NCBI GenBank assembly: GCA_035636315.1
Contig: DASPZJ010000084.1
Coordinates: forward strand, 25,401 to 89,400
Direction: 5' to 3'
Length of the DNA stretch: 64,000 bases
Source: Thermoplasmata archaeon
Lineage (GTDB): Archaea > Thermoplasmatota > Thermoplasmata > RBG-16-68-12
In this document: positions 1 through 64,000 of the stretch, one piece after another
Layout of the letters: each line of letters opens with the position of its first letter
Position numbering within the stretch: the first letter of the stretch is position 1
Notes under the pieces: generated by a model
Told to the model about the DNA's origin: nothing
The model's database searches: none
Seen by the model: the letters and a program-made list of their open reading frames with translations, nothing else
Translations under genes and position numbers: made by a program

Positions 1-620
1 GCGAGGGCGAGCCCGTACGTGCCGATCTTGTTGACGACGGCCGCATCCCGCAAGATCGCGTCGGCGCCGACGAGCGCGCACGCGGCCTCGGCCATCAGCG
101 ACGGACCGAGCGCATCCGCGACGACCGTCACAGGGATGCCGGCGTCCCCGAGATCCCTCGCGAACGCACGGCCCTCGAAGAGCGGCCGGGACTCCATCAC
201 GAACACGCGGTCGACGCGTCCCTTCCCGTGGGCCGTCCGGAGTGCCTCGAGGACGTTCTCGCTGTAGCTCAGCGTCACGGTAGCCCCGTGGTCCGGGGCG
301 ACCTTGAGGAACGTCCGCCCGATTTTCCCCCGGGCCGAGTCGAGCTCCTGGCGGGTCGTCTCGAGGACCGCCTTCGGGTCCTGGCCTTCGACGATCAGCC
401 GCGACACGAGGTGGGCGACGTTGTGGACGATCGCCATCGCCGGTTGGGCCTCCGAGATCCGGCGGGCGGCCTCCGCGAGGTCCTTCGGCTCCGGGCGGCC
501 CTTCGCCTCCATGATCGCAAGGCCCATCACGTCGAGCGCGAGGCGCGCGAGCTTCGACGCTCCGCTCGTCCGGTCCTCCGCGATCCCCTGGATCGCCTCC
601 TCAACGGACAGGGGCAGCAT
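1..620 (-). CDS. eIF-2B alpha/beta/delta family protein (ribose-1,5-bisphosphate or MTR-1-P isomerase-like), C-terminus off window
   Basis: Not in the ORF track because it runs off the edge. My own translation from the ATG at 620 reads MLPLSVEEAIQGIAEDRTSGASKLARLALDV...VMESRPLFEGRAFARDLGDAGIPVTVVADA...GADAILRDAAVVNKIGTYGLAL. The start overlaps the stop of the upstream gene by 20 nt. Confidence 0.6.
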   Translation of the reverse strand, partial: MLPLSVEEAIQGIAEDRTSGASKLARLALDVMGLAIMEAKGRPEPKDLAEAARRISEAQPAMAIVHNVAHLVSRLIVEGQDPKAVLETTRQELDSARGKIGRTFLKVAPDHGATVTLSYSENVLEALRTAHGKGRVDRVFVMESRPLFEGRAFARDLGDAGIPVTVVADALGPSLMAEAACALVGADAILRDAAVVNKIGTYGLAL

Positions 621-1518
621 GTTCCATCCGCTCGTGGTACGCCGCGAGGCCGGTGATGCTCGTCCGGATCCGCCGCTCGAGGAACTCCCGCGGGTACCGC
701 TTCGCTGCGCGGCAGCTCATGTCGTACAATTGGCGGAGGACGCCGTCCGGGCCCTTCGAGGCGAGCGATTCCTTCACGACCCGCGCCCACGCCGGGTAGG
801 CGATCATCATCGCATCGATCGCTTCCTTCGGGTTTGCGTGGGGCCCGTAATGGCTGAAGAGGAGCGCCTTTGGCTCGAGCGCGAGGATGCGCTGCAGCGT
901 CTCGAGGTTCTGGCCCAGGTCGAACGCGGGCGCCGGGGCGATCGGCATGAGGATCTCGTCCCCGGGGAAGTACAGGCCCGCGGCGTCGCCGGTGTACATG
1001 CACCGGGTACGCTCGTCGAGGATCGTCAGCTCGTGCGGGGCGTGACCGGGCGAGTCGAGGAACCGCAAGACGTGCTTCCCGAGGTCGAGACGGTCGCCTT
1101 CCTTGACCCCGACGAGCCGATCCGCGGGGATGGGCCGCATCATCCCGAACGCCTGGGACTCCTCCGGGCCGAGGGCCTCGCGGGCGCTTGCGACGAGCCT
1201 CGTCGGGTCGACAAGATGCTTGAACCCGCGCTCATGAACGTAGACCCTGGCGTGCGGCAAATCGGTGGTCAGGAATCCGGCGCCGCCCGCATGGTCGAGG
1301 TGGATGTGCGAGACGACCAGGGCGTCGATGTCCCCGGGCCGGAGCCCAAACGCACGGACCGCTTCGAGGATCCGCGCCGCGTCCCACGACGTGCCGGTCT
1401 CAATGATGGCCTTCCGATCGTCCGCGATGAGGTAGATCGCCCCGAAGCCTTCCTGGCCGAACATCCGCACGTCGAAAAGGTATGTCTCGTCCTCGAACGG
1501 CAGACGCGCAAACGTCAT
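601..1518 (-). CDS. MBL-fold metallo-hydrolase
   Basis: HxHxDH motif (VVSHIHLDHAGGAGF) in a 305-aa ORF. Confidence 0.8.
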   Translation of the reverse strand: MTFARLPFEDETYLFDVRMFGQEGFGAIYLIADDRKAIIETGTSWDAARILEAVRAFGLRPGDIDALVVSHIHLDHAGGAGFLTTDLPHARVYVHERGFKHLVDPTRLVASAREALGPEESQAFGMMRPIPADRLVGVKEGDRLDLGKHVLRFLDSPGHAPHELTILDERTRCMYTGDAAGLYFPGDEILMPIAPAPAFDLGQNLETLQRILALEPKALLFSHYGPHANPKEAIDAMMIAYPAWARVVKESLASKGPDGVLRQLYDMSCRAAKRYPREFLERRIRTSITGLAAYHERMEHAAPVR

Positions 1519-1608
1519 GCGCGGACGGCATCATCCGTACGCGCATGTAACTTTGTGTGCGGGACCTCCCGCGGGACCTTTATCTCTCCGTTCGGACGTA
1601 CGAGTTCC

Positions 1609-1827
1609 ATGGCTACGTACGGTCCTCGGCCATCCGACACATTGGACTTCGCCCAAGTGAAACGCCCGGAGGGGCCGAAGGAACCCCGATGGGCAATCGA
1701 GGAAGACCGGCCACGGGCGCGTCCGGCCTTCGCGCCTCCGAGCCGCCTCGTGCTCGCGATGGAACTCACCCTGCTCGTCATCGTGGTCGCGTCCGTCGCT
1801 GCCTACTTCCTCGGGTGGATGCGATGA
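1609..1827 (+). CDS. small tail-anchored membrane protein (hypothetical)
   Basis: ATG at 1609 lies about 27 nt downstream of the TATA-like cctttatc (1577-1584). The C-terminal hydrophobic stretch is LTLLVIVVASVAAYFLGW. Confidence 0.4.
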   Translation: MATYGPRPSDTLDFAQVKRPEGPKEPRWAIEEDRPRARPAFAPPSRLVLAMELTLLVIVVASVAAYFLGWMR

Positions 1828-1876
1828 CCTTGCCAACCGGTTGGATCGCCTCTCTCCCGACTTACGCCCCGAGGCG

Positions 1877-2074
1877 ATGGCCTTGATCGTCTCCGGCCCG
1901 CCCGTTCCCCAGTTCAACACCCCGACGATCGTAAACCGGATTCGGGACGACATTCCTCCGGAAGTCATGACGCACGACGTTCCAGGAACGAGCCCATACG
2001 CGGTGTGGGGGATGTTCATCGTCACGGCGATCGTCGTGATCCTGTTCGTGGCCGGCTACCTGCTCTGGAAGTGA
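1877..2074 (+). CDS. small tail-anchored membrane protein (hypothetical)
   Basis: C-terminal TM segment MFIVTAIVVILFVAGYLLW. An alternative TTG start lies at 1841. Confidence 0.35.
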   Translation: MALIVSGPPVPQFNTPTIVNRIRDDIPPEVMTHDVPGTSPYAVWGMFIVTAIVVILFVAGYLLWK

Positions 2075-2140
2075 TCGCTCCGGAAGACCCCGGACTTCCC
2101 TGGGCGGAAGATTTTCAACCCCCTCGCGGCTTCCACCCCC

Positions 2141-2224
2141 GCGGCGGTAGCCAAGCTCGGAAACGGCGCGAGATTTAGGGTCTCGTCCCTTAGGGGTTCC
2201 CAGGTTCGAATCCTGGCCGCCGCA
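2141..2224 (+). tRNA. tRNA-Leu (anticodon TAG), type II with long variable arm
   Basis: Folded by hand. Acceptor GCGGCGG/CCGCCGC, anticodon stem CGAGA/TCTCG, loop TTTAGGG, 14-nt variable arm, T arm CCAGG-TTCGAAT-CCTGG. Confidence 0.85.
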
Positions 2225-2244
2225 TCATCACGATGCGGTGCGGT

Positions 2245-2739
2245 TCACCTCTCCGTGTCCAGGAGGGCGACTTTCTCCAAGGCGAGATCCGCCCGCTGAT
2301 TCGAGGGGAGTGCCTGCCACTCCGCCTTTGTGATCCCAATCGTCTCGAAGGACTTGCCTTCGGCATCAAGGACCCGGTCGTCCCGCGACCATCCGAACGT
2401 TGCCAGGAAGTCATCGAGGGAGGAGCGGCCGAACACGACGATGGCCAGCTCCTTCGTCCCGCGGCGAATCCCCGAGACGCGAATCGCGTCGGCGACCTGG
2501 CGCTGCGCGGATAGGTAGCGCAAAGCTTCCATGGATACGGTCCGTGCAGCCATGGTCCCGGAAGTCTGCGAGCGGACCGCATGTCGAACCGCGGTCTCGA
2601 GATGGTCCCTGCCCAGGACAGCTCGGGCATCGGCCAAGAGGAGATCATCGCCCGTCCGTTCCGACCACGTGCGGGCCTTCTTCAGGGTCGCCTCGGGGTC
2701 TTCGACGCCTCCGCGGGCTCCCGCAAGCTGGTACGTCAT
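2245..2739 (-). CDS. cgi121: KEOPS complex subunit Cgi121
   Basis: The segment LLLADARAVLGRDHLETAVRHAVRS...MEALRYLSAQRQVADAIRVSGI...ELAIVVFG matches the archaeal Cgi121 pattern. Its ATG overlaps the helicase stop (ATGA). Confidence 0.7.
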   Translation of the reverse strand: MTYQLAGARGGVEDPEATLKKARTWSERTGDDLLLADARAVLGRDHLETAVRHAVRSQTSGTMAARTVSMEALRYLSAQRQVADAIRVSGIRRGTKELAIVVFGRSSLDDFLATFGWSRDDRVLDAEGKSFETIGITKAEWQALPSNQRADLALEKVALLDTER

Positions 2740-4883
2740 CCGAAATCCCCCAGTGCCGCTTGGCCTTCGATTTCGCGGACGTCGACCGGTGCGCCCACCT
2801 GCTCCTTGATCTTCCCCGCCAATGTCGGTCCGATCGTCGGGATTCGCGAGAGGTCGTTCGGGTTCGCCCTCTGGAGATCCTTGAGGGTTTTGAATCCGCG
2901 CTGGAAGAGCGCTCGACCGCGGACGCGGCCGACGCCGCGGAGCGAGATGAGCTCGAGGAGTTCCTCCTTCACGCCGTACTGCACTTGGATCGTGAGGCGG
3001 GTGAGTGCCCGGACCTTCTTTTTGTTGAAGATCCGGCCCAGCTCCGCCATCGAGTATAGGAGCCACTCCGCCTGGTCCGTCATGCGGCGGATGTCCCCGG
3101 GGCCTACCCCAAACTTCTTCGTGACTTCCTCCTCCGTCCGCTCCGTAACCCAGTCATCGAGGAGCGAGGCCGTCTTGACCTCGGCGAGGAAGAAGTCATA
3201 GTCCTCAACCGGGAATGTCAGATCCGCCTCCTCGATCTTCTGTTCGACCCACGCATAGTCACCGCGACGGAGGTAGAGCCTCGGCATGTCCGGCGTGGTG
3301 CAGACGGTCCAGAGGTTGAAGAAACGGTTGTCGCGGGCTTGGTGGAGCGCGTCGCGCATCTTGACGGCGCTCAGCGGATCGATGTACAGGTCGCTCGTCC
3401 TTTTTCCGAAGAACGTGGCTTTCAGAAAGCCGTCGTGCCGAGTGATGAAGTCCTCTTTTGCGAGGAACTCGAGAACCTCGAGGACTTTGCCCCGGATCGT
3501 ATGGACGTCGCCCGTGAACGCGAAGAACGTCCGGTTGAAGAAGGCAAAGAGTTCCTCTTCCGTGGCCACATGGCCCGTCGCGATGTTCGCGAGGATATGC
3601 ATCCGCAAGGCGGGCTCCGACCCGAGCTTGGACTCAATCGCCTCGGGTTCGCTGAGGAAGTAGTCCTGGATCAGTTCGTCGATGTCGTCCTCGTCTTTCG
3701 CGAAGAGGATCGCCTCACCGTACGGGTCGTAACGGGGTCGACCGGCCCGTCCGCACATCTGTTTGACTTCCATCACGGGGATTGGAGTCAGTCCCAAGTT
3801 CACATCGAATCGGTTGAGATCCCGGATCACGACCCGTCTCGCGGGGGTGTCCACACCTTGCGCGAGGGTCGGAGTCGCCACGATGCACTTGACGCGCCCC
3901 TTCTTGAATTCCTTCTCGACCATGCTCCGCTGGTCGTTCGTGAGACCCGCGTGATGGAACGCGACACCCCCATCGATACATTTGCCGAGGCGCGCGGCCA
4001 TCGAGGTCGCTTCCTCTTGTCCACGGACGAGCTGGTCCGCAAGCTTGTCCAAGTGATCGAGTTCCTTCTCGCTCAGCGCCTCGCGCACGTCTTGTGCCAA
4101 CGATTTGGCCAGAGCTTCTGTTGACCGCCGCGTATTCACGAAAATGAGCGCTTGACCTCCCGAGGCCAAGACGTCGGTCACGAGGCCGGACATGTCGTCC
4201 TCCCGGACCTTGACTTCCTGGATTGTCTGGTCCGCGAAGTGGACGAGGCCGTCGAAGTAGACTCCCTGTTTGAGCGGCACAGGTCGCCATTCGCTCGTGA
4301 TGTGCTCGGCTTCGAGCCAGCGCGCCAGTTCCACGGAGTTCTTGATCGTCGCACTGAGGGCAAGCACCTGCGCCTTCGGGTTCACTTGGCGGAGCTTCGC
4401 GAGCGTGACCTCGAGCGTCGGCCCACGATCCGCATCATTGATGAGATGCACCTCGTCGGCGACGACCACGCTCAGTCGTTGAAGCCAGTTTGTGCGGTGG
4501 CGCAGGAGAGAGTCCGCTCGCTCGGAGGTCGCTACGATGACATCTAGCTTCTCGAGGGTCGGATCGGCCGAGTCGTAATCCCCAACCGAAATCCCGACCT
4601 TGATTCCGAGGGGTTCAAAGTCTTTGAGGGCCTCATACTTTTCTGCCGCGAGTGCGCGTAGGGGCACGATGTATAGCGCTTTCCCGCCTCGCAGGACCGA
4701 CGCGAGGATCGCGAGATATGCGACGAGCGATTTCCCGCTCGCCGTCGGGATCGCGAGGACGAGATTTTCACCAAGCAGCGCAGGGCCGATTGCGTCGGCC
4801 TGTGGTGGATACAGCTCCTCGATCCCCTGTTTCTTCAGGATCTCCACGATACGGGGGTCGAGACCCAGGTCCGCGACACGCAT
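2736..4883 (-). CDS. hel308: Ski2-like ATP-dependent DNA helicase Hel308
   Basis: 715 aa with Walker A PTASGKS, a DEVH box, and C-terminal ratchet and HhH-like regions. Confidence 0.9.
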   Translation of the reverse strand: MRVADLGLDPRIVEILKKQGIEELYPPQADAIGPALLGENLVLAIPTASGKSLVAYLAILASVLRGGKALYIVPLRALAAEKYEALKDFEPLGIKVGISVGDYDSADPTLEKLDVIVATSERADSLLRHRTNWLQRLSVVVADEVHLINDADRGPTLEVTLAKLRQVNPKAQVLALSATIKNSVELARWLEAEHITSEWRPVPLKQGVYFDGLVHFADQTIQEVKVREDDMSGLVTDVLASGGQALIFVNTRRSTEALAKSLAQDVREALSEKELDHLDKLADQLVRGQEEATSMAARLGKCIDGGVAFHHAGLTNDQRSMVEKEFKKGRVKCIVATPTLAQGVDTPARRVVIRDLNRFDVNLGLTPIPVMEVKQMCGRAGRPRYDPYGEAILFAKDEDDIDELIQDYFLSEPEAIESKLGSEPALRMHILANIATGHVATEEELFAFFNRTFFAFTGDVHTIRGKVLEVLEFLAKEDFITRHDGFLKATFFGKRTSDLYIDPLSAVKMRDALHQARDNRFFNLWTVCTTPDMPRLYLRRGDYAWVEQKIEEADLTFPVEDYDFFLAEVKTASLLDDWVTERTEEEVTKKFGVGPGDIRRMTDQAEWLLYSMAELGRIFNKKKVRALTRLTIQVQYGVKEELLELISLRGVGRVRGRALFQRGFKTLKDLQRANPNDLSRIPTIGPTLAGKIKEQVGAPVDVREIEGQAALGDFG

Positions 4884-4906
4884 CCCTCATCCGATGCGAG
4901 GCGGTC

Positions 4907-4918
4907 CCAATAAAGGTT
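4907..4918 (-). promoter_or_regulatory. TATA-like box for hel308-cgi121
   Basis: aacctttattgg on the minus strand, centred about 29 nt upstream of the ATG at 4883, consistent with a leaderless transcript. Confidence 0.4.
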
Positions 4919-4994
4919 CTCGGGGGAGGCGCGGGCCAAGGCGAACCAAGTTGGCCCCGGCCGATCGGACGGGTCGCGGAGCCGCCCCGCCGGT

Positions 4995-5426
4995 CTACCG
5001 TACCAGGCCCAGCTGCTTCATGAAGTCGAGTTGGTCGTAGTAAACGTGGCTCTCGGAGATCTCTCCCCGTTCCACCTTGTACACGACACACCCTCGAAGC
5101 TCAATTCGATTCCCGGTCGGGGGAACGGGTTTGTCCCCCTGCTTCTTGAGCGCCGCTTGGCCGAGCCCTAAGCGAAGCGGGCCCTTGTGCGTGCCGGTGA
5201 TCAGGAGCTCCATGCACACCCAGTCTCCCTGTCCGAAACCTCGCAGGCGCTTCCACGAGAGGTCCGGTAAGGCTTCGGCCCACGCCTGAAGTCGTCCTTG
5301 GACCGCTTCACGACCCTTGAGTGGATCGGGCAGGTCCGGGACCGACATGATAATGTTATCCACATGGAGTCCCCACAGGTGGTCCCAGTCTCGCTCGTTG
5401 ATCGCTTCGAACGCCGCCTCAACCAT
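4995..5426 (-). CDS. SnoaL-like / NTF2-fold protein (ester-cyclase-like)
   Basis: 143 aa with the pattern INERDWDHLWGLHVDN...GREAV...W typical of SnoaL-like domains. Confidence 0.55.
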   Translation of the reverse strand: MVEAAFEAINERDWDHLWGLHVDNIIMSVPDLPDPLKGREAVQGRLQAWAEALPDLSWKRLRGFGQGDWVCMELLITGTHKGPLRLGLGQAALKKQGDKPVPPTGNRIELRGCVVYKVERGEISESHVYYDQLDFMKQLGLVR

Positions 5427-5668
5427 CCGAAGGTTCTGCTCGATCGTGATTCCCTCAGTCCTCCCCTACACGGCGCATGATATTCCCGGCGTATATAGTT
5501 GGAGAAGCGAACCGGCGGACTCGGAACGCCGAGGCTTCCCCGACGTCGCGTCATGCCGAAGCGAATCGGTAGCGGAGATCTGCGCCCTGGGCAATGCGGG
5601 ATGAAAAGCACGTTTGCTTATCAAAATGACCTAGGGACCCACAGGCCGAACGCGCTTCTTGGTCATCC

Positions 5669-5682
5669 AAAAGCCTTTAGGG
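5669..5682 (+). promoter_or_regulatory. TATA-like box (AAAGCCTTTAGG)
   Basis: Centred about 27 nt upstream of the GTG at 5705. The same box recurs at 6795 and 9810. Confidence 0.45.
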
Positions 5683-5704
5683 CCGGCTGACACTCGATAA
5701 CTTC

Positions 5705-6805
5705 GTGGAGTCGTCGCCCCCGGTCGCCGAAGCCCCGCGACGGAAGCTGAACCGGAGGAAGTTGGCCGCGATCGTCGTGGCGGTCGCCATCCCCGTGGCT
5801 GCGTTCGCGGCCTGGGAGATCCTCCGTCCGCGGTCCATCGGCGAGGTCCTCTCGATGGAGCCCGTGCGTGCCGGAAGCGACATCTTCCTCCAAGGGACGA
5901 TTACCGCAATCGGCCGGGAGAGCTCCAGCTACGGCCCTCGGGTCTACCTTCAGCTAGACGACAACGGGTTTTGCTCCGGAGCGGATCCGTGGACGCTGAA
6001 TCTCGTGGCGGATCCGAACGGCTCCTATGCGGTGGAGGAATCGTACCAGACGACGCTCCATATGCAATCGTTCACGATCAACGGCGACCCGGCGGTCTGG
6101 ACGCCGCAGCTCGCCTGCCCCTTCCCGGCCCTCTATCGCAGCATCGGCGTCGTCTTCGACGCAGTCTCCCGGGTGCGGAACATGATACTGACGTACAACG
6201 GCACGGCGGCGGGCGGTTGGGGCGGCTACGAAATCCGCTCGCTCAACGCGACGCGCTACAGCCCCGGCGTTCTTCCCGTCGACCTCCTCAAGGCGCTCCC
6301 ATCCACCTCGGGCGCACGGCCCATCGACTCCGCGGATGGGTTGAAGAATGCGGCGGCTCGGTTCTACGTCCAGGCATCGGCCGCGGTGGGCTCCGACGCG
6401 CCGGGCCTCTGGGTGGCGGACCGAATGACGTCCCTCGCCGCGCCGGCCTCGGCGAACGGGACCCTGCGGTTCGTCGACGCCGACTCCGACGGACTCGTCG
6501 GCTCTGGCGACCGGCTGGACGTCCGTCTGCCGCCGACCACGTCCCCGAACGGCTGGGACACCTACATCCTCCGGCTCGGCAATTGGTCCGCCGGGGCGCC
6601 GAACATCGGAGCCGCAATCCACGTGATCCTCGTCGGACCCGCGGGTCCCTTGGAGACATTATCGACCGGTTCGAGCCTGTCCCTTTTCCACCCGCGCTTC
6701 GCCGGCAGATCCGACACGGGCAAACCGAGCGTTTGTTGTCCGTCGGAAGGACGACGCCGCGATGGGCCGGACGAACCGAGATTCCCGCCGACCCAAAGCC
6801 TTTAG
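5705..6805 (+). CDS. membrane-anchored extracellular protein (hypothetical)
   Basis: N-terminal basic stretch plus TM (RRKLAAIVVAVAIPVAAFAAW). The rest is Gly/Ser/Asp-rich with no recognised domain, and the C-terminal end is uncertain. Confidence 0.45.
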   Translation: MESSPPVAEAPRRKLNRRKLAAIVVAVAIPVAAFAAWEILRPRSIGEVLSMEPVRAGSDIFLQGTITAIGRESSSYGPRVYLQLDDNGFCSGADPWTLNLVADPNGSYAVEESYQTTLHMQSFTINGDPAVWTPQLACPFPALYRSIGVVFDAVSRVRNMILTYNGTAAGGWGGYEIRSLNATRYSPGVLPVDLLKALPSTSGARPIDSADGLKNAAARFYVQASAAVGSDAPGLWVADRMTSLAAPASANGTLRFVDADSDGLVGSGDRLDVRLPPTTSPNGWDTYILRLGNWSAGAPNIGAAIHVILVGPAGPLETLSTGSSLSLFHPRFAGRSDTGKPSVCCPSEGRRRDGPDEPRFPPTQSL

Positions 6806-6806
6806 C
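6795..6806 (+). promoter_or_regulatory. TATA-like box (AAAGCCTTTAGC) for pyrD-pyrK
   Basis: Centred about 29 nt upstream of the ATG at 6831. Confidence 0.45.
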
Positions 6807-6830
6807 GGTCCCGTCGATTCGGTCGCCGAG

Positions 6831-7739
6831 ATGGTCGACCTCCGGACCGAGATCGCCGGGGTGCGGCTTCGGAACCCGACGATGCTTGCGTCCGGATTCC
6901 TCGACGAGACGGGCGGATCGATGGCCCGCGTCTACCAGGCCGGGGCAGGCGCCGTCGTGACGAAGAGCGTCGGCCCGGAGCCACGCGAGGGCTACCCCAA
7001 TCCGACGATCGTCGAACTCGATGCCGGCTTGCTGAATGCCGTCGGCCTGCCGAATCCCGGCATCATCGAGTACGAGCACGAGGTGAAGCGCGCCCTCGCC
7101 GCCGACGCGGTCGTCATCGGCTCCGTCTACGGCAAGGACGCGGACGAGTACGCGAGCGTCGCGGCGAAGATGGCGACCTACGGGGTGAAGGCGATCGAGC
7201 TCAACCTGTCGTGTCCGCATGCGAAAGGCCTCGGCACGGAGATCGCCCAGCACGAAGATGCGGTGCGGGAATTCACCCGTGCGGTCAAGGACGCCGTCTC
7301 CCTCCCGGTGTTCCCGAAACTCTCCCCGAACGTCCAGGACATCGCGACCTTCGCCGTGGCGGCCGAAGAGGGCGGTGCCGACGGCATCGTCGCGATCAAC
7401 ACGTTGAAGGCGATGGCCATCACCCCCGAGCTGAAGATTCCGTCCCTGGCGAACCGATACGGCGGGCTCAGCGGCCCCGCGATTCGGCCGATCGGCGTAC
7501 GCGCGGTGTACGACATCTGCGAGAGGGTCCACATCCCGGTCGTCGGCGTCGGCGGCATCGGGTCCGGCCGGGACGCCCTCGAGTACATCATGGCGGGCGC
7601 GAGCGCCGTCCAAGTCGGGACCGCGATCATCTCGAAGGGCCTCGGGGTCTTCAACGAGATCGCGAAGGAGATGGCGTCCCTCCTGGAGGAAGCCGGCTTC
7701 GGCTCGGTGCCCGAGGCGATCGGGGTCGCGCATGCCTAG
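6831..7739 (+). CDS. pyrD: dihydroorotate dehydrogenase, catalytic subunit (class 1B)
   Basis: Sequence MVDLRTEIAGVRLRNPTMLASG...LNAVGLPNPG...ELNLSCPH...GGLSGPAIRP. The start was chosen at the internal ATG downstream of the TATA box. Confidence 0.9.
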   Translation: MVDLRTEIAGVRLRNPTMLASGFLDETGGSMARVYQAGAGAVVTKSVGPEPREGYPNPTIVELDAGLLNAVGLPNPGIIEYEHEVKRALAADAVVIGSVYGKDADEYASVAAKMATYGVKAIELNLSCPHAKGLGTEIAQHEDAVREFTRAVKDAVSLPVFPKLSPNVQDIATFAVAAEEGGADGIVAINTLKAMAITPELKIPSLANRYGGLSGPAIRPIGVRAVYDICERVHIPVVGVGGIGSGRDALEYIMAGASAVQVGTAIISKGLGVFNEIAKEMASLLEEAGFGSVPEAIGVAHA

Positions 7740-8508
7740 GATCCAAGTCGTGCCCCTCCTGGAGATCGTCCGGGAGACGCCCTCCACGACGACGTACCGC
7801 TTCCGGGCGGACTTCGCCGAGCAGCCGGGCCAGTTCCTGATGGTCTGGATCCCGCGGTACGACGAGCTGCCCATGGCCTTATCCTACCTCGGAGGCGTGA
7901 AGGGCATCACGGTCCGCGATTACGGAGACGCGACCCACGCGCTCGCGGCGTTCAACGCGGGGGACCGGATCGGCGTGCGCGGGCCCTACGGGAACGCGTT
8001 CCGCCTCGTGGGGGAACGGATCCTGGCCGTCGGCGGCGGCAGCGGGATGGCGTCGATGATCGCCGCGATCGAGGCGTTCGCGCAACAGGGCGCGCGCGTC
8101 GTGACGGCCGTGGGCGCGCGGACGGCGGAGGAACTCCTGTTCGTCGATCGAGCGAACGCGAGCGGGGAGGTGCACATCGCGACGGACGACGGCTCGCGCG
8201 GGTTCGCCGGCTTCGCCCCTCCCCTCGCGGAGAAGCTGATGGACCGCGAGGAATTCGACCAGATCCTGACGTGCGGGCCGGAGCGGATGATGAAGGCCGT
8301 CGTGGACCTCGGCCGCAGGCGCCGGATCCCTGTCCAGGCGAGCCTCGAGCGCTACATGAAATGCGGGATCGGCATCTGCGATGCCTGCTCGCTGGACAGC
8401 CAGCTCGTATGCTACGATGGCCCGATCTTCACCGCCGAACAACTCGCGGGCTTCGAGGAGTTCGGCCGCTACCGGCGCGACAAGAGCGGTCGCCGGGTTC
8501 CGGCGTGA
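7732..8508 (+). CDS. pyrK: dihydroorotate dehydrogenase electron-transfer subunit
   Basis: FAD/NAD-binding fold and a C-terminal 2Fe-2S cysteine cluster (MKCGIGICDACS). Overlaps pyrD by 8 nt. Confidence 0.85.
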   Translation: MPRIQVVPLLEIVRETPSTTTYRFRADFAEQPGQFLMVWIPRYDELPMALSYLGGVKGITVRDYGDATHALAAFNAGDRIGVRGPYGNAFRLVGERILAVGGGSGMASMIAAIEAFAQQGARVVTAVGARTAEELLFVDRANASGEVHIATDDGSRGFAGFAPPLAEKLMDREEFDQILTCGPERMMKAVVDLGRRRRIPVQASLERYMKCGIGICDACSLDSQLVCYDGPIFTAEQLAGFEEFGRYRRDKSGRRVPA

Positions 8509-8531
8509 CGCCGCGACACGACTAGGCAGGG

Positions 8532-8846
8532 ATGCGCGATGCCGCGCCGATGTCCGACGCGGAGCTGCACGGGCTCTCGAAGGAAATCGTCGACTGGTAC
8601 ATTCGGTGGAACCCGAGCTTCGCGACCCATGCGGGCATCCACCAAGACGACCACCTCATGCCTCGTGCCACCTACGAAGCGGAGCTCGAGGAACGATCCC
8701 ACGTCAAGGCGTTCCTGCGCCGGCTCGAGGAATCGACCGCAAGACGCTGTCTCACTCGAAGCGGGTCGCTTCCAATGAAGTACATGCGGGAGATCTTCGC
8801 ACGCAAGACGAAGGAGTTGCGGCGGCTGCGCGACGCCGCCGTCTGA
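8532..8846 (+). pseudogene. truncated DUF885-family N-terminal fragment
   Basis: EIVDWYIRWNPSFATHAGIHQDDHLMP resembles the DUF885 N-terminus. The ORF ends after 104 aa, whereas full-length DUF885 proteins are about 500-600 aa. Confidence 0.3.
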
Positions 8847-8917
8847 AGGGAGGAGCCTCCGGGTCGATACCTTAATATCGCGACCTCCGCATCGCGCGCG
8901 TCGGACCGGGGGAGCGC

Positions 8918-9511
8918 ATGAAAGACGTGAACGCGATCGCGAAGAAAGCCCTCGAGTACAAGGAGAAGGGCCTCTCGGAGAAAGAGATCGCGGACGAGTT
9001 GCACCTGTCCCCGGAGACGGTCACGTGGCTCCTGACGCGCGGCGTGAAGGGCGGCGAGCCGCCGAAGGACGTGAAGATCGGGTGGCGGTCCGTTGGCGTC
9101 TACGGGAACCGCATCGGCTTCATGGCCGCGGCGATGTCGGACATCGCCCTCGAGGAGATGGAGAAGCGGCAGATCGACGCGGACGCGATCCTCGGCATCG
9201 CGATCAACGGGATCCCGCTCGCCGCACTGATCAGCGAGGAACTCGGCAAGGAACTGATCATCTATCGGCCGAGCCAGGAGCGCCACGGGAAAGGCGGCGC
9301 GTTCTCCTCGAACTACGCGTCCCCGCAAGGGAAGAAAGTCGTCCTCGTCGACGACGTCGTCTCGACGGGCGACACGCTGAAGGCGGCGATCGGCGACGTC
9401 CATGACATCGGCGGGACCGCCGTCCTCGCCGTCGTGCTCGTGAACAAGACGGCCCTTGACGACCTGGCGGGCGTTCCGCTTCGCGCACTGATCCGCGCAC
9501 GGTCGATCTGA
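8918..9511 (+). CDS. PyrE-like / GfcR-type regulator (HTH plus phosphoribosyltransferase domain)
   Basis: N-terminal HTH (GLSEKEIADELHLSPETVTWLL) and a PRPP-binding loop (VVLVDDVVSTGDT). Confidence 0.75.
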   Translation: MKDVNAIAKKALEYKEKGLSEKEIADELHLSPETVTWLLTRGVKGGEPPKDVKIGWRSVGVYGNRIGFMAAAMSDIALEEMEKRQIDADAILGIAINGIPLAALISEELGKELIIYRPSQERHGKGGAFSSNYASPQGKKVVLVDDVVSTGDTLKAAIGDVHDIGGTAVLAVVLVNKTALDDLAGVPLRALIRARSI

Positions 9512-9597
9512 TTTGCACGCGAGGGCCCGCGAACGGCCCCCCGTGCATGCGGCAAAGGCGCAACCATTAAGGGGGGTGAAAACCACATGGTTTCTCC

Positions 9598-9819
9598 ATG
9601 GCCGCGTGGAGGCCGCGAGGGAGGCGGAAGGCCCGCCGGCGACGAGACTGGTCGTTCATCGAGTTCGCCGTGACGCTGTTCCTGCTCGGCCTCATGCTCG
9701 AAATGCTGTACGTCTTCCGAGGGGCATCGGGCGGATTCGAATGGCTCCTGGTCCTCCCGGGAATCGCGGCGCTCGTCGGGCTGATCTGGCTCGTGTCGCG
9801 AGAGCCCGTAAACCTTTAG
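9598..9819 (+). CDS. small two-TM membrane protein (hypothetical)
   Basis: Arg-rich N-terminus followed by two hydrophobic segments. Support is weak. Confidence 0.3.
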   Translation: MAAWRPRGRRKARRRRDWSFIEFAVTLFLLGLMLEMLYVFRGASGGFEWLLVLPGIAALVGLIWLVSREPVNL

Positions 9820-9820
9820 G
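9810..9820 (+). promoter_or_regulatory. TATA-like box (AAACCTTTAGG) for lysK
   Basis: Predicts a transcription start near 9843, just before the LysRS reading frame opens at 9849. Confidence 0.4.
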
Positions 9821-9854
9821 CCCGTCGTCCCATCTGCGCGACCGGTGACCTTCG

Positions 9855-11453
9855 CTGACCCACTGGTACGATGATCTCTTCGTCCAGGCGAAGGCATTCG
9901 TCGGCGAGAAGAGCGACCTGGTCATCAACGCCGGACTGAGCGTCAGCGGCCTCCAGCACGTCGGCCGGCTCCGGGGAGAGATCGCGCTCTCCCAGTTCCT
10001 GACCCGCAGCCTCCGCGAGATCGGCCGTCATCCGCTCCAGAGCTTGGTCCTGTACACACAGGACGAATGGAAGGCGAAGCCGGCGCAGATTGCGCAGTTT
10101 GCTCACGAGGACGGTCGGGCCTACGCGGGCCGGCGGCTCATCGACGTGCCCGACCCGTTCGGATGCCATGCGAACTGGGTCGACCACTACTGGCAGGACT
10201 TCGGAGGCGTCCTCGACCGATTCGCGCCCGATGTCCGGATCGTCACGACGACGCTGGCGTACCAGCTTCCGGAGATGCAAGCGCTCGTCCGCGACCTCGC
10301 CTCTCGCGCGGAGGAGGTGCGGGCGGTCGTGAACAAGTACCGCGCCCGCCGACCCTATCCGGAAGGCTGGATCCCTTTCGAGGCGTTCTGCGAAGCCTGC
10401 AAGACGATTGGCGCGCAGACCCTCGCCATCGTCGGGACCACGGCGACGTACCGCTGCCTTCGGTGCGGCAGCGAAGGCACCTCGTCCATCGAGAAGGGCA
10501 AGCTGAACTGGCGGCTCGAGTGGCCCGCCCTCTGGAAGGTCTACCGCGTCGACATCGAACCGTTCGGCAAGGACCACGCCACCCCGGGCGGATCGCGTGA
10601 CTCGTGCAAGGACATCGCCGAGAACGTCATGCATTTCCGGGCCCCGATGGGCATCCCGTACGAGTGGGTCGGGATCGCGGACCGCGGCAAGGACCTCGGG
10701 GACATGGGCTCGTCCGATTTCCTCGGCTTCACGCCGGCCCAATGGGTCGAGGTCGGCGACCCGGAGGTCCTTCGGTACGCGTACGCATTCACGCCGATCT
10801 TCCGCCGGATCGTGCTGGACCTCTCCCGGGTGGACGCCTACCACGACGCGTACGACCGCGCGGAGGAGGCGTTCTACGCCGCGGAGCGGAAAGGGGACGA
10901 GGACGACCAAGCCCGCGCCTTCGAGCTGGCGCAGCTCGCGCCCCCGCCGAAGCGGAAGTCGTTCGCCCTCTCGTACCGACATGCGGCGTTCCTCTCGCAG
11001 ATCAGCCCGGAGACGGGACGGCTCGAGTGGTCCCTGAACCGGATGCGCGACACCGGCATGCTCGCCCGCCCGCCGACGGCGGCCGAGCGCGCGCGGATCG
11101 CCCGCCGGATCGAGCAAGCGCGCGTGTGGGTCGAGAAGTACGCCGGGGAGAACCGCGTGACCCTACTGGAGGCGCTGACGCCGGACGTCGCCGCTCAGCT
11201 GGACGACCGAGATCGGTCCGCCCTCCGCACCTACGCGGACAAGGCCGCCCGCGCGACGTGGACGGAGGACGCGATCAAGGACTCGATGGTCTCCCTGACG
11301 AAGGGCGGGGGCCTGTCCGTCGAGACGAGCCGCTTCTTTCGCGACCTCTATCTCGTCCTGCTCGGGAGTGAGCGCGGCCCTCGCGCCGCCCCGTTCCTCG
11401 CCGTCCTGGAGAAGGACTGGGTCCTCCGCCGGCTGCGCGAAGCCGCCAAGTAG
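9855..11453 (+). CDS. lysK: class I lysyl-tRNA synthetase (start codon unresolved)
   Basis: The frame is open from 9849. The upstream part encodes HWYDDLF...SVSGLQHVGRLRGE, the class I N-terminus and HIGH-type motif. The first canonical start (TTG at 10044) would delete that motif. 9855 is a CTG, used here only as a placeholder. Confidence 0.75.
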   Translation: MTHWYDDLFVQAKAFVGEKSDLVINAGLSVSGLQHVGRLRGEIALSQFLTRSLREIGRHPLQSLVLYTQDEWKAKPAQIAQFAHEDGRAYAGRRLIDVPDPFGCHANWVDHYWQDFGGVLDRFAPDVRIVTTTLAYQLPEMQALVRDLASRAEEVRAVVNKYRARRPYPEGWIPFEAFCEACKTIGAQTLAIVGTTATYRCLRCGSEGTSSIEKGKLNWRLEWPALWKVYRVDIEPFGKDHATPGGSRDSCKDIAENVMHFRAPMGIPYEWVGIADRGKDLGDMGSSDFLGFTPAQWVEVGDPEVLRYAYAFTPIFRRIVLDLSRVDAYHDAYDRAEEAFYAAERKGDEDDQARAFELAQLAPPPKRKSFALSYRHAAFLSQISPETGRLEWSLNRMRDTGMLARPPTAAERARIARRIEQARVWVEKYAGENRVTLLEALTPDVAAQLDDRDRSALRTYADKAARATWTEDAIKDSMVSLTKGGGLSVETSRFFRDLYLVLLGSERGPRAAPFLAVLEKDWVLRRLREAAK

Positions 11454-11457
11454 GAAA

Positions 11458-11469
11458 GGCAAAAATACG
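11458..11469 (+). promoter_or_regulatory. TATA-like box for tRNA-Gln
   Basis: ggcaaaaatacg is centred about 27 nt upstream of the tRNA 5' end at 11491. Confidence 0.4.
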
Positions 11470-11490
11470 TCCTACCCGTTGAATCGCGCA

Positions 11491-11616
11491 AAGCCCCGTG
11501 GTCTAGCGGCCAATCGTGACCGACTTTCGGTCGCGGGCCAGTGATTCGAGGCTCTGGATCGGTCCTCACGGACCGAAGGGAGACCTCGCGACGGCAGTTC
11601 GAATCTGCCCGGGGCT
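11491..11616 (+). tRNA. tRNA-Gln (anticodon CTG) interrupted by two BHB introns (11513-11540 and 11557-11581)
   Basis: Acceptor AGCCCCG/CGGGGCT and T arm GGCAG-TTCGAAT-CTGCC. Removing the 28-nt and 25-nt inserts gives a 73-nt cloverleaf with anticodon loop CTCTGGA. Both inserts fold as 3-nt bulge, 4-bp helix, 3-nt bulge. Confidence 0.7.
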
Positions 11617-11621
11617 ATCTC

Positions 11622-12548
11622 TTATTCCGAGAGGATCGGCACTGCCTTCGGCAGGACCTCGAAGCGGAGGGGATGGCGGCCGACGTACTCGCCGTCCAGG
11701 TCGATCATCTCCCCCTGCGACCGCACGGCGATCGATCGGCACCGGAACGTCGTGACTTCCTTCATCGTGAGATGCTCTCCCCGGCGAAGGGCCGGCAGGT
11801 TCCGGCGGGCGGTCTTGAAGTCGATGTCGCCGAACACGACGACATCGAGGAGGCCGTCCTCGAGGCCCGCCGTCGGCGCGGGGAGCAAGCCCGCACCAAA
11901 GTAGCGTCCGTTCGCGACGACGAAGTCGTTCACGATGGCCTCGCGCGGCCCGCCGCCGTCCGCCTCGTACACGACGCGGGTGTTCCGATATTTCGGCAGC
12001 GTGCGAAGGATCGCGATCGTGAAGCTCATTCGCCCGCCGAGGATCTTCGTCGTGCGGTTCACCCGGTCGACAACGGCTCCACCGGAGCCGAACTCCGCGA
12101 TGTTGATGAAGTGTCGGGATCGCCGAACGTCTCCATCGAGGAATTCGCATCGCCCCGCGTCGACGTTGCGGATCCGACCCTCCCGCAGGAGGCGGGCCAA
12201 TGCCTGCGCCGACCGCGGCATCGGCAACGTCCGGGCGAAGTCCGATCCCGTGCCGACGGGAAGGAACGCGAGGCGTGCTTCCCGGCTGCGGCGTCGCGCA
12301 TCGTCCGCGAGGAAGCCGTTCACGACCTCGTTCAGCGTACCGTCCCCGCCGACCGCGACGACGGTCCGCGCTCCCGCGGCGAGCGCGTCGCGCGCCAGGT
12401 CCGTCGCATGTCCCCGCCGCTCGGTCCGGTGCACGTCGAACGCTCCACCGAGTTCCCTTCGGAGGTCGGACTCGTGCGTCCGCCAGCGGCGGCCGGTCTT
12501 CCCGTTCGAGGAAGCCGGGTTCACGATGAAGACCGTCTCAGCCGCCAT
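11622..12548 (-). CDS. diacylglycerol-kinase-family lipid kinase (YegS/BmrU-like)
   Basis: MAAETVFIVNPASSNGK...VAVGGDGTLNEV motif. Overlaps the upstream gene by 11 nt. Confidence 0.8.
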   Translation of the reverse strand: MAAETVFIVNPASSNGKTGRRWRTHESDLRRELGGAFDVHRTERRGHATDLARDALAAGARTVVAVGGDGTLNEVVNGFLADDARRRSREARLAFLPVGTGSDFARTLPMPRSAQALARLLREGRIRNVDAGRCEFLDGDVRRSRHFINIAEFGSGGAVVDRVNRTTKILGGRMSFTIAILRTLPKYRNTRVVYEADGGGPREAIVNDFVVANGRYFGAGLLPAPTAGLEDGLLDVVVFGDIDFKTARRNLPALRRGEHLTMKEVTTFRCRSIAVRSQGEMIDLDGEYVGRHPLRFEVLPKAVPILSE

Positions 12549-14151
12549 GGTCCTTCCGGAACGCGCGATGCGTCCGGACGAGCTCCGCGTAGGCCGCGAT
12601 CTCGTCCTCGATGGTGCGCGGATTCCATCCGAGGATCCGGCCCATCCGGGCGGCGACCTGCACCGCGACGCCGAACGCCTGATCCGCGGCCTCGTAGAAG
12701 AGCCCGAGACGGCGCACCAGGACGTCGGACAGGCGGAGCGCCATCTCCTCGCGCACCGCGAGCTCGACCTCCGCCCAGATGTGGGGCCGCCCATGGACGA
12801 TTCGGTCGCGTGCGCCGGGCGATCCGAGATACCGCTGGACCGCCTCGAGCGAGTATCGCATCTGGAGGTGCGAGGCCGAGGCCTCGTCGAGTCCGAGGTT
12901 CGTGAAGTCGTCGAGCGGGGAGGCGCTCGGACCGAGCGGGCGGTTCCTCGTCGACCCCGCCGCACGGCGGCCCAGGCGGGCGACGATGCGCCTCCCGACG
13001 CCCTCCGCCATCGCGCGATGCGTCGTGAGCTTGCCGCCGGCGACGGAGACCAGCCCGTCCTCGTCCTCGAAGATCTCGTGCTCCCGGGAGACCTCGGACT
13101 CGGACGCGTCCTGGCTCGACTTCCGGAGGAGCGGGCGGAGGGAGGCATAGGCGCTGACGACGTCCTCGGGAACGAGATGGGCCTCCGGGAACGCCTCGTT
13201 CACCGCCGACAGCAGATAGTCCACGTCCGGCGCATCGGGGACGACGGCGTCCGGGTCGCCCGCGAAGTCCGTGTCCGTCGTGCCGACGAGCGTGAGGTCT
13301 CCCCACGGCAGGACGAACACCACGCGGCCGTCCCGCACCGGGAGCGCGATGGCCTGATGGTGCCCGAGCTTCGCGCGCGGCACGAAGATATGGATGCCTT
13401 TCGTCGGTCGGATGGTAGGGCGCGACCTCGGGGTTCGGAGACGATCGAGCCAGACCCCGGTCGCGTTCACGACGACGCTCGCACGGGTGTCGAAGCGATC
13501 GCCGGTGATGCGGTCTACGATGCGGGCCCCGCACACCTCGTCCTCTTCGCGGACGAGTTCCGTTGCCTCCGCGTAGTTCGCGACGATCGCGCCTTCCGCC
13601 GCAGCATCCTTCACGACGGCGAGGACGAGGCGGGCATCGTCCGTCCACGCGTCGTAGTAGACGCCTGCGCCCGCGAGTGCCTTCCCTTCGAGGCGCGGTT
13701 CCCGGGTCAACGCTTCCTCGAGGCGGAGCCACGCCCGCCGCGGTACGGACTTCCGCGTCGACAGGAGATCGTACAGGAACAATCCGAACCGAAGTGCCAG
13801 GGGCCCGGGAGGTCGATCCCGGTACGTCGGGATGACGAACGGGAGGGGATGGACGAGGGTCGGCGCCGTCACGAGGAGACGATCGCGTTCTCGCACGGCC
13901 TGCCAGACGAGGCGGATCCGGTAGTTCCTCAGATACCGCAGCCCGCCGTGGACGAGTCGCGAGGTCTTGCCGCTCGTCCCGCTGGCGAAGTCGCCCCGCT
14001 CCACGAGCGCGGTCCGGAGGCCGCGGCACGCCGCGTCCCTCGCCACGCCAGCCCCGACGATCCCGCCCCCGATGATCAGGACGTCGAACGTCTCGCGGCG
14101 CATGCGGACGAGGTTCGCCGCGCGGGTTCGGGCCGAAAACTCCGCGGTCAT
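12538..14151 (-). CDS. glpA: FAD-dependent glycerol-3-phosphate dehydrogenase
   Basis: DVLIIGGGIVGAGVARDAACRG dinucleotide fold and SGTSGKTSRLVHGGLRYL. The ATG overlaps the upstream stop (ATGA). Confidence 0.85.
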   Translation of the reverse strand: MTAEFSARTRAANLVRMRRETFDVLIIGGGIVGAGVARDAACRGLRTALVERGDFASGTSGKTSRLVHGGLRYLRNYRIRLVWQAVRERDRLLVTAPTLVHPLPFVIPTYRDRPPGPLALRFGLFLYDLLSTRKSVPRRAWLRLEEALTREPRLEGKALAGAGVYYDAWTDDARLVLAVVKDAAAEGAIVANYAEATELVREEDEVCGARIVDRITGDRFDTRASVVVNATGVWLDRLRTPRSRPTIRPTKGIHIFVPRAKLGHHQAIALPVRDGRVVFVLPWGDLTLVGTTDTDFAGDPDAVVPDAPDVDYLLSAVNEAFPEAHLVPEDVVSAYASLRPLLRKSSQDASESEVSREHEIFEDEDGLVSVAGGKLTTHRAMAEGVGRRIVARLGRRAAGSTRNRPLGPSASPLDDFTNLGLDEASASHLQMRYSLEAVQRYLGSPGARDRIVHGRPHIWAEVELAVREEMALRLSDVLVRRLGLFYEAADQAFGVAVQVAARMGRILGWNPRTIEDEIAAYAELVRTHRAFRKDHGG

Positions 14152-15776
14152 GGCAATCCTGCCACCAACGTCCCCGGATTCATGATGCCCTCTGGATCGA
14201 GTTCGCGCTTTAGGGCCCGGAGCACGACGACGCCGCCCTCCCCGATGACCCGCTTCAGGTACGGCGCATGGTCCTCGCCGATCCCGTGATGGTGGCTCAA
14301 GGCGCCGCCGGCCGCCACGAACGCGTCCGTGACCGCGGCTTTGAGTCCCTCCCACTGCTCGATCTCCCGTCCGGGCCGCTGCGGCGCGAGGACCGTGTAG
14401 TACAGCGAGGCGCCGTCCGGATATGCGTGCGAGATGTGGCAGAGGATGAGGCCCGGGTTCCCGTCCTTCCAGAGCGCATCCTGGAGCGCCTTCCGGCCCG
14501 CGTCGTAGACCGTCATCAGGTCGGACCACGACGCCGCCGTCTCGACCGTGTCGACGAGGATGCCGCGGTCGAGGAGGGAGTCGCGCAGATACGGCAGCTC
14601 GTACCGCTCTCGGGACCAGCGCTCGGCGGGCCCGGATCCGATGCTCGTCGAGCGGCCTCGCGCGTAGCGGATCGCGGTGCGACGCCGATGGACGACCCGC
14701 TCGCGGGTGCCCTCGAACTCCATGAGGAGGAGCGAGCCCTCCGCCAGGCGTCGGGCTGCGAGGTCCCCTGCGTCGGGCGCGATCCCCGCACCCGCGGCCG
14801 CGAAGCGCGTCTCCTCGCTGTCCCCGAGGTACGCCATGTCCGGGAGGGCGTCGTCCCGCGCCATCGCGCGAAGGGCCGCGATGCCGTCCGCGAATGTCGG
14901 GAAGAGCCTCGAGGCGTACCGGCGCTCGGCGGGCAGCGGATGGGCGCGGAGCGTGGCCTGCGTGACGACGCCGAGCGCACCCTCCGAGCCGAGGACGAGT
15001 TCCTTCAGGCTCGGACCGTGGGATTCCTTCGGCAACGACCGCACCTCGAGGACCCGCGTCGGCGAGACGAGCCGGAGGCCGACGACGAGATCTTCGATGC
15101 TCCCGTAGCGGTTCGAGAGGGCGCCGGTCGCCCGCGTCGCGATCCAGCCGCCCATCGTGGAGAACTCCCACGACTGCGGGAAGTGGCCGAGGGTGAGCCC
15201 TTTCGCGTTGAGTGCCTCCTCGAGCTGCGGTCCTCGGATCCCGGCCTCGGCGGTCACGAGGCCCGATTCGACGTCGACCGAGAGGACGCGCCGCATCCGC
15301 CGCAGGTCCGCGGCGATCGTCGCGGCGAAGTCCGCGTGGGCATCGAGGCCGCCGACGACGCTCGTCCCGCCGCCGAAGGGGATGACCGCGTATCGTCGTC
15401 GGCGTGCGAACTCCAGGAGACGCCGGACCGAATCCTCATCCTCCGGGAAGACGACCACATCCGGGAGGCGGCCGATCCGGCCGGTCCGCAGCCGGACGAG
15501 ATCCTTGTAGCCCTTTCCGGCGGCGTGCATCACGCGCGCGGCGTCGTCGCTCGCGACGTTCTCCTCGCCGACGATCCCGCGGAGTTCGGCGAGCTCGTCC
15601 GGCGAGAGGAGGGACGGCCCCACCGGGATTCGCTCGAACGGGACCGGGCCGCGGCGGGTCGACAGGTCGAGCTTCAGCCGTTCTCGGAGGTAGTCGACGA
15701 GCGCGGGTCGGCTTTCCAGGGGGACGGTCTTGTCTTCCCACCCCCAGCCCCACCACTTGATCGCGCGCGACTCCAT
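14148..15776 (-). CDS. FAD-linked oxidase, alkyl-DHAP-synthase / GlcD-like
   Basis: N-terminal IKWWGWGWED and an FAD_binding_4-type core (VIPFGGGTSVVGG). Start chosen at the internal ATG about 27 nt from the TATA-like ggtaaagacgtttt (minus strand). Confidence 0.8.
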   Translation of the reverse strand: MESRAIKWWGWGWEDKTVPLESRPALVDYLRERLKLDLSTRRGPVPFERIPVGPSLLSPDELAELRGIVGEENVASDDAARVMHAAGKGYKDLVRLRTGRIGRLPDVVVFPEDEDSVRRLLEFARRRRYAVIPFGGGTSVVGGLDAHADFAATIAADLRRMRRVLSVDVESGLVTAEAGIRGPQLEEALNAKGLTLGHFPQSWEFSTMGGWIATRATGALSNRYGSIEDLVVGLRLVSPTRVLEVRSLPKESHGPSLKELVLGSEGALGVVTQATLRAHPLPAERRYASRLFPTFADGIAALRAMARDDALPDMAYLGDSEETRFAAAGAGIAPDAGDLAARRLAEGSLLLMEFEGTRERVVHRRRTAIRYARGRSTSIGSGPAERWSRERYELPYLRDSLLDRGILVDTVETAASWSDLMTVYDAGRKALQDALWKDGNPGLILCHISHAYPDGASLYYTVLAPQRPGREIEQWEGLKAAVTDAFVAAGGALSHHHGIGEDHAPYLKRVIGEGGVVVLRALKRELDPEGIMNPGTLVAGLP

Positions 15777-15889
15777 CGCGCGGCGAAGTGCCTCTTCGGT
15801 AAAGACGTTTTCCGGGGACGTCGCAGTCGAAAGTCCCAAAGCATTAAACTGGCGCGGACCATGCGGCCGCACCGGAGGGGCCGGGAGCG

Positions 15890-17047
15890 ATGATCGAGCG
15901 GGAGGCGATCGTGGAGATCCTCGAGGGATACGATCCCTCGGAGGTCCGGGTGGCATCGATCGGATCGCACTCCGCCCTCGACGTCTGCGACGGTGCGGTC
16001 GAGGAGGGGTTCCGGACCCTCGTGATCTGCGAGAAAGGACGCGCGACGCCGTACGCGCGGTTCTTCCGCTCCGTGCGCGACAAGGAAGGCCGGCCGAGAC
16101 GCGGCATGGTCGACGAGGCGATCGTCCTCGCGAAGTTCGACGAGGTCCTCTCGGACAAGATTCAGGAACGCCTCCGTCGGGCGAACGCCCTGTTCGTCCC
16201 GAATCGGTCCTTCACGTCGTACTGCGACCTCGACGTCATCGAGGAGGCGTTCCGCGTACCCCTGTTCGGAAGCCGCAACCTCCTGCGGACCGAGGAGCGG
16301 GACTTCGAGCGCAGCTACTATTGGATCCTCGAGACGGCGAAGCTGCCGGCACCGGAGAAGTTCGATCGACCGAGCGACATCGACGGTCTCGCGATCGTCA
16401 AGCTGCCGCACAAGGTGAAGAAGCTCGAGCGCGGTTTCTTCACGGCGGCGAGTTTCAAGGAGTACCGCGAGAAGTCCGAGGCGCTGCTGAAACAAGGCGT
16501 GATTTCGAAGGCGGACCTCGCCAAGGCGCGGATCGAGCGGTACATCATCGGCCCGATCTTCAACTTCGATTTCTTCTACTCTCCGATCGAGGAGGAGGCG
16601 GAGAAGCTCGAGCTGCTCGGCGTCGACTGGCGGTTCGAGACGTCCCTCGACGGACACGTGCGGCTGCCGGCGGACCAGCAGCTGACCTTGAACAAGGCGC
16701 AGCGGATCCCGGAGTACGTGGTCGTGGGACACAACGCCGCGACGCTCCGCGAGTCGAGCCTCAAAGACGCCTTCGAGATCGCGGAGGCGTACGTCAAGGC
16801 GACGCAGCGCTACTTCGCGCCGGGCATCATCGGCCCCTTCACCCTTCAGACGGCGGTCGACAAGGATCTGCGGTTCTGGGTCTACGATGTCTCGCCGCGC
16901 ATCGGCGGCGGGACGAACATCCACATGGCGTTCGGCCATCCGTACGGGAACTCCCTTTGGCGGAGGCCGATGAGCACGGGGCGCCGGATCGCGATGGAAT
17001 TGCGACGCGGGATCGAGACCGGGCAGCTGGCCGCGCTCGTAACGTGA
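15890..17047 (+). CDS. purP: 5-formaminoimidazole-4-carboxamide ribonucleotide (FAICAR) synthetase PurP
   Basis: VASIGSHSALDVCDGAVEEGF...ATP-grasp pattern typical of archaeal PurP. Confidence 0.85.
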   Translation: MIEREAIVEILEGYDPSEVRVASIGSHSALDVCDGAVEEGFRTLVICEKGRATPYARFFRSVRDKEGRPRRGMVDEAIVLAKFDEVLSDKIQERLRRANALFVPNRSFTSYCDLDVIEEAFRVPLFGSRNLLRTEERDFERSYYWILETAKLPAPEKFDRPSDIDGLAIVKLPHKVKKLERGFFTAASFKEYREKSEALLKQGVISKADLAKARIERYIIGPIFNFDFFYSPIEEEAEKLELLGVDWRFETSLDGHVRLPADQQLTLNKAQRIPEYVVVGHNAATLRESSLKDAFEIAEAYVKATQRYFAPGIIGPFTLQTAVDKDLRFWVYDVSPRIGGGTNIHMAFGHPYGNSLWRRPMSTGRRIAMELRRGIETGQLAALVT

Positions 17048-17189
17048 GCACGCGGGCCCGTTGCGCCGGAGGGACGACGGCCGTCGCCGACCTTCTCTCG
17101 GCCCTGACCCATGTTTTGTCAACCCCGGATCCCGGGCGAACCTTGATGGGGTCCGGAGGAGTCGCGAGTGCGTCAGAGGGATACGCGGG

Positions 17190-18194
17190 ATGCTCGAGTG
17201 GATGCCCTGGGTCGTCGCGATCGCGGTCGGCTTCATCACGCTCAACCAGGGCGCGAAGTTCATCACGGACAACGCCACACGAATCTCCGGAAAGATCGGC
17301 CGGAGCCGCTTCGTCGTGGGCGCCCTCCTCGTCTCCACCCTCTCGGCCCTCCCGGAACTCCTCGTGAGCGGCATCGCCGCGGAGGAGGGGAGTCCGGAGA
17401 TCGCGCTGGGGAACGCGCTCGCCTCGACCGTGGTCACGATCGCGTTCGTGATCGGAGCGAGCGCCCTCGTCCGGCCGATCAAGGCCTCCCGCGAGATCGT
17501 GCTCCGGGACGCGGTGTTCCTCGCGATCGTCACGCTGGTCGCCGCGACGCTCCTGCTCGACGGCAACCTGACGCAATACGAGGGCCTCGCGCTCGTGGCG
17601 CTCTTCGTCCCGTACGTGCTCAACCTCTCGGTCTCCCAGCGGACGGCCCCGCCCGACGAGATTCAGGAGCGCGTGGACGACCTGAAGATCGGCCTCGAGT
17701 TCACGGGTTGGATCTTCGGCCGGAAGGTCGAGATCCGCGCGGGCATCGGTTGGCTCATCCTCGGCGTCCTGTGGTCCGTGATGGGGGCGCAGTTCCTGGT
17801 TCAGGGGGCGATCGGTGTCTCGGCGGTCGTCGGGCTGAATCCGTGGTTCATGGGGATCACGGTCGTCGCGCTCGGCACGTCGCTCCCGGACATCGCGGCC
17901 GCGTACCACGCGACGCGGCGCGGCTACACGGACCTCGTCCTCGGCGTGGGGATCGGGGGGAGCGTCGTCACCACCCTCCTGACGCTCGGCGTGATCGGGC
18001 TCCTGCGACCGTCGACGTATTCGGTCCAGTTGCTGTTGCCCGTGGTCGGCGCGATGGTCCTGACGTCGTTCCTGCTGCTCGCGCTCATGCTCGGCGAGTG
18101 GAAGATCACTTCGCGATCCGGCGCCGTGCTGACCTCGAGCTACTTCGCGATGGTCGCCTTCAACTTGGTGTGGTTCCGCGGCGGCTTCACGTAA
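17190..18194 (+). CDS. Ca2+/Na+ antiporter (CaCA/YrbG family)
   Basis: Two alpha-repeat motifs (GALLVSTLSALPELLVS and GITVVALGTSLPDIAAA) in a polytopic membrane protein. Confidence 0.8.
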   Translation: MLEWMPWVVAIAVGFITLNQGAKFITDNATRISGKIGRSRFVVGALLVSTLSALPELLVSGIAAEEGSPEIALGNALASTVVTIAFVIGASALVRPIKASREIVLRDAVFLAIVTLVAATLLLDGNLTQYEGLALVALFVPYVLNLSVSQRTAPPDEIQERVDDLKIGLEFTGWIFGRKVEIRAGIGWLILGVLWSVMGAQFLVQGAIGVSAVVGLNPWFMGITVVALGTSLPDIAAAYHATRRGYTDLVLGVGIGGSVVTTLLTLGVIGLLRPSTYSVQLLLPVVGAMVLTSFLLLALMLGEWKITSRSGAVLTSSYFAMVAFNLVWFRGGFT

Positions 18195-18920
18195 TCAGTA
18201 GACGGCGCCGCAGCGAACGCACGTGAGCTTGCCGTCGCCCCGGGCCACGAGCTGGCCGCCGCACGCCGTGCAGTACCGCATCTCCTTCACGAGCTTGCCC
18301 TGCTCGTCCCACGAGTGCTGCGGCCACGTGCTCTGCGCGGGAGCCTGTCCCGGCCAGTTTCCGGAGCCGCCGGCGGACTGCGGCGCCGGTGGCGGCGACG
18401 ACGGCGGAGGCGCCTGCGGGTACGCGCCTTGCGGGGTCATGGGATAGGGCGGCGCGTGTTGCATCATGCGGAACTGCTCCTCCATGTACGCGCCCTGGTC
18501 GACGCGGGTCACGGTCGTCCTCGCCAGGCGGTCGAAGTACCGCTGCCGCGGATCCCCGTGGGTCGCGGCCCCGAGGAGGAGGTCGAACAGGAAGAGGAGC
18601 CAGTACACTTTCGAGAGGTTGCGGATGATCGAGTGCACCAGGTCGAGGTTGCCGTCGAGCGCGACGACGCGGAGCGACAGGAGCTTCTTCCCGATCGTAC
18701 CGCCGACCAAGCCCTCGAGCAACATCGAGTAGGCGAACCAGACGAGGCCGAAGAAGAAGCTCGAGAGCCACCACGCCCACGCGAAGACCGACAGGGAGAT
18801 CGCGAAGAACAGTCCGATCACGAACACGACGACCGAGTCGATGAGGAACGCGAACAGCCGACGGATCCAGTGCTCCTGCAGAGCCGGGTTGCGACCGATC
18901 AGGTCAAACGCCGAAGGCAT
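18195..18920 (-). CDS. RDD-family membrane protein with C-terminal zinc ribbon
   Basis: N-terminal RDD-like TM region, a Pro-rich linker, and a C-terminal CTACGG...CVRCG. Confidence 0.65.
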   Translation of the reverse strand: MPSAFDLIGRNPALQEHWIRRLFAFLIDSVVVFVIGLFFAISLSVFAWAWWLSSFFFGLVWFAYSMLLEGLVGGTIGKKLLSLRVVALDGNLDLVHSIIRNLSKVYWLLFLFDLLLGAATHGDPRQRYFDRLARTTVTRVDQGAYMEEQFRMMQHAPPYPMTPQGAYPQAPPPSSPPPAPQSAGGSGNWPGQAPAQSTWPQHSWDEQGKLVKEMRYCTACGGQLVARGDGKLTCVRCGAVY

Positions 18921-19002
18921 GTCTCACCCATCCGGAGACGCTGATATCCGACGGGCCTTCATAAACATATTGGGCATTAATATATCGCGCGGGGATTGAA
19001 AA

Positions 19003-19683
19003 TCAGTCCGTCGAGTCGGCCGATGGTTCCGAGGGCAATTCTTCCTCGACTCGCGTGGAGCGCCGCAAGAACTCGCCCGGGACTTCCTTCGACGTGTAGA
19101 CGGTCTTCCCCGCCTTGTGGATCACGACGCCGCCCTCTCGCGCCGCCTTCGCATCGATCTCCAGGATCACGGGAGCCTGGATGCGGACGCGCCCCGCCTC
19201 CATCGCGGCCTCGAAGGTCGCGCTGAGGTGGACCATCTTCCGATCGGACGGGCGCAGCCCCGCGTCCATGAGGAGGTGGCTCTCTTCCTCCGTCGTCGGG
19301 TAGAACAGGACGTCGGGAATGCCTTCGGTCGGGAGGTCCAGGTCGACGTCCATCGAATGTCCGTACGTCGCGCGGATCTTGCCGTCCTCGAACTGGTACC
19401 GTCCCTTCGGGTCCGTCTCGATCAGCCCGACGACGTGGTGCTGCCGAACGAACCGGAAGCGGCGGTTCCGGATCTGGATCGCCGTCAAGAAATCGCGGAG
19501 ATCCACCCACCCGTGCGCGTCCATCTCGAGCCCGTATCGTTCCGGGAAGTGCCGCAGGACTCCCGCCATCGTGCGGCCGAGGGTCTCGACCTCCTCGTTG
19601 TTGAGCAGGAACTTGCCTTCGCTCCCGCAGTGAGGACAGAACTCGTCCCGGTAGTATCCATGAGAACGACATTCCTTCAGCAT
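19003..19683 (-). CDS. kptA: RNA 2'-phosphotransferase (Tpt1/KptA)
   Basis: LRHFPERYGLEMDAHGWVDLRDFL...RATYGHS...HLS motifs, plus an N-terminal Cys pair CRSH..CPHCG. Confidence 0.85.
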   Translation of the reverse strand: MLKECRSHGYYRDEFCPHCGSEGKFLLNNEEVETLGRTMAGVLRHFPERYGLEMDAHGWVDLRDFLTAIQIRNRRFRFVRQHHVVGLIETDPKGRYQFEDGKIRATYGHSMDVDLDLPTEGIPDVLFYPTTEEESHLLMDAGLRPSDRKMVHLSATFEAAMEAGRVRIQAPVILEIDAKAAREGGVVIHKAGKTVYTSKEVPGEFLRRSTRVEEELPSEPSADSTD

Positions 19684-19720
19684 CGGTCCCCTCCCTAGAA
19701 GTTTGGTATTCAGCGTCGGC

Positions 19721-20560
19721 TTATGAAGTTTCGTCCCCCCGTTCGGTGGGGAGGTCCGCTTCACGGACAACGCGGACGCCGAGGGAATCGAGCCGTTCCT
19801 CGAGGGACCGGATCGCTCCCTTGCCGATCGTCTTTCGATGCAGGTACGCGATCGTCGCTCCGCGGGTCCGTTCGATCGCCTGATCCACGATTGCCGGCGG
19901 CGCGCGCTCGAGGGCGTACGCCGCGAGGAGATGCCCGAAGGAGATCCGTCGCTCGAGGGCCAAGTCCGTGTGCCGCGGCACATAATGGCCGCCGCCGAAC
20001 CCGACCGCGACCGGCGCGTCGGACGGAGTGAGGTCGAGCAACACCCGCGCGATCAGCCGAGACGCCGTCACGTCGTTCCATTCGCGTGCCGTGCTCCCCT
20101 GTTCGATGTAGAATGTGGGCGACGTCAAGTAGGGCCCATGGTGCGTCGCCTCGAACGTGACCGCGTAGGCGAGGGGCGCCGCCGCCCGCTTCAGCGCCCG
20201 CAAGGCGGCCGTCATCCACCCGGGCGCCGATGGGACGAGCGTCTCCGGTTGCCCTCCGAATTCCGCGGTCGCGGGGTTCCCGATGGGATGGACCGTGAGG
20301 CTCGGTCGCTCGCTCTCGGACTTGTGCTTCGAGAGGTACACGACGAGATCGGCGGGCTCCCCGAACGCGCGTTCGAGATCGCGGTCGAGGTGATCTCGGT
20401 AGAGATGCGACCCATCGATCGTTGCGAGTACGAGGTCGCGGAACCGCCACGCGGGCCTTCCCTCGAACGTCGGTTCAGCGCTCCACGACGCCGCCTCGAG
20501 AAGGGCCTGCCTCTGGCCTCGGCTTGCCTCGTCGGCCTCCGACGCCACCAGAAATCGCAT
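19721..20560 (-). CDS. dtdA: archaeal-type D-aminoacyl-tRNA deacylase
   Basis: MRFLVASEAD...LSKHKSES..PSLTVHPIGN...TFEATHHGP...GGGHY pattern of DtdA. Confidence 0.8.
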   Translation of the reverse strand: MRFLVASEADEASRGQRQALLEAASWSAEPTFEGRPAWRFRDLVLATIDGSHLYRDHLDRDLERAFGEPADLVVYLSKHKSESERPSLTVHPIGNPATAEFGGQPETLVPSAPGWMTAALRALKRAAAPLAYAVTFEATHHGPYLTSPTFYIEQGSTAREWNDVTASRLIARVLLDLTPSDAPVAVGFGGGHYVPRHTDLALERRISFGHLLAAYALERAPPAIVDQAIERTRGATIAYLHRKTIGKGAIRSLEERLDSLGVRVVREADLPTERGDETS

Positions 20561-20651
20561 CCGGCGCGGGAACGGTCTCCGCCGCCATCTCGTTTCGCCC
20601 GCCCGTCGCACAAACTTTATGTGGCGTGCCCTAGTACGCGGGCGAGAGCGC

Positions 20652-21014
20652 ATGGTGACCGTCGCGTTCCTCGCCTCCGTCCAAGGGTACCAGGAGGCGC
20701 GGATCCGGGAGATCGCGGACCGCTTGCGTTCCGACCATGCCGAGTGGACGGTCCAGGTGCTCCCGCCGGAGGCGACCGCTCCACTCCTGGCGAAGTACAA
20801 GCTGAAGTTCGGGCCCGCGATCCTCGTGAACGACCGGATCGAGTTCGTCGGGATCCCGAGGTACCGGATGCTCGTCGAACGGGTCGCCATGGTCGCCGCA
20901 GGCCGGATTTCTCCGAGGACCGCCACCCCGCCGCCGTCCGCCGCCCCGGCGAAACCCGCTTCGAAGCCCTCGGTGCCCGCGAGCCCGCCACCTGCGCCGC
21001 CCGCGTCGGAGTGA
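20652..21014 (+). CDS. small thioredoxin-fold-like protein without CxxC, Pro/Ala-rich tail (hypothetical)
   Basis: KYKLKFGPAILVNDRIEFVGIP resembles glutaredoxin/thioredoxin-like small proteins. Support is weak. Confidence 0.35.
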   Translation: MVTVAFLASVQGYQEARIREIADRLRSDHAEWTVQVLPPEATAPLLAKYKLKFGPAILVNDRIEFVGIPRYRMLVERVAMVAAGRISPRTATPPPSAAPAKPASKPSVPASPPPAPPASE

Positions 21015-21197
21015 GTGCGTACCACCACGTCCGGTGCGGAATGCCTCGACCCGCCGCGGGTCGCGTCGGATCTCCACAGGAGCAACCTTCCCTTCTCGAA
21101 AACTATATCAAATTAGCAACGCATTATTTCCTTCGGGTTGAGACGAGAGGGACCGCGAATCGCTGGGCGGTCCGAGAGGAAGGAGCGGAATTCCCCC

Positions 21198-21626
21198 ATG
21201 AGCATCGAGGACGAGTTCGAAGAGACGCGCCGTGCGATTCACCGCATGCTCAAGGACGCGTTCGAAGGGAAGCTCGGGGTGTTCCGAGAGCCGTTCATCT
21301 ACGGCTTCACGACGCGGACGCGGGAATCGCGGCTCGAAGCGCCTCGGCCCGCGCTCGAGGGCGAGGAGATCAAGACGCGGGATCCCCTCGTCGACGTCAT
21401 CCTGACCGAGTCGGCGATCTTCCTCACCGCCGAGATGCCGGGGGTCTCGCGCGACGAGGTTCGCGTCCGCCTCGACGAGGGGAAGCTCGTCATCCAGGGC
21501 GAAGGGGACCGGCCGTACTTCACGAAGGTCGACCTCCCGGCGGACGCGGACCGCGACACCCTGAAGTACACGTTCACCAATGGCGTCCTCGACGTTGTGA
21601 TCGCCCGGAAGCGCACCTTGGCGTGA
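21198..21626 (+). CDS. hsp20: Hsp20 / alpha-crystallin small heat-shock protein
   Basis: PLVDVILTESAIFLTAEMPGVSRDEVRVRL...YTFTNGVLDVVI is an alpha-crystallin domain. An AT-rich aaaactatatcaaatt box lies upstream. Confidence 0.85.
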   Translation: MSIEDEFEETRRAIHRMLKDAFEGKLGVFREPFIYGFTTRTRESRLEAPRPALEGEEIKTRDPLVDVILTESAIFLTAEMPGVSRDEVRVRLDEGKLVIQGEGDRPYFTKVDLPADADRDTLKYTFTNGVLDVVIARKRTLA

Positions 21627-21889
21627 GGGCGGTCCGAGCGTCCGGGCTCGGTGAGCCGATTCCCTCCTCCGACAAGATCAACCGCAAGCTGAAGCGGCTG
21701 CGACGCATCGAAGCCGGATACCGGGCGGACATCCGACGCGCGCACGACGCATTGAGGTTCCAGACCGCGAATCGCACGAAGGCCGAGCAGCGCTACGAGC
21801 GGGTCCGACGCAAACTCGAGGGGCGAATCGAGAAGCTCCAGCCGAAGATCCGCGACCTGACGAATCTCCGGGCGGAGATGCGGTCCTAG
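21623..21889 (+). CDS. small coiled-coil protein (hypothetical)
   Basis: The GTG overlaps the hsp20 stop. The sequence is heptad-like and basic (KLKRLRRIEAGYRADIRRAHDAL...KLEGRIEKLQPKIRDL). Confidence 0.3.
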   Translation: MRAVRASGLGEPIPSSDKINRKLKRLRRIEAGYRADIRRAHDALRFQTANRTKAEQRYERVRRKLEGRIEKLQPKIRDLTNLRAEMRS

Positions 21890-21929
21890 GCGCCGCGAAG
21901 GATAAGAGCGCGGGAGACGTTTCGGAGCC

Positions 21930-23012
21930 ATGGCGGACGCGGACCCGCACGGCCTCCTCGAGGAGACCGCACGGGCGATCCGGGCATGCACCCGCTGCCG
22001 TCTCCATGTGGGGCGCACGCACGCCGTCCCCGGCGACGGGCCGTTCGATTCCGACCTCGTGATGGTGGGCGAGGCCCCGGGGAAGGAGGAGGATGCGTCC
22101 GGCCGGCCGTTCGTCGGCGCCGCCGGCAAGATCCTCGACAAGGCCTTGGACGCCGCGCGTGTGCCGCGAGGCTCCGTCTTCATCACGAACGTCGTGAAGT
22201 GCCGGCCTCCGGGCAACCGCTCGCCCCGCGCGGACGAGATCGAGGCTTGCCGGCCGTATCTGTTGACGCAGATCGCCGCGATCCGGCCGAAGGTCGTCGT
22301 GACGTTGGGTTCGACGGCGCTCCGAGGCGTCCTCGGCGCGGCGCTCGAGTTGAAGGACGCCCGGACGAAACGCCTCTTCTTGGACGACGTGCCGGTCGTG
22401 TCGACGTACCACCCCGCGGCGGTCCTGTACAATCGCCGCCTCGAGCGGATGATTCGGGGAGACCTGCGAAAGGTCGCGCGCGGGGTGAGGCCGGAGGCCC
22501 CCCGGATCCGGAGTGAGGGGCCGCATGAGGGCGTGCCGACGAATCCCCTCCGTTCAAGCGGCGCGGCGATCGTGAATTCGGAGGGTCGGATCCTGCTCCT
22601 GTGCCTCGAGGGCGACGAGACCTGGAGCCTGCCGAAAGGGACGGTAGAGCCGGGCGAGACCATGGAACAGACCGCCCTCCGGGAGGTGCACGAGGAGACG
22701 GGGCTGGAGGTGCGGTTGGTCCGCCCGCTGCGCGAGGTCTCCTACGCCTTCTACTGGCCTCCCGCCGGCGTCAATTACCACAAGACCGTCGCGTACTTCC
22801 TCGCGGAGCCGGTGGGCGGCGAGGTGCGACCGGAGCCGGGGTTCGAGGAGGCCCGATGGGTCACCCACGAGGAGGCGCTCCGGCTCCTCCGATGGCCCAA
22901 CGACCGGGATGTCGTCTCGAGGGCCTTCGCGGCGCGGCGCCGAACCCCCGCTAGGCGAAAAACGCGCGGACGCGGTCGAGGGTCCCGGCGTTCAGGACGT
23001 CGTCCGCGGTGA
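21930..23012 (+). CDS. family-4 uracil-DNA glycosylase fused to a NUDIX hydrolase
   Basis: N-terminal half has CTRC...GEAPGKEEDASGRPFVGAAGKIL...NVVKCRPP. C-terminal half has the Nudix box GTVEPGETMEQTALREVHEETGL. Arg-rich tail. Confidence 0.8.
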   Translation: MADADPHGLLEETARAIRACTRCRLHVGRTHAVPGDGPFDSDLVMVGEAPGKEEDASGRPFVGAAGKILDKALDAARVPRGSVFITNVVKCRPPGNRSPRADEIEACRPYLLTQIAAIRPKVVVTLGSTALRGVLGAALELKDARTKRLFLDDVPVVSTYHPAAVLYNRRLERMIRGDLRKVARGVRPEAPRIRSEGPHEGVPTNPLRSSGAAIVNSEGRILLLCLEGDETWSLPKGTVEPGETMEQTALREVHEETGLEVRLVRPLREVSYAFYWPPAGVNYHKTVAYFLAEPVGGEVRPEPGFEEARWVTHEEALRLLRWPNDRDVVSRAFAARRRTPARRKTRGRGRGSRRSGRRPR

Positions 23013-24681
23013 GCCACGCGCGGCGGGCCGTGCCGACCCCGAAGCGCATCCAGTCCAGGTTCCCACTCGCGTGGCTGTCCGTGTCCACGCTGATCGTGCA
23101 ACCCGCGTTCTTCGCGGCGCGCGCTTGCGTCGCGCTCAGGTCCATCCGTCTCGGGTCCGCGTCGAGCTCGATGGCGGTCCCGGCATGCGCGCACGCCTTG
23201 TACACCTCATCGAGATCGAGCTCGATCGGTCCGCGCCGGCCGATCTGCCGCGTGGTCGGGTGGCCGAGGAGGTCGACGTGCGGGTTCTGCACCGCGGCGA
23301 CGATCCGGGCCGTCTGGTCCTTCCGCGGGAGGGTGAACCTCGAGTGGACGGACGCGATGACGTAGTCGAGTTCCTTCAGCACCTCGTCCGGGTAGTCCAT
23401 CTCCCCGGAATCGAGGATGTCGCACTCCGTCCCGAGCAGGACGGTGAAGCCCTTCGCGCCGCGGTTCAGGGAGCGGACGCGGTCCCGCCGCGCGAGCGCC
23501 TGCTCCGCCGTCATGCCGCGGGCGACGGTCGCCGAGACCGAGTGGTCGGAGATCCCGACGTACGTGTAGCCGCGTCGCCGGGCCGCTTCGACCATCGCCT
23601 CGAGCGGTTCGGTGCCGTCCGTGGCGTTCGTGTGGACGTGCAGGTCGCCCTGGATGTCCGTCGGTTCGAGCAGCGTCGGGAGTCGGCCCGAGGCCGCGAG
23701 GTCGACCTCGCCCTGGTCCTCCCGCATCTCCGGAGGGATCCAGGCGAGATCCAGGGCCGAGTACATGCTCTCCTCCGTGTCCCCGGCGATCCTCGTTTCG
23801 TCGCGGAACACCCCGTATTCGTTCATCTTCAGGCCGCGCCGTTCCGCCATCGTCCGGACGCGGATGTTGTGGTCCTTCGAACCGGTGAAGTACTGCAACC
23901 CCGCGCCCCAGCTCGCCGGATCGAGGATGCGCAGGTCGACCTGGATCGTCCGCGGTGAGCCTTCGTAGTCGGTGTAGGCGAGGCGCACGACGACCTTCGT
24001 CTCTCCGGAAGCCAGCGTCTCGACGACGCCGGGCATGCGGACGAACGCCGCGCCCGCGGCCCCTCGGTCCTTCGCGACCGCGAGGATGTCGATGTCGCCC
24101 ACCGTCTCGCGCATCCGTCGGAACGATCCGGCCGCCTCGATCCGCTCGACCGTCTGGGTGGTGTGCATGTGCGCGACGATCGAGTCGACGACCCGCGCCG
24201 CGTCGACCAGGAAGGTGCGGGCCTGTCCCTCCTTTGCGAGCTCGACCGCCCGGAGGAGGTTCTCCTCCGTCTTCTCCCCGAACCCCTTGACGCGCTGCAG
24301 CAGATGCTTCTGTGCCGCGGTGCGCAGGCCGTCGAGGTCCGTGATCCCGAGCTGCTGCCAGAGGATCTTCACCTTCTTCGGGCCGAGCCCGCGGACCTTC
24401 AGGAGGTCGAGGACGCCCGGCGGGAACTTCGCCCGCAGCTCGTCGTGGTACGCGATCCGGCCGGTCGTCACGTACTCCGTGATCTTCTCCCCGAGGGCGG
24501 CGCCGATGCCGGGGATCTGGTCGACCCGTCCCTGGCGCACGAGTTCCTCGACGTCATCGGCGAGGGACTCGAGCTGCCGTGCGGCCCGCTGGTACGAGAG
24601 AATCCGGAACGTCTCCTCTCCGAGGATGTCGAGCATGTCCGCGATCTCGCTGAATCGCGCGGCGATCTCCTCGTTCTTCAT
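22951..24681 (-). CDS. polX: family X DNA polymerase with C-terminal PHP domain
   Basis: N-terminal HhH (IPGIGAALGEKI, VRGLGPKK), nucleotidyltransferase GSFRRMRETVGDIDIL, and PHP motifs (DLHVHTNATDG, SDHS). Confidence 0.85.
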   Translation of the reverse strand: MKNEEIAARFSEIADMLDILGEETFRILSYQRAARQLESLADDVEELVRQGRVDQIPGIGAALGEKITEYVTTGRIAYHDELRAKFPPGVLDLLKVRGLGPKKVKILWQQLGITDLDGLRTAAQKHLLQRVKGFGEKTEENLLRAVELAKEGQARTFLVDAARVVDSIVAHMHTTQTVERIEAAGSFRRMRETVGDIDILAVAKDRGAAGAAFVRMPGVVETLASGETKVVVRLAYTDYEGSPRTIQVDLRILDPASWGAGLQYFTGSKDHNIRVRTMAERRGLKMNEYGVFRDETRIAGDTEESMYSALDLAWIPPEMREDQGEVDLAASGRLPTLLEPTDIQGDLHVHTNATDGTEPLEAMVEAARRRGYTYVGISDHSVSATVARGMTAEQALARRDRVRSLNRGAKGFTVLLGTECDILDSGEMDYPDEVLKELDYVIASVHSRFTLPRKDQTARIVAAVQNPHVDLLGHPTTRQIGRRGPIELDLDEVYKACAHAGTAIELDADPRRMDLSATQARAAKNAGCTISVDTDSHASGNLDWMRFGVGTARRAWLTADDVLNAGTLDRVRAFFA

Positions 24682-24740
24682 TGCCGCGGCGCGATGTCCC
24701 ACGGCCGTCTTTATGGTTTCCCGCGCGCTTCGTGCGCCGC

Positions 24741-25490
24741 ATGATCTGGACGGGCACATGCGGGTTCGGTCGCCGCCAAGCGGAGGCGTTGCGGGAGCTC
24801 GACGCGGTCGAGATCCAGGAGACGTTCTACCGTCCGGTGGCGACGGAGCGCGCGGCCAAGTGGCGATCCTCGGCGCCTCCGGAATTTCGATTCTGCGTGA
24901 AGGCCTCGCAGTTCATCACCCACGACGCATCGTCTCCGACGTACCGCAGGGCCGGACGGACGATTCCCCCGGAGGAGCGCGCGACGTACGGTGGGTTCCG
25001 CGACACGCCTGCCGTCCGCGAGGGATGGGAAACGACCCGGGCGGTGGCCGATGCCCTCCGGGCCAACGTGATCGTCTTCCAGACGCCCGCCTCGTTCGCT
25101 CCGTCGGACGCGAACCGGGCTGCGTTGTACCGGTTCTTCGAGTCGATCCGGACGGACGCAACGAAGGCCGTCGAACTGCGCGGCCCATGGGCGACTCACG
25201 TCGTGGAGCGGATCTGTGAAGACCTCGGGCTGGTCCATGCGGTGGACCCGTTCGACCGGGATCCGGCGACGTACGGTCTGGCGTATTTCCGTCTGCACGG
25301 GAGCCCGCCCGGGCCGTCGATGTATCGGTACACGTACACCGACGAGGACCTCGCCCGCCTCCGCTCCATGTGCACGGAGTACGATGATGCGTATGCGATG
25401 TTCAACACCTATTCCATGCACGCGGACGCCCGGCGCTTCGGACGGATCGTACATGACGCCGCCCTGTCCGAGTCTCCGATTCGTCCCTGA
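24741..25490 (+). CDS. DUF72 (UPF0759) family protein
   Basis: IWTGTCGF...LDAVEIQETFYR...FRFCVKASQFITH pattern. Confidence 0.8.
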   Translation: MIWTGTCGFGRRQAEALRELDAVEIQETFYRPVATERAAKWRSSAPPEFRFCVKASQFITHDASSPTYRRAGRTIPPEERATYGGFRDTPAVREGWETTRAVADALRANVIVFQTPASFAPSDANRAALYRFFESIRTDATKAVELRGPWATHVVERICEDLGLVHAVDPFDRDPATYGLAYFRLHGSPPGPSMYRYTYTDEDLARLRSMCTEYDDAYAMFNTYSMHADARRFGRIVHDAALSESPIRP

Positions 25491-25544
25491 CATCGGGAGG
25501 GAAACCTATGTATAGCCGGCCTCTCTGTTTCCGCTGAACCGTGC

Positions 25545-27044
25545 ATGCCCCCCGCCGGCCGCATCCCCCGTGAGGTCGTCGCGTTCTTCGCGTCCGGCGG
25601 CGGCCACTCGCTGATCGTGAAAGGCCCGGCCGGGACCGGCAAGACGACGTTCGCCTTGCAACTCACGGAGGAGATCGGGGACGTCGCGGCGTCTCACTAC
25701 CTCAGCTCCCGCGTCTCCGACGAATCCCTGTACAACCAGTTCACCTGGTTGCAGGACCGCGTCAAGCCGGCCGGCCTCCAGACGGGTCCGAAGGGCCCGC
25801 GGCAGACGAAAGTCACGCGCGACGCGCTGAACCAGCTCGAAGGCAAGCTCGAGGAGGGCAAGGAGGGCGACGAGGCGGAGTCGGAGCCCGTCGGCTCGGG
25901 CGAGGTCAAGGGCAACATCCTCGAGGTCGTGCTCGGCGTGGACCTCCCGGAACTGGAGGACGCGTACGACTTCGTCGACGATCGTCTGCCGAAGCGGTCG
26001 CTCGTCCTGATCGACTCGATCGACGCGCTCGCCGAGCATTACGGCATCCCTGCCGCACGCCTGATTACGGTCCTGCAGCGGGACCTCGTCGAGGGGAGCA
26101 AGCAGAACGTGCTGTACGTCCTGGAGAGCAGCGGGGAGACGCGCCTCGACTACCTGGGCGACGGCGTCGTGAGCCTCGTCTCGTCGGAATACGAAGGCCG
26201 CCGGCTCCGCGTGCTCACGATCGAGAAGCTGCGGGGCCAGCAGATTCAGCAGCACCGCTATCTGTACACGCTCGACGCCGGACGCCTCACGGCCTTCGAC
26301 ATCCACGAGGAGGCGCGGCCCCCGAAGCCGCAACTCTGGAAGCCGATCAAGGACCTCTCGAAGGACGCCGCGAGCTGGGGACTTGGACCGCTTGACCGGC
26401 TGACCGGGGGCCTGATCCGCGGTCGGGCGGTCGCGTTCGAGATCTCGAACGCAGTGCCCCTGGAACACGTCGACTTCCTCCGGACAGCGATCATCTGCAA
26501 CTTCGTCGTCCAGGGCCGAGGCGTCGCCCATGTCCCTCCGCGGAAGGGGACCGCGGAGTTCCTGCGGGAGCTGGTCGTCCCGCATCTCCCGGCGGGGGCG
26601 TTCGACACCCATGTGCGGGTCTTCGAGACCGCGACCTTGGGCTCCGCAGATGTCTCCCGGACGGTCCTCCACATGGAAGGGACGAACGTGGATGCCGACC
26701 TGAAGTGGTCGAGCGTGGAGTTCCAGCTCCCGAAGTCGGACCGGCCCTTTTTGGCCTTCATGGCCTTCGACACCCTCGAGTCCGTGTACACCGACAAGGT
26801 GCTCGAAGCGATGTCCGGCGTCATCGGCTCGATCCGACGCGCGAAGGACGTGTTCGTCGGGTTCACGACCCCGCAAAGCGCCTCCGCGGCGAAACTGGAG
26901 AACCTCGCCCAGGTCGTCCTCCACCTCGAGACGATCAACGGCTCCGTGGTCCTGTATGGCTCGAAACCCTACACGGGGCTCTTCAGCCTGTCCTGGGACC
27001 TGTCGGCCGGCGTCCCGAAAGCGGATCTCCGGCCGATCGTGTGA
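25545..27044 (+). CDS. KaiC/RecA-superfamily P-loop ATPase (GvpD-like)
   Basis: Walker A VKGPAGTGKTTFALQ and Walker B-like LVLIDSIDAL. The TATA-like cctatgtatagcc lies about 30 nt upstream. Confidence 0.6.
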   Translation: MPPAGRIPREVVAFFASGGGHSLIVKGPAGTGKTTFALQLTEEIGDVAASHYLSSRVSDESLYNQFTWLQDRVKPAGLQTGPKGPRQTKVTRDALNQLEGKLEEGKEGDEAESEPVGSGEVKGNILEVVLGVDLPELEDAYDFVDDRLPKRSLVLIDSIDALAEHYGIPAARLITVLQRDLVEGSKQNVLYVLESSGETRLDYLGDGVVSLVSSEYEGRRLRVLTIEKLRGQQIQQHRYLYTLDAGRLTAFDIHEEARPPKPQLWKPIKDLSKDAASWGLGPLDRLTGGLIRGRAVAFEISNAVPLEHVDFLRTAIICNFVVQGRGVAHVPPRKGTAEFLRELVVPHLPAGAFDTHVRVFETATLGSADVSRTVLHMEGTNVDADLKWSSVEFQLPKSDRPFLAFMAFDTLESVYTDKVLEAMSGVIGSIRRAKDVFVGFTTPQSASAAKLENLAQVVLHLETINGSVVLYGSKPYTGLFSLSWDLSAGVPKADLRPIV

Positions 27045-27159
27045 GCCGATCGGGCGCGTCGCAGGCACACGAAGCGGACGGCCTCCCGGAGGTCCGCGAG
27101 TATCAAATCCGAGAACCGGATAGATAGCTGAATTAATACGCATGGGTGAATCATGAGCA

Positions 27160-27504
27160 ATGCGAGAAAAGGACGTCTCGCGCTTGCTCACGGACGAGTA
27201 CGCAGAGCGGATTCTCGTCGCAACGCAGACCGTCTCTCGATCCGTACAAGAGATTAGCGACAAGTACGACATCCCGATCGCTGCATGCTACCGCAAGATT
27301 CACGAGCTCGAGCAGGCCGGGTTCCTGAATGTCGCGGAGATCGTCACGACCCCGAAGGGGAAGACGATGAAGCTGTACCGCTCCCTCCTGAAGTCCGCGC
27401 AGCTCGTGTACCAGGACGGGATCTTCAAGGTCAAGTTCGAGTTCGACGGGGAGAAGGACATCAGCGGAAAGTGGATCGAGCTGAACGCGGCGCTCGACGC
27501 GTGA
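27160..27504 (+). CDS. winged-helix transcription regulator (ArsR-like), paralogue 1
   Basis: LLTDEYAERILVATQTVSRSVQEISDKYDIPIAACYRKIHELEQAGFL, similar along its length to the next gene. Confidence 0.6.
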   Translation: MREKDVSRLLTDEYAERILVATQTVSRSVQEISDKYDIPIAACYRKIHELEQAGFLNVAEIVTTPKGKTMKLYRSLLKSAQLVYQDGIFKVKFEFDGEKDISGKWIELNAALDA

Positions 27505-27533
27505 GCGCGCGAACGCGCGCGCGCGTTTCGGTC

Positions 27534-27580
27534 GTCTGATAATCAAGCAGGCAAACGAGTTTTTTGTCTGATAATCAAGC
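27534..27580 (+). promoter_or_regulatory. two 15-nt perfect direct repeats GTCTGATAATCAAGC (27534-27548 and 27566-27580), each containing the palindrome TGATAATCA
   Basis: Read directly. The repeats start 32 nt apart, immediately upstream of the TATA-like gcttaaatatcc (27586-27597) of the second regulator gene. Confidence 0.45.
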
Positions 27581-27640
27581 GCGATAGCTTAAATATCCCA
27601 AAAAAGCATCGACGGCGCACAAGCAAGAGGGGTTGGAACC

Positions 27641-28048
27641 TTGGAGGATAACACCACTCCGCTGGACAACGACGCCGAATTCCAAGGGACCTCGAAGCTT
27701 CTCTCCCCCCTCGAGGCATCCCAGCTCCTGACCGACGAATACAGCGCGAAGATCCTCCTCGCGACGTACAAGCGGAAGATCAGCGCTCAGGAGATTAGCC
27801 AGCGGTACGGCATCCCGATCGCGGCGTGCTACCGCAAGATCCGGATATTGGAAGAGGTCGGGCTCATCCAATGCGTCGAGCGAATCCTGACGCAGAAGGG
27901 CAAGCGGAAGAACCTCTACACCTCGTGCCTGCGCAACGCATACATCTTCTTCGAGAACGGCAAGCTCCGCGCGCGGTTCCAGCTCGCGACCGGTCAGGTC
28001 AAGGATTTCGGCGGTGACTGGAACGGCCTCGACATGCTGAAGCAGTAG
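27641..28048 (+). CDS. winged-helix transcription regulator (ArsR-like), paralogue 2
   Basis: LLTDEYSAKILLATYKRKISAQEISQRYGIPIAACYRKIRILEEVGLI. TTG start. Confidence 0.6.
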   Translation: MEDNTTPLDNDAEFQGTSKLLSPLEASQLLTDEYSAKILLATYKRKISAQEISQRYGIPIAACYRKIRILEEVGLIQCVERILTQKGKRKNLYTSCLRNAYIFFENGKLRARFQLATGQVKDFGGDWNGLDMLKQ

Positions 28049-28500
28049 CCCGAGCCGTCTCGATTCCTCTCTTCCCATCCCTTCTTTTTCTCGCGTCATC
28101 GGCGAGAGGACGCAAGCGCCAACGCCATGTGATTTGTTATCACGTATCGCAGCGGAGAACCACGCCATCGCGTTTCATTATCTTTCGGCGGTGTTCACGC
28201 TCTGGGAAACCGTGAGAATTCAGTTCCACAAAATCCTGTCCGAAGGTCGCAGCGTCCGATACGACCGGGATCCAGATGCCGGCGTCCTCCACCTGAGTGT
28301 GATCGTGACCGAGGACGAGACCCGCCGCAGCCGCTCGAAGCGTTCGACGTAGCCCGCGATCAATCTCTCCATAGGAATCGTCTTCTCGTTCGTCCGGCGA
28401 CGCGTTAGGGATTTCGAACTCCGAGTTTCGCGTTGCGGGGCTCGGGGCCGACGCACCGCGTCTCGCGCGCTGAGGAATTTAATAGGCCGGTCCCATTCGG

Positions 28501-29763
28501 ATGTCGATGGCCCTCGGGACCGAGGCGGTCTACCAGCAGCTCACGATCTTGCTCGTCCTCGCGACCCTGAGCCACCTGACGATCAAGCGGTTCCACCAGC
28601 CCACGATCGTCGGGGAGATTGCCCTCGGCATCCTGATCGGACCGAGCGTCCTCGGCTTCTACTTCAATGTCTATCCGTTCGATCAGGCCCTCGTGGCGAG
28701 CTTCGCGGGGCTGGGCGCGATCTTCCTCCTCTTCCTGATCGGACTGGAGAGCGACTTCCGAGCCATTTACACGACGAAGAACGTCCTCGTGGCGGCCGGC
28801 GGCGTCGCGTTGCCGTTCGTCCTCGGGTTCGTGACGGCGTACCTGCTCGTCCCGCCGAACGCGGTGGGGACCAGCGGCACCCAATTCACGATGGCGATCT
28901 TCATGGGTGCGACGTTGACCGCGACGAGCACCGCGATCGCCGCTTCGGTCCTCCTGGACCTCGGCCTCATGAAGGAGCCAGTGGCCCAGACGATCATGGG
29001 CGCCGCCGTGGTCGACGACATCCTGAGCCTCGTCGTCCTATCGCTCGTCGTCGGCGCGAGCCGCGGCGAGGTCAACCCGCTCTCGATCGGCCTCCTGGTG
29101 CTCGCGGCGCTCGCCTTCATCGGGGTCGGGATGGCGGTGGGAATCTACTTCTTCCGGCGGGTCGTCGTGCGCATCCAGGTCGAGGGGATGAAACTCGGCC
29201 TCAAGCACGGCGGATTCATCATCGCGATGGCGGTCACGTTCCTCTACGCCTTCGTCGCGGAGATCGTCGGCCTCTCCGCGGTCGTCGGCGCGTTCCTCGC
29301 CGGGACGCTGTTCGCCAGCACGCCGCTCCGCGAGGACTTCACGGAGGGCGCCGGATATCTCGGCGCCATCTTCACGCCGATCTTCTTCATCTCGCTCGGG
29401 CTCCAAGTGGATCTTCCGCTGGCCCTCGGGAACGTCGCCCTCCTCGTCTTCGGGGCCGTCCTCACGGTCGTCGCGATCCTCACGAAGGTCGTCGGATGCG
29501 GCATCCCCGCCCGGTTGACGAAGATGACCCGCCACGAGGCCCTCGCGGTCGGATGGGGCATGACGCCTCGGGGGGAGGTCGGCCTGATCGTCGCGCTTGC
29601 TGCCCTCAGCGCGAGTGTGATCGCCGAGTCGTTGTTCTCCGTGCTCGTCGTCGTGATGATCCTCGTCTCGGTGCTCCCGGCCCCGCTCTTCAAGCGAGCG
29701 CTGGCCGGCGTCGACGACGAGCGGCGGCGCGCGAAGGCGGAGGCGGCCGCGGACCCCCGCTAG
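28501..29763 (+). CDS. monovalent cation:proton antiporter (CPA2, Kef/NapA-type)
   Basis: 420 aa with about 12 TM segments and an N-terminal QPTIVGEIALGILIGPSVLG motif. Confidence 0.85.
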   Translation: MSMALGTEAVYQQLTILLVLATLSHLTIKRFHQPTIVGEIALGILIGPSVLGFYFNVYPFDQALVASFAGLGAIFLLFLIGLESDFRAIYTTKNVLVAAGGVALPFVLGFVTAYLLVPPNAVGTSGTQFTMAIFMGATLTATSTAIAASVLLDLGLMKEPVAQTIMGAAVVDDILSLVVLSLVVGASRGEVNPLSIGLLVLAALAFIGVGMAVGIYFFRRVVVRIQVEGMKLGLKHGGFIIAMAVTFLYAFVAEIVGLSAVVGAFLAGTLFASTPLREDFTEGAGYLGAIFTPIFFISLGLQVDLPLALGNVALLVFGAVLTVVAILTKVVGCGIPARLTKMTRHEALAVGWGMTPRGEVGLIVALAALSASVIAESLFSVLVVVMILVSVLPAPLFKRALAGVDDERRRAKAEAAADPR

Positions 29764-30329
29764 GTTCGCTCGACGAGCTTCCCACCGACCACGTCGACCT
29801 TCATCAGCGTCTTGATCCGCAAGCCGAGCTCCTTCTCCATGCGGGCCCGCTCCTTCGTCTTCTCGAAGACGATCAGGATATCCACGACCTCCGCGCCGAT
29901 CGTCCGGAGCGTCTTGACGATCGACAGAAGCGTGCCGCCGGTCGAGATGACGTCGTCGACGAAGACGACCCGGTCCCCCGGGTGCACGTTGTTGATGAAC
30001 ATGTCCGTCTTCGAGTAACCCGTCGTCTGCTTCAGGGAGACTTCGCCGGGAAGCCCGTACCGCCGCTTTCGCACGAAGACGTACGGCTTGCGGACGCGGA
30101 GCGCGACGCCGGACGCCAGCGGGAAGCCCATCGACTCCGCCGTGACGATCTTGTCGCAGCGCGACCAGTCGCCGATTCTCGCGAGTTCCGTCAGGACTTC
30201 CTCGAGCATCTCGGGCCGTCCGAGCGGGATGCCGTCCGTGATCGGATGGACGAAATACTCATATTCGCCAAAGCGGACCACGGGGCACTCGGCGAGGCTC
30301 GCCCGGAGTCGCTCGAGGGCCATCGTCAC
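29760..30329 (-). CDS. hpt: archaeal hypoxanthine/guanine phosphoribosyltransferase
   Basis: CPVVRFGEYEYFVHPITDG...TAESMGFPLA...VVFVDDVISTGGT. Confidence 0.8.
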   Translation of the reverse strand: MTMALERLRASLAECPVVRFGEYEYFVHPITDGIPLGRPEMLEEVLTELARIGDWSRCDKIVTAESMGFPLASGVALRVRKPYVFVRKRRYGLPGEVSLKQTTGYSKTDMFINNVHPGDRVVFVDDVISTGGTLLSIVKTLRTIGAEVVDILIVFEKTKERARMEKELGLRIKTLMKVDVVGGKLVERT

Positions 30330-31582
30330 GCCCTCGACACGAGGTCCCGCGCGACCGCCGCCGCCTTCTCGAGGATGTCCGCTTCGCCCTTCACCCGACG
30401 TCCACGCATGAGGACCTGTCCGTCGCAGATCAGCGTGTCGACGACATTCCCGTGCGCCGAGTAGACCCAGTTACTGACATCATCATGGCGAGGGGTGAAT
30501 TCGGCCCGCCTCGGGTCGATCAGGATGAGGTCTGCGAGGCGCCCGACGCCGACGATTCCCGCATCGATCCCGAGCGCCCGCGCGCCCCCGAGCGTCGCGA
30601 GCTCGAACGCCTCGCGCGCGGGCAAGACCTTCGGGTCTCCGTGGGCGTGCTTCTGCAGCAGGGCCGCGACCTTCATCGTCTCGAACATGTCCAGATTGTT
30701 GTTGCTCGCGGCGCCATCCGTGCCGAGGCCCATCACGAGGCCCGTCTCCTTCATCGCGACGTAGGGCATCGCCTGGCCGGCCGCGAGCTTCATGTTCGAC
30801 ACGGGGCAGTGGGCGACCCTCGTGCCGGTGTGCGCGAGGATCTCGATCTCTCCCGCGTCGAGCCAGCATCCGTGGGCCGCGATGACGTCCTTCGCGAGGA
30901 AGCCGATCGAATCGAGGTACTTGGCGGGTCGCACCCCGTTCTCCGCGAGGCAGTCGTCGACCTCTCGTTTCGTCTCTGAGAGGTGGAGGTGGATCAAGGT
31001 GCCGGTCTTGTCCGCGAGCTCTCGAATCCGAAGGAGGGAATCCTTCGAGACCGTGTAGATCGCATGGGGGCCGAGGACCGCGGTGATGCGCTCCGTCCGG
31101 AGCGACTCGATCTTGCGGTTCGCCTCGTCCGCGGCCCGGAGCTGCTTCGCCGCCCTCTCGGGATCGTTGAGGTCCACGATGCCCTCCGCGAGGAACGCGC
31201 GGAGCCCCATCTCTTTCGCCGCCTTCGCCGCTTGGTCCGCGTGGAAGTACATGTCGTTGAAGGTCGTCGTGCCGCTCTTGATCATCTCGAGGCATGCGAG
31301 CTTCGTCCCCCAGTAGACGTCGTCCGGCGTGAGCCGTGCCTCGGCGGGCCAGATCCGCGTCTCGAGCCACGTCGCGAGGTCCAGGTCGTCCCCGTAGCCG
31401 CGGAACAAGGTCATGGCCGCGTGCGTGTGCAGGTTCACGAGGCCCGGGAGCGCGATGCGCCCCTTGCCGTCCAGGACGGTGTCGGCCTCCTGTCTCTTTC
31501 CGATCTCCGCGATCCGGTTGCCTTCGATGTAGATCTGGGTGACGTCGCCCTCGAGCTGCACGTCTCGGATCAGGATGCTCAT
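30326..31582 (-). CDS. mtaD: 5'-methylthioadenosine / S-adenosylhomocysteine deaminase (amidohydrolase)
   Basis: LPGLVNLHTHAAMTLFRG...HLHLSET...GLGTDGAASNNNLDMF. ATGA overlap with mtnP. Confidence 0.8.
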   Translation of the reverse strand: MSILIRDVQLEGDVTQIYIEGNRIAEIGKRQEADTVLDGKGRIALPGLVNLHTHAAMTLFRGYGDDLDLATWLETRIWPAEARLTPDDVYWGTKLACLEMIKSGTTTFNDMYFHADQAAKAAKEMGLRAFLAEGIVDLNDPERAAKQLRAADEANRKIESLRTERITAVLGPHAIYTVSKDSLLRIRELADKTGTLIHLHLSETKREVDDCLAENGVRPAKYLDSIGFLAKDVIAAHGCWLDAGEIEILAHTGTRVAHCPVSNMKLAAGQAMPYVAMKETGLVMGLGTDGAASNNNLDMFETMKVAALLQKHAHGDPKVLPAREAFELATLGGARALGIDAGIVGVGRLADLILIDPRRAEFTPRHDDVSNWVYSAHGNVVDTLICDGQVLMRGRRVKGEADILEKAAAVARDLVSRA

Positions 31583-32304
31583 CCGATGTGCCCCAGCGCA
31601 TGCACGACGATCGATCGCGTCAGGTCCTCGTTCGCTCGTTGCGTCTCCCGGATCCCTTCGAACGTCAGTGGCTCGTCCACGATCCCGTTCGCAAAGTTGT
31701 CGACCGTGCACAGGGCGGCGTACGGCAGCCCGAGTTCGCTCGCGAGCGTCGCCTCGGACGCCATCGTCATCCCGACGACGTCGCCGATCGTCTTGAAGTA
31801 CGCGATCTCCGCGCGCGTCTCGAGGCGCGGCCCGATCGTCTGCACGTACACGCCTTGCCCGCGGACCGCGGCCCTCGCGTCCCTCGCCCCTGCGACGAGC
31901 GCGTTCCGCAGTCCTTCGTCGAGGGACGGCGTCGCGTGGACCACCGTCTCGTCGAAGTACGTCGGGATGGTCCAGAAGGAGACGAAGTCGTCGGGCACGA
32001 CGAACGTCCCCGGCCGGATCGTCTTCTTCAGGGAGCCGGTGGACGAGGTCCCCAGGATGTGCGTCACCCCGAGCTCCTTGAGCGCCCACACGTTCGCTCG
32101 GTGGTTGAGCTTGTGCGGAGGGATGCGGTGATCCTTCCCGTGGCGCGGGAGGAACACGACGGTCATCGGTCCGCGCTTCCCTGTCCGCGGCGGGTCGCTC
32201 GGGGCGCCGTGGGGCGTCACGAGGAACCGGGCCTGCTCGTCCTCGAGCGTGAACGCGTCCCCGAGCGCGGAGCCTCCGATGATCCCGACGAGCGGTGGCG
32301 CCAC
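31579..32304 (-). CDS. mtnP: S-methyl-5'-thioadenosine phosphorylase
   Basis: VGIIGGS...FLPRHGKDHRIPPHKLNHRANVWALKELGV...GMTMASEA. GTG start. Confidence 0.85.
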   Translation of the reverse strand: MAPPLVGIIGGSALGDAFTLEDEQARFLVTPHGAPSDPPRTGKRGPMTVVFLPRHGKDHRIPPHKLNHRANVWALKELGVTHILGTSSTGSLKKTIRPGTFVVPDDFVSFWTIPTYFDETVVHATPSLDEGLRNALVAGARDARAAVRGQGVYVQTIGPRLETRAEIAYFKTIGDVVGMTMASEATLASELGLPYAALCTVDNFANGIVDEPLTFEGIRETQRANEDLTRSIVVHALGHIG

Positions 32305-32327
32305 GGAGGCGGACGAAAAGCCCTCGG

Positions 32328-32338
32328 CCGATAAAGCT
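32328..32338 (-). promoter_or_regulatory. TATA-like box for mtnP-mtaD-hpt
   Basis: agctttatcgg on the minus strand, centred about 29 nt upstream of the GTG at 32304. Confidence 0.4.
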
Positions 32339-32480
32339 TCCGGGCTCCGGGCCGGCTAGGGGGCGACCGCCCGGGGAAGGGGGCCAGCGTCCGTTCGTAA
32401 GGTTCTTCCCGGCCCGTGCATCACGCGTGAACACGCCTGATGCGGGAATAACTCTCACCCCCGATACGCGACACCATACG

Positions 32481-32488
32481 TATAAAAA
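32481..32488 (+). promoter_or_regulatory. TATA box (TATAAAAA) for the DUF835 gene
   Basis: About 35 nt upstream of the ATG at 32520. Confidence 0.45.
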
Positions 32489-32519
32489 CGGACCTCCGGA
32501 TGGTAAGCCGGTTCTGAAA

Positions 32520-33053
32520 ATGCGGCGGCTTCTGTGGCCGCTCCTGTTCGCGTTTGAGGAGGACGAACTTCTCAGGGACCTGCTCTTCGGGAAGAAGAAG
32601 GACCTCGAAGAAGGTCGCGCCTACCTCGTCAAGGAACGCAAGCCGGAGAAAGGCCTGAGCTACTTCCACCAGGCGATCGACGCCGGGTGGAGGCCGATGT
32701 ACATCACCCGCCAGCACCCGAACCACGTCCTCCGGCGCCGCGGGGACCACGACATCCGGGTGGTCTGGCTGTCGACGACCCTCGGGAAGGACTACATTGA
32801 TCCGCACAACCTGAACAGCCTCAGCAACCTCGTGGGGAACTTTGTGACCGACGGCCCCAGGGCGGTCATCCTCCTGGACGGGATCGAGTACCTCATGATC
32901 AACAACGACTTCGCGCGGATCCTGCATTTCTTGGAGTACGTCAACGAGCAGATCGCCTTGCACCGCGCGTCCGTCCTCCTGAGCGTCGACGACCGGGCGT
33001 TCGAGCCGAAGGAACTCGCGTTGATCGAGCGGAACACGTCGACGCTCGAGTGA
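32520..33053 (+). CDS. DUF835 domain protein
   Basis: YLVKERKPEKGL..F......G....YITRQHP......VWLS......IDP..L..L......ILLDGIEYL pattern. Confidence 0.7.
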   Translation: MRRLLWPLLFAFEEDELLRDLLFGKKKDLEEGRAYLVKERKPEKGLSYFHQAIDAGWRPMYITRQHPNHVLRRRGDHDIRVVWLSTTLGKDYIDPHNLNSLSNLVGNFVTDGPRAVILLDGIEYLMINNDFARILHFLEYVNEQIALHRASVLLSVDDRAFEPKELALIERNTSTLE

Positions 33054-33162
33054 ACCCGATCCGGCGGCGATCGCTCGACGTCGCTTGAAATCTCGCGGGA
33101 ATGAGACGCGGCCGGTGAGGTCCGCGGCTTTATGACGGGCCGCCGGCATTCGCGTGCGATCG

Positions 33163-34947
33163 ATGCTCGAGATCCTCCACCGAGGCGGCCTCGGACGGAC
33201 TGCGGAGTGGCGTCGCGGCGGCCGTTCGTTGGCTCTGCCGACGGTCCTCTTCGTGGACCTCCCGTCTCGAAGGGCGCCCGACTACGCCGAGGTCCTGTTC
33301 GTCCGTGAGCGCACGCAAGACCCGCGGCCGCAGATCCGGGTGAGCGGCAGCCTATTCGCTCCCCAATCCGTCGGCCATCCCGACGATCTCCCGCCGACGA
33401 AGGGCTTGCCGGCGTCGATGGCCGACCTCGACATGCCGTCCACGGACCCCATCGGAGACCTCGCGATCGTCGCGGGCGAGTCCGACATCGGGGCGGCGAA
33501 GGCCGCGGACGCCGTCTTCCTGGCCAACGGTCCCGAGTTCGAACGCTCGCCTCGGGACTTCGTCGCCGCCGTGCAGCGTGTACGGGACGAACTGGGCCCC
33601 GGGAAGGTCCTCGCGGTCACGGGGCTCGCGACGCCGTCGAACCTGGCCGTCCTCGTCTACGCCGGAATCGACGTCGTCGATTCGAGCCGCATCGAGCTCG
33701 ACAGCGCCCGAGGCTTCTTCCATACCGCCGACGGCGCGTGGCCGGAGGACGAGGCGGACCGCCAGGCGTGCGGCTGTCCCGCGTGTACGGCGGAGGAGGG
33801 CCTCGCGGCGCACAACGAACGCGCGTTGTTCCGCGAGATGCTCCTCGTGCGGAACCACCTCGCCCACGGACGCTTGCGGGAGCTGGTCGAGCGTCGTCTC
33901 GCGAACGCGCCGTGGAACACCGCCATCGTGCGTCATCTCGACCTGCGCGGGTACGACCTTGTCGAGCCGTACACCCCTGTCGCCGGCGGCGAGCTCCTCG
34001 CGTACTCGCGGGAGTCGCTCACCCGGCCGGAGGTCGTCCGGTTCAGGCGTCGGGTGCGGGAACGTTACACAAAGCCGCCGTCGGCGAGGATCCTCCTCTT
34101 GTTGCCGTGCTCTGCCCGCAAGCCGTACTCCCTGAGTCGGAGCCACCGCCGCTTCCGCGATGCGATCGTGGCGTCGAAGAATCCCTCCGTCGTACACGAG
34201 GTGATTGTCACGTCGCCGCTCGGCCTCATCCCCCGGGAGCTGGAGCGGTTCTATCCCGCCCGCGCCTACGACATCCCCGTCACCGGCGACTGGAGCCGGG
34301 ATGAGGCCGCCATGGTGGCAGACGACCTGCGGGCCTACGTCGAGGCGAATCGGTACGACGCCGTGATCGCCCACCTCGCCGCTGAAATGCCGATCGTCCG
34401 GGAGGCGTTGCCCGATGCCATCCCGACGTCGAAGGAACGCCCTGCGTCGGACGAATCCCTCGCCTCGCTCACGTACGCGCTGAACGAGACGACGGCGCGA
34501 TACGAGCGGGTGTCGAAAGGGGCCCGGTTCGCGGAGGAGATGGGGAACATCGCGCGCTTCCAGTTCGGCGAGCCGGGCCGGGCTCTCGTCGACGGGGCGA
34601 CGTTCCGTGGCCGCTTCCCGGACGTCCGTATCATCGAGGGGGGCCGCCAGGTGGCGATGCACACGGGCCGGGGGATGTTGTCGCTCACCCTCGACGGCGG
34701 CGGGATCCTCTCGAAGCGGGACGTGTATTGGGTCGAGATCGAAGACTTCCTCCCCAAGGGCAACGTCTTCGCCGTCGGGGTCGTCGATGCGGCCCGGGAA
34801 ATCCGTCCGGGCGACGAAGTCATCGTCCGCCACGGCGACGACGTGCGGGCGGTCGGGACGGCGCGCCTAGGCTGGCGGGAGATGGTCGATCTGCGTCGCG
34901 GCGAGGCGGTCCACGTGCGCCACGTCGTTGCGCCTCCGCAACGTTAA
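33163..34947 (+). CDS. arcS: archaeosine synthase ArcS (TGT-like, DUF5591 and PUA domains)
   Basis: CGCPAC zinc motif, LLLLPCSARKPYSLSRSH (DUF5591-type), and a C-terminal PUA-like region (VFAVGVVDAAREIRPGDEVIV). An alternative GTG start lies at 33154. Confidence 0.75.
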   Translation: MLEILHRGGLGRTAEWRRGGRSLALPTVLFVDLPSRRAPDYAEVLFVRERTQDPRPQIRVSGSLFAPQSVGHPDDLPPTKGLPASMADLDMPSTDPIGDLAIVAGESDIGAAKAADAVFLANGPEFERSPRDFVAAVQRVRDELGPGKVLAVTGLATPSNLAVLVYAGIDVVDSSRIELDSARGFFHTADGAWPEDEADRQACGCPACTAEEGLAAHNERALFREMLLVRNHLAHGRLRELVERRLANAPWNTAIVRHLDLRGYDLVEPYTPVAGGELLAYSRESLTRPEVVRFRRRVRERYTKPPSARILLLLPCSARKPYSLSRSHRRFRDAIVASKNPSVVHEVIVTSPLGLIPRELERFYPARAYDIPVTGDWSRDEAAMVADDLRAYVEANRYDAVIAHLAAEMPIVREALPDAIPTSKERPASDESLASLTYALNETTARYERVSKGARFAEEMGNIARFQFGEPGRALVDGATFRGRFPDVRIIEGGRQVAMHTGRGMLSLTLDGGGILSKRDVYWVEIEDFLPKGNVFAVGVVDAAREIRPGDEVIVRHGDDVRAVGTARLGWREMVDLRRGEAVHVRHVVAPPQR

Positions 34948-34976
34948 GGGGCAGCGGGCCCCATCGGCGTCCGCGG

Positions 34977-35225
34977 ATGGCGCTCCTGCCCGACCTCGGG
35001 GCCGCGGTCCTCGACGCGGTCGTTGTGTTCCTGCTGGTACTCGGGTTCCTCGTCGTGTTCATCGAGACGATTTCGGTTCGGCGGCTCGTCAGCGCGATCG
35101 CGTCCCTCGCGATTGTCGCGGTCGTCCTCGGGTTGATCGGGGAGACTGGCGTCGCGCTCCTCGCGGTCGGCGTGGGCGGGGCGCTGGTCGCGAACCACGC
35201 GTTCGAGTGGCTGACGACGCGGTAG
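34977..35225 (+). CDS. small membrane protein (hypothetical)
   Basis: 82 aa with three hydrophobic segments. Confidence 0.4.
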   Translation: MALLPDLGAAVLDAVVVFLLVLGFLVVFIETISVRRLVSAIASLAIVAVVLGLIGETGVALLAVGVGGALVANHAFEWLTTR

Positions 35226-35309
35226 GAGTCGCGCGCGCCGAACCAGGTCGATTGGGGTTTCCAACGAATCCTTTTTCTGCATCCATGGCGGCTCGGGGGC
35301 GGGGTTGCA

Positions 35310-35816
35310 GTGAGGGTGTCGCGAGGCCTGCACAGGCTATTCCGCAATTCGTTGCTTGTCCTCCTCGTCTTCACCGGGGTCGGGGTCCTCTTTTCCCTCG
35401 TGCCTGCGCTGGTCCCTCCGCAAGCGGGGGCGGGATTCGCCTATGCGTTCTTCGTCGCGGGACTCGTATGGATGGCCGTCGCCTGGTTCTCGGGGGGCTT
35501 CGTCGCCACGTACCGCGCGCCCATCCTCGCGACGCAGGCCGGGAACCCCTTCTACTACGCGGTTCGCGATCGAATGACGGACCTGACGTTGCCTTCTGAC
35601 GGCCCCGCGGTGATGGCGGACTTGCGGGAGAAGATGTCCGAGCAGCCCGCGGCAATGCTGGTCGCATTCCTCAAGGGACTCGCGTTCTTCGGACTCGCGG
35701 CGTTGTTCTATCTCGCTCCCGACGTCGGCGAAATTGCGCTCGCCGTCGCCATCGGTGTTTTCGCGGTTCTATTCGTGCAATCGCGAGGCGAACCGTCAGA
35801 GGCCAATCGGACCTGA
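35310..35816 (+). CDS. membrane protein (hypothetical)
   Basis: 168 aa with four hydrophobic segments. GTG start. Confidence 0.45.
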   Translation: MRVSRGLHRLFRNSLLVLLVFTGVGVLFSLVPALVPPQAGAGFAYAFFVAGLVWMAVAWFSGGFVATYRAPILATQAGNPFYYAVRDRMTDLTLPSDGPAVMADLREKMSEQPAAMLVAFLKGLAFFGLAALFYLAPDVGEIALAVAIGVFAVLFVQSRGEPSEANRT

Positions 35817-35948
35817 GAATTGCGATCGCCCGTCCGCGGGGCCTGCGAACACTTTCACCCCTCCAGCCGAGTACTTTCGCGCACCTCTCCCCTGTCCCGC
35901 GCTTTATACCTGCTCTCTCTTCGGACGTCCGTGCAAAGCGCGGCGATC

Positions 35949-36056
35949 ATGGCCCCGGTGAACGACATGTACTCGGGAGAAGACCACAGCTGGCAAGATG
36001 TCTACGCGTCGTACGGATGCCCGCTCGAATTCGATGCATCCGACGACGACGGCTAA
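35949..36056 (+). CDS. 35-aa acidic peptide (hypothetical)
   Basis: MAPVNDMYSGEDHSWQDVYASYGCPLEFDASDDDG. The TATA-like gctttatacc lies about 43 nt upstream, and a hairpin plus T8 follows downstream. Confidence 0.3.
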   Translation: MAPVNDMYSGEDHSWQDVYASYGCPLEFDASDDDG

Positions 36057-36083
36057 CGATTACAGCCCATCCATCCCACTGAT

Positions 36084-36133
36084 CGGCGGAGAGGGGTCGC
36101 CTCCACGACTCCGCCGGTCGACTTCTTTTTTTT
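36084..36133 (+). terminator. hairpin (CGGCGGAG/CTCCGCCG) followed by a T8 run
   Basis: 8-bp inverted repeat at 36084-36091 and 36109-36116, then tttttttt at 36126-36133. Archaeal termination commonly uses oligo-T tracts. Confidence 0.4.
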
Positions 36134-36183
36134 GCGGACCCGAGCGCCCACGATGCCGTCGAACCGTATCGGAATCCTCGAAA

Positions 36184-36193
36184 AGCTTAATGC
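36184..36193 (+). promoter_or_regulatory. TATA-like box for tRNA-Gly
   Basis: agcttaatgc about 27 nt upstream of the tRNA 5' end. Confidence 0.4.
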
Positions 36194-36217
36194 GAATTGC
36201 CTTGCTGTCGCGCCTGC

Positions 36218-36290
36218 GCAGGGATGGTCCAGCTGGTTAAGACCCAGGCCTTCCAAGCCTGAGACCCGGGTTCAAATCCCGGTCCCTGCA
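36218..36290 (+). tRNA. tRNA-Gly (anticodon TCC)
   Basis: Acceptor GCAGGGA/TCCCTGC, anticodon stem CAGGC/GCCTG, loop CTTCCAA, T arm CCGGG-TTCAAAT-CCCGG. Confidence 0.85.
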
Positions 36291-36294
36291 CTCC

Positions 36295-36522
36295 CTACGC
36301 GCGCGATTTCTTGACGGGCCGTTTGCGGGGTTTCGTCCGCGGCCCTCGGACGAGCGACTCCAGCTCGTCGATCGCCGTCATGAGGTCGTGAACGTCCTCG
36401 CCCGCGTTCTCGAGGTCCCTCGCGACCTCGCGCACATTCGGGATCGTGCGGGTCGCCAGCCACTCGCGTGTCTCCTTACGGAGCCTCGCCGGATCCGCGT
36501 GCTCCGACTTGTGCTTGGTCAT
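36295..36522 (-). CDS. small charged protein (hypothetical)
   Basis: MTKHKSEHADPARLRKETREWLA...KPRKRPVKKSRA. An alternative ATG lies at 36531. Confidence 0.35.
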   Translation of the reverse strand: MTKHKSEHADPARLRKETREWLATRTIPNVREVARDLENAGEDVHDLMTAIDELESLVRGPRTKPRKRPVKKSRA

Positions 36523-36715
36523 TCGTCCCATCCGTCCGACGATTGTCCGTCGTGAATCGGTTCGGCGGTATTTAGTCGCATCGGAAACGAGACGTCGTCT
36601 GTCCCCATGGGCGATTGTCCACGTGCATGGCCATTGGCGATATCTATAAGTCATCCAGCCTACATGTCGGCCAGTTGTCCGACGCGACCCCCAAGGGCCG
36701 CGTGCGCGGGATGGG

Positions 36716-39700
36716 ATGACAGGGATGGCTCTCTTCCAGGGCTTGCTCGATCGCGAAGGCCGCACCCTCGAGAAGGTCCGCCGGCTCGTCGAATCCGGCG
36801 GTGCATCGATGAACGCGGGCGCGGAGGCCCGCGCGGCGAACGCGTACATGAAGGCGCTCAGCCTCCTCGAGGCACAGACGGCGCCGGTCGAACGCCCCGA
36901 GGAATGGGCCGAAGCATGCGCGAAAGTCGGAGCGGGTCTCTTCGCGGTCGGCCACGTGGAGTCGGCCCAGGCCGCGGCGACGGAAGCGCTGCGGTGCGAC
37001 ACCGCGAACGTACGCGCCCTGGCGGTCCAGGGGGACCTCCTCGTCGCCGCCGGTCGGGCGACGGATGCGATTTCGTACTATGATGCGGCGCTGCGCGCGA
37101 ACCCGAAGGCGAAGGGCGTCTGGTCCCGGAAGGGAAACGCCCATGCGTCCCTGGAACAGCGTCCGGAGGCGATCCGGGCGTACATCCAGGTCGTGAATCT
37201 CAACCCGGACGACGTCGATGGGTACGCGCGCGTGCTGGCGCTGGTGCCCGAGGACGTCGAGATGTGGGTCCGGAAAGGCGAGGCGCATCGGAGGCGCGAC
37301 GAGCTCGAGGAGGCCCATGCCGCCTACGACCGCGCCCTCCGCGTCGATTCCACGTGCAAGGCGGCCCTCGAGGGCAAGGCGCTCGCGTATCTCCGGGCGC
37401 AGGATCCGCAGCGGGCGTTGCGTTGCCTCGACCGCGTGATCCAGCTCGACGGGTACGACCCGGACGCGTGGCGTCTCCGCGGAGACGTCCTCGCCGCGTC
37501 GCATCAGAACGAGGAGGCGCTGCGGTCTTACGACGAAGCCGTGCGGCTCCGAGACGGCGACGCGGTCGCCTGGCTTGCCCGGGCTCATTTGCTCCAGACG
37601 ATCGGGCGGAGCGTCGATGCCGTCGCGTCGTACGATCGAGCGATCGCCCTCACGCCCAAGGCGCTGCCGCCTCACGTGGGCCGCCTCGAGGCGCTCCGCG
37701 CCCTCGCGCGCTGGGACGAGGTCGTGAAGGAAGCCGGCAAGATCGCCTCCTTCGACCCCCGCAACGGCCCGGCGCTGTACGCGAAAGCCCACGCGTTGCT
37801 CCAGCTGAACCGCCCCGACGAGGCCCTCGCTGCGTTCGACGCCTTCCTGGCGGTCGAGCCCCGCTCGTACGACGGGCTCGAGGCGAAGCGCCAGCTCCTT
37901 CTTACGTCGGAACGATGGGCGGACCTCGTGGCCGCGTGCGACGCGATCTTGGCGGTGCAGCCGCACCATCTCCGCGCCTTGAGGGACAAGGGCCGGGCGC
38001 AGCTTGCCCTCGGCCAGGCCGAGCAGGCATACGCGACGTTCGACCAGCTCCACGTCGTCGCGCCGGACGACCTCGACGCAATCCGAGGCCAGCGGGACGC
38101 GTTGCGCTTCGTGAAGAACCCGAAGCTCCTCCTCCACGCGTGCGACCTGATCTTGGCGAAAGACCCGGCGGACCGGTCCACCTGGGTCGCGAAGGGCGAG
38201 GCGCACGAAGCGCTGTCGGAACCGGAGGCGGCGCTCGCCGCCTACGAGACGGCGTTGCGGCTCGATCCGCGCACCGCGGAGGCCGCCGCCCGCAAGGCCG
38301 CACTGCTGTCCCACTTGAGCCGATACGAAGACGCCCTCCGCGCCTACGACGCGGCGATCGAGGCCGACCCCGCGTCCGCGAACCTGTGGCTCGAGAAAGG
38401 CCGCATCCAGTACTGGCTCAAGGCCTACTCGGACGCCGTCGATTCCCTCGACCGCACGACCCGCTACGCCCCGTCGGATCCGAGAGGCTGGTATCTGCTC
38501 GGCCTCTCCCTCGAAGGCGCGACGCGCTACGAGCAGGCGGTCGCGGCGTTCGACCGCGCCCTCGCCCTCGAGCCGAACAGCGCGAAGGCGTGGCTCGGGA
38601 AAGGCACCGCGCTCCAGTGGCTCAAGCGGTACGAGGAGGCCGCGAACGCGTACGGCCAGGCGGCCCTTCGGGACAAGGCGATGACGCCTGCGTTGCTGAA
38701 GCAAGGTTCGTGCCTCCTGGAGTTGCACCGGTACGAGGAGGCCGTCCCGGTCTACGAGACGGTCGTCGCCGCGGACCCGAAGGACAAGGTCGCACTGACG
38801 GGCCTGTGCGCCGCCCTGGAGGGCCTCGGCCGCACGAAGGAGGCGTTCGAGGCGAGCGGTCGGCTCACCGTCGCCGACCCGAAAGACGTCGAGGCGTGGG
38901 CGCGCCGCGCGCGCTATGCGAGCGGGAGCGGCCAAGGAAAGGACGCGCTCTCAGCGATCGCGAAGGCCGTCGGCCTCGCACCCGACCGGGCGGACCTCCT
39001 GCGGGTCAAGCGGGACCTCCTGGTGTCCCAAGGGTCCTTCAAAGCGGCCGCGGAGGTCGGCGAGCGGTTGCTCGAGATCGACCCGCGCGACGTGGACGCG
39101 AGACGCGAACGAGCGGTCGCCCTCGAGCGGGTGGGGAAGGTCGACACAGCCCTGGAGGAGTTGGACGCCGCCGGGCGGATCGACCCGATGGACCGCACCA
39201 CCTGGAACGCAAAGGGCGCATTGCTCGTCCGCGCAGGTCGAAAGCCGGAGGCGCTGGAGGCGTACGATCGATCGCTCTCCCTGAACCCCGGAGACCGCGC
39301 CGCGCTGGCGGCGAAAGGCCGCCTCCTCTTCGACGCGGGCCGGGTGGCGGACGCACTCCGGACGTTCGACGACGGCCTCATCTTGGATCACGAGAACCTC
39401 GAGTTCCTGAACGGCAAGGCGATGTGCCTCGCGGCCGAGGCGCACTTCGATGATGCGCTCTCGCTCGTGACGATCGTCTTCGGGAAGGACCCGAACAGCT
39501 ACGACGCCTACCGGACGAAGGGGGTCTGCCTCCTGCGGACGGGCCGGGCGGCCGACGCGATTCCATGCCTCGATTTCGTCCTGAAAGCGCATCCGCAAGA
39601 TGCGACCGTGCTGACGTGGAAGGGCGAGGCGTACCAAGCGCTCGAGAAGCCGACCGAAGCCCTCGCCGCCTTCGACGCGGCGATCGACGCCGACGAGACC

Positions 39701-40906
39701 CTGGGCTCGGCATGGCGCGGACGGGGCCTCGTCCTCCTGAAACTGGAGCGGTATCCGGATGCCGCGGAGGCGCTCACGAGGGCGACGGAAGCGCGGAGGG
39801 ACGACAAAGCGCTCTGGACGACCCTCGGATTCGCGGACGAGCGGGCGGGCCGCTACGACGCCGCGGCGTCCGCGTACGATGAGGCGCTACGGCTCGATGC
39901 GCGCGACAAGTCGACCTGGACGAGCAAGGGGATGGCCCTCCTGCATCTCCGCCGATTCGACGATGCGCTGAAGTGCTTCGATGCGGGGCTCGCCCTCGAT
40001 CCGGCGTTCGAGGCGGCCGCGGACGGCAAGCGACGCGCCGAGGAGCGCATCCATGTCGCCACAATCGAGGGCTTCGCGGAGGCCGTCGTCCGTTTCGAGA
40101 TGCACCTCAAGCGGCCGGCCACGCGCGATGAGATCTTCAAGTACTGCTCCGTGCCGCTCGAACTCCTCGACGAGGTCATCCGATACGTCAACGAGCCCGC
40201 ACCGCTCGCCCCGGACCGCATCGAGCCCGAGGCGCTACGGAAGTACGAGGCGGTCGGGGCCGCGGTGTTGCAGCACGTCGGGAATGCGGCCAACCTGGAC
40301 GCGATCCGGCTCACGGACGTGACGACCGTCCTGCCGCACATCGACCTGGACGAGGCCCGAACGATCTGGGGCTACATCGACTGGGTGCGCGACGCGCCGC
40401 TCGAGCCAACGCCGGAGTGGCACAACGACGACCTGATCCGTCAGGCGCTCGACCTCCCGAAGGAGGAATGGAACCTCGTCGATCTCGCGAAGGAACTGCA
40501 CCTGGGGCCGTTCGAGGCGAAGAAACTCGAGGTCTCTTTGAAGATCTTCCAAGGCGGCGCGTACCGGATCACGACGCGAGGGCTCCCCGAGCCGAAACCT
40601 CGGAAGGGGAAGACGGAGGAGCGTCCGGTCGCGCCGCGGTCGGAGGTGTCGGAGGACGAGGAAGCGCCGGCCACGAAGAAGGCGGGGCCACCTCCGCCAT
40701 CCGGGAGGCCGAGTGCGGACGCCCCGTCGGCGCTGTGCGAAGCACATCATGCTCCCGGCATCGACCGCCACTCGTGCGGTGCCTCGCTGTGCGCGACGTG
40801 CATCGACTCGGGCGGCGTCTGCCCCGGGTGCCACGCGGCGCTCCCGAAGGCGGCGGAACGCGAAGCGAGGAGGAAGGATCGCGAGGCGGACTTCAGCCGA
40901 CTGTGA
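36716..40906 (+). CDS. giant TPR-repeat protein with C-terminal Cys/His-rich zinc-finger-like tail
   Basis: 1396 aa. About 1050 aa of 34-residue TPR-like periodicity (W..KG.A...L.R..EA...YD.AL..DP), then a non-repeat region, then CEAHH...HSCGASLCATCIDSGGVCPGCH. Confidence 0.8.
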   Translation: MTGMALFQGLLDREGRTLEKVRRLVESGGASMNAGAEARAANAYMKALSLLEAQTAPVERPEEWAEACAKVGAGLFAVGHVESAQAAATEALRCDTANVRALAVQGDLLVAAGRATDAISYYDAALRANPKAKGVWSRKGNAHASLEQRPEAIRAYIQVVNLNPDDVDGYARVLALVPEDVEMWVRKGEAHRRRDELEEAHAAYDRALRVDSTCKAALEGKALAYLRAQDPQRALRCLDRVIQLDGYDPDAWRLRGDVLAASHQNEEALRSYDEAVRLRDGDAVAWLARAHLLQTIGRSVDAVASYDRAIALTPKALPPHVGRLEALRALARWDEVVKEAGKIASFDPRNGPALYAKAHALLQLNRPDEALAAFDAFLAVEPRSYDGLEAKRQLLLTSERWADLVAACDAILAVQPHHLRALRDKGRAQLALGQAEQAYATFDQLHVVAPDDLDAIRGQRDALRFVKNPKLLLHACDLILAKDPADRSTWVAKGEAHEALSEPEAALAAYETALRLDPRTAEAAARKAALLSHLSRYEDALRAYDAAIEADPASANLWLEKGRIQYWLKAYSDAVDSLDRTTRYAPSDPRGWYLLGLSLEGATRYEQAVAAFDRALALEPNSAKAWLGKGTALQWLKRYEEAANAYGQAALRDKAMTPALLKQGSCLLELHRYEEAVPVYETVVAADPKDKVALTGLCAALEGLGRTKEAFEASGRLTVADPKDVEAWARRARYASGSGQGKDALSAIAKAVGLAPDRADLLRVKRDLLVSQGSFKAAAEVGERLLEIDPRDVDARRERAVALERVGKVDTALEELDAAGRIDPMDRTTWNAKGALLVRAGRKPEALEAYDRSLSLNPGDRAALAAKGRLLFDAGRVADALRTFDDGLILDHENLEFLNGKAMCLAAEAHFDDALSLVTIVFGKDPNSYDAYRTKGVCLLRTGRAADAIPCLDFVLKAHPQDATVLTWKGEAYQALEKPTEALAAFDAAIDADETLGSAWRGRGLVLLKLERYPDAAEALTRATEARRDDKALWTTLGFADERAGRYDAAASAYDEALRLDARDKSTWTSKGMALLHLRRFDDALKCFDAGLALDPAFEAAADGKRRAEERIHVATIEGFAEAVVRFEMHLKRPATRDEIFKYCSVPLELLDEVIRYVNEPAPLAPDRIEPEALRKYEAVGAAVLQHVGNAANLDAIRLTDVTTVLPHIDLDEARTIWGYIDWVRDAPLEPTPEWHNDDLIRQALDLPKEEWNLVDLAKELHLGPFEAKKLEVSLKIFQGGAYRITTRGLPEPKPRKGKTEERPVAPRSEVSEDEEAPATKKAGPPPPSGRPSADAPSALCEAHHAPGIDRHSCGASLCATCIDSGGVCPGCHAALPKAAEREARRKDREADFSRL

Positions 40907-41147
40907 GGAGGCGTCCAACGGGGGCCGATCCGATGGGCGGCATCGTAGGTGACAGGTTCCCTTCGTTTCGAGGCGCAAGGGTCGCTCGAGAGGTCCCAGC
41001 GTCACATCCCGAATGGTGCAGATGCGGGAGACGAAAGATGATGGATACGGCGAAGCACGAGTGGTTCTGCCTGCGATGCGGTCGTTCCGAAACGTTCTGC
41101 GTGGATTTCGGATGCAGGGGTCACGGTTGACGCGGGGCCCATCTTGA

Positions 41148-41792
41148 TCATCCAAACGTCCAGTGATCCCGCTCCCGCAGCAGCTCTCGCAGGAGGCGAA
41201 CGGCGCGGGGCCGGTCGACCCGCATCAGGAACGCCCCCAGGTGCTTGCAGAACAACCGCCCGACCGCTCGGTTCGTCTTGAAGTCGACGCAGTCGTGCTC
41301 GACGCGGCGTTCTTGACGGTCGATGAGGACCGAGTATTCCTTGACGGTGCCCGCGAGGAGCGTTTCCGTCTCCTTGTCGACCGAGACAACCGCGGGGTCG
41401 ATCCCGTGCGCGGAGGCGAGGCGGTTCTTCCCGAGGAAGACCAGCAGGAGCTCCTCGGCCGTCATCTTGTCGATGTCCTTGTTCATCGGCACGTCGGCCT
41501 GGATCGTGGCGGCCTCGTCCTCGACCTGCCCGCCTTTGATCTTCACCGCGACGCCGAAGCGCTCGAGCGCCTCGTTGATCTTCTTGTCGATGTACGCCTG
41601 CTCCTCGGGCGTGTACTTCGCCCGGTTGCGCGGCTCGCTGAAGTACCGGCGCGCAGCGCGTGCGTGGAACGGCGTGTGGACGGGGTACTTCCAGTTCGCC
41701 GGGTCGCCGTACTTGTCCGGGTCCTTCGGATAGCCTTGGAGCGGGCCGAGGCGGCCGTCCCGCTTGCGACCCGGCTTGACGGCGCGGGCCAT
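41148..41792 (-). CDS. hypothetical protein with C-terminal SWIM-like motif
   Basis: HDCVDFKTNRAVGRLFCKHL near the C-terminus. Start at the internal ATG 41792. Confidence 0.45.
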   Translation of the reverse strand: MARAVKPGRKRDGRLGPLQGYPKDPDKYGDPANWKYPVHTPFHARAARRYFSEPRNRAKYTPEEQAYIDKKINEALERFGVAVKIKGGQVEDEAATIQADVPMNKDIDKMTAEELLLVFLGKNRLASAHGIDPAVVSVDKETETLLAGTVKEYSVLIDRQERRVEHDCVDFKTNRAVGRLFCKHLGAFLMRVDRPRAVRLLRELLRERDHWTFG

Positions 41793-41940
41793 CGGACCGG
41801 GAAACGCCGTCTCACGCGAGAAGGTTTCGTTCCGACCGAGCGACGACTGCGACGCGCTTTGACGGGTCGACGGACCGCTTCTCCGTTCGACGGAACATCC
41901 GCTCCGGATGGAGATTCGGTCCGCTGATAACGACCCGAGA

Positions 41941-41950
41941 AGCTTTAGAT
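41941..41950 (+). promoter_or_regulatory. TATA-like box (AGCTTTAGAT)
   Basis: Centred about 32 nt upstream of the ATG at 41977. Confidence 0.4.
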
Positions 41951-41976
41951 GGGCGAATCCCCACCTGGGAGGTCCA

Positions 41977-43203
41977 ATGCCCCATGCTCCGTTCGTGGGC
42001 GTTGTCCTCCTGCTCGTCCTCTCGGCCGGAACCGTTGCAGGCCCGGGGACCCGCGACCTCGGTCCGATGACGGGCCTCGCCTGGCAGCCGACGCCCGCCG
42101 AGCTCGCAGACACCTATCTGCGGAACGGGGGCGGATCGAACTCCGTCTATGGAGCGTCGGCCGATCTGTTCGTCGGCTTTTGGGGGAATCCGGAATGGAC
42201 CCGATCCATCCTTCGCTTCCCGGCCCTGCCGCTCCCCGCTGGTGCGGTCGTGGTGTCGGCGCACCTGGAACTCTACATGCACGCCGCGGACACGCCGGAT
42301 GCGATGGATCTCAGCGTGCACCGGATGACCAGTCCGTGGACGGAGTCCGGCGCGACCTGGAACGACATGGACGGCGCCAATGCATGGAACGCATCCGGAG
42401 GCGGAGGGGACTTCGACCCGACCTCGGTCGACCTCGTGACGGGCGTGACCAACGGCACGGGTTGGTACTCGTGGAATGTCACCTCTCTGGTCAAGGGCTG
42501 GTGGAACGGAACCGTCGCGAATCACGGGCTCCTGGTCCGCCAGGCGGACGATGACCTCGGGATCTCGCTGGGCCGAAAGGAGTTCTTCAGCAGCGATGCC
42601 CCGAACGCCACGGACCGACCGCGGCTCTCCATCGGGTACCGCGCACCCCTCGGGACGATCGACTTCCTGGCGGCCCTGCCTTGGCTCCTGCTCGCGGTCG
42701 CGATGGTCCCGCTCGCGTGGGCCGTCCTCCGGCGCATGAAGGCCGGACCGTTCCGGCCGACGGACCTGTACCTGATCCACCGAGACGGCCGGCTGATCGC
42801 CCGGATCGGGGGCTCGGAAGGTCCCGTGCGCGACGAGCTCGCGAGCTCGGGCATGCTCACCGTCGTCGCGCAGTTCGTCCGCGACTCCTTCGGGGGCAGC
42901 GCCGGCCCGGGGGAGCTGAAGAGCCTCACGGTCGACGAGCGCGCGGTGGCGATCGCGAAGGGCGCCTTCGTGTTCCTCGCGCTTGTCTTCGAGGGCCGGG
43001 CGCCGCTCGACTTGGACCGCCGGATCGCCGAGTTCCTCCAGGCGATCGAGGGAGCGTGGGGCGACGTCCTCCGGCATTGGGACGGGCTGCGGGAGGGACT
43101 CACGGACCTCGACGAGCCGCTCGCCTGGTTCCTTCGGACCGGATACCGTTCCGGCCATCCGCGACCGCCGATTTCCCTGGCTCCCGGAAAGTCGCCTCGA
43201 TGA
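41977..43203 (+). CDS. single-pass membrane protein with an extracellular DNRLRE-like beta-sandwich and a cytoplasmic Roadblock/LC7-like domain
   Basis: Signal/TM at the N-terminus. SILRFPALPLPAGAVVVSAHLELYMH...SPWTESGATWNDM is DNRLRE-like. TM LPWLLLAVAMVPLAWAVL. Then LYLIHRDGRLIARIGG...MLTVVAQFVRDSF...VAIAKGAFVFLALVFEG is Roadblock-like; this domain call is an inference. Confidence 0.5.
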   Translation: MPHAPFVGVVLLLVLSAGTVAGPGTRDLGPMTGLAWQPTPAELADTYLRNGGGSNSVYGASADLFVGFWGNPEWTRSILRFPALPLPAGAVVVSAHLELYMHAADTPDAMDLSVHRMTSPWTESGATWNDMDGANAWNASGGGGDFDPTSVDLVTGVTNGTGWYSWNVTSLVKGWWNGTVANHGLLVRQADDDLGISLGRKEFFSSDAPNATDRPRLSIGYRAPLGTIDFLAALPWLLLAVAMVPLAWAVLRRMKAGPFRPTDLYLIHRDGRLIARIGGSEGPVRDELASSGMLTVVAQFVRDSFGGSAGPGELKSLTVDERAVAIAKGAFVFLALVFEGRAPLDLDRRIAEFLQAIEGAWGDVLRHWDGLREGLTDLDEPLAWFLRTGYRSGHPRPPISLAPGKSPR

Positions 43204-43249
43204 TAGCGACGAGCAAACCCTTATCGTGCGCCCCACCGGACCCCGAGCG

Positions 43250-43828
43250 ATGGCTGCCACCCGCACCGCGGTGCCGGAAAGCCCGGGCGTCGGCCTGACG
43301 ATGAAGCTTGCCCTGGCGGGCGACCCGGGCGTGGGCAAGTCCAGCCTCGTCCGGCGGTTCGTGTCAGACACGTTCGACGACCAGTACGTGTCGACCCTGG
43401 GCACGAAGGTCTCGTCCCGCAAGTTCCGCGTCGACGATCCGCGCCGCGCGGGCGCGTCGATCGAGGTCGGGGCGAGCGTATGGGACGTCATGGGGTCCCT
43501 CGGATTCCGCGAACTCCTGAAGGATGCGTTCTTCTCGAACAGCCAAGCGGTCCTGTACGTGTGCGACCGCACGCGGCCCGAGAGCCTCTGGAGCCTCCTC
43601 GACTGGGCCGCGGCCGTCGAGAGCGTTGCGGGCCCTACGCCGGCCGTGCTGCTCGTGAACAAGTCGGATCTTGAGGGGCCGGAGACAATTTCGGCCGCGG
43701 ACGTGGACGAGCTGTGCCGCGCGCGCGGCTGGCGTTCCCTCGACACGAGCGCGAAGACCGGCTCGAACGTGGAGGCGGCCTTCCGCCTCGTCGCGCAGGG
43801 GTACCTCACGCGGGTCCAAACGAAATAG
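43250..43828 (+). CDS. Ras/Rab-like small GTPase
   Basis: G1 GDPGVGKS, G3 WDVMG, G4 NKSD, G5 TSAK. The TATA-like cccttatcg lies about 29 nt upstream. An alternative ATG lies at 43301. Confidence 0.8.
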   Translation: MAATRTAVPESPGVGLTMKLALAGDPGVGKSSLVRRFVSDTFDDQYVSTLGTKVSSRKFRVDDPRRAGASIEVGASVWDVMGSLGFRELLKDAFFSNSQAVLYVCDRTRPESLWSLLDWAAAVESVAGPTPAVLLVNKSDLEGPETISAADVDELCRARGWRSLDTSAKTGSNVEAAFRLVAQGYLTRVQTK

Positions 43829-43867
43829 CGCGCGCGGTCCCCAAAGGCCTTTTCCGGAGTCGTTGAT

Positions 43868-44500
43868 GTGGCGGCGAGCATGCCCTCCCGAGCCCTCACG
43901 ATCGTCGGCATCGGCGACTCGACGACGGCGGGCACGCCCGGTTTCCGCTCGCCGCTCGAAGCGCCGCCGCACGGTGCCGGGAACCCGGAGAGCCAGTACG
44001 CCTTCTGGATGATGCGTCTCCATCCCGAGTGGAAGGTCCTGAACCGCGGCGTCGACGGGCAGGCGGCCGCCGAGATCCGCGGGCGCTTCCAACGGGATGT
44101 CGTCGAGGCGAGGCCCGCGGTCGCGATTATCCTCGCGGGGGTGAATGACCTCTTCGCCGGAGGCGAGCCCGAGCCGGTCGAGCGGGACCTGGGGACGATG
44201 TACGCGGACGCGCTCGATGCGGGCATCGTGCCGCTCGCCGCCTCCGTCCTCCCGTACGACCGCGCGACGCCAACGGCGACGGCGGCGATCTTCACTCTGA
44301 ACCACTGGATCGAATCGTTCGCGAAGGTCCTCGACATCCCTTTCTGCGACACCCATGCGGCCGTCGGGGATCCGGCGGCACCGCACCGCTTGCGGGGATC
44401 GCCCGACGGGCTGCATCCGGACGTCGACGGCTACCGCCGGATGGGAGAGGCGCTCGCGCGCACGGTTGAGGTCCATCTAGCCCGCATGCCCGCGCGTTGA
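43868..44500 (+). CDS. SGNH/GDSL-family hydrolase
   Basis: Block I IVGIGDSTTAG and a C-terminal DGLHP block. Confidence 0.75.
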   Translation: MAASMPSRALTIVGIGDSTTAGTPGFRSPLEAPPHGAGNPESQYAFWMMRLHPEWKVLNRGVDGQAAAEIRGRFQRDVVEARPAVAIILAGVNDLFAGGEPEPVERDLGTMYADALDAGIVPLAASVLPYDRATPTATAAIFTLNHWIESFAKVLDIPFCDTHAAVGDPAAPHRLRGSPDGLHPDVDGYRRMGEALARTVEVHLARMPAR

Positions 44501-44541
44501 ACGTACCGTGGATCAAGCGGAAGGGAACCGCACCTCGCAGA

Positions 44542-45357
44542 TCAGACGGTCTTCACGGGGACGGGCGGAGCGACGGGTTCCCAGAACTCCTTGCGCGTAT
44601 CGCGGATCGTCGGCCGGAAGGCCCGCGCGGTCTCGACGTCGCGGACGTCGACCTGCGAAAGGACCGTCGCCTCCTGGAAGTCCGGCGCCTTCCCGAGGTC
44701 CTCGCCTCGAGGGCCGATCGCCTGCGTACCTCCCTGGAAGACGACGTTCAACTCCGCGCCGACCAGGTTCGCGTACAGCACGTACACGGCGTTCTCGATT
44801 GCCCGCGCGGGCAAGATTCGGTCGAAGAACGGCTTCGAAGTGGCGGGCGAGGCGCTGATGATCGCGATCAGGTCGACGCCTTGGAGAGCGTACGCCTTCG
44901 CGAGCTCCGGGAAGAACGCGTCGTAGCAGATGAGGAGGCCGATCCGCCCGAGCTTCGTCTCGACGAGTGTGAGGCCGTCCCCACGGCCGAAGTAGAGGCC
45001 TTCTTCGAACGGCCCGAAGTTCGCGGGGTACACTTTCCGGTAGGAGGCGACCTTGCCGTCCGGGGCGACGAGCACGGACGTGTTGTAGAGCTTGCGCGTC
45101 TCGGTTTCGCGCTCGGGCATGCCGAAGACGACGTGCGTGCCGTGCTCCGCGGCGATCTTCTGGACCGCCTTCACGGTCGGTCCGTCGAGCGGCTCCGCGA
45201 GGTGCGCGAACGAGTCGCGGGCCATGTAGCCGGTGAGGTACATCTCGCCTGCCAGGAGGAGATCCGCCCGCGCCGACGCGATCGTCGTCTCGAGCTTCCG
45301 GAGGTTCTTCGCCTTGTCCCCGACCGCCGGATCGAGCTGCGCGAGGGCCGCCCTCAC
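44542..45357 (-). CDS. carbon-nitrogen hydrolase (nitrilase superfamily)
   Basis: MRAALAQLDP...E(M)YLTGY...K..L...E...F..G, with the catalytic Cys context GLLICYDAFFPE. Confidence 0.85.
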   Translation of the reverse strand: MRAALAQLDPAVGDKAKNLRKLETTIASARADLLLAGEMYLTGYMARDSFAHLAEPLDGPTVKAVQKIAAEHGTHVVFGMPERETETRKLYNTSVLVAPDGKVASYRKVYPANFGPFEEGLYFGRGDGLTLVETKLGRIGLLICYDAFFPELAKAYALQGVDLIAIISASPATSKPFFDRILPARAIENAVYVLYANLVGAELNVVFQGGTQAIGPRGEDLGKAPDFQEATVLSQVDVRDVETARAFRPTIRDTRKEFWEPVAPPVPVKTV

Positions 45358-45471
45358 ATCGCCACCTCGCCGTCCGCAAGGGAGCGGGAGCGGGAAAAAG
45401 CTTCGCCCCTTTCCCTTCGGGCGAGGCGTCGCGCAACCTTTATGTCGGCCCCACCCTTAGCGCGGCCTCGC

Positions 45472-45544
45472 GCTCCCGTAGTCTAGCGGCCAAGGATAGA
45501 AGCCTCTCGAGCTTCTGACACGGGTTCAAATCCCGTCGGGAGCA
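45472..45544 (+). tRNA. tRNA-Glu (anticodon CTC); integration target
   Basis: Acceptor GCTCCCG/CGGGAGC, anticodon stem GAAGC/GCTTC, loop CTCTCGA, T arm ACGGG-TTCAAAT-CCCGT. The TATA-like cctttatg lies about 30 nt upstream. Confidence 0.85.
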
Positions 45545-45581
45545 TACGTGCGGACGGTACAAACCCATCCCGTCCGCCATT
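45539..45581 (+). repeat. att-like direct repeat, copy 1 (43 nt, overlaps the last 6 nt of tRNA-Glu)
   Basis: ggagcatacgtgcggacggtacaaacccatcccgtccgccatt is identical to 56788-56830. It contains the 8-bp hairpin gcggacgg/ccgtccgc. Imperfect homology continues to about 45646. Confidence 0.8.
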
Positions 45582-45726
45582 TTCCAATCTGACAGTGGGG
45601 AACGTTTCCGACTCAGTAATCGACTGTCCAAACCCATTGGGTTTGTCGTCTATGATCGTGGTCGGCTCGTGGAGGACTCAGCCTTCGTCCGGCGGCTCCT
45701 GACCCGGCTCCACCACGAGAGTCGAA

Positions 45727-46170
45727 TTAGAAGCTATTCCGCTCCAGGAAATGCACTGCCTTCTCCAAAGTTTGGAGGTATTCGGTTTTCCGCCACCATT
45801 GGCCGTGGGCGTGCAAGATGCTATTCCTTTTGCTGTTAAAATCGACTAGGAGCCCATGCTCGGCATCGTTGATGACTCCCAATATGAACGCCCACTCGAT
45901 CAGCTCATGGGTTCTAGCGAAGGAACGGTTCTTTCGCCGGCTTTCGATTCGGTTCCGCGTTTGTGTCGCTCGCTCACCCTCGAAAATTCTGTTGATTCGC
46001 TCCCATAAGATCCGTTCAACAGCTAGCTGAGTGTGAACAAAGGCCTCGACGTATTGACCTTTCCCAATCATCTCTGTAATGACTGAACTCCCCATATAGC
46101 GAACAATCGAGTCCGTCTCTTCCCCAGTCGCGGCATCGTTCACCCGGATGGGTCGAACCTTGGGATCCAT
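45727..46170 (-). CDS. HEPN-like protein (RNxxxH motif)
   Basis: 147 aa, predicted helical, with a C-terminal FNSKRNSILHAHG that fits the HEPN Rx4-6H signature. Confidence 0.4.
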   Translation of the reverse strand: MDPKVRPIRVNDAATGEETDSIVRYMGSSVITEMIGKGQYVEAFVHTQLAVERILWERINRIFEGERATQTRNRIESRRKNRSFARTHELIEWAFILGVINDAEHGLLVDFNSKRNSILHAHGQWWRKTEYLQTLEKAVHFLERNSF

Positions 46171-46362
46171 AGGCGACCTCTCAGCCCAAGAGGGGCGACC
46201 GCCCAAATGTCGTTTGCGGGGAATTTGGTGCCCGAAGTGTAGGTTCCGGCGCCAGCGGTCTGGAACGAACGTCTTGCGAGTTCCGCCGCAGGGGTTGTAT
46301 TCACATTGGTGGCAGAGGGATTCGGACGACACGACCCGAGTGGCAACTCTGATTGACGATGG

Positions 46363-46746
46363 TCAAGGAGTCGAATCCCAATCGCGAATGAGCCGCCCCC
46401 AGCGGTACAGCGGGGTCTCAACGAGCTCCATGCCCTTCAAAGTCAACGCAGCCCGCACTTCGTGGCGTCCCTGCGTTTGTCTCCTTCGCCTCATGATCCC
46501 CATACACTCCAACTCGCGCAGGGCAGCGATGACGGTCGCCGGATGGGCGTCGAGTTCTCGAATCAAACCAGACGTACTGACGTTGCCACGGTCATAGAGC
46601 GAGACTATCACCAAAAGAGAAACTTTTCGCGCCAAGAGATTTTGGATGATGGGACTCGTCCCCACTGCCGGCTTCGAACAGAAGGGTAGAAGGCTCGATG
46701 AGGCGAGATACTGGAAGTGAAATCGGGCGGCCCCGTCGGATTCCAC
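46363..46746 (-). CDS. winged-helix DNA-binding protein (MarR/ArsR-like)
   Basis: VSTSGLIRELDAHPATVIAALRELECMGIMRRR...LTLKGMELV. Confidence 0.55.
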   Translation of the reverse strand: MESDGAARFHFQYLASSSLLPFCSKPAVGTSPIIQNLLARKVSLLVIVSLYDRGNVSTSGLIRELDAHPATVIAALRELECMGIMRRRRQTQGRHEVRAALTLKGMELVETPLYRWGRLIRDWDSTP

Positions 46747-46800
46747 CCCGACGCAAAACGTGTCGCCTCCGCCTGACTCTCTTCGATTCTGGATGACGAG

Positions 46801-46808
46801 TATTTAAG
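46801..46808 (+). promoter_or_regulatory. TATA box (TATTTAAG) for the island metG
   Basis: Centred about 30 nt upstream of the ATG at 46834, consistent with a leaderless transcript. Confidence 0.45.
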
Positions 46809-46833
46809 TTCGCACTCTCTTCCTACGGGCACA

Positions 46834-48471
46834 ATGACGAAAATCGTCGTCTGCGTGGCTTGGCCCTACGCCGCGGGCCCGAGGCACCTCGGGCATGCGA
46901 TTTCGACGTTCATCCCCGCGGATATATTCGCGCGATACCACCGGATGAAAGGCGACCAGGTCCTCATGGTCGGGGGGAGCGACATGCACGGCACGCCGAC
47001 GATGGTTCTTGCTGACCAAGAGGGCGTCCCCCCTAACGTCGTCGCGGAACGCTACCACGCGCTGCATGCGAAGAACATCGAGCAGCTCGGCGTGCGGTAT
47101 GACCTCTACTGGAACACGGCGGACCCGCACCATAAGGCGTGGGTGCAAGAAATCTTCCTCGCGCTAAAGCAGAAAGGCTACGTCTACGAGGCAACGATGG
47201 TCTCCCCGTTCTGCACGACGGACAACCGGTTCCTCCCGGACCGTTACGTCGGGGGCACCTGCCCCCATTGCGGTTTCCCGCGTGCCCGCGGAGACCAGTG
47301 CGAAAACTGCGGCAATGTCTTGGATCCGTTCGAACTTATCAATCCCAGATGCGGGATCCACGGGACGACGCCAATACCGAAGGAGACGAAGCACTTCTTC
47401 TTCCGGCTCAGCGCATTCCAAGAGCGGCTCAAAAAGTGGGCCGAGGACGATAAGGAGCATTGGCGGCACCACGTGCTCACCTTCATGCGGAGCTGGCTCC
47501 GGGAAGGCCTCAAAGACCGGCCGATCACACGGGATCTGGAATGGGGCATCGAAGTGCCGGTTGTCGGCTACGAGAAGAAGCGGATCTACGTCTGGTTCGA
47601 GGCCGTGATGGGCTACCTGACCGCAATGAAGGAATTGTACCGCCGTCGCGGGAATCCGGAGGGTTGGAAAGATTTCTGGTACGATCCCAAGGCGCGGCAC
47701 TTCTACTTCATCGGCAAAGACAACATCGTGTTCCACACGATCTTCTGGCCCGCGATCCTCATGGGCTACGACGACGAGCTTGACCTGCCGTACGATGTGC
47801 CGGCGACGCAGTACCTGAACTTCTCGGGAGAGAGGATGAGCGCAGGTCGAGGACATGGGGTGTGGCTCCCAGACCTTCTGGAGCGGTTTGATCCAGACCA
47901 GCTGCGATACTACGGAGTCGCGACGATGCCAGAGACGAAAGACACCGACTTCGAATCGGAGGACTTCGCGCAACGGAACAACAACGAACTCCTCGCCGTA
48001 TACGGAAACTTCGTGCACCGCGCCTTGAAGTTCGCGGAAAAGAACTTCAGCCACAAGGTCCCGCCCGCGGCCTCGCTTGATTCGGCGGACAAGTCCATGA
48101 TTGGGGCAATCGAGGAGCAGTGGACGAAGGTCGGTGAGGATATCGAGTATGTTCATCTGAAGGAGGCGATGAAGGAAGCGATTCAGCTCGCCCGTCTCGG
48201 GAACCGGTATTTCGACCGGAAAGCGCCATGGGACCTAATCAAGAAGGACAAGGTCGCCTGCGGCACAGCGATACACATCTGCCTAAGAGTCTCCCGCTCT
48301 CTCGCGCTGGTCATGGCGCCGTTCCTGCCTTTCAGCTCCCAACGCCTCTGGCACGCCGTGGGCTACGACACAGACGTTCACCGTCAGCGGTGGGATGAAG
48401 CTCTCAATGACATACCAGCCGGGCAAACACTTCGGGTCGGCAAACCACTATTCTCGAAATTGGGTTCTTAG
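46834..48471 (+). CDS. metG: methionyl-tRNA synthetase (short form, no C-terminal appended domain), non-consensus KMSKS loop
   Basis: HIGH motif PRHLGH, zinc knuckle CPHCG...CENCG, anticodon-binding helices. The KMSKS position reads FSGERMSAGRG. Confidence 0.85.
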   Translation: MTKIVVCVAWPYAAGPRHLGHAISTFIPADIFARYHRMKGDQVLMVGGSDMHGTPTMVLADQEGVPPNVVAERYHALHAKNIEQLGVRYDLYWNTADPHHKAWVQEIFLALKQKGYVYEATMVSPFCTTDNRFLPDRYVGGTCPHCGFPRARGDQCENCGNVLDPFELINPRCGIHGTTPIPKETKHFFFRLSAFQERLKKWAEDDKEHWRHHVLTFMRSWLREGLKDRPITRDLEWGIEVPVVGYEKKRIYVWFEAVMGYLTAMKELYRRRGNPEGWKDFWYDPKARHFYFIGKDNIVFHTIFWPAILMGYDDELDLPYDVPATQYLNFSGERMSAGRGHGVWLPDLLERFDPDQLRYYGVATMPETKDTDFESEDFAQRNNNELLAVYGNFVHRALKFAEKNFSHKVPPAASLDSADKSMIGAIEEQWTKVGEDIEYVHLKEAMKEAIQLARLGNRYFDRKAPWDLIKKDKVACGTAIHICLRVSRSLALVMAPFLPFSSQRLWHAVGYDTDVHRQRWDEALNDIPAGQTLRVGKPLFSKLGS

Positions 48472-48545
48472 GTCGCGCTGTTTCAACATACTGATTTGAA
48501 AGGCTGTCTCGGCCCCCAGTAGTGGTCTTTTCCCGGCTCGGCAAC

Positions 48546-50117
48546 TCACACATTCCCGTTTTGAATCAAAGGAAGAGCATTTTCTGGGAGAATTGGACCA
48601 AATTTGAGGTAGGCTTCGTGGGCAGCGGCGCCATGTGGATTTATTCCTCGGGTACGGCCAACCTGTCTAAGAACCTCCTCCGTCTGCAGGATACCGATGC
48701 AATACGGAAGGAGCCTCGACAATTGGCCGGAATTCCTTTCGAGGAAGATCGACAACCGTTCGCGTTCCTCCAGTGGCAGTGGGATCAGTATGCGGTCGAT
48801 CGTCGATTTCAATCGACTGAGCCCGCCCAAAGCTCCAGCAAGCTGCCAAAGGCCTGCGGTCAGTCTCCGGACTCGATGGGAGATAGCAACACTCCCGGCC
48901 GCCTCATTCTTCTCCGACATCGAGAGAACCGCTGACTCGGCGTAGAAGCCCCACCCTTCAAAGCCGACAGGCGACTTGGTGAAGGAGTAAAGGGGAGAGA
49001 ACGGGGACTCAGCAGCGCGCCTAAGCTGTTCGTCGTGCCCGGGACAGACCTCATGGGCGACAGTAACTGTCATTCTGGCTCGGTGCTCGGTTTGTCGTTC
49101 TTTGGGCCACATGGTCCGCGGGAGCACAACCAGCCCTGGCGCATCGAAGCTGAAACCCATCGATGTGGGGGGTAGATAGAGGCACTCCGGTATGAACGAC
49201 TCTGCGAATAAAGGTGCACTCAGGAATAGTGCCCGCGGCCCGGTCTTGGCCAGAAACCGCTCCCTCACACTCTCCTTCAGAGTCGCTTCCGCGACCTTAA
49301 TCATGTCTAACCTCGGGTCGACAACGGAATCGATTGGGCTGCCACCATCGAGTCCTCCCGAGTACGATGTTGGCACGCCCCATTTCAGCAGTCTCCCTAC
49401 TTCGACGCGCAATCGCAATGCCAGCGATTTGAAAAGGCGGTCTGGGGTCATGCCCAACCCTAGAACTTCTTTGAGATACCAAACAAGACTGACGGATGTT
49501 GCATTGCGCCCCAGATTCCTTAATGGGAACTCGCGCCACCTCTCGAGACGTCCGATCACCTCCGAGCAAAGAGGTTCGGGAAGCCCACGCCATTGGGAAA
49601 GGCCTGCCAGCAGGCGTTCTGAAGTTGTCCTATCACGATCCGTAACCTCGAGCATCCCGGCCTTGACTCGTTTTTCTCCCCAGTCAAGCCACCGGATGCA
49701 AACTCGTAGACGGCTTTCAAGTGCAACTGACATGTCGTCGGGTAAGACGGAAAATCGAGATCTCAAGTAAAAGGGTAAAAGGGAGAACGCGCACAAATTC
49801 AAGTACACATCTGCCCTCGAATCGTAGAGCCTCTGTATCTTGTGTTTCAGAATTTGCTCACTTGCGAACCGTCGGACCTCTGCCAGTACGGTTCTGCCTG
49901 GGACTGAGAGCGAACCCCTGGCTGCCCTCGTAGTGGCATCGCGAAGCTTGACAACCTCAGCCCTCCACGCTTCAAGCCCTCTGGATGTGAGGTCTTCGGC
50001 CGAGTCCCATACCGGCGCGCCTTGAAGCGTGGAAGCCGTTGGCTGATATCTTTTCCAGAGAGAATCCGCTGCTAAGACGATGCTCAGTACGATCTTGTCT
50101 ATTCGAGCGAGAGGCAT
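48546..50117 (-). CDS. DUF885-family protein (metallopeptidase-like HExxPGH motif)
   Basis: 523 aa. VAHEVCPGHDEQL matches the DUF885 HE..PGH signature. Confidence 0.6.
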   Translation of the reverse strand: MPLARIDKIVLSIVLAADSLWKRYQPTASTLQGAPVWDSAEDLTSRGLEAWRAEVVKLRDATTRAARGSLSVPGRTVLAEVRRFASEQILKHKIQRLYDSRADVYLNLCAFSLLPFYLRSRFSVLPDDMSVALESRLRVCIRWLDWGEKRVKAGMLEVTDRDRTTSERLLAGLSQWRGLPEPLCSEVIGRLERWREFPLRNLGRNATSVSLVWYLKEVLGLGMTPDRLFKSLALRLRVEVGRLLKWGVPTSYSGGLDGGSPIDSVVDPRLDMIKVAEATLKESVRERFLAKTGPRALFLSAPLFAESFIPECLYLPPTSMGFSFDAPGLVVLPRTMWPKERQTEHRARMTVTVAHEVCPGHDEQLRRAAESPFSPLYSFTKSPVGFEGWGFYAESAVLSMSEKNEAAGSVAISHRVRRLTAGLWQLAGALGGLSRLKSTIDRILIPLPLEERERLSIFLERNSGQLSRLLPYCIGILQTEEVLRQVGRTRGINPHGAAAHEAYLKFGPILPENALPLIQNGNV

Positions 50118-50254
50118 CTGCTCACTCAGGTTATCGCGAAGCAGACCGGCTACCTAACGGCAGCCGCGACGAGTGACGAGGCGATCTATTCGGCGTCAAC
50201 GTTTCCGTCCTAGCGGGCTTTCTTGCAGGTAAGCAGGGCACCTTGGTATCCTCT

Positions 50255-51619
50255 TTATCGTGACACGGGGATTGAAACCGGTCTCGCCGTTCCTCGTTCT
50301 ACGAGAACCTGATTGATTGTCGCTCGCGTCGCAAAGTAGGCAAAGTACCCGACGAATATCCCCGCGACCCCTACCCCCAGGTAGACACCCATAATGTAAG
50401 CGACCGGAATCTGCACCAGCCATACAGTTGCAATGTTGCTATACATGTTCCACCAAGTGTGACCCAGAGCTTGTAACGCCCCTGAGTGGGTTGTGGTCCA
50501 AGCTACGAATGGTGCAGTGACTCCAACAACGACGATGGCCAATGCGGCTTCACTTAGAACCGACTGAGATCGTGTGAACAGACCCGCGATGCTCCCAGAC
50601 CAGATGGACACGCCCAAACCAAGCACCGTCAAGACGATTAACGTCATCAACCTGCCCGAGACTAGTCGGTTTCGGACTTCCTTGCCGTCGTTCCTTCCAA
50701 GACTGTGTCCCATCATGATTTGAAGGCCGAGACCAAAGTTGCTTGCGAGAACGAAAAGGGTCATTAGGACTACGTTGGCCACCCGGGCCGCAGCGAGCGC
50801 ACTAATCCCTAGAAGACCGATAAGCGCAGTAAAAACAAGTCCTCCAGTATAATCAAGCGCTTGATTTACAATTTCAGGGGAGCTCAGCCGCAGGATTGTT
50901 CGAGCCTCATCACGTCTTGGCCGTTTCAACTCGATTCTGAACAACCGCCGACGTCGAAAACACCAAGCAAGGAAGGCAAGGCCACCCAGCGTTGACAATG
51001 CGCTTGCGAGACCAGCCCCGGCGAGTTGCATGCCAGGGAAAGGCCCAAGTCCAAATATTAGCACGTAGGATAGCGAAATGTTGAGCACACCACTTGTCAA
51101 CACCGCATACATTCCCCACTTCGTTTCACCGTAGGTGTTGAAGGTGGTTTGCAGGAGCAAAAAGCCTGCAAAGAAAACAAGTTCTGGGCTCCGGAATTGG
51201 AGGTAGTGGAGAGCCCCGTCCACGACAGTCGGGTCCCTCGAAATAAGGACAAGCAGTGGCCGTGCGAACCACAAGCAAAGCGCTTCACCGAGCGTGATAA
51301 GAACAAGTATTGGGAACATCGTCTCGAGGGCGGCTTTTACACCCGCGCGATCGCCGGGCCCAAAGCGTCGTGCTGACACTATTCGATACCCGACGGCAGT
51401 TGCTGCAGCTGTTTGCGAGAATATCGAGAACACTGCTAAGGCCACTGCGACCGAAGCAAGGTTCACAGCTCCTAACACGCCAATGAATGCGGTGCCTATC
51501 AGATTCACAAATAGCTGCCACGTGGAACTCACTATCATTGGCGAGGTGAGCTTTCCGAGCCTCTTCCATTCTTGATTATGTGAGAACGACTTTGGCACTT
51601 TTTCGCCTCTTCGTCGCAA
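50255..51619 (-). CDS. MATE-family efflux transporter
   Basis: 454 aa with 12 predicted TM segments. The N-terminal LTSPMIVSSTWQLFVNLIGTAFIG is typical of MATE. Confidence 0.8.
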   Translation of the reverse strand: MRRRGEKVPKSFSHNQEWKRLGKLTSPMIVSSTWQLFVNLIGTAFIGVLGAVNLASVAVALAVFSIFSQTAAATAVGYRIVSARRFGPGDRAGVKAALETMFPILVLITLGEALCLWFARPLLVLISRDPTVVDGALHYLQFRSPELVFFAGFLLLQTTFNTYGETKWGMYAVLTSGVLNISLSYVLIFGLGPFPGMQLAGAGLASALSTLGGLAFLAWCFRRRRLFRIELKRPRRDEARTILRLSSPEIVNQALDYTGGLVFTALIGLLGISALAAARVANVVLMTLFVLASNFGLGLQIMMGHSLGRNDGKEVRNRLVSGRLMTLIVLTVLGLGVSIWSGSIAGLFTRSQSVLSEAALAIVVVGVTAPFVAWTTTHSGALQALGHTWWNMYSNIATVWLVQIPVAYIMGVYLGVGVAGIFVGYFAYFATRATINQVLVERGTARPVSIPVSR

Positions 51620-52712
51620 TTCCTGCTACCGGCGGTCCGCAATGCCGACAGTGCACATTTCGAGCTAACTTCAACAACGAGTGTTTGGTGTAATGCTGGA
51701 GGTCTAACGAGATTATGCCGTCCATTGTCGCGGGCCTGCTTATTCCTGAAAGATAGCGAGCGGCTTCCCAAACAGCCACGCTAGTCGTGATTCCTATCCG
51801 AGGAGCGAATGCTGCCTGAAAGCTACCCGGCCGAGCGGGCGACCGGAGGATGGTGTCATTGATTCGTTTGTCGGAGACCGCGCACCAGTAGCAAGCAGTC
51901 TTCCCAGGAACGGTGAGCGGTCCGACCCATGATGCAGTCATGATGAGCGAGGGGACTTTCGCTTCTAACGCGGCAAGGGCAACAGACTCAAATGGGGTAT
52001 CGTGACTCTGATCCAAGGGAAGTAGTCCAAAAGTGTTGAATACTAAGCTCACACCATCGAGGAAGGGTTCCAGGTCGTCAGGTGACCGCACTGCAACCTG
52101 GTGCCCATCAACCTGTAGCGAAGGGTCAACTCTCGACAAATTCCGTACGGCGGCCTTGACCTTTGGTTTCCCGATATCCTCGTTTGTGTACAGTATTTGG
52201 CGACTGAGGTTACTCAGCTCGACTCGGTCGGGATCTAATAGGACGATACCCTTGATTCCAATCCGCGCACACAGTAGTGCGATCCAAGATCCAACACCTC
52301 CGACCCCGACCACTAAAATCTTTCTATTCTGCAATCGCCTGTTGAGCGCTTGTCCAGTAGTCCCTTGAGATTCGAATGTGCTGAGAAAGCGGATTTGCCG
52401 ATCGTACAAGGAATCGCCTTCAGCCCTGTCCTGGCTTTTACGACGCGTGACTAGAGCATCGGAGCTTCTCAGGAAGTCAAGAGCTTCCCTCACGATCCCA
52501 GCAGAGAGCCCCGAGTAGCGCGCCAGCAGCGCTTCTGCACGCGACGCCTGCACTCCTCTGGTGAGGGCGAAAAAGAGCGTCTCTAGCCGCTCCGGGCGGG
52601 GAGACTTCATCACGAATGGCCGCTGTTCGACGACAGACCAGACCACAACTCCAGCAGACGACGGTGAGAATCTCCAACTTCGTTGGAGAGTGAGAACTTC
52701 GGTCCGGCTCAA
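51576..52712 (-). CDS. ThiF/MoeB/E1-like adenylyltransferase with about 115-aa N-terminal winged-helix-like extension
   Basis: YDRQIRF...ILVVGVGGVGSWIALLCARIG...LDPDRVELSNLSRQ, CxxC pairs CYWC and CRHC, and the N-terminal LSAGIVREALDFLRSSDALV. Confidence 0.8.
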   Translation of the reverse strand: MSRTEVLTLQRSWRFSPSSAGVVVWSVVEQRPFVMKSPRPERLETLFFALTRGVQASRAEALLARYSGLSAGIVREALDFLRSSDALVTRRKSQDRAEGDSLYDRQIRFLSTFESQGTTGQALNRRLQNRKILVVGVGGVGSWIALLCARIGIKGIVLLDPDRVELSNLSRQILYTNEDIGKPKVKAAVRNLSRVDPSLQVDGHQVAVRSPDDLEPFLDGVSLVFNTFGLLPLDQSHDTPFESVALAALEAKVPSLIMTASWVGPLTVPGKTACYWCAVSDKRINDTILRSPARPGSFQAAFAPRIGITTSVAVWEAARYLSGISRPATMDGIISLDLQHYTKHSLLKLARNVHCRHCGPPVAGIATKRRKSAKVVLT

Positions 52713-53767
52713 CGGTTACCCCCGAGGGCGAGCCGTCGCGGGTCCATTCCCATCGTAATCGTGTACATGGGGGCTTGCCAAACAGCATCCAATGACAAAA
52801 GGCTCGCTACTTCTCGATCCTTAATCGCCGGTGTTACGAGCGTCGCCAAACCGTAGGCGGCGCCGGTCAGGATGAATCTTTGTCCGAGGTAGCCGGCCTC
52901 AATGTACAGGTTCCGGAGTTCGCGGTCGTGGCGATAGCGCCAGCTTGCTTGATTGAAGTCCGCACAAAGGATTACGGTAAAGTTCGCGGTTCTCGCCGCA
53001 GGAATGCCAAACATCGCCTTGCTTAAGGTATCTCGCACGGGACCGGAGCGAATCTGAGTCATCTCGTGCTGTCGAGGATCATAGTAGTGGATTCCCGTGG
53101 CCACTCCATCTACCGAGTAGACTGCGACATAGAAGTCGAAAGCGGTGCCGAAGCTAGAGAGATAGTCAACGGGGTCCAGGTATGCCATGTTCCGAATGCG
53201 CCGAACTGGGGTCAGAGTCCACCAGAGAACGGAGGAAAGGAGCCCCTCTTCGATCGGTCGGTGCGAGTAGCCGCGAATGGTTCTGCGACTCATGAGTAAC
53301 GACCCCAACGTCGCGTCGTGCGTGGGGAGTCCGGGTGCGCTGAGACCTACAGTTGTCCCACCTGGAACGCGACGTTGTGGGGGGCCGTCTTCTCGGAGGA
53401 ATCGAGCCACCGCTTCCCGGCGAAGATTGGCGTCAGGATCTTGCTCGTCAAAGTACTTACATCGCCGCGACCAGAGATAATATTCCAAGGAACCGTGCCA
53501 TCCACGCTCCAACCAATGCCGCGCCCTAGCAATCTCCACGGGATCGACTCTACTATTATCCGCCCTCCACATAGCAGAAAGCCTCGACTCAAATTCCATA
53601 GCCAAAGGTGACGGCGTACGTTCTACAATCTTAGAGGTGACGTACTCTAACATCGCGACACGGCTTATTCGCGCCGTCCGCCCATTCCAGGCATCTGAAA
53701 GCATCACGATATCGTCATGTTCATCAATTGGCGGCCGCAGGACTGTTAGCGGTGGGTAGATGCTCAT
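52709..53767 (-). CDS. SagB/ThcOx-type nitroreductase-fold dehydrogenase (2)
   Basis: LMSRRTIRGYSHRPIEEGLLSSVLWW...LYIEAGYLGQRF. 4-nt overlaps with both neighbours. Confidence 0.7.
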   Translation of the reverse strand: MSIYPPLTVLRPPIDEHDDIVMLSDAWNGRTARISRVAMLEYVTSKIVERTPSPLAMEFESRLSAMWRADNSRVDPVEIARARHWLERGWHGSLEYYLWSRRCKYFDEQDPDANLRREAVARFLREDGPPQRRVPGGTTVGLSAPGLPTHDATLGSLLMSRRTIRGYSHRPIEEGLLSSVLWWTLTPVRRIRNMAYLDPVDYLSSFGTAFDFYVAVYSVDGVATGIHYYDPRQHEMTQIRSGPVRDTLSKAMFGIPAARTANFTVILCADFNQASWRYRHDRELRNLYIEAGYLGQRFILTGAAYGLATLVTPAIKDREVASLLSLDAVWQAPMYTITMGMDPRRLALGGNR

Positions 53768-54984
53768 TGTTGCGACTCCGCATTCAAATCGGGTAAACTA
53801 CTCACGTCTGCTTCGCCAAGCGCCATGGAAACAAGGTAGCCCTCTTCCAATCTCGAGATTCCCAGCTCGCGTTCGACCTCATCTTCGTTGGCCGGGTAGT
53901 CCATGAAGTAGCGGAGGCCAAAGGCTTCCGCAGCAAGGCAAACGCTGGCAGCTAAGTGACCTGCATCCATGTGCACTGTGCGAAACGTCCGGGGTTCCCG
54001 GTAACGATACATGTTTCTTTCAAACCGCGAAGTGAGTATGATAATTGCGCCGACCTTGAACCCAGCTCGGACATATGTTGCCGGGAACAACCGTCTCAAC
54101 TCCGCATCCTCTATACGCGTACCCCTGAGAAGTTCGAGCGTCACCGGGTTGATCGCCAAATGGTACCACCCCGGTTGTAGTCCGTGAATATCTATGCTGG
54201 CAATGTACACCTCCGTGGGGTGACGGGAGCCTCCGGATGGGCTTGTCCGGTGGAGTAGGGGTTCTCCGGCCCAACGCGTTCTCATGGAGCCGGTCTGGCC
54301 AAAAGCTATCGACACGATGGATGCAAGACACTCGCTGTCCAGGCGTCGCGATTTGGGGTGGCCCAGGAACAACGCAGACGCAGGTACGGGAACGAGACCA
54401 GGGGATGGTTCGGGCAAGGACATTCGGGACATGGCCGACGGATATTCCTTACGACGATCTCGGTCGGGTTCTGCCGATGCATATTCCGCCATACGCTTGG
54501 AAGCAAATCTGCTTCCTTCCCTGTCCGCTTCAACGAATTGGTATCCATACGTTAGGATGTGGTATTCGGCCGCCTCTGCCCAGCCTCTAGAGGCCCAGCT
54601 GAGGCGAAGTCTACTGCACCATTGAAGCGCCGTGTCCTTTGCGACGTCGCTGGCACGGCGAAGTAAACCTGCACGCAGGAGCGATGTCACCGCTCGCTCG
54701 ACGCGTTTCTTGGGCAGGTTCAAGCTGTAAGATGTCGACCGCACGACAGAGGCTCTCCTCTGTTTGCGCATGCATGCCACAAGTAACGTGACAAGGTCAG
54801 ATGTGAGCGCGTATCTCTTTCGGCTCAACAGGTCCTCCGCAACCCACAGCTCCTGGGTTAGGACAGATGGAGGGAGCAGGCGGACTGCTGGACTCGTGCA
54901 AATTAACTGCGATTGGGACCAATGTGCAGCTGTCGTCGGCTCCCTCCGGACAAAGGATGCGCACGGACCTTTGAGAATCGTCAA
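53764..54984 (-). CDS. SagB/ThcOx-type nitroreductase-fold dehydrogenase (1) with N-terminal wHTH-like region
   Basis: AAEYHILTYGYQF...HRTSPSGGSRHPTEVYI...VHMDAGHLAASV. TTG start; the frame opens at 55014. Confidence 0.7.
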   Translation of the reverse strand: MTILKGPCASFVRREPTTAAHWSQSQLICTSPAVRLLPPSVLTQELWVAEDLLSRKRYALTSDLVTLLVACMRKQRRASVVRSTSYSLNLPKKRVERAVTSLLRAGLLRRASDVAKDTALQWCSRLRLSWASRGWAEAAEYHILTYGYQFVEADREGSRFASKRMAEYASAEPDRDRRKEYPSAMSRMSLPEPSPGLVPVPASALFLGHPKSRRLDSECLASIVSIAFGQTGSMRTRWAGEPLLHRTSPSGGSRHPTEVYIASIDIHGLQPGWYHLAINPVTLELLRGTRIEDAELRRLFPATYVRAGFKVGAIIILTSRFERNMYRYREPRTFRTVHMDAGHLAASVCLAAEAFGLRYFMDYPANEDEVERELGISRLEEGYLVSMALGEADVSSLPDLNAESQQ

Positions 54985-55085
54985 AGGCCGCGCGCTATCA
55001 TTCAGGGCACAGGTTCACAGGTTACGAAGAGATGGCGGATCGACAGTCGTGGGCTGGCCATTTACCTAGCGGCGGCCTCTCACGA

Positions 55086-55214
55086 TTACGTTGGGTCCCC
55101 GCAACCGCCTTCCTGCATGAGGGCAAGGCTAAAGGGCGGCAGCTCTTCGATTACCAGCACACTCTTCTCGTTCTTCGCTCGCTTTTCTGTTTCCTTTGTA
55201 CGCTTTCGGGCCAT
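55086..55214 (-). CDS. unannotated 42-aa ORF, candidate substrate/precursor peptide
   Basis: My own translation: MARKRTKETEKRAKNEKSVLVIEELPPFSLALMQEGGCGDPT. AGGTGA lies 5 nt upstream of the ATG, the TATA-like gtttatcg lies about 36 nt upstream, and the ORF ends about 100 nt before the first SagB-type gene. It is below the size cut-off of the ORF track. Confidence 0.35.
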   Translation of the reverse strand: MARKRTKETEKRAKNEKSVLVIEELPPFSLALMQEGGCGDPT

Positions 55215-55259
55215 TCGTGTCACCTGGGTCTGAAACGGTAAGCGGACGATAAACAACCG

Positions 55260-55287
55260 CGAATCTGAAATACAGATTTACGATTCG
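55260..55287. promoter_or_regulatory. compound palindrome CGAATCTGaaataCAGATTtacGATTCG upstream of the small ORF
   Basis: Inverted repeats AATCTG/CAGATT (55262-55267 and 55273-55278) and CGAATC/GATTCG (55260-55265 and 55282-55287), just upstream of the TATA-like box on the minus strand. Confidence 0.4.
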
Positions 55288-55397
55288 TATTTTGGCTACC
55301 CTGCTTGACGGATTACCGTGGGAGGGAAAGCTGAGTTCACGAAGGATTGATTCAACGTCGCCCGAGTAGATTCGCAGAACCTAGTCCGAGAGCGGAG

Positions 55398-55727
55398 TCA
55401 GCTATAGCTAGACCCCTCCAACTCAAGAAGAGAAAATAAGCTCAAAGCGCGAGCTAACTTGGGTCGACGCAGGTCCGTAGTTCCCCTCTTGCTCGGACCG
55501 ATGAACAGCATGTAAACCACGGCCATGAGTTCCGGGGAATCTGATCGTTTTCCAAGGGCGATTTCTTGACTTTTCATTCGTGGCATGACACAAACGGCGC
55601 ACCCCTCTAGCGGGCAAACGCAAGTACCAGGGGCCCGCACCGATTCGCCAATATGTACAGGGTCTGGCAACTCAAGCCTAGCGTCAATCGTCTTCACTGA
55701 TTCGCGGCCTGGGTCTCTATCGTTCAT
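55398..55727 (-). CDS. 109-aa ORF with CxCx4Cx2C cluster (hypothetical)
   Basis: GTCVCPLEGCAVCVMP. No recognised family, and coding status is uncertain. Confidence 0.25.
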   Translation of the reverse strand: MNDRDPGRESVKTIDARLELPDPVHIGESVRAPGTCVCPLEGCAVCVMPRMKSQEIALGKRSDSPELMAVVYMLFIGPSKRGTTDLRRPKLARALSLFSLLELEGSSYS

Positions 55728-55776
55728 TCGCCGATGATCCTTTTGTCAGGAGTCCACGCGGCAACGAGGCACCCCT

Positions 55777-56091
55777 CTAGAACCCGTAACCTTGCAGGAG
55801 TTGCTTGACATCCGCATTGTATTCGTCTAGGAACTTATGACCTCGTTCCGTCAAGCGTGGCCCGGTCTGAACCACGAGCCCTCTCATCTCAAGTTGCTCA
55901 AGGTATCGTTTGAACGCTTTCCAATTGACGTAGGACCGCGCTTGAATCCTGGTTTTCCTGGGTTTCTCAGGATTGTTCTCTTCCTCCTCCAGGACCGCCG
56001 ACATAATGGCGACGGCGACTTCAATCTCGGACCGTCGCTTGTGCGTCGATTCTCCCCCGGGGTGGAACTGCAGCGAGACATATTTAGTCAT
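55777..56091 (-). CDS. small archaeal winged-helix protein (putative regulator)
   Basis: IQARSYVNWKAFKRYLEQLEMRGLVVQTGPRLTERGHKFL. Confidence 0.6.
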   Translation of the reverse strand: MTKYVSLQFHPGGESTHKRRSEIEVAVAIMSAVLEEEENNPEKPRKTRIQARSYVNWKAFKRYLEQLEMRGLVVQTGPRLTERGHKFLDEYNADVKQLLQGYGF

Positions 56092-56787
56092 GTGCGGAAT
56101 GTTCCCAAATTTAGGATCGCCGTCGTGGCGGTGAGTACTTCACCGGTGGATAGCGGCGGGCGAAGCGAGTTAGTTGGCGCTTGACTGAAAGGTCCCGTAA
56201 TACCTCCCGTTCTCGCTTAGCTTCGACATCGCGACAGGCATAGTCTCAGTCAAGACCCAGAAGGAAGAAATCAAGTCTTCGCAGGGATGCAACTGTCACC
56301 GGAGCGGGACGACCTTCTGCTCTCGGCGTACCTCGCTTTGCCCGCCGTTTGTCGGACCTTGACGTCCCCACATGGAGAAACAGCGAATCCCTCCGGTCCG
56401 GCAAGTTCCTACGACGATCGAAGGGGAAAGGAGAGACTGGAATTCTTGGGCCCAGTCTTGTGCTGGGACAGAGAACGGTCTGGGCGGGCAAGTCCTTTTC
56501 TGTATTCGGACACATTCGTTTGTCCCGTGGCGTGGCCCAAGGAACTTCCCGCAATCCCCGCGCGCTGGGAGCATCCGCGGAAGCCCCTCAAAGCAGAGCG
56601 CCCCTTCCGGCTGCACACGGCCCGCAAGGACCTGTATGCCTTCTACTTCCGCAAGCTTGGGTTCGGATTCGGGCAGGTGATCGAAGTCAATACGTACACG
56701 CACGGACCGAGCCGACTCCAGGTCGTCGGCATAAAGTGGCTGTCCGGGAACGTTAAAGGCCCCACGGCGGATGGCTCCGTCCGGTCC

Positions 56788-56830
56788 GGAGCATACGTGC
56801 GGACGGTACAAACCCATCCCGTCCGCCATT
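56788..56830 (+). repeat. att-like direct repeat, copy 2
   Basis: 43/43 identical to 45539-45581. Imperfect homology, including the palindrome CAAACCCAnTGGGTTTG, continues to about 56896. Confidence 0.8.
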
Positions 56831-56908
56831 CCTTGATTCGATAATGAGGAACGTTTCCGGGTCAGGAACCGACAGTTCAAACCCACTGGGTTTGTTATTC
56901 TCAATACC

Positions 56909-56918
56909 GGTTTTATCG
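56909..56918 (+). promoter_or_regulatory. TATA-like box (GGTTTTATCG) for the integrase
   Basis: Centred about 27 nt upstream of the ATG at 56940. It is part of a 13-nt motif, tcaataccggttt, repeated at 62200. Confidence 0.4.
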
Positions 56919-56939
56919 ACAGTACCATACGAGGATCGA

Positions 56940-58445
56940 ATGCAAACCCCAACACGGGCGGAACGCGAGGTCAGGCGCCAAGCCCTCATGGACGACGAGG
57001 ACGTTCGGCTGTGGAAACAGAACGTCGGCTCGGCGGCCACGGGTGACAACTACTGGCGCATGCTGGCGTACTTCTGCGAGCAGAAGGGCTACACGCCGAA
57101 GAGCCTCCTCGAACTGACGGACAAGACGATCACCGATCTCGTGCAGGCATACATGCACGAGCACGGCAACCACGGGGCCGTGCAGGCCAAGAAGGCCGTG
57201 GCGTCGTGGCTCCTCCACAACGACAGGAAGTTCACCCGCGACATAAAGACCCCCGAGGAGGTCCGGCTCGCCCGCCCCCGCGTCGATGACATGTTCATCC
57301 CGACGCAGGGCCAGTTGCGGCAGGTCTTCGACGCAGCCGACGTGCGGGCGAAGGCGGCCATCAGCGTGATCGCGTTCGCGGGCCAGCGTCTACAGGTCCT
57401 CGGGACGTACAAGGGGACGGACGGCCTCGTGCTCGCGGACCTCAAGGACCTCGTGATTGATGGGGGCAACGTCGGGTTCAAGAACTCCCTCGCGGCCCAG
57501 ATCGTGATCCGGCGCCCGCTCTCGAAGAAGCGCCACGAGTACTTCACGTTCGTAGGGCCCGAGGGGCAGGGCTACATCCTCGCCTACCTGCGGGAGCGGA
57601 TCGAGAATGGCGAGACCCTGACGCCGCGCAGCCCGCTGATTGTCCCCCTCCAGCCGAACCACAAGAAGCTCCTCACCGCGCGGTCACGCGAGGACAAGTT
57701 GCGCGAACTCGGGAGGAAGGCGAACGTGGCGGCGAAGATCGACAACGACCGCCCGTTCATCCGCGCGAGCAACGTGAGCGGGATACTCCGCAAGCCAATG
57801 ATTGCCGCGGGGCTCCACGTCCCGAAGGCCAAGGTGAACGGGGAGAAGTCCGACCCTTCCTACATCTGGCGGTCGTTCTTCGCCCACCAAGGCGAGATGG
57901 CGCAGGGACTTTCCGAGTCGTACCGGCATTTTTTCGAGGGTCGCAAGGGAACGGTGGCCGCCGACTACTCGCTGCACAAGGGCGTGTCCGCCGAGAAGCT
58001 TGAGGTGATGCGCAAGGCATACGCGAGCGTCCTCCCGTTCGTGGAGACCGAGCGGAGGCCGGTCGCGACCGAGACCCTCGCGCTGACGAAGATCGCGGAA
58101 CTAGAGAAGCAACTCAAGGACCTCAAGGCGGCGCAGGCGAACCCGGAGCAGATCACGATGCGTGAGTTCCGGGAGCAGGCCCCGATACGGGACGAGTTGG
58201 TGAAGGCCCGCACGGACGCGATGTCCCCCGGCGAACTGGATGCGCGGGCCGAGGCGGACCGGCTGGGGCAGGTCCTCACCGACGCCATGGACGGCGAGGG
58301 CAACTTCACCGAGAAGGGCGTCGAGCAGAGCGGCGAGGAGCCGCCGATGACCCGTGCGGAGATCATCGAGATGGTGAGACTCGGGATTATGACGACGGGC
58401 GAGGCGCGCGACCGGATGGGGCTGAACGGGAAGGAGGCCGCGTGA
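56940..58445 (+). CDS. int: tyrosine recombinase / integrase with long C-terminal coiled-coil extension
   Basis: Candidate catalytic residues in the expected order: AFAGQRLQVL (Arg I), YIWRSFFAH (box II-like R...H), FEGRKGTVAADY (terminal Tyr). Confidence 0.7.
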   Translation: MQTPTRAEREVRRQALMDDEDVRLWKQNVGSAATGDNYWRMLAYFCEQKGYTPKSLLELTDKTITDLVQAYMHEHGNHGAVQAKKAVASWLLHNDRKFTRDIKTPEEVRLARPRVDDMFIPTQGQLRQVFDAADVRAKAAISVIAFAGQRLQVLGTYKGTDGLVLADLKDLVIDGGNVGFKNSLAAQIVIRRPLSKKRHEYFTFVGPEGQGYILAYLRERIENGETLTPRSPLIVPLQPNHKKLLTARSREDKLRELGRKANVAAKIDNDRPFIRASNVSGILRKPMIAAGLHVPKAKVNGEKSDPSYIWRSFFAHQGEMAQGLSESYRHFFEGRKGTVAADYSLHKGVSAEKLEVMRKAYASVLPFVETERRPVATETLALTKIAELEKQLKDLKAAQANPEQITMREFREQAPIRDELVKARTDAMSPGELDARAEADRLGQVLTDAMDGEGNFTEKGVEQSGEEPPMTRAEIIEMVRLGIMTTGEARDRMGLNGKEAA

Positions 58446-58601
58446 TTGGAACTCGTCTTCCCTCGTCAGTGGTTCAACGATCCGGATGACTTGGTCGTTG
58501 GCCACTACCTCAAGTTCGTCTCGGGACTCGGCGTGGTGAGAGCGAGGAAGATCATCGCCATCGACCGGGAGCGCAGCACCGTCACTGCGGAGGGCGAGTG
58601 A
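58446..58601 (+). CDS. 51-aa ORF (hypothetical)
   Basis: The TTG start directly follows the integrase stop, and its stop overlaps the next ATG by 1 nt. My own translation: ELVFPRQWFNDPDDLVVGHYLKF... Confidence 0.3.
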   Translation: MELVFPRQWFNDPDDLVVGHYLKFVSGLGVVRARKIIAIDRERSTVTAEGE

Positions 58602-58750
58602 TGGAGAAGAGGTGCCCCCGCTGCGGCGCGGTCTGGGAGCCGGACCTCGCGCCCGATGTCGAGACGGTGATCCTCGAAGAGGCCACGGGCGCGGTGTTCC
58701 TCGTCGTGGGGTCCGAGCACGAGTGCGACAAGATCACGGAGTGGTCCTGA
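58601..58750 (+). CDS. 49-aa Cys-containing ORF (hypothetical)
   Basis: MEKRCPRCGAVWEPDL...SEHECDKITEWS. 1-nt overlaps (TGATG) on both sides. Confidence 0.4.
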   Translation: MEKRCPRCGAVWEPDLAPDVETVILEEATGAVFLVVGSEHECDKITEWS

Positions 58751-58935
58751 TGCTCGGGTGGAGATTCACGTTCGCGATCCCCGGCGGGCAGGTCCTCTGG
58801 CCTCCCGTGTGGGGCGTAGAGGACCGTGACGAGGCCCTGAAGTACGCGGAGGCTCGCGCCCGAGCCGCCGGGTTCGAGATCACGGGGCTCGTTCAGGACA
58901 GGCGCGGCGAGAACTGTGGCACGCGGAGGTTCTGA
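58750..58935 (+). CDS. 61-aa ORF (hypothetical)
   Basis: MLGWRFTFAIPGGQVLWPPVWGVEDRDEALKYAEARARAAGFEI... Confidence 0.4.
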   Translation: MLGWRFTFAIPGGQVLWPPVWGVEDRDEALKYAEARARAAGFEITGLVQDRRGENCGTRRF

Positions 58936-59241
58936 ATGTCGCGCGGCCTATCGGCGAATCAGCGTCTCGTGATCGAGCAGCATGGGATGATCAACGAAGA
59001 CAACCTAATCACGGTAGCCGAGATGGCGGAGGTGAATGGGAAGACCCGGTACTTTCCACGGGGCGCGGAGTTCGGGTTTGCGAGTCACGGGACTTACGAC
59101 TACGACCGTAGATCGATATTCAGAATGATGGCTTCCTTGAAGAGGCGCGGGCTGGTCAGGTGGTGCAAGCCATACTGGAGGAAGCGAAGGGGTTTGTATC
59201 TCCGCCCCCCGATCATCACGATCCGGAGGGGACGGCGATGA
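58936..59241 (+). CDS. small winged-helix protein
   Basis: RRSIFRMMASLKRRGLVRW. Starts at the nucleotide after the previous stop. Confidence 0.5.
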   Translation: MSRGLSANQRLVIEQHGMINEDNLITVAEMAEVNGKTRYFPRGAEFGFASHGTYDYDRRSIFRMMASLKRRGLVRWCKPYWRKRRGLYLRPPIITIRRGRR

Positions 59242-59990
59242 AGGCGACGAAGAGCGAGCCTGACGGCGACTTCTGGGTCACACCGCTGGAGTATTCATCC
59301 GACCAAGTGAAGGAGTACGTGCGCAACCGGCTAACGAACGGGCACGGCTTCGCGATGGTGCTGTCACGTGAAGCGATACGTTCCTCGGAGACGGAGATGA
59401 AGATGTATCAGGAGTACTCCGCGGCAAGAGATCGCGGGGCCACAAGCGCCGAGATCGATACCATCGTCGGTAGCTACCCTCCGGACGCGGAGGAGTGGTC
59501 CGTCGAGTATTGGCTGGACTCTCCCTTACCCGAGGGGCACGAGCCGGGCAAACTCTCATTGGAAGGTAAGATTTCCAACCTCTGGAGGAACTTCTCCACC
59601 GACAAGAAGTCCCTCGTTGAGTGGACCGATACCGGTATGGTGGCCACCTTCTACGCCGAAGAGGGTGCACTCAAGTTCGCGCGGGACGTGTCCCAACTTC
59701 TCAAGGCGGCGCTGAACCGGAACGTGAAGGAGAAGGCGGTCTATCCCGTGGATTCTGGCACGATGACCGGGACCTTCACCGGGTGGCTCCGCGAGAAGGT
59801 CAAGAAGCCGTCGGACTTGTGGGACCCTGCTCCCAAGGCCGATGGAATCTGGGTCTACGGATCGACGGTGACCAAGTACAACGAGGAGACAGGATCGTCG
59901 CTCTCGTTCAGTGGGCTCTGTGCGGCTCTCGACCGGAAGCCACAGGTAAAGGACGGTAGGAAGCGGGTGCTGGTCACGCGGGTTGCATGA
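59238..59990 (+). CDS. hypothetical protein (250 aa)
   Basis: ATGA overlaps at both ends. No recognised domain. Confidence 0.5.
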   Translation: MKATKSEPDGDFWVTPLEYSSDQVKEYVRNRLTNGHGFAMVLSREAIRSSETEMKMYQEYSAARDRGATSAEIDTIVGSYPPDAEEWSVEYWLDSPLPEGHEPGKLSLEGKISNLWRNFSTDKKSLVEWTDTGMVATFYAEEGALKFARDVSQLLKAALNRNVKEKAVYPVDSGTMTGTFTGWLREKVKKPSDLWDPAPKADGIWVYGSTVTKYNEETGSSLSFSGLCAALDRKPQVKDGRKRVLVTRVA

Positions 59991-60577
59991 TGGACGAGAA
60001 GCCGAAGATGACCGAGGAAGAACTTCGGCGTCTGTCAGGACGCGCCGTGCGGCGTGTGGAACGGGAGAGTGCGAAGCCGGACCAGTTCGACCTTCTTGCA
60101 CTGTACGTGGATCAGGATTTAGACCTCCGGCAGATCGGCACAGAGTTCGGAGTCTCGAAGGACACTGCACGAACGTGGCTTCTTCAAGCCGAGATTCCAC
60201 TCCGGTCACGTGGTCCAAGATCGAGTGGAAGCGGCGGACTGGCGTCGAACGACTTCTGGTTCCGCTTGGCGGACCGGCACGTCACGTTCCGGAACATGAG
60301 CAGCACCCGACTCCCGGTGGTGGTCCAAGCTCGGATTGTCGCGTTGAAGGAAAAGGTCGCGGAACTCGTGGAGCGTCAAGATCGGGATGACAGCATCGGT
60401 CTCATCCGAAAGATTCTCGACGAAGCCGATCTTCTGGAGCGGTTGCTCAGCAAGTTCCTCGCTGCCCTTCACGAAGAGGAAGCGATCCGCGCGGAGTACA
60501 ACCGCCGAGCGTTGGAGTCCGCGCTTCGTCACGCGATGGGGCTTCCGCCGAGCGTCGAGCAGACTGGTAAACAGTAA
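59987..60577 (+). CDS. HTH protein (sigma-70 region-4 / LuxR-like helix-turn-helix)
   Basis: LDLRQIGTEFGVSKDTARTWLLQAEI. Confidence 0.55.
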   Translation: MMDEKPKMTEEELRRLSGRAVRRVERESAKPDQFDLLALYVDQDLDLRQIGTEFGVSKDTARTWLLQAEIPLRSRGPRSSGSGGLASNDFWFRLADRHVTFRNMSSTRLPVVVQARIVALKEKVAELVERQDRDDSIGLIRKILDEADLLERLLSKFLAALHEEEAIRAEYNRRALESALRHAMGLPPSVEQTGKQ

Positions 60578-60685
60578 ACAGTACGTTGGAGGGTTTTCCG
60601 GAGAGTTCCCCTATTGCTATAGTATAGACAATTCTATTCTGGCAAGATTGGAATAAACCTTCCGGACACCTGTTTACTGTTTACC
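60566..60685. repeat. 16-nt perfect inverted repeat (GGTAAACAGTAAACAG / CTGTTTACTGTTTACC) flanking an 88-nt AT-rich spacer
   Basis: Arms at 60566-60581 and 60670-60685. Each arm is itself a tandem AAACAGT duplication. The spacer contains ctatagtataga and two TTCCGGA palindromes. Confidence 0.7.
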
Positions 60686-61070
60686 TGCTCCTCAACCAGC
60701 GCGAGATCGCGGACGCCCTCCGCGTCAACCGGAACACGATCCGCCTCTGGTTCGACCCGGCGGCTCGGGAACGCAGGCGGCTCTCCCTGCCCATGTACAG
60801 GACGAAGCACCGGACCCGATGTGATCCACGTCGGCACCGTTGAGGAGTGCCCGAAGTGCGAGCGGCGCGGGTACGAGCGCTGTAAGCCCGAGTCAACCTG
60901 AAGACGCTTCACGTGTCGTACCAGTGGAACATTCGACACTACGACGGCGACCACCGGCAGAGCGCCCACAGCGTCTCGCTGCAATCGTGGCAACGCGCGG
61001 GGATCGTCTTCGCTTCGCGTGAAAGAGAGGACCAGTACGAGGCCGCGATGAGGGGGGACAGGACCCGCCG

Positions 61071-61159
61071 TAGAACTCCGGCATAGGACTACGCACGATC
61101 CACGCGTGGGAATCCTGCGTTTCCGTCGATAGGACTCCGGCATAGAACTCAGTAGGACT
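61071..61159. repeat. iteron-like TAGRACT repeats (five copies) around a CCACGCGTGG palindrome
   Basis: tagaactccggcataggact (61071-61090), taggactccggcatagaact (61130-61149), taggact (61153-61159). The palindrome is at 61100-61109 and recurs in tandem at 61239-61257. Confidence 0.65.
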
Positions 61160-61508
61160 GGGCCGCAGGGCGGGACTTTCGGAGGGGCGCCAGCGGTTTC
61201 GGAACAGCCTTCCGACGGGCCTAAATCATTGAGGAAACCCACGCGTGGCCACGCGTGAATTTTTCAGGCAAAAATGCCCTCACATGGAAAGGCGAAAGAA
61301 ACGTTGGTAGTCCAGGGCGACCCGCGCCAGGCACGAGCCGAGTACTATAGGGGGGATAGGACCGGAATCGACGTTCGCGGAATCGTGCGTGCGTCTGTAG
61401 ACCCCCCTTTGCCGAGCAGGAAGGCCCGAAAAGTTCTATGGACGTGCCTCGCGGCGACTCCAAGTCCGCCGCAAAGCGACCGAATTGCGTAATCGTGCCT
61501 GACCTCGG

Positions 61509-61550
61509 ACTGAAGCAGACTGAAGCAGGGACTGAAGCAGGCTGAAGGAG
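61509..61550 (+). repeat. four tandem 10-12-nt units ACTGAAGCAG
   Basis: Units at 61509-61518, 61519-61528, 61531-61540 and 61541-61550 (the last is the variant GCTGAAGGAG). actgaaggagagg recurs at 61793-61805. Confidence 0.65.
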
Positions 61551-62320
61551 AGGCCCAAAAATGTGCAATCTAGGCGTGGCGCCTGGCTGGCGGGCCCGAA
61601 ACTGCATGAAGCAGAGAAACACCGAAAAAACCCTCAAGAAGACTTCCTTCCCGTGCCCCCTCGCACAGCCCCCCCTCCGGTTCGCGATGCGTACCAGTCG
61701 CAATAGGTGGCGCCTACTACCCGCCCTCAAGGATTCGCCGTCATCGCTGCCGTCGGTTTCGGCGGATCGACGGACCAAGGGCGGATAGCCGGACTGAAGG
61801 AGAGGCGGGAAGGACGGGCGGCTGAGGGACCGTGACACATTGATATGCGCCTGCCACTTGTTTGGTTCGATAATCGAGCGCCCCGGTGATTTCCCCGAGA
61901 TCGGTCATTTCAGACGCGCCGATCGACCCTGCGACGAACGTCGCCCATCCTACGGAAAGGAAGGCTCGACTCAATCGCCGTGGGTCCGTCGCAACGCATG
62001 TAACGATCCGGTCCCGGCGCGCTCCTGGTGAAGTCGGACCTCACTTCGCTCTCGACCGACACGGAACTGGACCGAGAGCGCCACCGACGCCGACAGCCCC
62101 GCGCCTGAGAACTGCGAACGTGGGCGACGATCGCGGACTTTGATTGAGGCGTATGCCCCCGGCCAAAGCCGCCGCTGATTCTCGCCTGTGATCGTGTTTT
62201 CAATACCGGTTTTTTGAGTTTGTATGGGTGAACAGGTCTGCAAACGGCGCAAACGCGAGGGGAGGTGATGGTCGTGTCTCTCCGAGGCGCCGACCGCGGT
62301 CCGTTCAAGGGGGAACACCC

Positions 62321-63307
62321 ATGGAGCAAGATTTCCGTCAGCCCGAGGAAGCGACGCCCAAGGTCGAGACCGTCTATGTTGAGCCCCTCCGCGAGCGATT
62401 CCCATGCGGCACCGAGTTCGTCCGCGACTACTGGAACGCGGAGAAGACTAGCAGGCACCCGCGGACCTGCTTCGCGTGCCGCGTAATCCTCGGGACGAGC
62501 CGCGCATCGGTCATGCCGCAAGATTCGGTCGCCGCCGCGTTCGTCTCTGGCGTCACGCGACCGCTGCGATCTGGAACGAACAACTACCGCAGCGACCGCG
62601 ATTCAGTCGTCCACTACAACACGCTGGAACTTCTGCGCCTCAGGGACGGGACGGTCGTGCGGTCATCCCAATGCTGGAGCGCGGGATTCGCCTCGTGCGG
62701 TCGCGCCCGCGTTGACGTGGCTCTGCCGCTAAGCACCATCGGCGAGATAATCGGATGGGGCGCGGGCGAATCGTGGGCCGGACGGGACATTGTGATCTTG
62801 GACCACACTGAGAGCGAGGTGCTGTTCGCGCATGGAGGCCGCACGTTCCTCTTCGGTCACGACAACGGGAGACCATACCTCGTCGAACTCAAGGATCGCG
62901 TCGGCACGGTCTACGAGGCACTAGTCTCAATGGCCCCGCGCGAGGTGATTGGGGCACTGGCAAACGACGTTCCCGTTCTCCGGCAAGGCGAGTGGTGGCT
63001 GATCCGGCAGGAGCCTACGGAGAAGGAGCGCGAGTTCGTCTCGATCCGCGCGAGGTTCAAGGAAAGCGCGACGACCGGCATGAAACGCCGGCTGATTCGT
63101 CCCGCCATCGAGAAGGGATCGGCGCACACCGCTGGCGAGGTGCTCGACGCGGAAGGACGCACGTTCGTGCGAGGGACGGTCCGGCACGCGCGGCGCGAGC
63201 ACGAGCCCATCGCGCTGGGCAACGTGTGGCACCTCGCAGTCCGGAACGCGAACATCCTCACGGCATGGCAGGTGCCGCGGCGAGGACTTGGAGGAGGGAT
63301 CGACTAA
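62321..63307 (+). CDS. hypothetical protein (328 aa)
   Basis: ATG-initiated, with G+C-rich third codon positions. No recognised domain. Confidence 0.5.
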   Translation: MEQDFRQPEEATPKVETVYVEPLRERFPCGTEFVRDYWNAEKTSRHPRTCFACRVILGTSRASVMPQDSVAAAFVSGVTRPLRSGTNNYRSDRDSVVHYNTLELLRLRDGTVVRSSQCWSAGFASCGRARVDVALPLSTIGEIIGWGAGESWAGRDIVILDHTESEVLFAHGGRTFLFGHDNGRPYLVELKDRVGTVYEALVSMAPREVIGALANDVPVLRQGEWWLIRQEPTEKEREFVSIRARFKESATTGMKRRLIRPAIEKGSAHTAGEVLDAEGRTFVRGTVRHARREHEPIALGNVWHLAVRNANILTAWQVPRRGLGGGID

Positions 63308-63633
63308 TGCATTTCCTCCGGTCAGATGCGGAAGCCGAGTTCGCGCAGGATCGGACTCTTGAGCGCCGGAAGAGGGAATTGGCGGCGATCATCCGTCGCA
63401 TCATGCCCCGGGAAACGCTTTGGGCCATCAAGACCGCGAGAAGGTTCGCGCCTTTCAGTCCGCTGGTTTTGGTTTACGTCCGTGCGATTGCTCTCGCGGT
63501 CGCCGAAGGCGCGGACGATAGCCACCTAATCGAACAGGCCGAGCAGGACGAGCGGCTCGAAGATTATGAGTGGGAGTTCGTGGAACAGGCCCGCTGCGAG
63601 ACATACCTCAACGAACTGGAGCGGTTGCTGTGA
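63307..63633 (+). CDS. hypothetical protein (108 aa)
   Basis: The start overlaps the previous stop by 1 nt (TAATG). Confidence 0.45.
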   Translation: MHFLRSDAEAEFAQDRTLERRKRELAAIIRRIMPRETLWAIKTARRFAPFSPLVLVYVRAIALAVAEGADDSHLIEQAEQDERLEDYEWEFVEQARCETYLNELERLL

Positions 63634-64000
63634 TTCCCGCCTTCCCTCACCGCTTGAAGGCCGCAGCGCCCAAGTACGGTGCAGATTGTTCGTGGTGCAG
63701 ACAACCGCCGGAGGGGCACACGAGCAAGCGGTGGGATGCATGCCTGCGGGCATACGGTGTGTTCCGGCATTCCTTGGGCTGCCGCAGCGGCATCCCGTCC
63801 CTGCTGGACGAGCGCCGGAAGATATTCGCCGAAACGCAGATGCTCATCGAAATGGCCCGCGACCTGTTAATCAGACGCGAGCCCGAGGCCGTCGTCGTCA
63901 GGATCATCGCCTCCTTCATCCGGACCGACCCGATGGCTCCCGACACGGACGGGGCCGTGGGGCTCGCCGAGAGCACGGTCGAGATCGCACGGATGCGAGT
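63630..64000 (+). CDS. hypothetical Cys/His-containing protein, 3' end off window
   Basis: The GTG overlaps the previous TGA. My own translation, IPAFPHRLKAAAPKYGADCSWCRQPPEGHTSKRWDACLRAYGVFRHSLGC..., is open to the window end. Confidence 0.4.
   Translation, partial: MIPAFPHRLKAAAPKYGADCSWCRQPPEGHTSKRWDACLRAYGVFRHSLGCRSGIPSLLDERRKIFAETQMLIEMARDLLIRREPEAVVVRIIASFIRTDPMAPDTDGAVGLAESTVEIARMR

Follow-up and report, generated by a model that had tools for sequence, protein, structure and literature searches.

A probable tiarin-family gene cluster with an MccB-like ThiF enzyme and a truncated methionyl-tRNA synthetase on an island in a Thermoplasmata archaeon

What could be made by a low-GC island that encodes two SagB-type nitroreductase-fold proteins, an E1-like enzyme and a MATE exporter, with no YcaO protein? 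The question comes from an earlier note on a 64,000-nucleotide stretch of Thermoplasmata archaeon DNA (the window), which read these genes as a RiPP-type operon, framed them as an azoline pathway minus its cyclodehydratase, and knew of no described RiPP class with this combination. Our results support the operon reading, and we consider it probable (about 0.8) that the island carries a complete tiarin-family cluster of a ThiF/MATE/DUF885 subtype, encoding an inhibitor of methionyl-tRNA synthetase (MetRS) along with a resistant MetRS. The observations behind this reading are the gene content and order, the homology to listed tiarins, the motif of the precursor, and the agreement of its Met-Gln with the MetRS gene. 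The cluster adds a further case to a family whose description dates from late 2025 and is not a separate class, because the tiarin preprint (bioRxiv 10.64898/2025.12.02.691738) lists the same operon in Pelagibius litoralis. The genes are:

55777-56091, minus strand: small wHTH protein, HTH_45 / Sso10a-like (PF14947 41.9 bits; NF053610 34.3 bits), candidate regulator
55086-55214, minus strand: precursor peptide of 42 aa, MARKRTKETEKRAKNEKSVLVIEELPPFSLALMQEGGCGDPT (translation; AGGTGA Shine-Dalgarno)
53764-54984, minus strand: NR1, SagB-type FMN dehydrogenase, homologue in the TfxB position (maximal ORF 406 aa)
52709-53767, minus strand: NR2, SagB-type FMN dehydrogenase, TfxC homologue (352 aa)
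51576-52712, minus strand: ThiF-like adenylyltransferase, MccB/PaaA-type (378 aa; PF00899 125.5 bits)
50255-51619, minus strand: MATE efflux transporter, predicted exporter, TfxD equivalent (PF01554 146 bits; TIGR00797 201.7 bits)
48546-50117, minus strand: DUF885-family protein (PF05960 36.3 bits, cutoff 32.4)
46834-48471, plus strand: methionyl-tRNA synthetase, truncated, 545 aa (NF001100 592.8 bits; PF09334 491.9 bits)
46363-46746, minus strand: MarR-family transcription regulator (PF01047 29.3 bits, cutoff 24.6), divergent from the MetRS gene and a candidate regulator of this putative immunity gene
45727-46332, minus strand: ORF of up to 201 aa inside the island (GC 54%), with no match in Pfam, NCBIfam or PHROG

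The earlier note had described six minus-strand genes, and all six ORFs are where it placed them. The coordinates reproduce its overlaps of 4 nt (NR1/NR2 and NR2/ThiF) and 44 nt (ThiF/MATE, given the maximal TTG start), as well as the 137-nt gap ahead of the DUF885 gene. The overlaps suggest translational coupling. Judging from sequence, the cluster looks alive, and not like the dead cluster that the note had allowed for, because all ORFs are full length compared with their orthologues and the ThiF and DUF885 protein sequences recur identically in five assemblies or read sets from public archives. The reported lack of YcaO holds for the island, where the identified genes fill the available space and no unassigned ORF of YcaO size is left, and it extends to homologous clusters (see below).

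Tiarins are trifolitoxin-like RiPPs, a family defined in December 2025 by two features, an adjacent TfxB/TfxC pair of SagB-type proteins and a conserved Gln in the precursor (10.64898/2025.12.02.691738). YcaO or ThiF-like enzymes are optional accessories in the family, whose defining modification is a Gln-derived fluorophore and not an azole, so the azoline framing is not supported. In the operon table of the preprint, ThiF is found in only 9 of about 79 operons, all nine of them YcaO-free, and ThiF and YcaO are never found together; these nine operons run counter to the view that the gene set is missing from all described RiPP classes. Near-identical operons are tabulated for Lactococcus and Thermus. 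The note had also left it to be seen whether the gene set recurs in other genomes, and whether relatives always keep an adjacent YcaO. We found the NR-NR-ThiF cassette conserved with a matching precursor in nine contexts, and none of these nine homologous clusters, which come from unrelated organisms, has a YcaO gene.

According to the preprint, a cluster-encoded aminoacyl-tRNA synthetase (aaRS) matches the residue before the conserved Gln. The only experimentally validated tiarin is the Arg-specific TFX, which inhibits ArgRS and to which a cluster-encoded ArgRS gives resistance; cluster aaRS genes could act in biosynthesis or in resistance (10.64898/2025.12.02.691738). At the level of sequence, the rule that residue and aaRS match was independently confirmed in a metagenomic locus (L108), in which a V-Q precursor (...ELALVQGPDCEN) lies directly upstream of a ValRS gene (NF009687, 887 bits) and the pair adjoins NR-NR-ThiF-MATE.

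In the window, the 42-aa peptide mentioned in the earlier note does exist, with the Shine-Dalgarno sequence 5 nt ahead of its ATG. On translation its tail reads ...VIEELPPFSLALMQEGGCGDPT, with a Met directly before the family's conserved Gln, a motif that the note had overlooked; by analogy, we predict Met33 as the specificity residue, with Gln34 as the conserved Gln. Its leader carries the motif VIEELPPFSLAL. A six-frame scan of the island returned this peptide as the only match to the family motif, and it aligns with ThiF-type tiarin precursors (those of the preprint and those of the loci found here). It has no match to the TfxA model NF033430, and public gene calls miss it (it is uncalled in loci L088-L091). 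Also overlooked was the MetRS gene on the same island, 75 nt beyond the DUF885 gene. Because Met precedes Gln in the precursor and a MetRS gene is found on the same island, MetRS is the predicted target under the tiarin rule.

The claim that both nitroreductase-fold proteins are SagB-type with N-terminal extensions is supported, with NR2 scoring above the TIGR03605 (SagB) cutoff (79.6 bits) and NR1 below it (70.6 bits, cutoff 78.4). Against PF00881 they score 52 and 40.8 bits, respectively, and NR1 also has a partial match to TIGR04511 (96.9 bits). NR2 shares 40% identity over 339 aa (E 1.8e-78) with WP_014510989.1 of Thermus, one of the TfxC homologues listed in the preprint, and can be aligned with the second domain of the tandem protein 3EO7. 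NR1 is 42% identical to the Thermus NR1, and among the 372 homologues returned by a search are this Thermus protein and one of Rhizocola hellebori, for which the preprint gives a tiarin cluster (10.64898/2025.12.02.691738). The two enzymes thus appear to be tied to TfxB and TfxC via the Thermus and Rhizocola homologues, and not via the Rhizobium sequences directly; a tblastn search of plasmids with TfxA as query gave no match.

The N-termini of NR1 and NR2 have no Pfam match. In the AlphaFold model of NR1 (pLDDT 83), for which ThcOx is the best full-length structural match, residues 27-110 precede the nitroreductase domain and form four strands, three helices and one strand; from this one model and the topology match, we describe the NR1 N-terminus as a putative wHTH/RRE-like domain. 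In public annotations NR1 and ThiF have later starts, giving 326 and 356 aa, whereas the longer N-termini are backed by homologue alignments and AlphaFold models. NR1 probably starts somewhere from 54984 to about 54907, and residues 1-25 of the 406-aa ORF are probably untranslated.

That the locus is an inserted low-GC island in an archaeal genome, as the earlier note had it, is borne out by composition (GC of 56.2% across 45545-56779 versus 67.1% upstream) and by its borders, a tRNA-Glu gene and a bracketing 116-nt direct repeat:

45472-45544, plus strand: tRNA-Glu (CTC) (ARAGORN; Rfam RF00005, 63.5 bits), marking the island's left border and where it was inserted
45531-45646, no strand: direct repeat, left copy, 116 nt, att-like (repeat search, pairwise alignment)
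56780-56895, no strand: direct repeat, right copy, 116 nt, overlapping the start of ORF533

The island starts at the 3' end of the tRNA gene, and the homology of the window to about 40 syntenic relatives ends at 45544-45547. The left repeat copy begins ~14 nt before the tRNA ends, and the two copies are 84% identical in pairwise alignment (the first ~45 nt are identical). In locus L124, a repeat copy and the start of ORF533 lie ~7.5 kb from the tRNA with other cargo in between. The tiarin cluster itself is absent from all 120 related tRNA-Glu contigs examined; the position is a tRNA-Glu insertion hot spot. The host is an uncultured soil Thermoplasmata archaeon, marked as archaeal by a Hel308 with archaeal domain 4 (its 90% cluster includes a protein named 'Thermoplasmata archaeon') and an ArcS-type TGT.

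The biosynthetic genes look bacterial: they are closest to bacterial homologues and, by composition, foreign, with GC3 values of 0.55-0.63 versus 0.74-0.93 in host genes and 0.78 in the island MetRS. The MetRS is, from its sequence, of the Thermoplasmata lineage itself, being 84-85% identical to the 710-aa housekeeping MetRS of Thermoplasmata MAGs, whose genes have their own conserved neighbourhood, unlike that of the island gene. The island enzyme can be aligned with residues 2-548 of the P. abyssi MetRS (1RQG), is devoid of the C-terminal tRNA_bind domain, and carries 17 substitutions seen only in the island copy, each at a column at least 97% conserved. By analogy we predict it to be a resistant self-immunity copy of the target, and its origin in the Thermoplasmata makes related archaea the likely targets. 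New here are the archaeal host, the location at a tRNA-Glu insertion hot spot and the occurrence of an apparent archaeal-lineage immunity MetRS beside bacterial-looking biosynthetic genes.

Could the cluster be of tiarin type and still be inactive as a MetRS-inhibitor system in this host? It might be an unexpressed passenger of recent import, or the MetRS might have another role (it could serve a tRNA-dependent biosynthetic step or replace the housekeeping enzyme). The foreign GC3, the absence from the 120 contigs and the two alternative roles that the preprint allows for cluster aaRS genes are in keeping with this, as is the lack of a second MetRS in the 64-kb window, by which the host might in principle have no MetRS other than that of the island. 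We nevertheless find it unlikely, given the intact and overlapping ORFs, the strong Shine-Dalgarno sequence of the precursor, the recurrence of identical ThiF and DUF885 sequences and the experimentally shown resistance role of ArgRS; besides, the recruitment, truncation and divergence of an archaeal-lineage MetRS are hard to explain without selection for immunity.

The E1-like protein was said to have a two-domain architecture as in MccB and PaaA, and its AlphaFold model (pLDDT 90.4) agrees: the top Foldseek matches are full-length MccB (E 4e-25, TM 0.72-0.83) and then PaaA, and MccB is also the best PDB match by sequence (2.9e-19). Based on this model, we assign the enzyme an RRE ('peptide clamp') at its N-terminus and an ATP site that is intact, along with two CxxC pairs; DRQ, GxGxxG, D160/D162, NLxRQ, K184, C274/C277 and C355/C358 are invariant in 27 homologues. 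We predict that this protein, with its MccB-like fold and intact active site, is an accessory tailoring enzyme. As no solved protein is closer to ThiF than MccB, by sequence or by fold, and as microcin C too acts against an aaRS in Trojan-horse fashion, a model that a MetRS immunity gene would fit equally well, ThiF could instead be the key enzyme, making a peptidyl-nucleotide that mimics an aminoacyl-adenylate, is directed against MetRS and is only tailored by the SagB-type pair. We regard this as very unlikely: MccB requires a short peptide with Asn as its last residue, whereas the last residue of the island precursor is Thr and that of homologous precursors differs from one to another (T, Y, Q, W, L, C, N); the residue that tracks the aaRS is internal, just before the conserved Gln; the NR-NR pair is universal but ThiF is in the minority of tabulated operons given above; and no MccC-, MccE- or MccF-type genes are present. 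A decayed or split azoline (TOMM/LAP) cluster, with YcaO lost or elsewhere and the E1-like protein as an inactive C-protein scaffold, would account for the typical TOMM pairing of SagB-type dehydrogenases with an E1-like partner, the weak partial TIGR03882 match of ThiF (28 bits, below the 36.9 cutoff) and the Cys in the core peptide, but is highly improbable with all genes intact, every ATP-binding and catalytic motif kept in contrast to TOMM C-proteins, a single Cys in a core that is not Cys/Ser/Thr-rich, and the YcaO-free pattern of both the nine homologous clusters and the ThiF operons in the preprint.

For the tiarin-family reading, the remaining operon genes would provide export and, possibly, leader removal. 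The MATE protein is 39% identical to that of the Thermus cluster, and TfxD is described as a MATE pump (10.64898/2025.12.02.691738). The DUF885 protein carries a conserved AHE[VI]xPGHxE, a metal-binding-like motif invariant in 3 orthologues. Orthologues are found in the same slot in Thermus (31% identity), locus L107, Pelagibius and Lactococcus, and sister clusters have an M16 or S9 peptidase in its place; from its position and this one motif we infer a leader peptidase.

The mechanism that we propose is modeled on the characterised trifolitoxin system. The leader of the precursor would be bound by the RRE-like N-termini of NR1, NR2 and/or ThiF. NR1 and NR2, probably as a heterodimer, would use FMN to turn the region of the conserved Gln34 into the heterocyclic fluorophore of the family. 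ThiF would use ATP to adenylate a carboxylate just downstream (putatively Glu35, Asp40 or the C-terminus), which an intramolecular nucleophile (putatively the Cys38 thiol or a nitrogen) would attack; this MccB-like ThiF step is new here and has no known chemistry. The DUF885 metallopeptidase-like protein would then cut off the leader and the MATE pump would export the product. A sensitive cell would import the peptide, and its aminopeptidases would trim it to a warhead starting with Met33 that binds and blocks MetRS, while the producer would be spared by the diverged, C-terminally truncated MetRS of the island, predicted to be insensitive.

Among known systems, the Pelagibius litoralis tiarin, predicted to target MetRS (10.64898/2025.12.02.691738, Supplementary Data 1-2, Table 1), has the same order of precursor, NR, NR, ThiF, MATE (NorM) and DUF885, and a cluster-associated MetRS as in the window. 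The likeness is one of listed gene order, cluster-associated MetRS and precursor. Its precursor (...IEELPAFDLALMQTCGD...) shares the pattern IEELPxFxLALMQ...CGD with that of the window, which has a Glu after the Gln and the Cys three residues further (QEGGCGD versus QTCGD). P. litoralis is an alphaproteobacterium, unlike the archaeal host here, and the window MetRS differs in being an archaeal-type, C-terminally truncated paralogue. Plasmid pTHTHE1601 of Thermus thermophilus SG0.5JP17-16 (NC_017273.1) has five collinear orthologues (42, 40, 37, 39 and 31% identity), likewise with ThiF and without YcaO; its DUF885-like gene goes unrecognised by CDD and NCBIfam. This cluster is bacterial and plasmid-borne, and its precursor (...ELEPFDLALVQGCGDIAQ) has a predicted Val specificity instead of Met, with a cluster-associated ValRS (THTHE16_RS10075) in Supplementary Table 1 of the preprint (10.64898/2025.12.02.691738).

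Trifolitoxin (tfxABCDEFG, Rhizobium anhuiense T24) has in common with the window a TfxB/TfxC-type SagB pair, a MATE exporter, a precursor of 42 aa whose core contains x-Gln and, by analogy for the window, Trojan-horse aaRS inhibition as the mechanism. The tfx cluster differs in encoding TfxE, a YcaO protein that forms a thiazoline, and TfxF as a third dehydrogenase, but no ThiF, DUF885 or aaRS gene; its immunity protein is the GNAT TfxH and its target is ArgRS, compared with the predicted MetRS here. MccB (microcin C) and PaaA (pantocin A), as well as GrcB and OxzB, are RRE-containing ThiF-like RiPP enzymes. The window ThiF resembles MccB and PaaA in its peptide clamp (RRE), adenylation domain and Zn site (for MccB, the TM-score above spans about 365 columns), with a sequence identity of only ~20%, and by this likeness may share the ATP-dependent carboxylate activation common to the group, in which no known ThiF-type RiPP pathway has two SagB-type proteins alongside.

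The low-GC island at 45545-56779 is, with a probability of about 80%, a tiarin cluster of the ThiF/MATE/DUF885 subtype that uses the general tiarin mechanism. The earlier note described six ORFs here, and their coordinates and minus-strand orientation are all correct; profile searches (PF00881/TIGR03605, PF00899, PF01554, PF05960 and HTH_45) recovered the domains assigned to them, the gene overlaps and the 137-nt gap agree with the coordinates, and the GC content of 45545-56779 is 56.2% as compared to 67.1% upstream. That note overlooked a MetRS gene, and the presence of this gene and a 42-aa precursor ORF on the same island changes the interpretation of the locus.

Features of the island and its borders
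45472-45544, tRNA-Glu(CTC); its 3' end is the start of the island
45531-45646 and 56780-56895, 116-nt direct repeat flanking the island (first ~45 nt identical)
46834-48471, plus strand, MetRS gene, 545 aa (NF001100, 592.8 bits; PF09334, 491.9 bits)
Minus strand, DUF885 gene (PF05960, 36.3 bits; cutoff 32.4)
Minus strand, MATE gene (PF01554)
51576-52712, minus strand, E1-like (ThiF-like) gene (PF00899, 125.5 bits)
52709-53767, minus strand, NR2, nitroreductase fold (PF00881; TIGR03605, 79.6 bits, cutoff 78.4; partial TIGR04511)
53764-54984, minus strand, NR1, nitroreductase fold (PF00881; TIGR03605, 70.6 bits, cutoff 78.4; partial TIGR04511)
55086-55214, minus strand, 42-aa precursor, MARKRTKETEKRAKNEKSVLVIEELPPFSLALMQEGGCGDPT
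Minus strand, small gene upstream of the operon (HTH_45)
56844-58445, plus strand, ORF533, 533 aa, overlapping the right-hand repeat

Tiarins (trifolitoxin-like RiPPs) are defined by adjacent TfxB/TfxC SagB-type FMN enzymes together with a precursor that has a conserved Gln (bioRxiv 10.64898/2025.12.02.691738). Trifolitoxin (TFX) enters cells via YejABEF, is cut down by PepN to a warhead of six residues starting with Arg, and inhibits ArgRS, and a cluster-encoded ArgRS gives resistance; aaRS genes are enriched near tiarin operons generally, and in every case their specificity is that of the residue before the conserved Gln (bioRxiv 10.64898/2025.12.02.691738). In the island, the precursor ORF has an AGGTGA Shine-Dalgarno sequence 5 nt ahead of its ATG and ends 101 nt upstream of NR1, and its motif VIEELPPFSLAL-M-Q aligns with those of nine other ThiF-type precursors, so that the leader motif, the core Gln and the strong Shine-Dalgarno sequence expected of a tiarin precursor are all found. 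No NCBIfam model covers it (including the curated TfxA model), and tblastn of TfxA against plasmids gave no match. The specificity rule holds here as well: the precursor has Met33-Gln34, and the island encodes a MetRS. A second case that agrees with the rule is L108, a homologous locus outside the preprint, where the gene for a V-Q precursor (MAETKELAVEELAPFELALVQGPDCEN) immediately precedes a ValRS gene (NF009687, 887 bits). The product of the cluster is thus predicted to be a MetRS inhibitor, with the island MetRS providing self-protection.

The genes NR1 and NR2 are adjacent with a 4-nt overlap, and they are of the TfxB/TfxC type, being tied to Rhizobium TfxB/TfxC via a listed Thermus homologue: window NR2 is 40% identical (E 1.8e-78) to WP_014510989.1, a TfxC homologue according to the preprint (bioRxiv 10.64898/2025.12.02.691738), and NR1 shares 42% identity with the Thermus partner of that protein. 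The whole set of NR1, NR2, ThiF, MATE and DUF885 is collinear with the Thermus plasmid cluster (42, 40, 37, 39 and 31% identity, respectively; E 1e-62 to 5e-92). A search with NR1 detected 372 homologues, the Thermus protein among them; another comes from Rhizocola hellebori, for which the preprint records a tiarin cluster (bioRxiv 10.64898/2025.12.02.691738). The supplementary tables of the preprint hold nine ThiF-containing operons, none of which (0/9) has YcaO, and ThiF and YcaO never occur in one operon (bioRxiv 10.64898/2025.12.02.691738). Three of the nine are close to the window: Pelagibius litoralis (precursor;NR;NR;ThiF;NorM;DUF885, precursor ...LGIEELPAFDLALMQTCGDGDSDPGW, with a cluster MetRS and a housekeeping MetRS), Lactococcus sp. 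SK2-659 (a Pelagibius-type operon plus an ABC transporter), and Thermus thermophilus NC_017273.1 (NR;NR;ThiF;MATE plus an unrecognised gene, with a cluster-associated ValRS in Supplementary Table 1) (bioRxiv 10.64898/2025.12.02.691738). The biochemical reading of the parts in the earlier note was largely right, and its claim of an undescribed RiPP class fails, since both the tiarin family and the Pelagibius litoralis operon were already described.

Close homologues of the ThiF-like protein number about 29 (36-51% identity); all come from metagenomes or MAGs, and those with named taxa are bacterial. As the earlier note had proposed to check, the gene set recurs: in every readable homologous context the gene order is constant, namely two nitroreductase-fold genes and then the ThiF-like gene, and a small ORF lies upstream. 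These small ORFs share an acidic/aliphatic IEELPxFxLA, one variable residue, a Gln and a short tail, in which Asp/Glu is present and Cys is usual. No YcaO was found in nine homologous clusters. Such conserved YcaO-free contexts remove the possibilities that the nitroreductases are unlinked housekeeping enzymes, that relatives carry an adjacent YcaO, or that the cluster is dead.

Additional genes in homologous clusters (metagenomic or genomic loci)
L001/L002: MFS pump, M16 peptidase
L107: MATE, DUF885
L108: MATE
P0014 contig: MATE, S9 peptidase
L003-L005, L109: cassette set among LuxCDE, adenylation, AurF and NRPS genes

Loci L003-L005 (Alphaproteobacteria/Allosphingosinicella MAGs; L003:920-12576, L005:971-12583) and L109 (metagenomic contig; L109:2435-10250) encode tiarin-type precursors ending in ...PALLQEC or ...PALLQDC together with NR-NR-ThiF, and their neighbours include LuxC/LuxD/LuxE, acyl-AMP ligases, an A-T didomain, an AurF-like oxygenase, PhyH and NRPS. 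These clusters, which may be lipidated or hybrid tiarins, were not seen in the RefSeq-based table of the preprint (bioRxiv 10.64898/2025.12.02.691738). A scan of the genome collection with the ThiF alignment, whose back-translated patterns were generic ThiF/MoeB motifs, gave one true relative (Waddliaceae, L008) among 80 loci.

The best homologues of the island MetRS are 710-aa MetRS proteins of Thermoplasmata/'Methanobacteriota' MAGs (84-85% identity with 100% coverage of the island protein; relatives 81-85%), whose genes share a conserved housekeeping neighbourhood of TRAM, PHP and riboflavin-synthase genes. The island protein cleanly lacks the C-terminal tRNA_bind domain and aligns to residues 2-548 of P. 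abyssi MetRS (1RQG). E. coli MetRS is normally crystallised as a truncated form of 547-551 aa, which has enzymatic activity. In a comparison with 120 homologues, the island copy shows 17 private substitutions at columns with at least 97% conservation. Its GC3 is 0.78 (lineage MetRS 0.82-0.88, host genes 0.74-0.93), as compared to 0.55-0.63 for the biosynthetic genes, and this contrast, together with that in identity, indicates a mosaic island, in which a foreign cassette stands beside a diverged copy of the target of local origin. A divergent MarR gene precedes the MetRS gene; the MetRS and DUF885 genes end 75 nt apart (i.e., the next gene starts 75 nt past the MetRS stop).

Three candidate observations on MetRS were rejected. 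The ORF at 30326-32458 matches the 710-aa length of the housekeeping MetRS and is an amidohydrolase; the 64-kb window contains no second MetRS. 'RMSAG' as a degenerate KMSKS (decoy MetRS) was ruled out, as the 710-aa housekeeping homologues carry K/RMSAG. The island-specific substitutions T265M and W268L are not within the Met-pocket motif VWFEAxxGY and lie 4 and 7 residues past it in the 1RQG alignment.

For both NR1 and NR2, the best PDB match is 3EO7 (Anabaena ava_2154), a tandem protein with two nitroreductase domains, of which domain 1 aligns with NR1 and domain 2 with NR2. This split alignment suggests that the TfxB/TfxC-type pair forms a heterodimer equivalent to the fused 3EO7. In the AlphaFold model of NR1 (pLDDT 83), residues 27-110 form a module of four strands, three helices and one strand (pLDDT >90) before the flavin domain, and the best full-length structural match is the cyanobactin oxidase ThcOx, which has RRE-like domains. 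The modelled module fits an RRE, without proving one; Pfam searches of the three N-terminal extensions for PqqD/RRE models at E ≤ 10 returned nothing useful, and none in NR1/NR2. The DUF885 protein had no match in PDB by sequence, and its motif AHE[VI]xPGHxE is invariant in three orthologues. Since sister clusters have an M16 or S9 peptidase in the slot behind the exporter, where the window has DUF885, we infer by analogy that it is the predicted leader peptidase.

By sequence, the closest solved relative of the ThiF-like protein is MccB (phmmer 2.9e-19), followed by ThiF, MoeB and PaaA; TIGR03882 scored 28 bits, under its cutoff. Its AlphaFold model (24 sequences; mean pLDDT 90.4) has four strands, three helices and one strand in residues 5-91, and the top Foldseek match is again MccB (~365/378 residues, E 4e-25, TM 0.72-0.83), then PaaA. 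This module and the MccB/PaaA fold matches bear out the suggestion that the N-terminus is a winged-helix, peptide-binding extension. The Arg-finger DRQ, GxGxxG loop, D160/D162, NLxRQ, K184 and two CxxC pairs do not vary across the 27 homologues compared, and judging from these motifs the protein looks like an active, Zn-containing adenylating enzyme rather than a TOMM-type scaffold.

Related enzymes carry out varied chemistry: MccB makes a C-terminal N-P bond, PaaA makes an imide from Glu side chains, GrcB makes a thiolactone from a Glu side chain to Cys, IndF makes an indolylamide, and OxzB, a ThiF-nitroreductase fusion, makes an oxazolone (ThiF-like RiPP reviews). These reviews and a paper on ThiF in lactic acid bacteria make no mention of the combination of a SagB pair with ThiF, or of a tiarin context. 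Among hand-annotated precursors, 14/15 of the ThiF type have Asp/Glu within +1 to +4 of the conserved Gln as compared to 11/45 of the non-ThiF precursors (Fisher p = 3e-6, a value uncorrected for phylogeny); a Cys is found at most six residues after this Gln in 11/15 ThiF-type precursors. The acidic excess suggests that the ThiF-like enzyme would adenylate a carboxylate near the Gln (Glu35, Asp40 or the C-terminus in the window precursor), and that an intramolecular nucleophile would close a ring. Together with the mutual exclusion of ThiF and YcaO in operons, it supports a tentative reading, to which we give somewhat less than even odds, that ThiF-type tiarins are a distinct chemical subclass in which an MccB-like enzyme adenylates Asp/Glu or the C-terminus after the Gln-derived heterocycle and closes an extra ring, and that the archaeal cluster was assembled with an own-lineage MetRS as antidote. 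The extra ring may be a thiolactone or an imide/lactam, replacing the thiazoline that YcaO makes in trifolitoxin.

The host is an archaeon, as the window encodes a Hel308 with archaeal domain 4 (its 90% cluster includes a protein named 'Thermoplasmata archaeon') and an ArcS-type transglycosylase. Several soil metagenome assemblies contain the same island. In public gene calls of it (L088:7903-11071; L091:1085-3058), NR1 (326 aa) and ThiF (356 aa) are both shortened into their RRE-like N-termini and the 42-aa precursor is left out, and in GCA_009772735.1 NR1 and NR2 are called as one 657-aa ORF, perhaps owing to a frameshift or to a difference in assembly. Public gene calls also include three further island ORFs, 55398-55727 (minus strand, 109 aa), 45727-46332 (minus strand, 201 aa) and 56287-56844 (plus strand, 185 aa), which have no family match in Pfam, NCBIfam or PHROG. 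There is no YcaO on the island, where the identified genes fill the space and leave no unassigned ORF of YcaO size.

Scanning with a tRNA-Glu 3'-half pattern returned more than 120 related soil contigs. About 40 of them are syntenic upstream (72-94% nucleotide identity); their homology to the window ends at 45544-45547 and the DNA beyond differs. Genes for the six island proteins are absent from all 120 tRNA-Glu contigs (L110-L229), of which at least 12 reach at least 4.5 kb past the tRNA. In one contig (L124) the repeat recurs together with the start of ORF533, separated from the tRNA by a different insert of ~7.5 kb, and another (L225) has an ORF533 homologue (42% identity) 1.2 kb from its tRNA-Glu. 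This archaeal lineage has an insertion hot spot at the tRNA-Glu(CTC) gene. A metagenome scan with a 31-nt att core gave no match. ORF533 has no profile match in Pfam, NCBIfam or PHROG, and may be a recombinase, possibly of a second integrated element; the ~5.5 kb behind it (58446-64000) contains small ORFs at 60-66% GC, essentially without matches in the same collections. Elsewhere in the window, a 1396-aa protein made almost wholly of TPR repeats is encoded at 36716-40906 (plus strand) in host-composition DNA ~4.5 kb upstream of the island, and an ARAGORN 'tRNA-???' with a two-base anticodon at 11535-11617 (plus strand) is probably a false positive, as Rfam confirms no tRNA there.

Among archaea, this would be the first tiarin cluster to come with an aaRS of matching specificity, as the preprint's table of self-resistance aaRS covers bacterial genomes only (bioRxiv 10.64898/2025.12.02.691738), and the ThiF/MATE/DUF885 subtype now reaches Thermoplasmata. 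The nearest relatives of the biosynthetic genes, at 36-51% identity, are bacterial where named, whereas the MetRS is of the host's own lineage, which suggests that an imported toxin cassette can gain a local antidote. Related archaea are indicated as targets by the 84-85% identity of the island MetRS to the lineage's own enzyme. If the subclass reading is true, the product would be the first aaRS-targeting antibiotic known to be made by an archaeon against other archaea, and its cluster would have arisen from an imported bacterial-type cassette and a truncated MetRS copy taken from the lineage itself as antidote. The locus also adds one precursor/enzyme set for resolving the chemistry of the ThiF-like step in tiarins; its points of interest are this step, the occurrence in an archaeon, the truncated predicted immunity gene of lineage origin and the tRNA-Glu hot spot.

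In comparison with known systems, the window shares with microcin C an MccB-type adenylyltransferase with an N-terminal peptide clamp; however, the microcin C precursor is short and ends in Asn (the site of the N-P bond) while the window precursor has 42 aa and ends in Thr, and no accessory genes of the MccC/D/E/F type are on the island. TOMM clusters carry a YcaO cyclodehydratase, which the island lacks, and their E1-like partner is a catalytically inactive leader-binding scaffold, whereas the window ThiF-like protein keeps the ATP-binding and catalytic motifs. As a tiarin cluster, the locus is a new member of its family, representing no new RiPP class and opening no long-standing question, and the Pelagibius litoralis cluster matches it in both architecture and predicted target (MetRS).

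Follow-up and report, generated by a model that had tools for sequence, protein, structure and literature searches.

Tiarins are a family of RiPPs that was first described in a preprint of December 2025 (bioRxiv 10.64898/2025.12.02.691738), and this single preprint defines the family. Its hallmarks are two RRE-bearing SagB-type FMN dehydrogenases and a short precursor peptide with an aliphatic/acidic leader motif and an invariant Gln (bioRxiv 10.64898/2025.12.02.691738). In addition, the preprint reported a rule: the residue just before this Gln matches an aminoacyl-tRNA synthetase (aaRS) gene in the cluster. Trifolitoxin is the only tiarin that has been characterized experimentally, and the structure of its own chromophore is under revision (bioRxiv 10.64898/2025.12.02.691738). 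Trifolitoxin has a Gln-derived fluorophore, and it has been shown experimentally to inhibit its cognate aaRS after uptake and trimming by aminopeptidases. In mature trifolitoxin, the Gln is retained along with five residues that precede its Arg, and the Cys is heterocyclized.

Other RiPPs are modified by ThiF-like enzymes: PaaA (pantocin A), GrcB (thiolactone), EnfB (cyclic imide), and IndF (indolylamide) combine an RRE with a ThiF domain. They adenylate a carboxylate in a ribosomal peptide, either on a side chain or at the C-terminus, and this carboxylate is then trapped by an internal nucleophile (PMC12596934).

Here we analyze a 64,000-nucleotide stretch of DNA (the window) from a Thermoplasmata archaeon. 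We conclude that the product of a small ORF in the window is very probably the precursor peptide for a RiPP cluster of the tiarin type (trifolitoxin-like), which is carried by a soil archaeon. Because the tiarin family was described in December 2025, this cluster is not a new kind of system. As a new archaeal member of the family, it would add a soil archaeon to the tiarin producers.

An operon with two SagB-type dehydrogenases

The window contains five operon genes and, just past them, a convergent gene for methionyl-tRNA synthetase (MetRS):

53764 to 54984, minus strand: SagB-type FMN dehydrogenase 1 (in the position of TfxB), with an N-terminal RRE-like domain (AF2 model and Foldseek)
52709 to 53767, minus strand: SagB-type FMN dehydrogenase 2 (in the position of TfxC; TIGR03605, 79.6 bits with a cutoff of 78.4)
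51576 to 52712, minus strand: MccB/PaaA-like adenylating enzyme of the ThiF family, with an N-terminal peptide clamp (RRE) (Pfam ThiF, 2.5e-36)
50255 to 51619, minus strand: MATE efflux transporter, putatively for export or self-protection
48546 to 50117, minus strand: DUF885 protein with the motif HEVCPGH (Pfam DUF885, 36.3 bits with a cutoff of 32.4)
46834 to 48471, plus strand: MetRS of the archaeal type, with no appended C-terminal domain (NF001100, 592.8 bits with a cutoff of 587)

For the first dehydrogenase, the TTG at 54984 may not be the true start, which could be further downstream. In its AF2 model (pLDDT 87), residues 1 to 20 are disordered, and residues 27 to 110 form four strands and three helices that precede the nitroreductase domain and resemble an RRE. 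The best Foldseek match is ThcOx, over nearly the full length (about 400 columns). By sequence, the nearest relatives of this protein are only 44 to 51% identical. Members of the preprint's set are among the matches, namely Paenibacillus sp. PAMC 26794, P. sediminis, Thermus thermophilus, Rhizocola, Dactylosporangium, Kribbella, and Saccharothrix luteola. The second dehydrogenase is 40% identical to the Thermus protein at 1198 to 2268 of NC_017273.1 (WP_014510989.1), which is treated as a homolog of TfxC in the preprint (bioRxiv 10.64898/2025.12.02.691738). The window's SagB pair is collinear with the pairs of preprint-listed clusters from Thermus and Paenibacillus, and we made the comparison to the tiarins via these clusters. 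(A tblastn search with TfxA against the plasmid collection found nothing.) All five operon proteins are collinear with those of Thermus pTHTHE1601, at 31 to 41% identity; this range was measured against Thermus, and the clusters from Pelagibius and Lactococcus were compared through the preprint's tables only.

The best match to the ThiF-family protein in the PDB, by sequence, is MccB. A model of this protein (pLDDT 90) has an N-terminal RRE or peptide clamp of 100 residues, and Foldseek placed full-length MccB first and PaaA second. Across 27 homologs, G136, G138, and G141, the R171-Q172 pair, and four cysteines (C274, C277, C355, and C358) are invariant. We also searched the N-termini of both dehydrogenases and of the ThiF-family protein against Pfam and found no RRE family, only weak winged-helix matches, so the evidence for RREs comes from the structure models of the first dehydrogenase and the ThiF-family protein. 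No PDB entry is related in sequence to the DUF885 protein, a putative metallopeptidase that may remove the leader or the tail of the peptide. DUF885 genes also occur in the clusters of Pelagibius, Lactococcus, and Thermus and in loci L001, L026, L033, L037, L040, L060, and L080.

The combination by which thiazole/oxazole-modified microcins (TOMMs) are recognized, a YcaO partnered with E1-like and SagB proteins, was not found: there is no YcaO among the five operon proteins (48.5 to 55.0 kb) or the flanking ORFs that we scanned. Nor did we find a GNAT immunity gene among those flanking ORFs or a C39-peptidase ABC transporter in the operon, which consists of the two SagB genes, ThiF, MATE, and DUF885. 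The window carries an archaeal marker, archaeosine synthase (ArcS), above its NCBIfam cutoff; a Hel308-type DNA helicase falls just under its cutoff (867 versus 887 bits).

The precursor gene and the residue before the glutamine

The original prediction was that a 42-codon ORF on the minus strand, upstream of the SagB/E1 operon, encodes a candidate substrate peptide. The ORF is present in the sequence as described, together with the following elements:

55214 to 55086, minus strand: precursor peptide gene (42 amino acids plus stop; the only HMM match in the window, with coding-type conservation)
55119 to 55160, minus strand: leader recognition motif, V19 to L32 (VLVIEELPPFSLAL), equivalent to tiarin motif 1 and aligned with relatives
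55113 to 55118, minus strand: Met33-Gln34, comprising the predicted specificity-determining residue and the family-invariant Gln (motif 2)
55089 to 55112, minus strand: variable tail, E35 to T42 (EGGCGDPT), including Cys38 and Asp40; CGD or an acidic residue is common to ThiF-bearing relatives
55220 to 55225, minus strand: Shine-Dalgarno-like AGGTGA, 5 nt before the ATG (putative, from sequence)
55249 to 55253, minus strand: TATA-like TTTAT (likewise putative)
55260 to 55287, either strand: inverted repeat upstream of the promoter-like element, a candidate operator
55777 to 56091, minus strand: HTH_45 or Sso10a-like winged-helix protein upstream of the ORF, a candidate regulator with a putative link to the cluster

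The ATG is at 55214 to 55212, the stop codon is at 55088 to 55086, and the translation is MARKRTKETEKRAKNEKSVLVIEELPPFSLALMQEGGCGDPT. The N-terminal half of the peptide is strongly basic. An in-frame GTG at 55223 is a possible alternative start and would give 45 amino acids.

A length of 42 codons is not significant in itself, so the ORF's significance rests on homology. We searched 13,904 stop-to-stop segments, from all six frames of the window and from 36 loci, with two HMMs for the peptide. With a broad model that was built only from other loci, no segment of the window matched except this ORF (E = 0.005). A model of the closer subgroup, also built without the window's peptide, again had the ORF as its sole match in the window (E = 2.6e-8, 33.5 bits). 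Homologous small ORFs lie beside homologous SagB-SagB operons, at the same position, in dozens of loci (more than 60) from several phyla. Across a 15-codon motif, as compared between the ORF and 13 relatives, there are 68, 20, and 133 nucleotide differences at codon positions 1, 2, and 3, respectively, and a different codon is used at 94 of 134 identical residues. Thus, the check that had been proposed, for a short ORF with coding-type conservation beside homologous operons, came out positive, with differences biased to the third codon position. In addition, the gene caller for one public assembly independently called the same 42-amino-acid gene (L076, 18253 to 18381). The cluster is also present on four further contigs, which are 100% identical over 12.5 kb with zero polymorphism; the source contigs come from metagenomes.

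When we compared the peptide to 5.8 billion predicted proteins, it matched only itself, so we reached its close relatives via the neighboring SagB gene; Pfam and NCBIfam have no family for it. The homologous precursors are linear peptides of 22 to 65 amino acids whose conservation is confined to the linear motif and the Gln, which is invariant across all of the precursors that we found. The segment VLVIEELPPFSLAL, which is presumed to bind the RREs, aligns with the IEELPAFDLAL-type motifs of L001, L026, L033, L040, L043, L044, L060, L074, L080, and L082 to L084; motif 1 is as defined for the tiarins (bioRxiv 10.64898/2025.12.02.691738). The peptide can also be aligned to the precursors that the preprint gives in Supplementary Data 1, and it is absent from the preprint's list of precursors. 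By its conservation, the small unannotated ORF is a genuine gene. Homology and conserved position both bear out the idea that its product is the substrate of the downstream SagB/E1 operon, which makes it a RiPP precursor.

The signals that had been proposed upstream were all located. AGGTGA (55225 to 55220) precedes the ATG by 5 nt, the GTG at 55223 is in frame, and the TATA-like element expected about 36 nt upstream is TTTAT (55253 to 55249), whose center is 36.5 nt before the ATG and 27.5 nt before the GTG. This spacing agrees with the distance from TATA to ATG for two other genes in the window, MetRS (30 nt) and Hel308 (28.5 nt). The palindrome at 55260 to 55287 has arms of 12 nt each (55260 to 55271 and 55276 to 55287) that are 83% complementary. 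The spacer had also been described as low in GC content: it does fall to 0.50 to 0.54, but this is only a modest dip from surroundings of about 0.57 to 0.60. A scan for sigma-70 promoters found nothing, which is uninformative because the host is archaeal. A search of the spacer against Rfam found no RNA family.

In the window, Met33 precedes Gln34 and a MetRS gene lies beside the operon, as the aaRS rule would have it. More broadly, the rule holds in all seven of the dereplicated loci that carry a gene for a class I aaRS (permutation p = 1/210): M occurs with MetRS in the window, L040, and L060; V with ValRS in L037 and L046; and I with IleRS in L004 and L080. A MetRS arrangement like the window's is found in L040/L042, and MetRS genes are also found in L060/L063, all with M-Q precursors. 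We found no MetRS in loci with another residue before the Gln. Three other loci with M-Q precursors (L015, L050, and L051) have no MetRS within the flanks that were fetched. These metagenomic and MAG loci are outside the preprint's RefSeq set and independently replicate the rule, by which the inhibited aaRS can be read off the residue before the Gln.

Given the Met-Gln motif beside a cluster-linked MetRS gene, the product is predicted to block MetRS. The linked gene is predicted to confer immunity as a second copy of the target. However, this archaeal-type MetRS, whose best match in the PDB is MetRS from P. abyssi (1RQG), could instead be the sole, housekeeping copy. An ORF of 129 nt that had no annotation becomes central to an antibiotic cluster, and the target of the product is predicted from sequence alone.

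The peptide tail and alternative readings

After the Gln, the relatives are variable: sequences such as QGCGD, QTCGD, QMCGD, QGGGCGD, QGD, QHDQ, and QSSAY show that the GG is missing or of variable length. The final residue is Thr in the window's peptide and Q, C, W, L, Y, A, or M in its relatives. Every ThiF-bearing cluster that we saw has an acidic residue shortly after the Gln; this correlation is only a lead, because acidic residues are also found in precursors from clusters without ThiF. The tail (E35 to T42) is the likely site of ThiF-dependent secondary modification, trimming, or both.

It is possible, though less likely than not, that the ThiF/DUF885 sub-clade, which includes the window's cluster, makes a chemically new tiarin. 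The MccB-like enzyme would activate the acidic residue after the Gln (Asp40 or Glu35 in the window), perhaps after DUF885 has trimmed the tail. It would then either close a second ring, for example an imide or a thiolactone to Cys38, or add a nucleotide. On this reading, an archaeon would make a MetRS-directed Trojan-horse antibiotic from a bacterially derived cluster, with the host's archaeal-type MetRS recruited as the immunity gene. This branch is the likeliest place for new enzymology.

Production might proceed as follows. By analogy to trifolitoxin, the leader VLVIEELPPFSLAL would dock on the RRE domains of both SagB-type dehydrogenases and of the MccB-like ThiF enzyme, and the dehydrogenases would convert Gln34 and its neighbors to the family's heterocyclic chromophore. 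The ThiF-like enzyme, with ATP, would activate one of the carboxylates of the tail (Glu35, Asp40, or the C-terminus), and a secondary modification, which may involve Cys38, would follow. DUF885 would then take off the leader or trim the tail, or both, and the MATE pump would export the product. A sensitive cell would import the peptide, and its aminopeptidases would trim it to a Met-derived warhead that inhibits MetRS. The producer would be protected by the cluster-linked MetRS and by export.

We considered several alternatives to a Gln-derived warhead in a tiarin precursor. First, the product could resemble microcin C: an MccB-like enzyme would nucleotidylate the C-terminus of the peptide, possibly after trimming, and the warhead would be a peptidyl-nucleotide instead of a Gln-derived heterocycle. 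MccB is the closest solved relative of the ThiF-family protein, both in sequence and in fold; microcin C is likewise a Trojan-horse inhibitor of an aaRS; and an acidic residue comes soon after the Gln in all ThiF-bearing clusters. However, neither the window's peptide nor its relatives end in Asn, aaRS specificity follows the residue before the Gln and not the C-terminal residue, and it is the two SagB enzymes that form the universal core of the family, with ThiF as an accessory. Thus, we consider this explanation to be improbable.

Second, the original prediction offered a double-glycine leader that is cut after G36-G37, which would release a Cys-containing core of five residues (CGDPT) for modification by the SagB/E1 enzymes. 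A GG followed by CGDPT is indeed present, a hydrophobic and acidic segment precedes it, and the tail has a Cys, a residue that is heterocyclized in trifolitoxin. But the GG is not conserved among the relatives; the invariant Gln and the residue that matches the aaRS precede it and would be lost, while mature trifolitoxin retains both its Gln and residues ahead of it; and the operon has neither a C39-peptidase ABC exporter nor a YcaO. So, although the peptide is a RiPP precursor, the GG is not a cleavage site, and this way of maturing it is very improbable.

Third, and less likely still, the peptide might be a mini ubiquitin-like tag or sulfur carrier, akin to ThiS, MoaD, or SAMP, with a C-terminal GG that DUF885 would lay bare for adenylation by the E1-like enzyme. 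The operon does encode an enzyme of the E1 superfamily with intact nucleotide-binding and zinc-Cys motifs, as well as a putative peptidase. However, a beta-grasp fold needs more than 42 residues, the homologs lack a conserved C-terminal GG, and ThiF is missing altogether from many members of the family. Furthermore, the E1-like protein aligns structurally with MccB and PaaA over its full length, clamp included, but with ThiF and MoeB over only about 265 columns, and it scores far under the cutoffs of the NCBIfam models for ThiF, MoeB, and UbaA. MccB and PaaA work on linear ribosomal peptides. Because the enzyme resembles them and has a peptide clamp, this second suggestion from the original prediction finds no support. 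One part of it is retained as a speculation: the E1-like enzyme may adenylate a carboxylate in the tail of the peptide, perhaps once DUF885 has trimmed it.

Finally, short ORFs are common and this one lacks database matches, but a chance, untranslated ORF in a regulatory spacer is scarcely credible given the specific HMM matches, the homologous ORFs at a conserved position in over 60 loci, the third-position bias, and a peptide that obeys the aaRS rule.

Separately, an oxazolone product was considered on the basis of the ThiF-nitroreductase OxzB and of actinomycete precursors that end in Tyr. We rejected this idea for the window's locus because the actinomycete clusters lack ThiF and the window's peptide ends in Thr.

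Comparison with known systems

Among systems outside the tiarins, microcin C7 provides the closest solved structure to the window's ThiF-family protein: MccB likewise has a peptide clamp and an adenylation domain with zinc-Cys motifs, acts on a short ribosomal peptide, and yields a Trojan-horse aaRS inhibitor. However, MccA is a heptapeptide that ends in Asn, and SagB enzymes are not needed, whereas the window's peptide has a long leader and a C-terminal Thr, and the dehydrogenases are the core enzymes. The tail of the window's peptide offers Glu35, Asp40, Cys38, and the C-terminus for chemistry like that of PaaA, GrcB, EnfB, or IndF; unlike the window, none of those systems combines ThiF with two SagB dehydrogenases. 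ThcOx, from cyanobactin biosynthesis, is the best structural match for the first dehydrogenase, including the N-terminal RRE-like domains, and McbC (microcin B17) matches the nitroreductase part. ThcOx and McbC oxidize azolines that are made by a YcaO cyclodehydratase, but the window's operon has no YcaO.

As a probable tiarin cluster, the window's locus is best compared to trifolitoxin (TfxA, TfxB, and TfxC of Rhizobium anhuiense T24). In both, a precursor of 42 amino acids is encoded directly upstream of two RRE-bearing SagB-type dehydrogenases, the invariant Gln is close to the C-terminal end and follows a residue that matches the cluster's aaRS, and a MATE exporter is present. Unlike the trifolitoxin cluster, the window has no YcaO, third dehydrogenase (TfxF), TfxG kinase, or GNAT; it has an MccB-like ThiF enzyme and DUF885, which the trifolitoxin cluster does not. 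Gly-Cys comes directly after the Gln of TfxA, while Glu-Gly-Gly comes before the Cys in the window's peptide, so the chemistry may differ. Also, the target is ArgRS for trifolitoxin and is predicted to be MetRS for the window, whose host is archaeal.

The window's gene order (precursor, SagB, SagB, ThiF, MATE/NorM, DUF885) is shared with three preprint-listed clusters, from Pelagibius litoralis, Lactococcus sp. SK2-659, and Thermus thermophilus pTHTHE1601. These three are known from their genes alone, and their hosts are bacterial, while the window's is archaeal. In P. litoralis, the order is given as precursor, Nitro, Nitro, ThiF, NorM, and DUF885; the precursor ends in LALMQTCGDGDSDPGW, with M-Q; and there is a MetRS in the cluster and a second copy elsewhere (bioRxiv 10.64898/2025.12.02.691738). 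The precursors of these ThiF/DUF885-type clusters follow the pattern IEELPxFxLAL-x-Q-(x)-CGD, while in the window's peptide three additional residues, E-G-G, separate the Gln from the Cys; its strongly basic N-terminal half is a further difference.

The precursor gene and its conservation

The 42-codon ORF reads from ATG to TAA on the minus strand (55214 to 55086) and encodes MARKRTKETEKRAKNEKSVLVIEELPPFSLALMQEGGCGDPT. The ORF and its neighbors are arranged as follows.

Features around the small ORF
55777-56091, minus: HTH_45/Sso10a-like winged-helix gene, 560 nt upstream
55260-55271 and 55276-55287: imperfect inverted repeat, just upstream of the promoter-like element
55253-55249, minus: TATA-like TTTAT element, upstream of the small ORF
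55225-55220, minus: AGGTGA, 5 bases ahead of the ATG
55223, minus: in-frame GTG, upstream of the ATG
53764-54984, minus: SagB-type nitroreductase-fold protein 1 (SagB-1), downstream of the small ORF
52709-53767, minus: SagB-type nitroreductase-fold protein 2
51576-52712, minus: ThiF-family protein with an N-terminal extension of ~100 residues
50255-51619, minus: MATE transporter
48546-50117, minus: DUF885 protein
46834-48471, plus: methionyl-tRNA synthetase (MetRS), convergent with the operon (NCBIfam NF001100, 592.8 bits; cut-off, 587)

The original prediction described these sequence elements (frame, AGGTGA, GTG, TATA-like element, and palindrome) correctly; the GC content of the spacer is 0.50-0.54, a modest dip. 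Since a 42-codon ORF means little by itself, we used conservation to decide if it is a gene. We scanned a genome set with a single representative per species, plus JGI metagenomes, with SagB-1 and obtained 75 loci, with 29-49% identity across the best-matching segment. Most of these loci have a small ORF immediately ahead of the SagB pair; common to the small ORFs are a hydrophobic/acidic motif, an invariant glutamine (Gln34 in the window peptide), and a short variable tail.

Closest relatives of the window peptide (L numbers are fetched loci)
L001: IIIEELPAFDLALIQGCGDASDA
L080: FVIEELPAFELALIQGGGCGDR
L040: LLIEELPTFEFALMQMCGDPIGM
L044: LIIEELEPFDLALMQTCGDLV
L074: VLVEELPAFDLALLQGCGDVWDWD
Paenibacillus: VIEELPSLPLALEQGDWSSW

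Peptide HMMs that excluded the window peptide were searched against all 13,904 stop-to-stop segments of the window taken together with the first 36 loci; the only window segment that they matched was the small ORF (E = 0.005 with a broad model and 2.6e-8 with a subgroup model). When the 15-codon motif LVIEELPPFSLALMQ was compared to 13 relatives, codon positions 1, 2, and 3 carried 68, 20, and 133 differences, and 94 of 134 conserved residues used a different codon. The synonymous-biased conservation that had been proposed as a check is thus present, and the small ORF is a real coding gene. The same cluster occurs on four further public metagenomic contigs (100% identical across 12.5 kb), in one of which a gene caller independently called the ORF.

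The precursor's position and number vary. In L001, a Pyrinomonadaceae MAG that is among the closest genome relatives by SagB-1, it lies at 10955-10728 on the minus strand: it is downstream of DUF885 and on the opposite strand, not upstream of the SagB genes. L040 (and also L042) has two precursor genes, before SagB-1 (7087-7323, plus) and between the SagB genes (9076-9231, plus). Met precedes the Gln in each of them, but their tails differ (MQMCGDPIGM and MQQCADNGGF).

The start codon could be either of two. TATA-like elements stand 28-30 nt ahead of the ATGs of the MetRS gene (30 nt; 46790-46834, plus) and the Hel308 gene (28.5 nt; 4883-4930, minus) in the same window, and the center of the small ORF's element is 27.5 nt from the GTG at 55223. 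With this shared spacing, a leaderless 45-aa product from the GTG is as plausible as a Shine-Dalgarno-led start at the ATG; the spacing of the other two genes also suggests that leaderless transcripts are common in this archaeon. Because the N terminus of the leader is not conserved, the choice does not affect our conclusion about the precursor. Farther upstream, the inverted repeat is a candidate operator for the cluster, paired with the winged-helix gene as the candidate regulator.

The call that the small ORF encodes the operon's substrate peptide was right in general. One version of it, a double-glycine leader with a CGDPT core, is not supported because the family-defining residues precede the GG, which is a variable glycine spacer and is not conserved; also, there is no C39/ABC exporter.

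Between the winged-helix and precursor genes lies a 109-aa ORF (55398-55727, minus) with a Cys-rich stretch (CVCPLEGCAVC), which is annotated as a gene in three of four assemblies; it belongs to no family in Pfam or NCBIfam, and none of the fetched loci contains a homolog. A terminator-like hairpin (55455-55439) lies within its 3' part. Elsewhere in the window, a 533-aa ORF (56844-58445, plus) and a run of ~200-aa ORFs (59160-62521) match no family in either Pfam or NCBIfam. ARAGORN also predicts a tRNA-like gene (11535-11617, plus) with an undetermined two-base anticodon, a call that Rfam, at its gathering threshold, does not support.

Enzymes of the operon

The ThiF-like protein retains the nucleotide-binding glycines (G136, G138, and G141), an Arg-Gln motif, and four invariant cysteines (C274, C277, C355, and C358). 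By sequence, its top match in PDB is MccB. Its AlphaFold model (pLDDT 90), whose N-terminal domain has four strands and three helices, matches MccB first and then PaaA across ~360 columns, whereas ThiF and MoeB align over the adenylation domain only (~265 columns). The protein is therefore predicted to be a RiPP-type peptide-binding adenylating enzyme, not an E1 for ubiquitin-like proteins. The alternative that the peptide is a ThiS/MoaD/SAMP-like carrier ending in GG fails on this E1 type, as well as on size and conservation.

The model of SagB-1 (pLDDT 87) has an RRE-like domain (residues 27-110) and matches the cyanobactin oxidase ThcOx over nearly its full length. Since residues 1-20 are disordered in the model and missing from homologs, the gene may not actually begin at the TTG (54984). 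The DUF885 protein has the HEVCPGH motif; a search by sequence found no solved relative.

The carboxylates adenylated by known RiPP ThiF enzymes are those of side chains or of the C terminus. In our loci and in part of the operon table of the tiarin preprint, every ThiF-bearing precursor has Asp or Glu 1-6 residues past the conserved Gln, so we propose that the ThiF-like enzyme activates a carboxylate. In the window peptide, this would be Glu35, Asp40, or the C terminus, with Cys38 as a possible nucleophile. The acidic residue is just a lead, as ThiF-less precursors contain acidic residues as well. Across L001-L084, 1-8 further residues follow the acidic residue in clusters with both ThiF and DUF885, versus just one in most ThiF-only clusters (Chlamydiae LQHDQ, RQDC, LLQEC, and VQYDVDC). 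This difference hints that DUF885 may trim the precursor's tail.

Synthetases and the proposed mechanism

Trifolitoxin, which derives from the 42-aa TfxA, was shown experimentally to be a Trojan-horse inhibitor of arginyl-tRNA synthetase (bioRxiv 10.64898/2025.12.02.691738). The same preprint used genome mining to define the tiarins by the TfxB/TfxC pair of RRE-bearing FMN dehydrogenases, with a short precursor immediately upstream that has a weak aliphatic/acidic leader motif and an invariant-Gln motif. Accessory enzymes include ThiF-like proteins, YcaO, and others. Only some tiarin clusters encode an aminoacyl-tRNA synthetase, and where they do, it matches the residue before the Gln.

Our loci follow this rule: class I synthetase genes near the clusters match that residue in all seven dereplicated loci (permutation p = 1/210).

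Residue before the Gln and the nearby synthetase
Window: M, MetRS
L040/L042 (two precursors): M, MetRS (follows DUF885 in convergent orientation, like the window's)
L060/L063: M, MetRS
L037/L038: V, ValRS (887 bits; cut-off, 738)
L046: V, ValRS (1255 bits; cut-off, 900)
L004: I, IleRS
L080/L081: I, IleRS

Among the fetched loci, no MetRS was seen beside a non-M precursor. Three M-Q loci had no MetRS inside the fetched flanks, which is consistent with synthetases being present in only some clusters.

The peptide and the enzymes are homologous to those of tiarin clusters, and Met33 matches the MetRS. If the analogy to trifolitoxin holds, the leader would dock on the RREs, the two dehydrogenases would turn Gln34 and its neighbors into a chromophore, and the MATE transporter would export the product. 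In a victim cell, uptake and aminopeptidase trimming would then release a Met-derived warhead that blocks MetRS, and the linked MetRS would protect the producer.

A GNAT immunity mechanism has also been reported for tiarins (bioRxiv 10.64898/2025.12.02.691738). L083, a ThiF-type cluster with the precursor ...NLAMLQGHAPEAI, has a GNAT acetyltransferase gene (10174-10722, minus) directly after its MATE gene, which fits this mechanism; no GNAT gene was found adjoining the window's cluster.

Origin and relation to known tiarins

The window comes from an archaeon and has genes for a Hel308-type DNA helicase (NF002654, 867 bits, slightly below the cut-off of 887) and for the archaeosine synthase ArcS, which scores above its NCBIfam cut-off. 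Its MetRS is of the archaeal type and is closest to that of Pyrococcus abyssi, but it lacks that protein's C-terminal appended domain. In contrast, the nearest relatives of the biosynthetic proteins (48546-54984, minus) are bacterial (Pyrinomonadaceae and Thermus). Apparently, a bacterial-type cluster passed horizontally into an archaeon; the comparison suggests that the synthetase was recruited locally.

Several SagB-1 matches are also listed in the tiarin preprint, including Paenibacillus sp. PAMC 26794 (L033), P. sediminis (L026), a Thermus thermophilus plasmid (L085), Rhizocola, Dactylosporangium, and Kribbella. The window peptide is absent from the preprint's precursor list (bioRxiv 10.64898/2025.12.02.691738). 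The Thermus cluster is collinear with the window's five operon proteins (31-41% identity). The cluster of Pelagibius litoralis has the window's gene order (precursor, Nitro, Nitro, ThiF, NorM, DUF885), a precursor ending in LALMQTCGDGDSDPGW, and a MetRS with a second copy elsewhere in the genome (bioRxiv 10.64898/2025.12.02.691738). The cluster thus does not represent a novel type of system; it adds a new MetRS-type member, from an archaeon, to the tiarins, a family known from one preprint (December 2025), and its interest lies in the chemistry of the ThiF/DUF885 branch.
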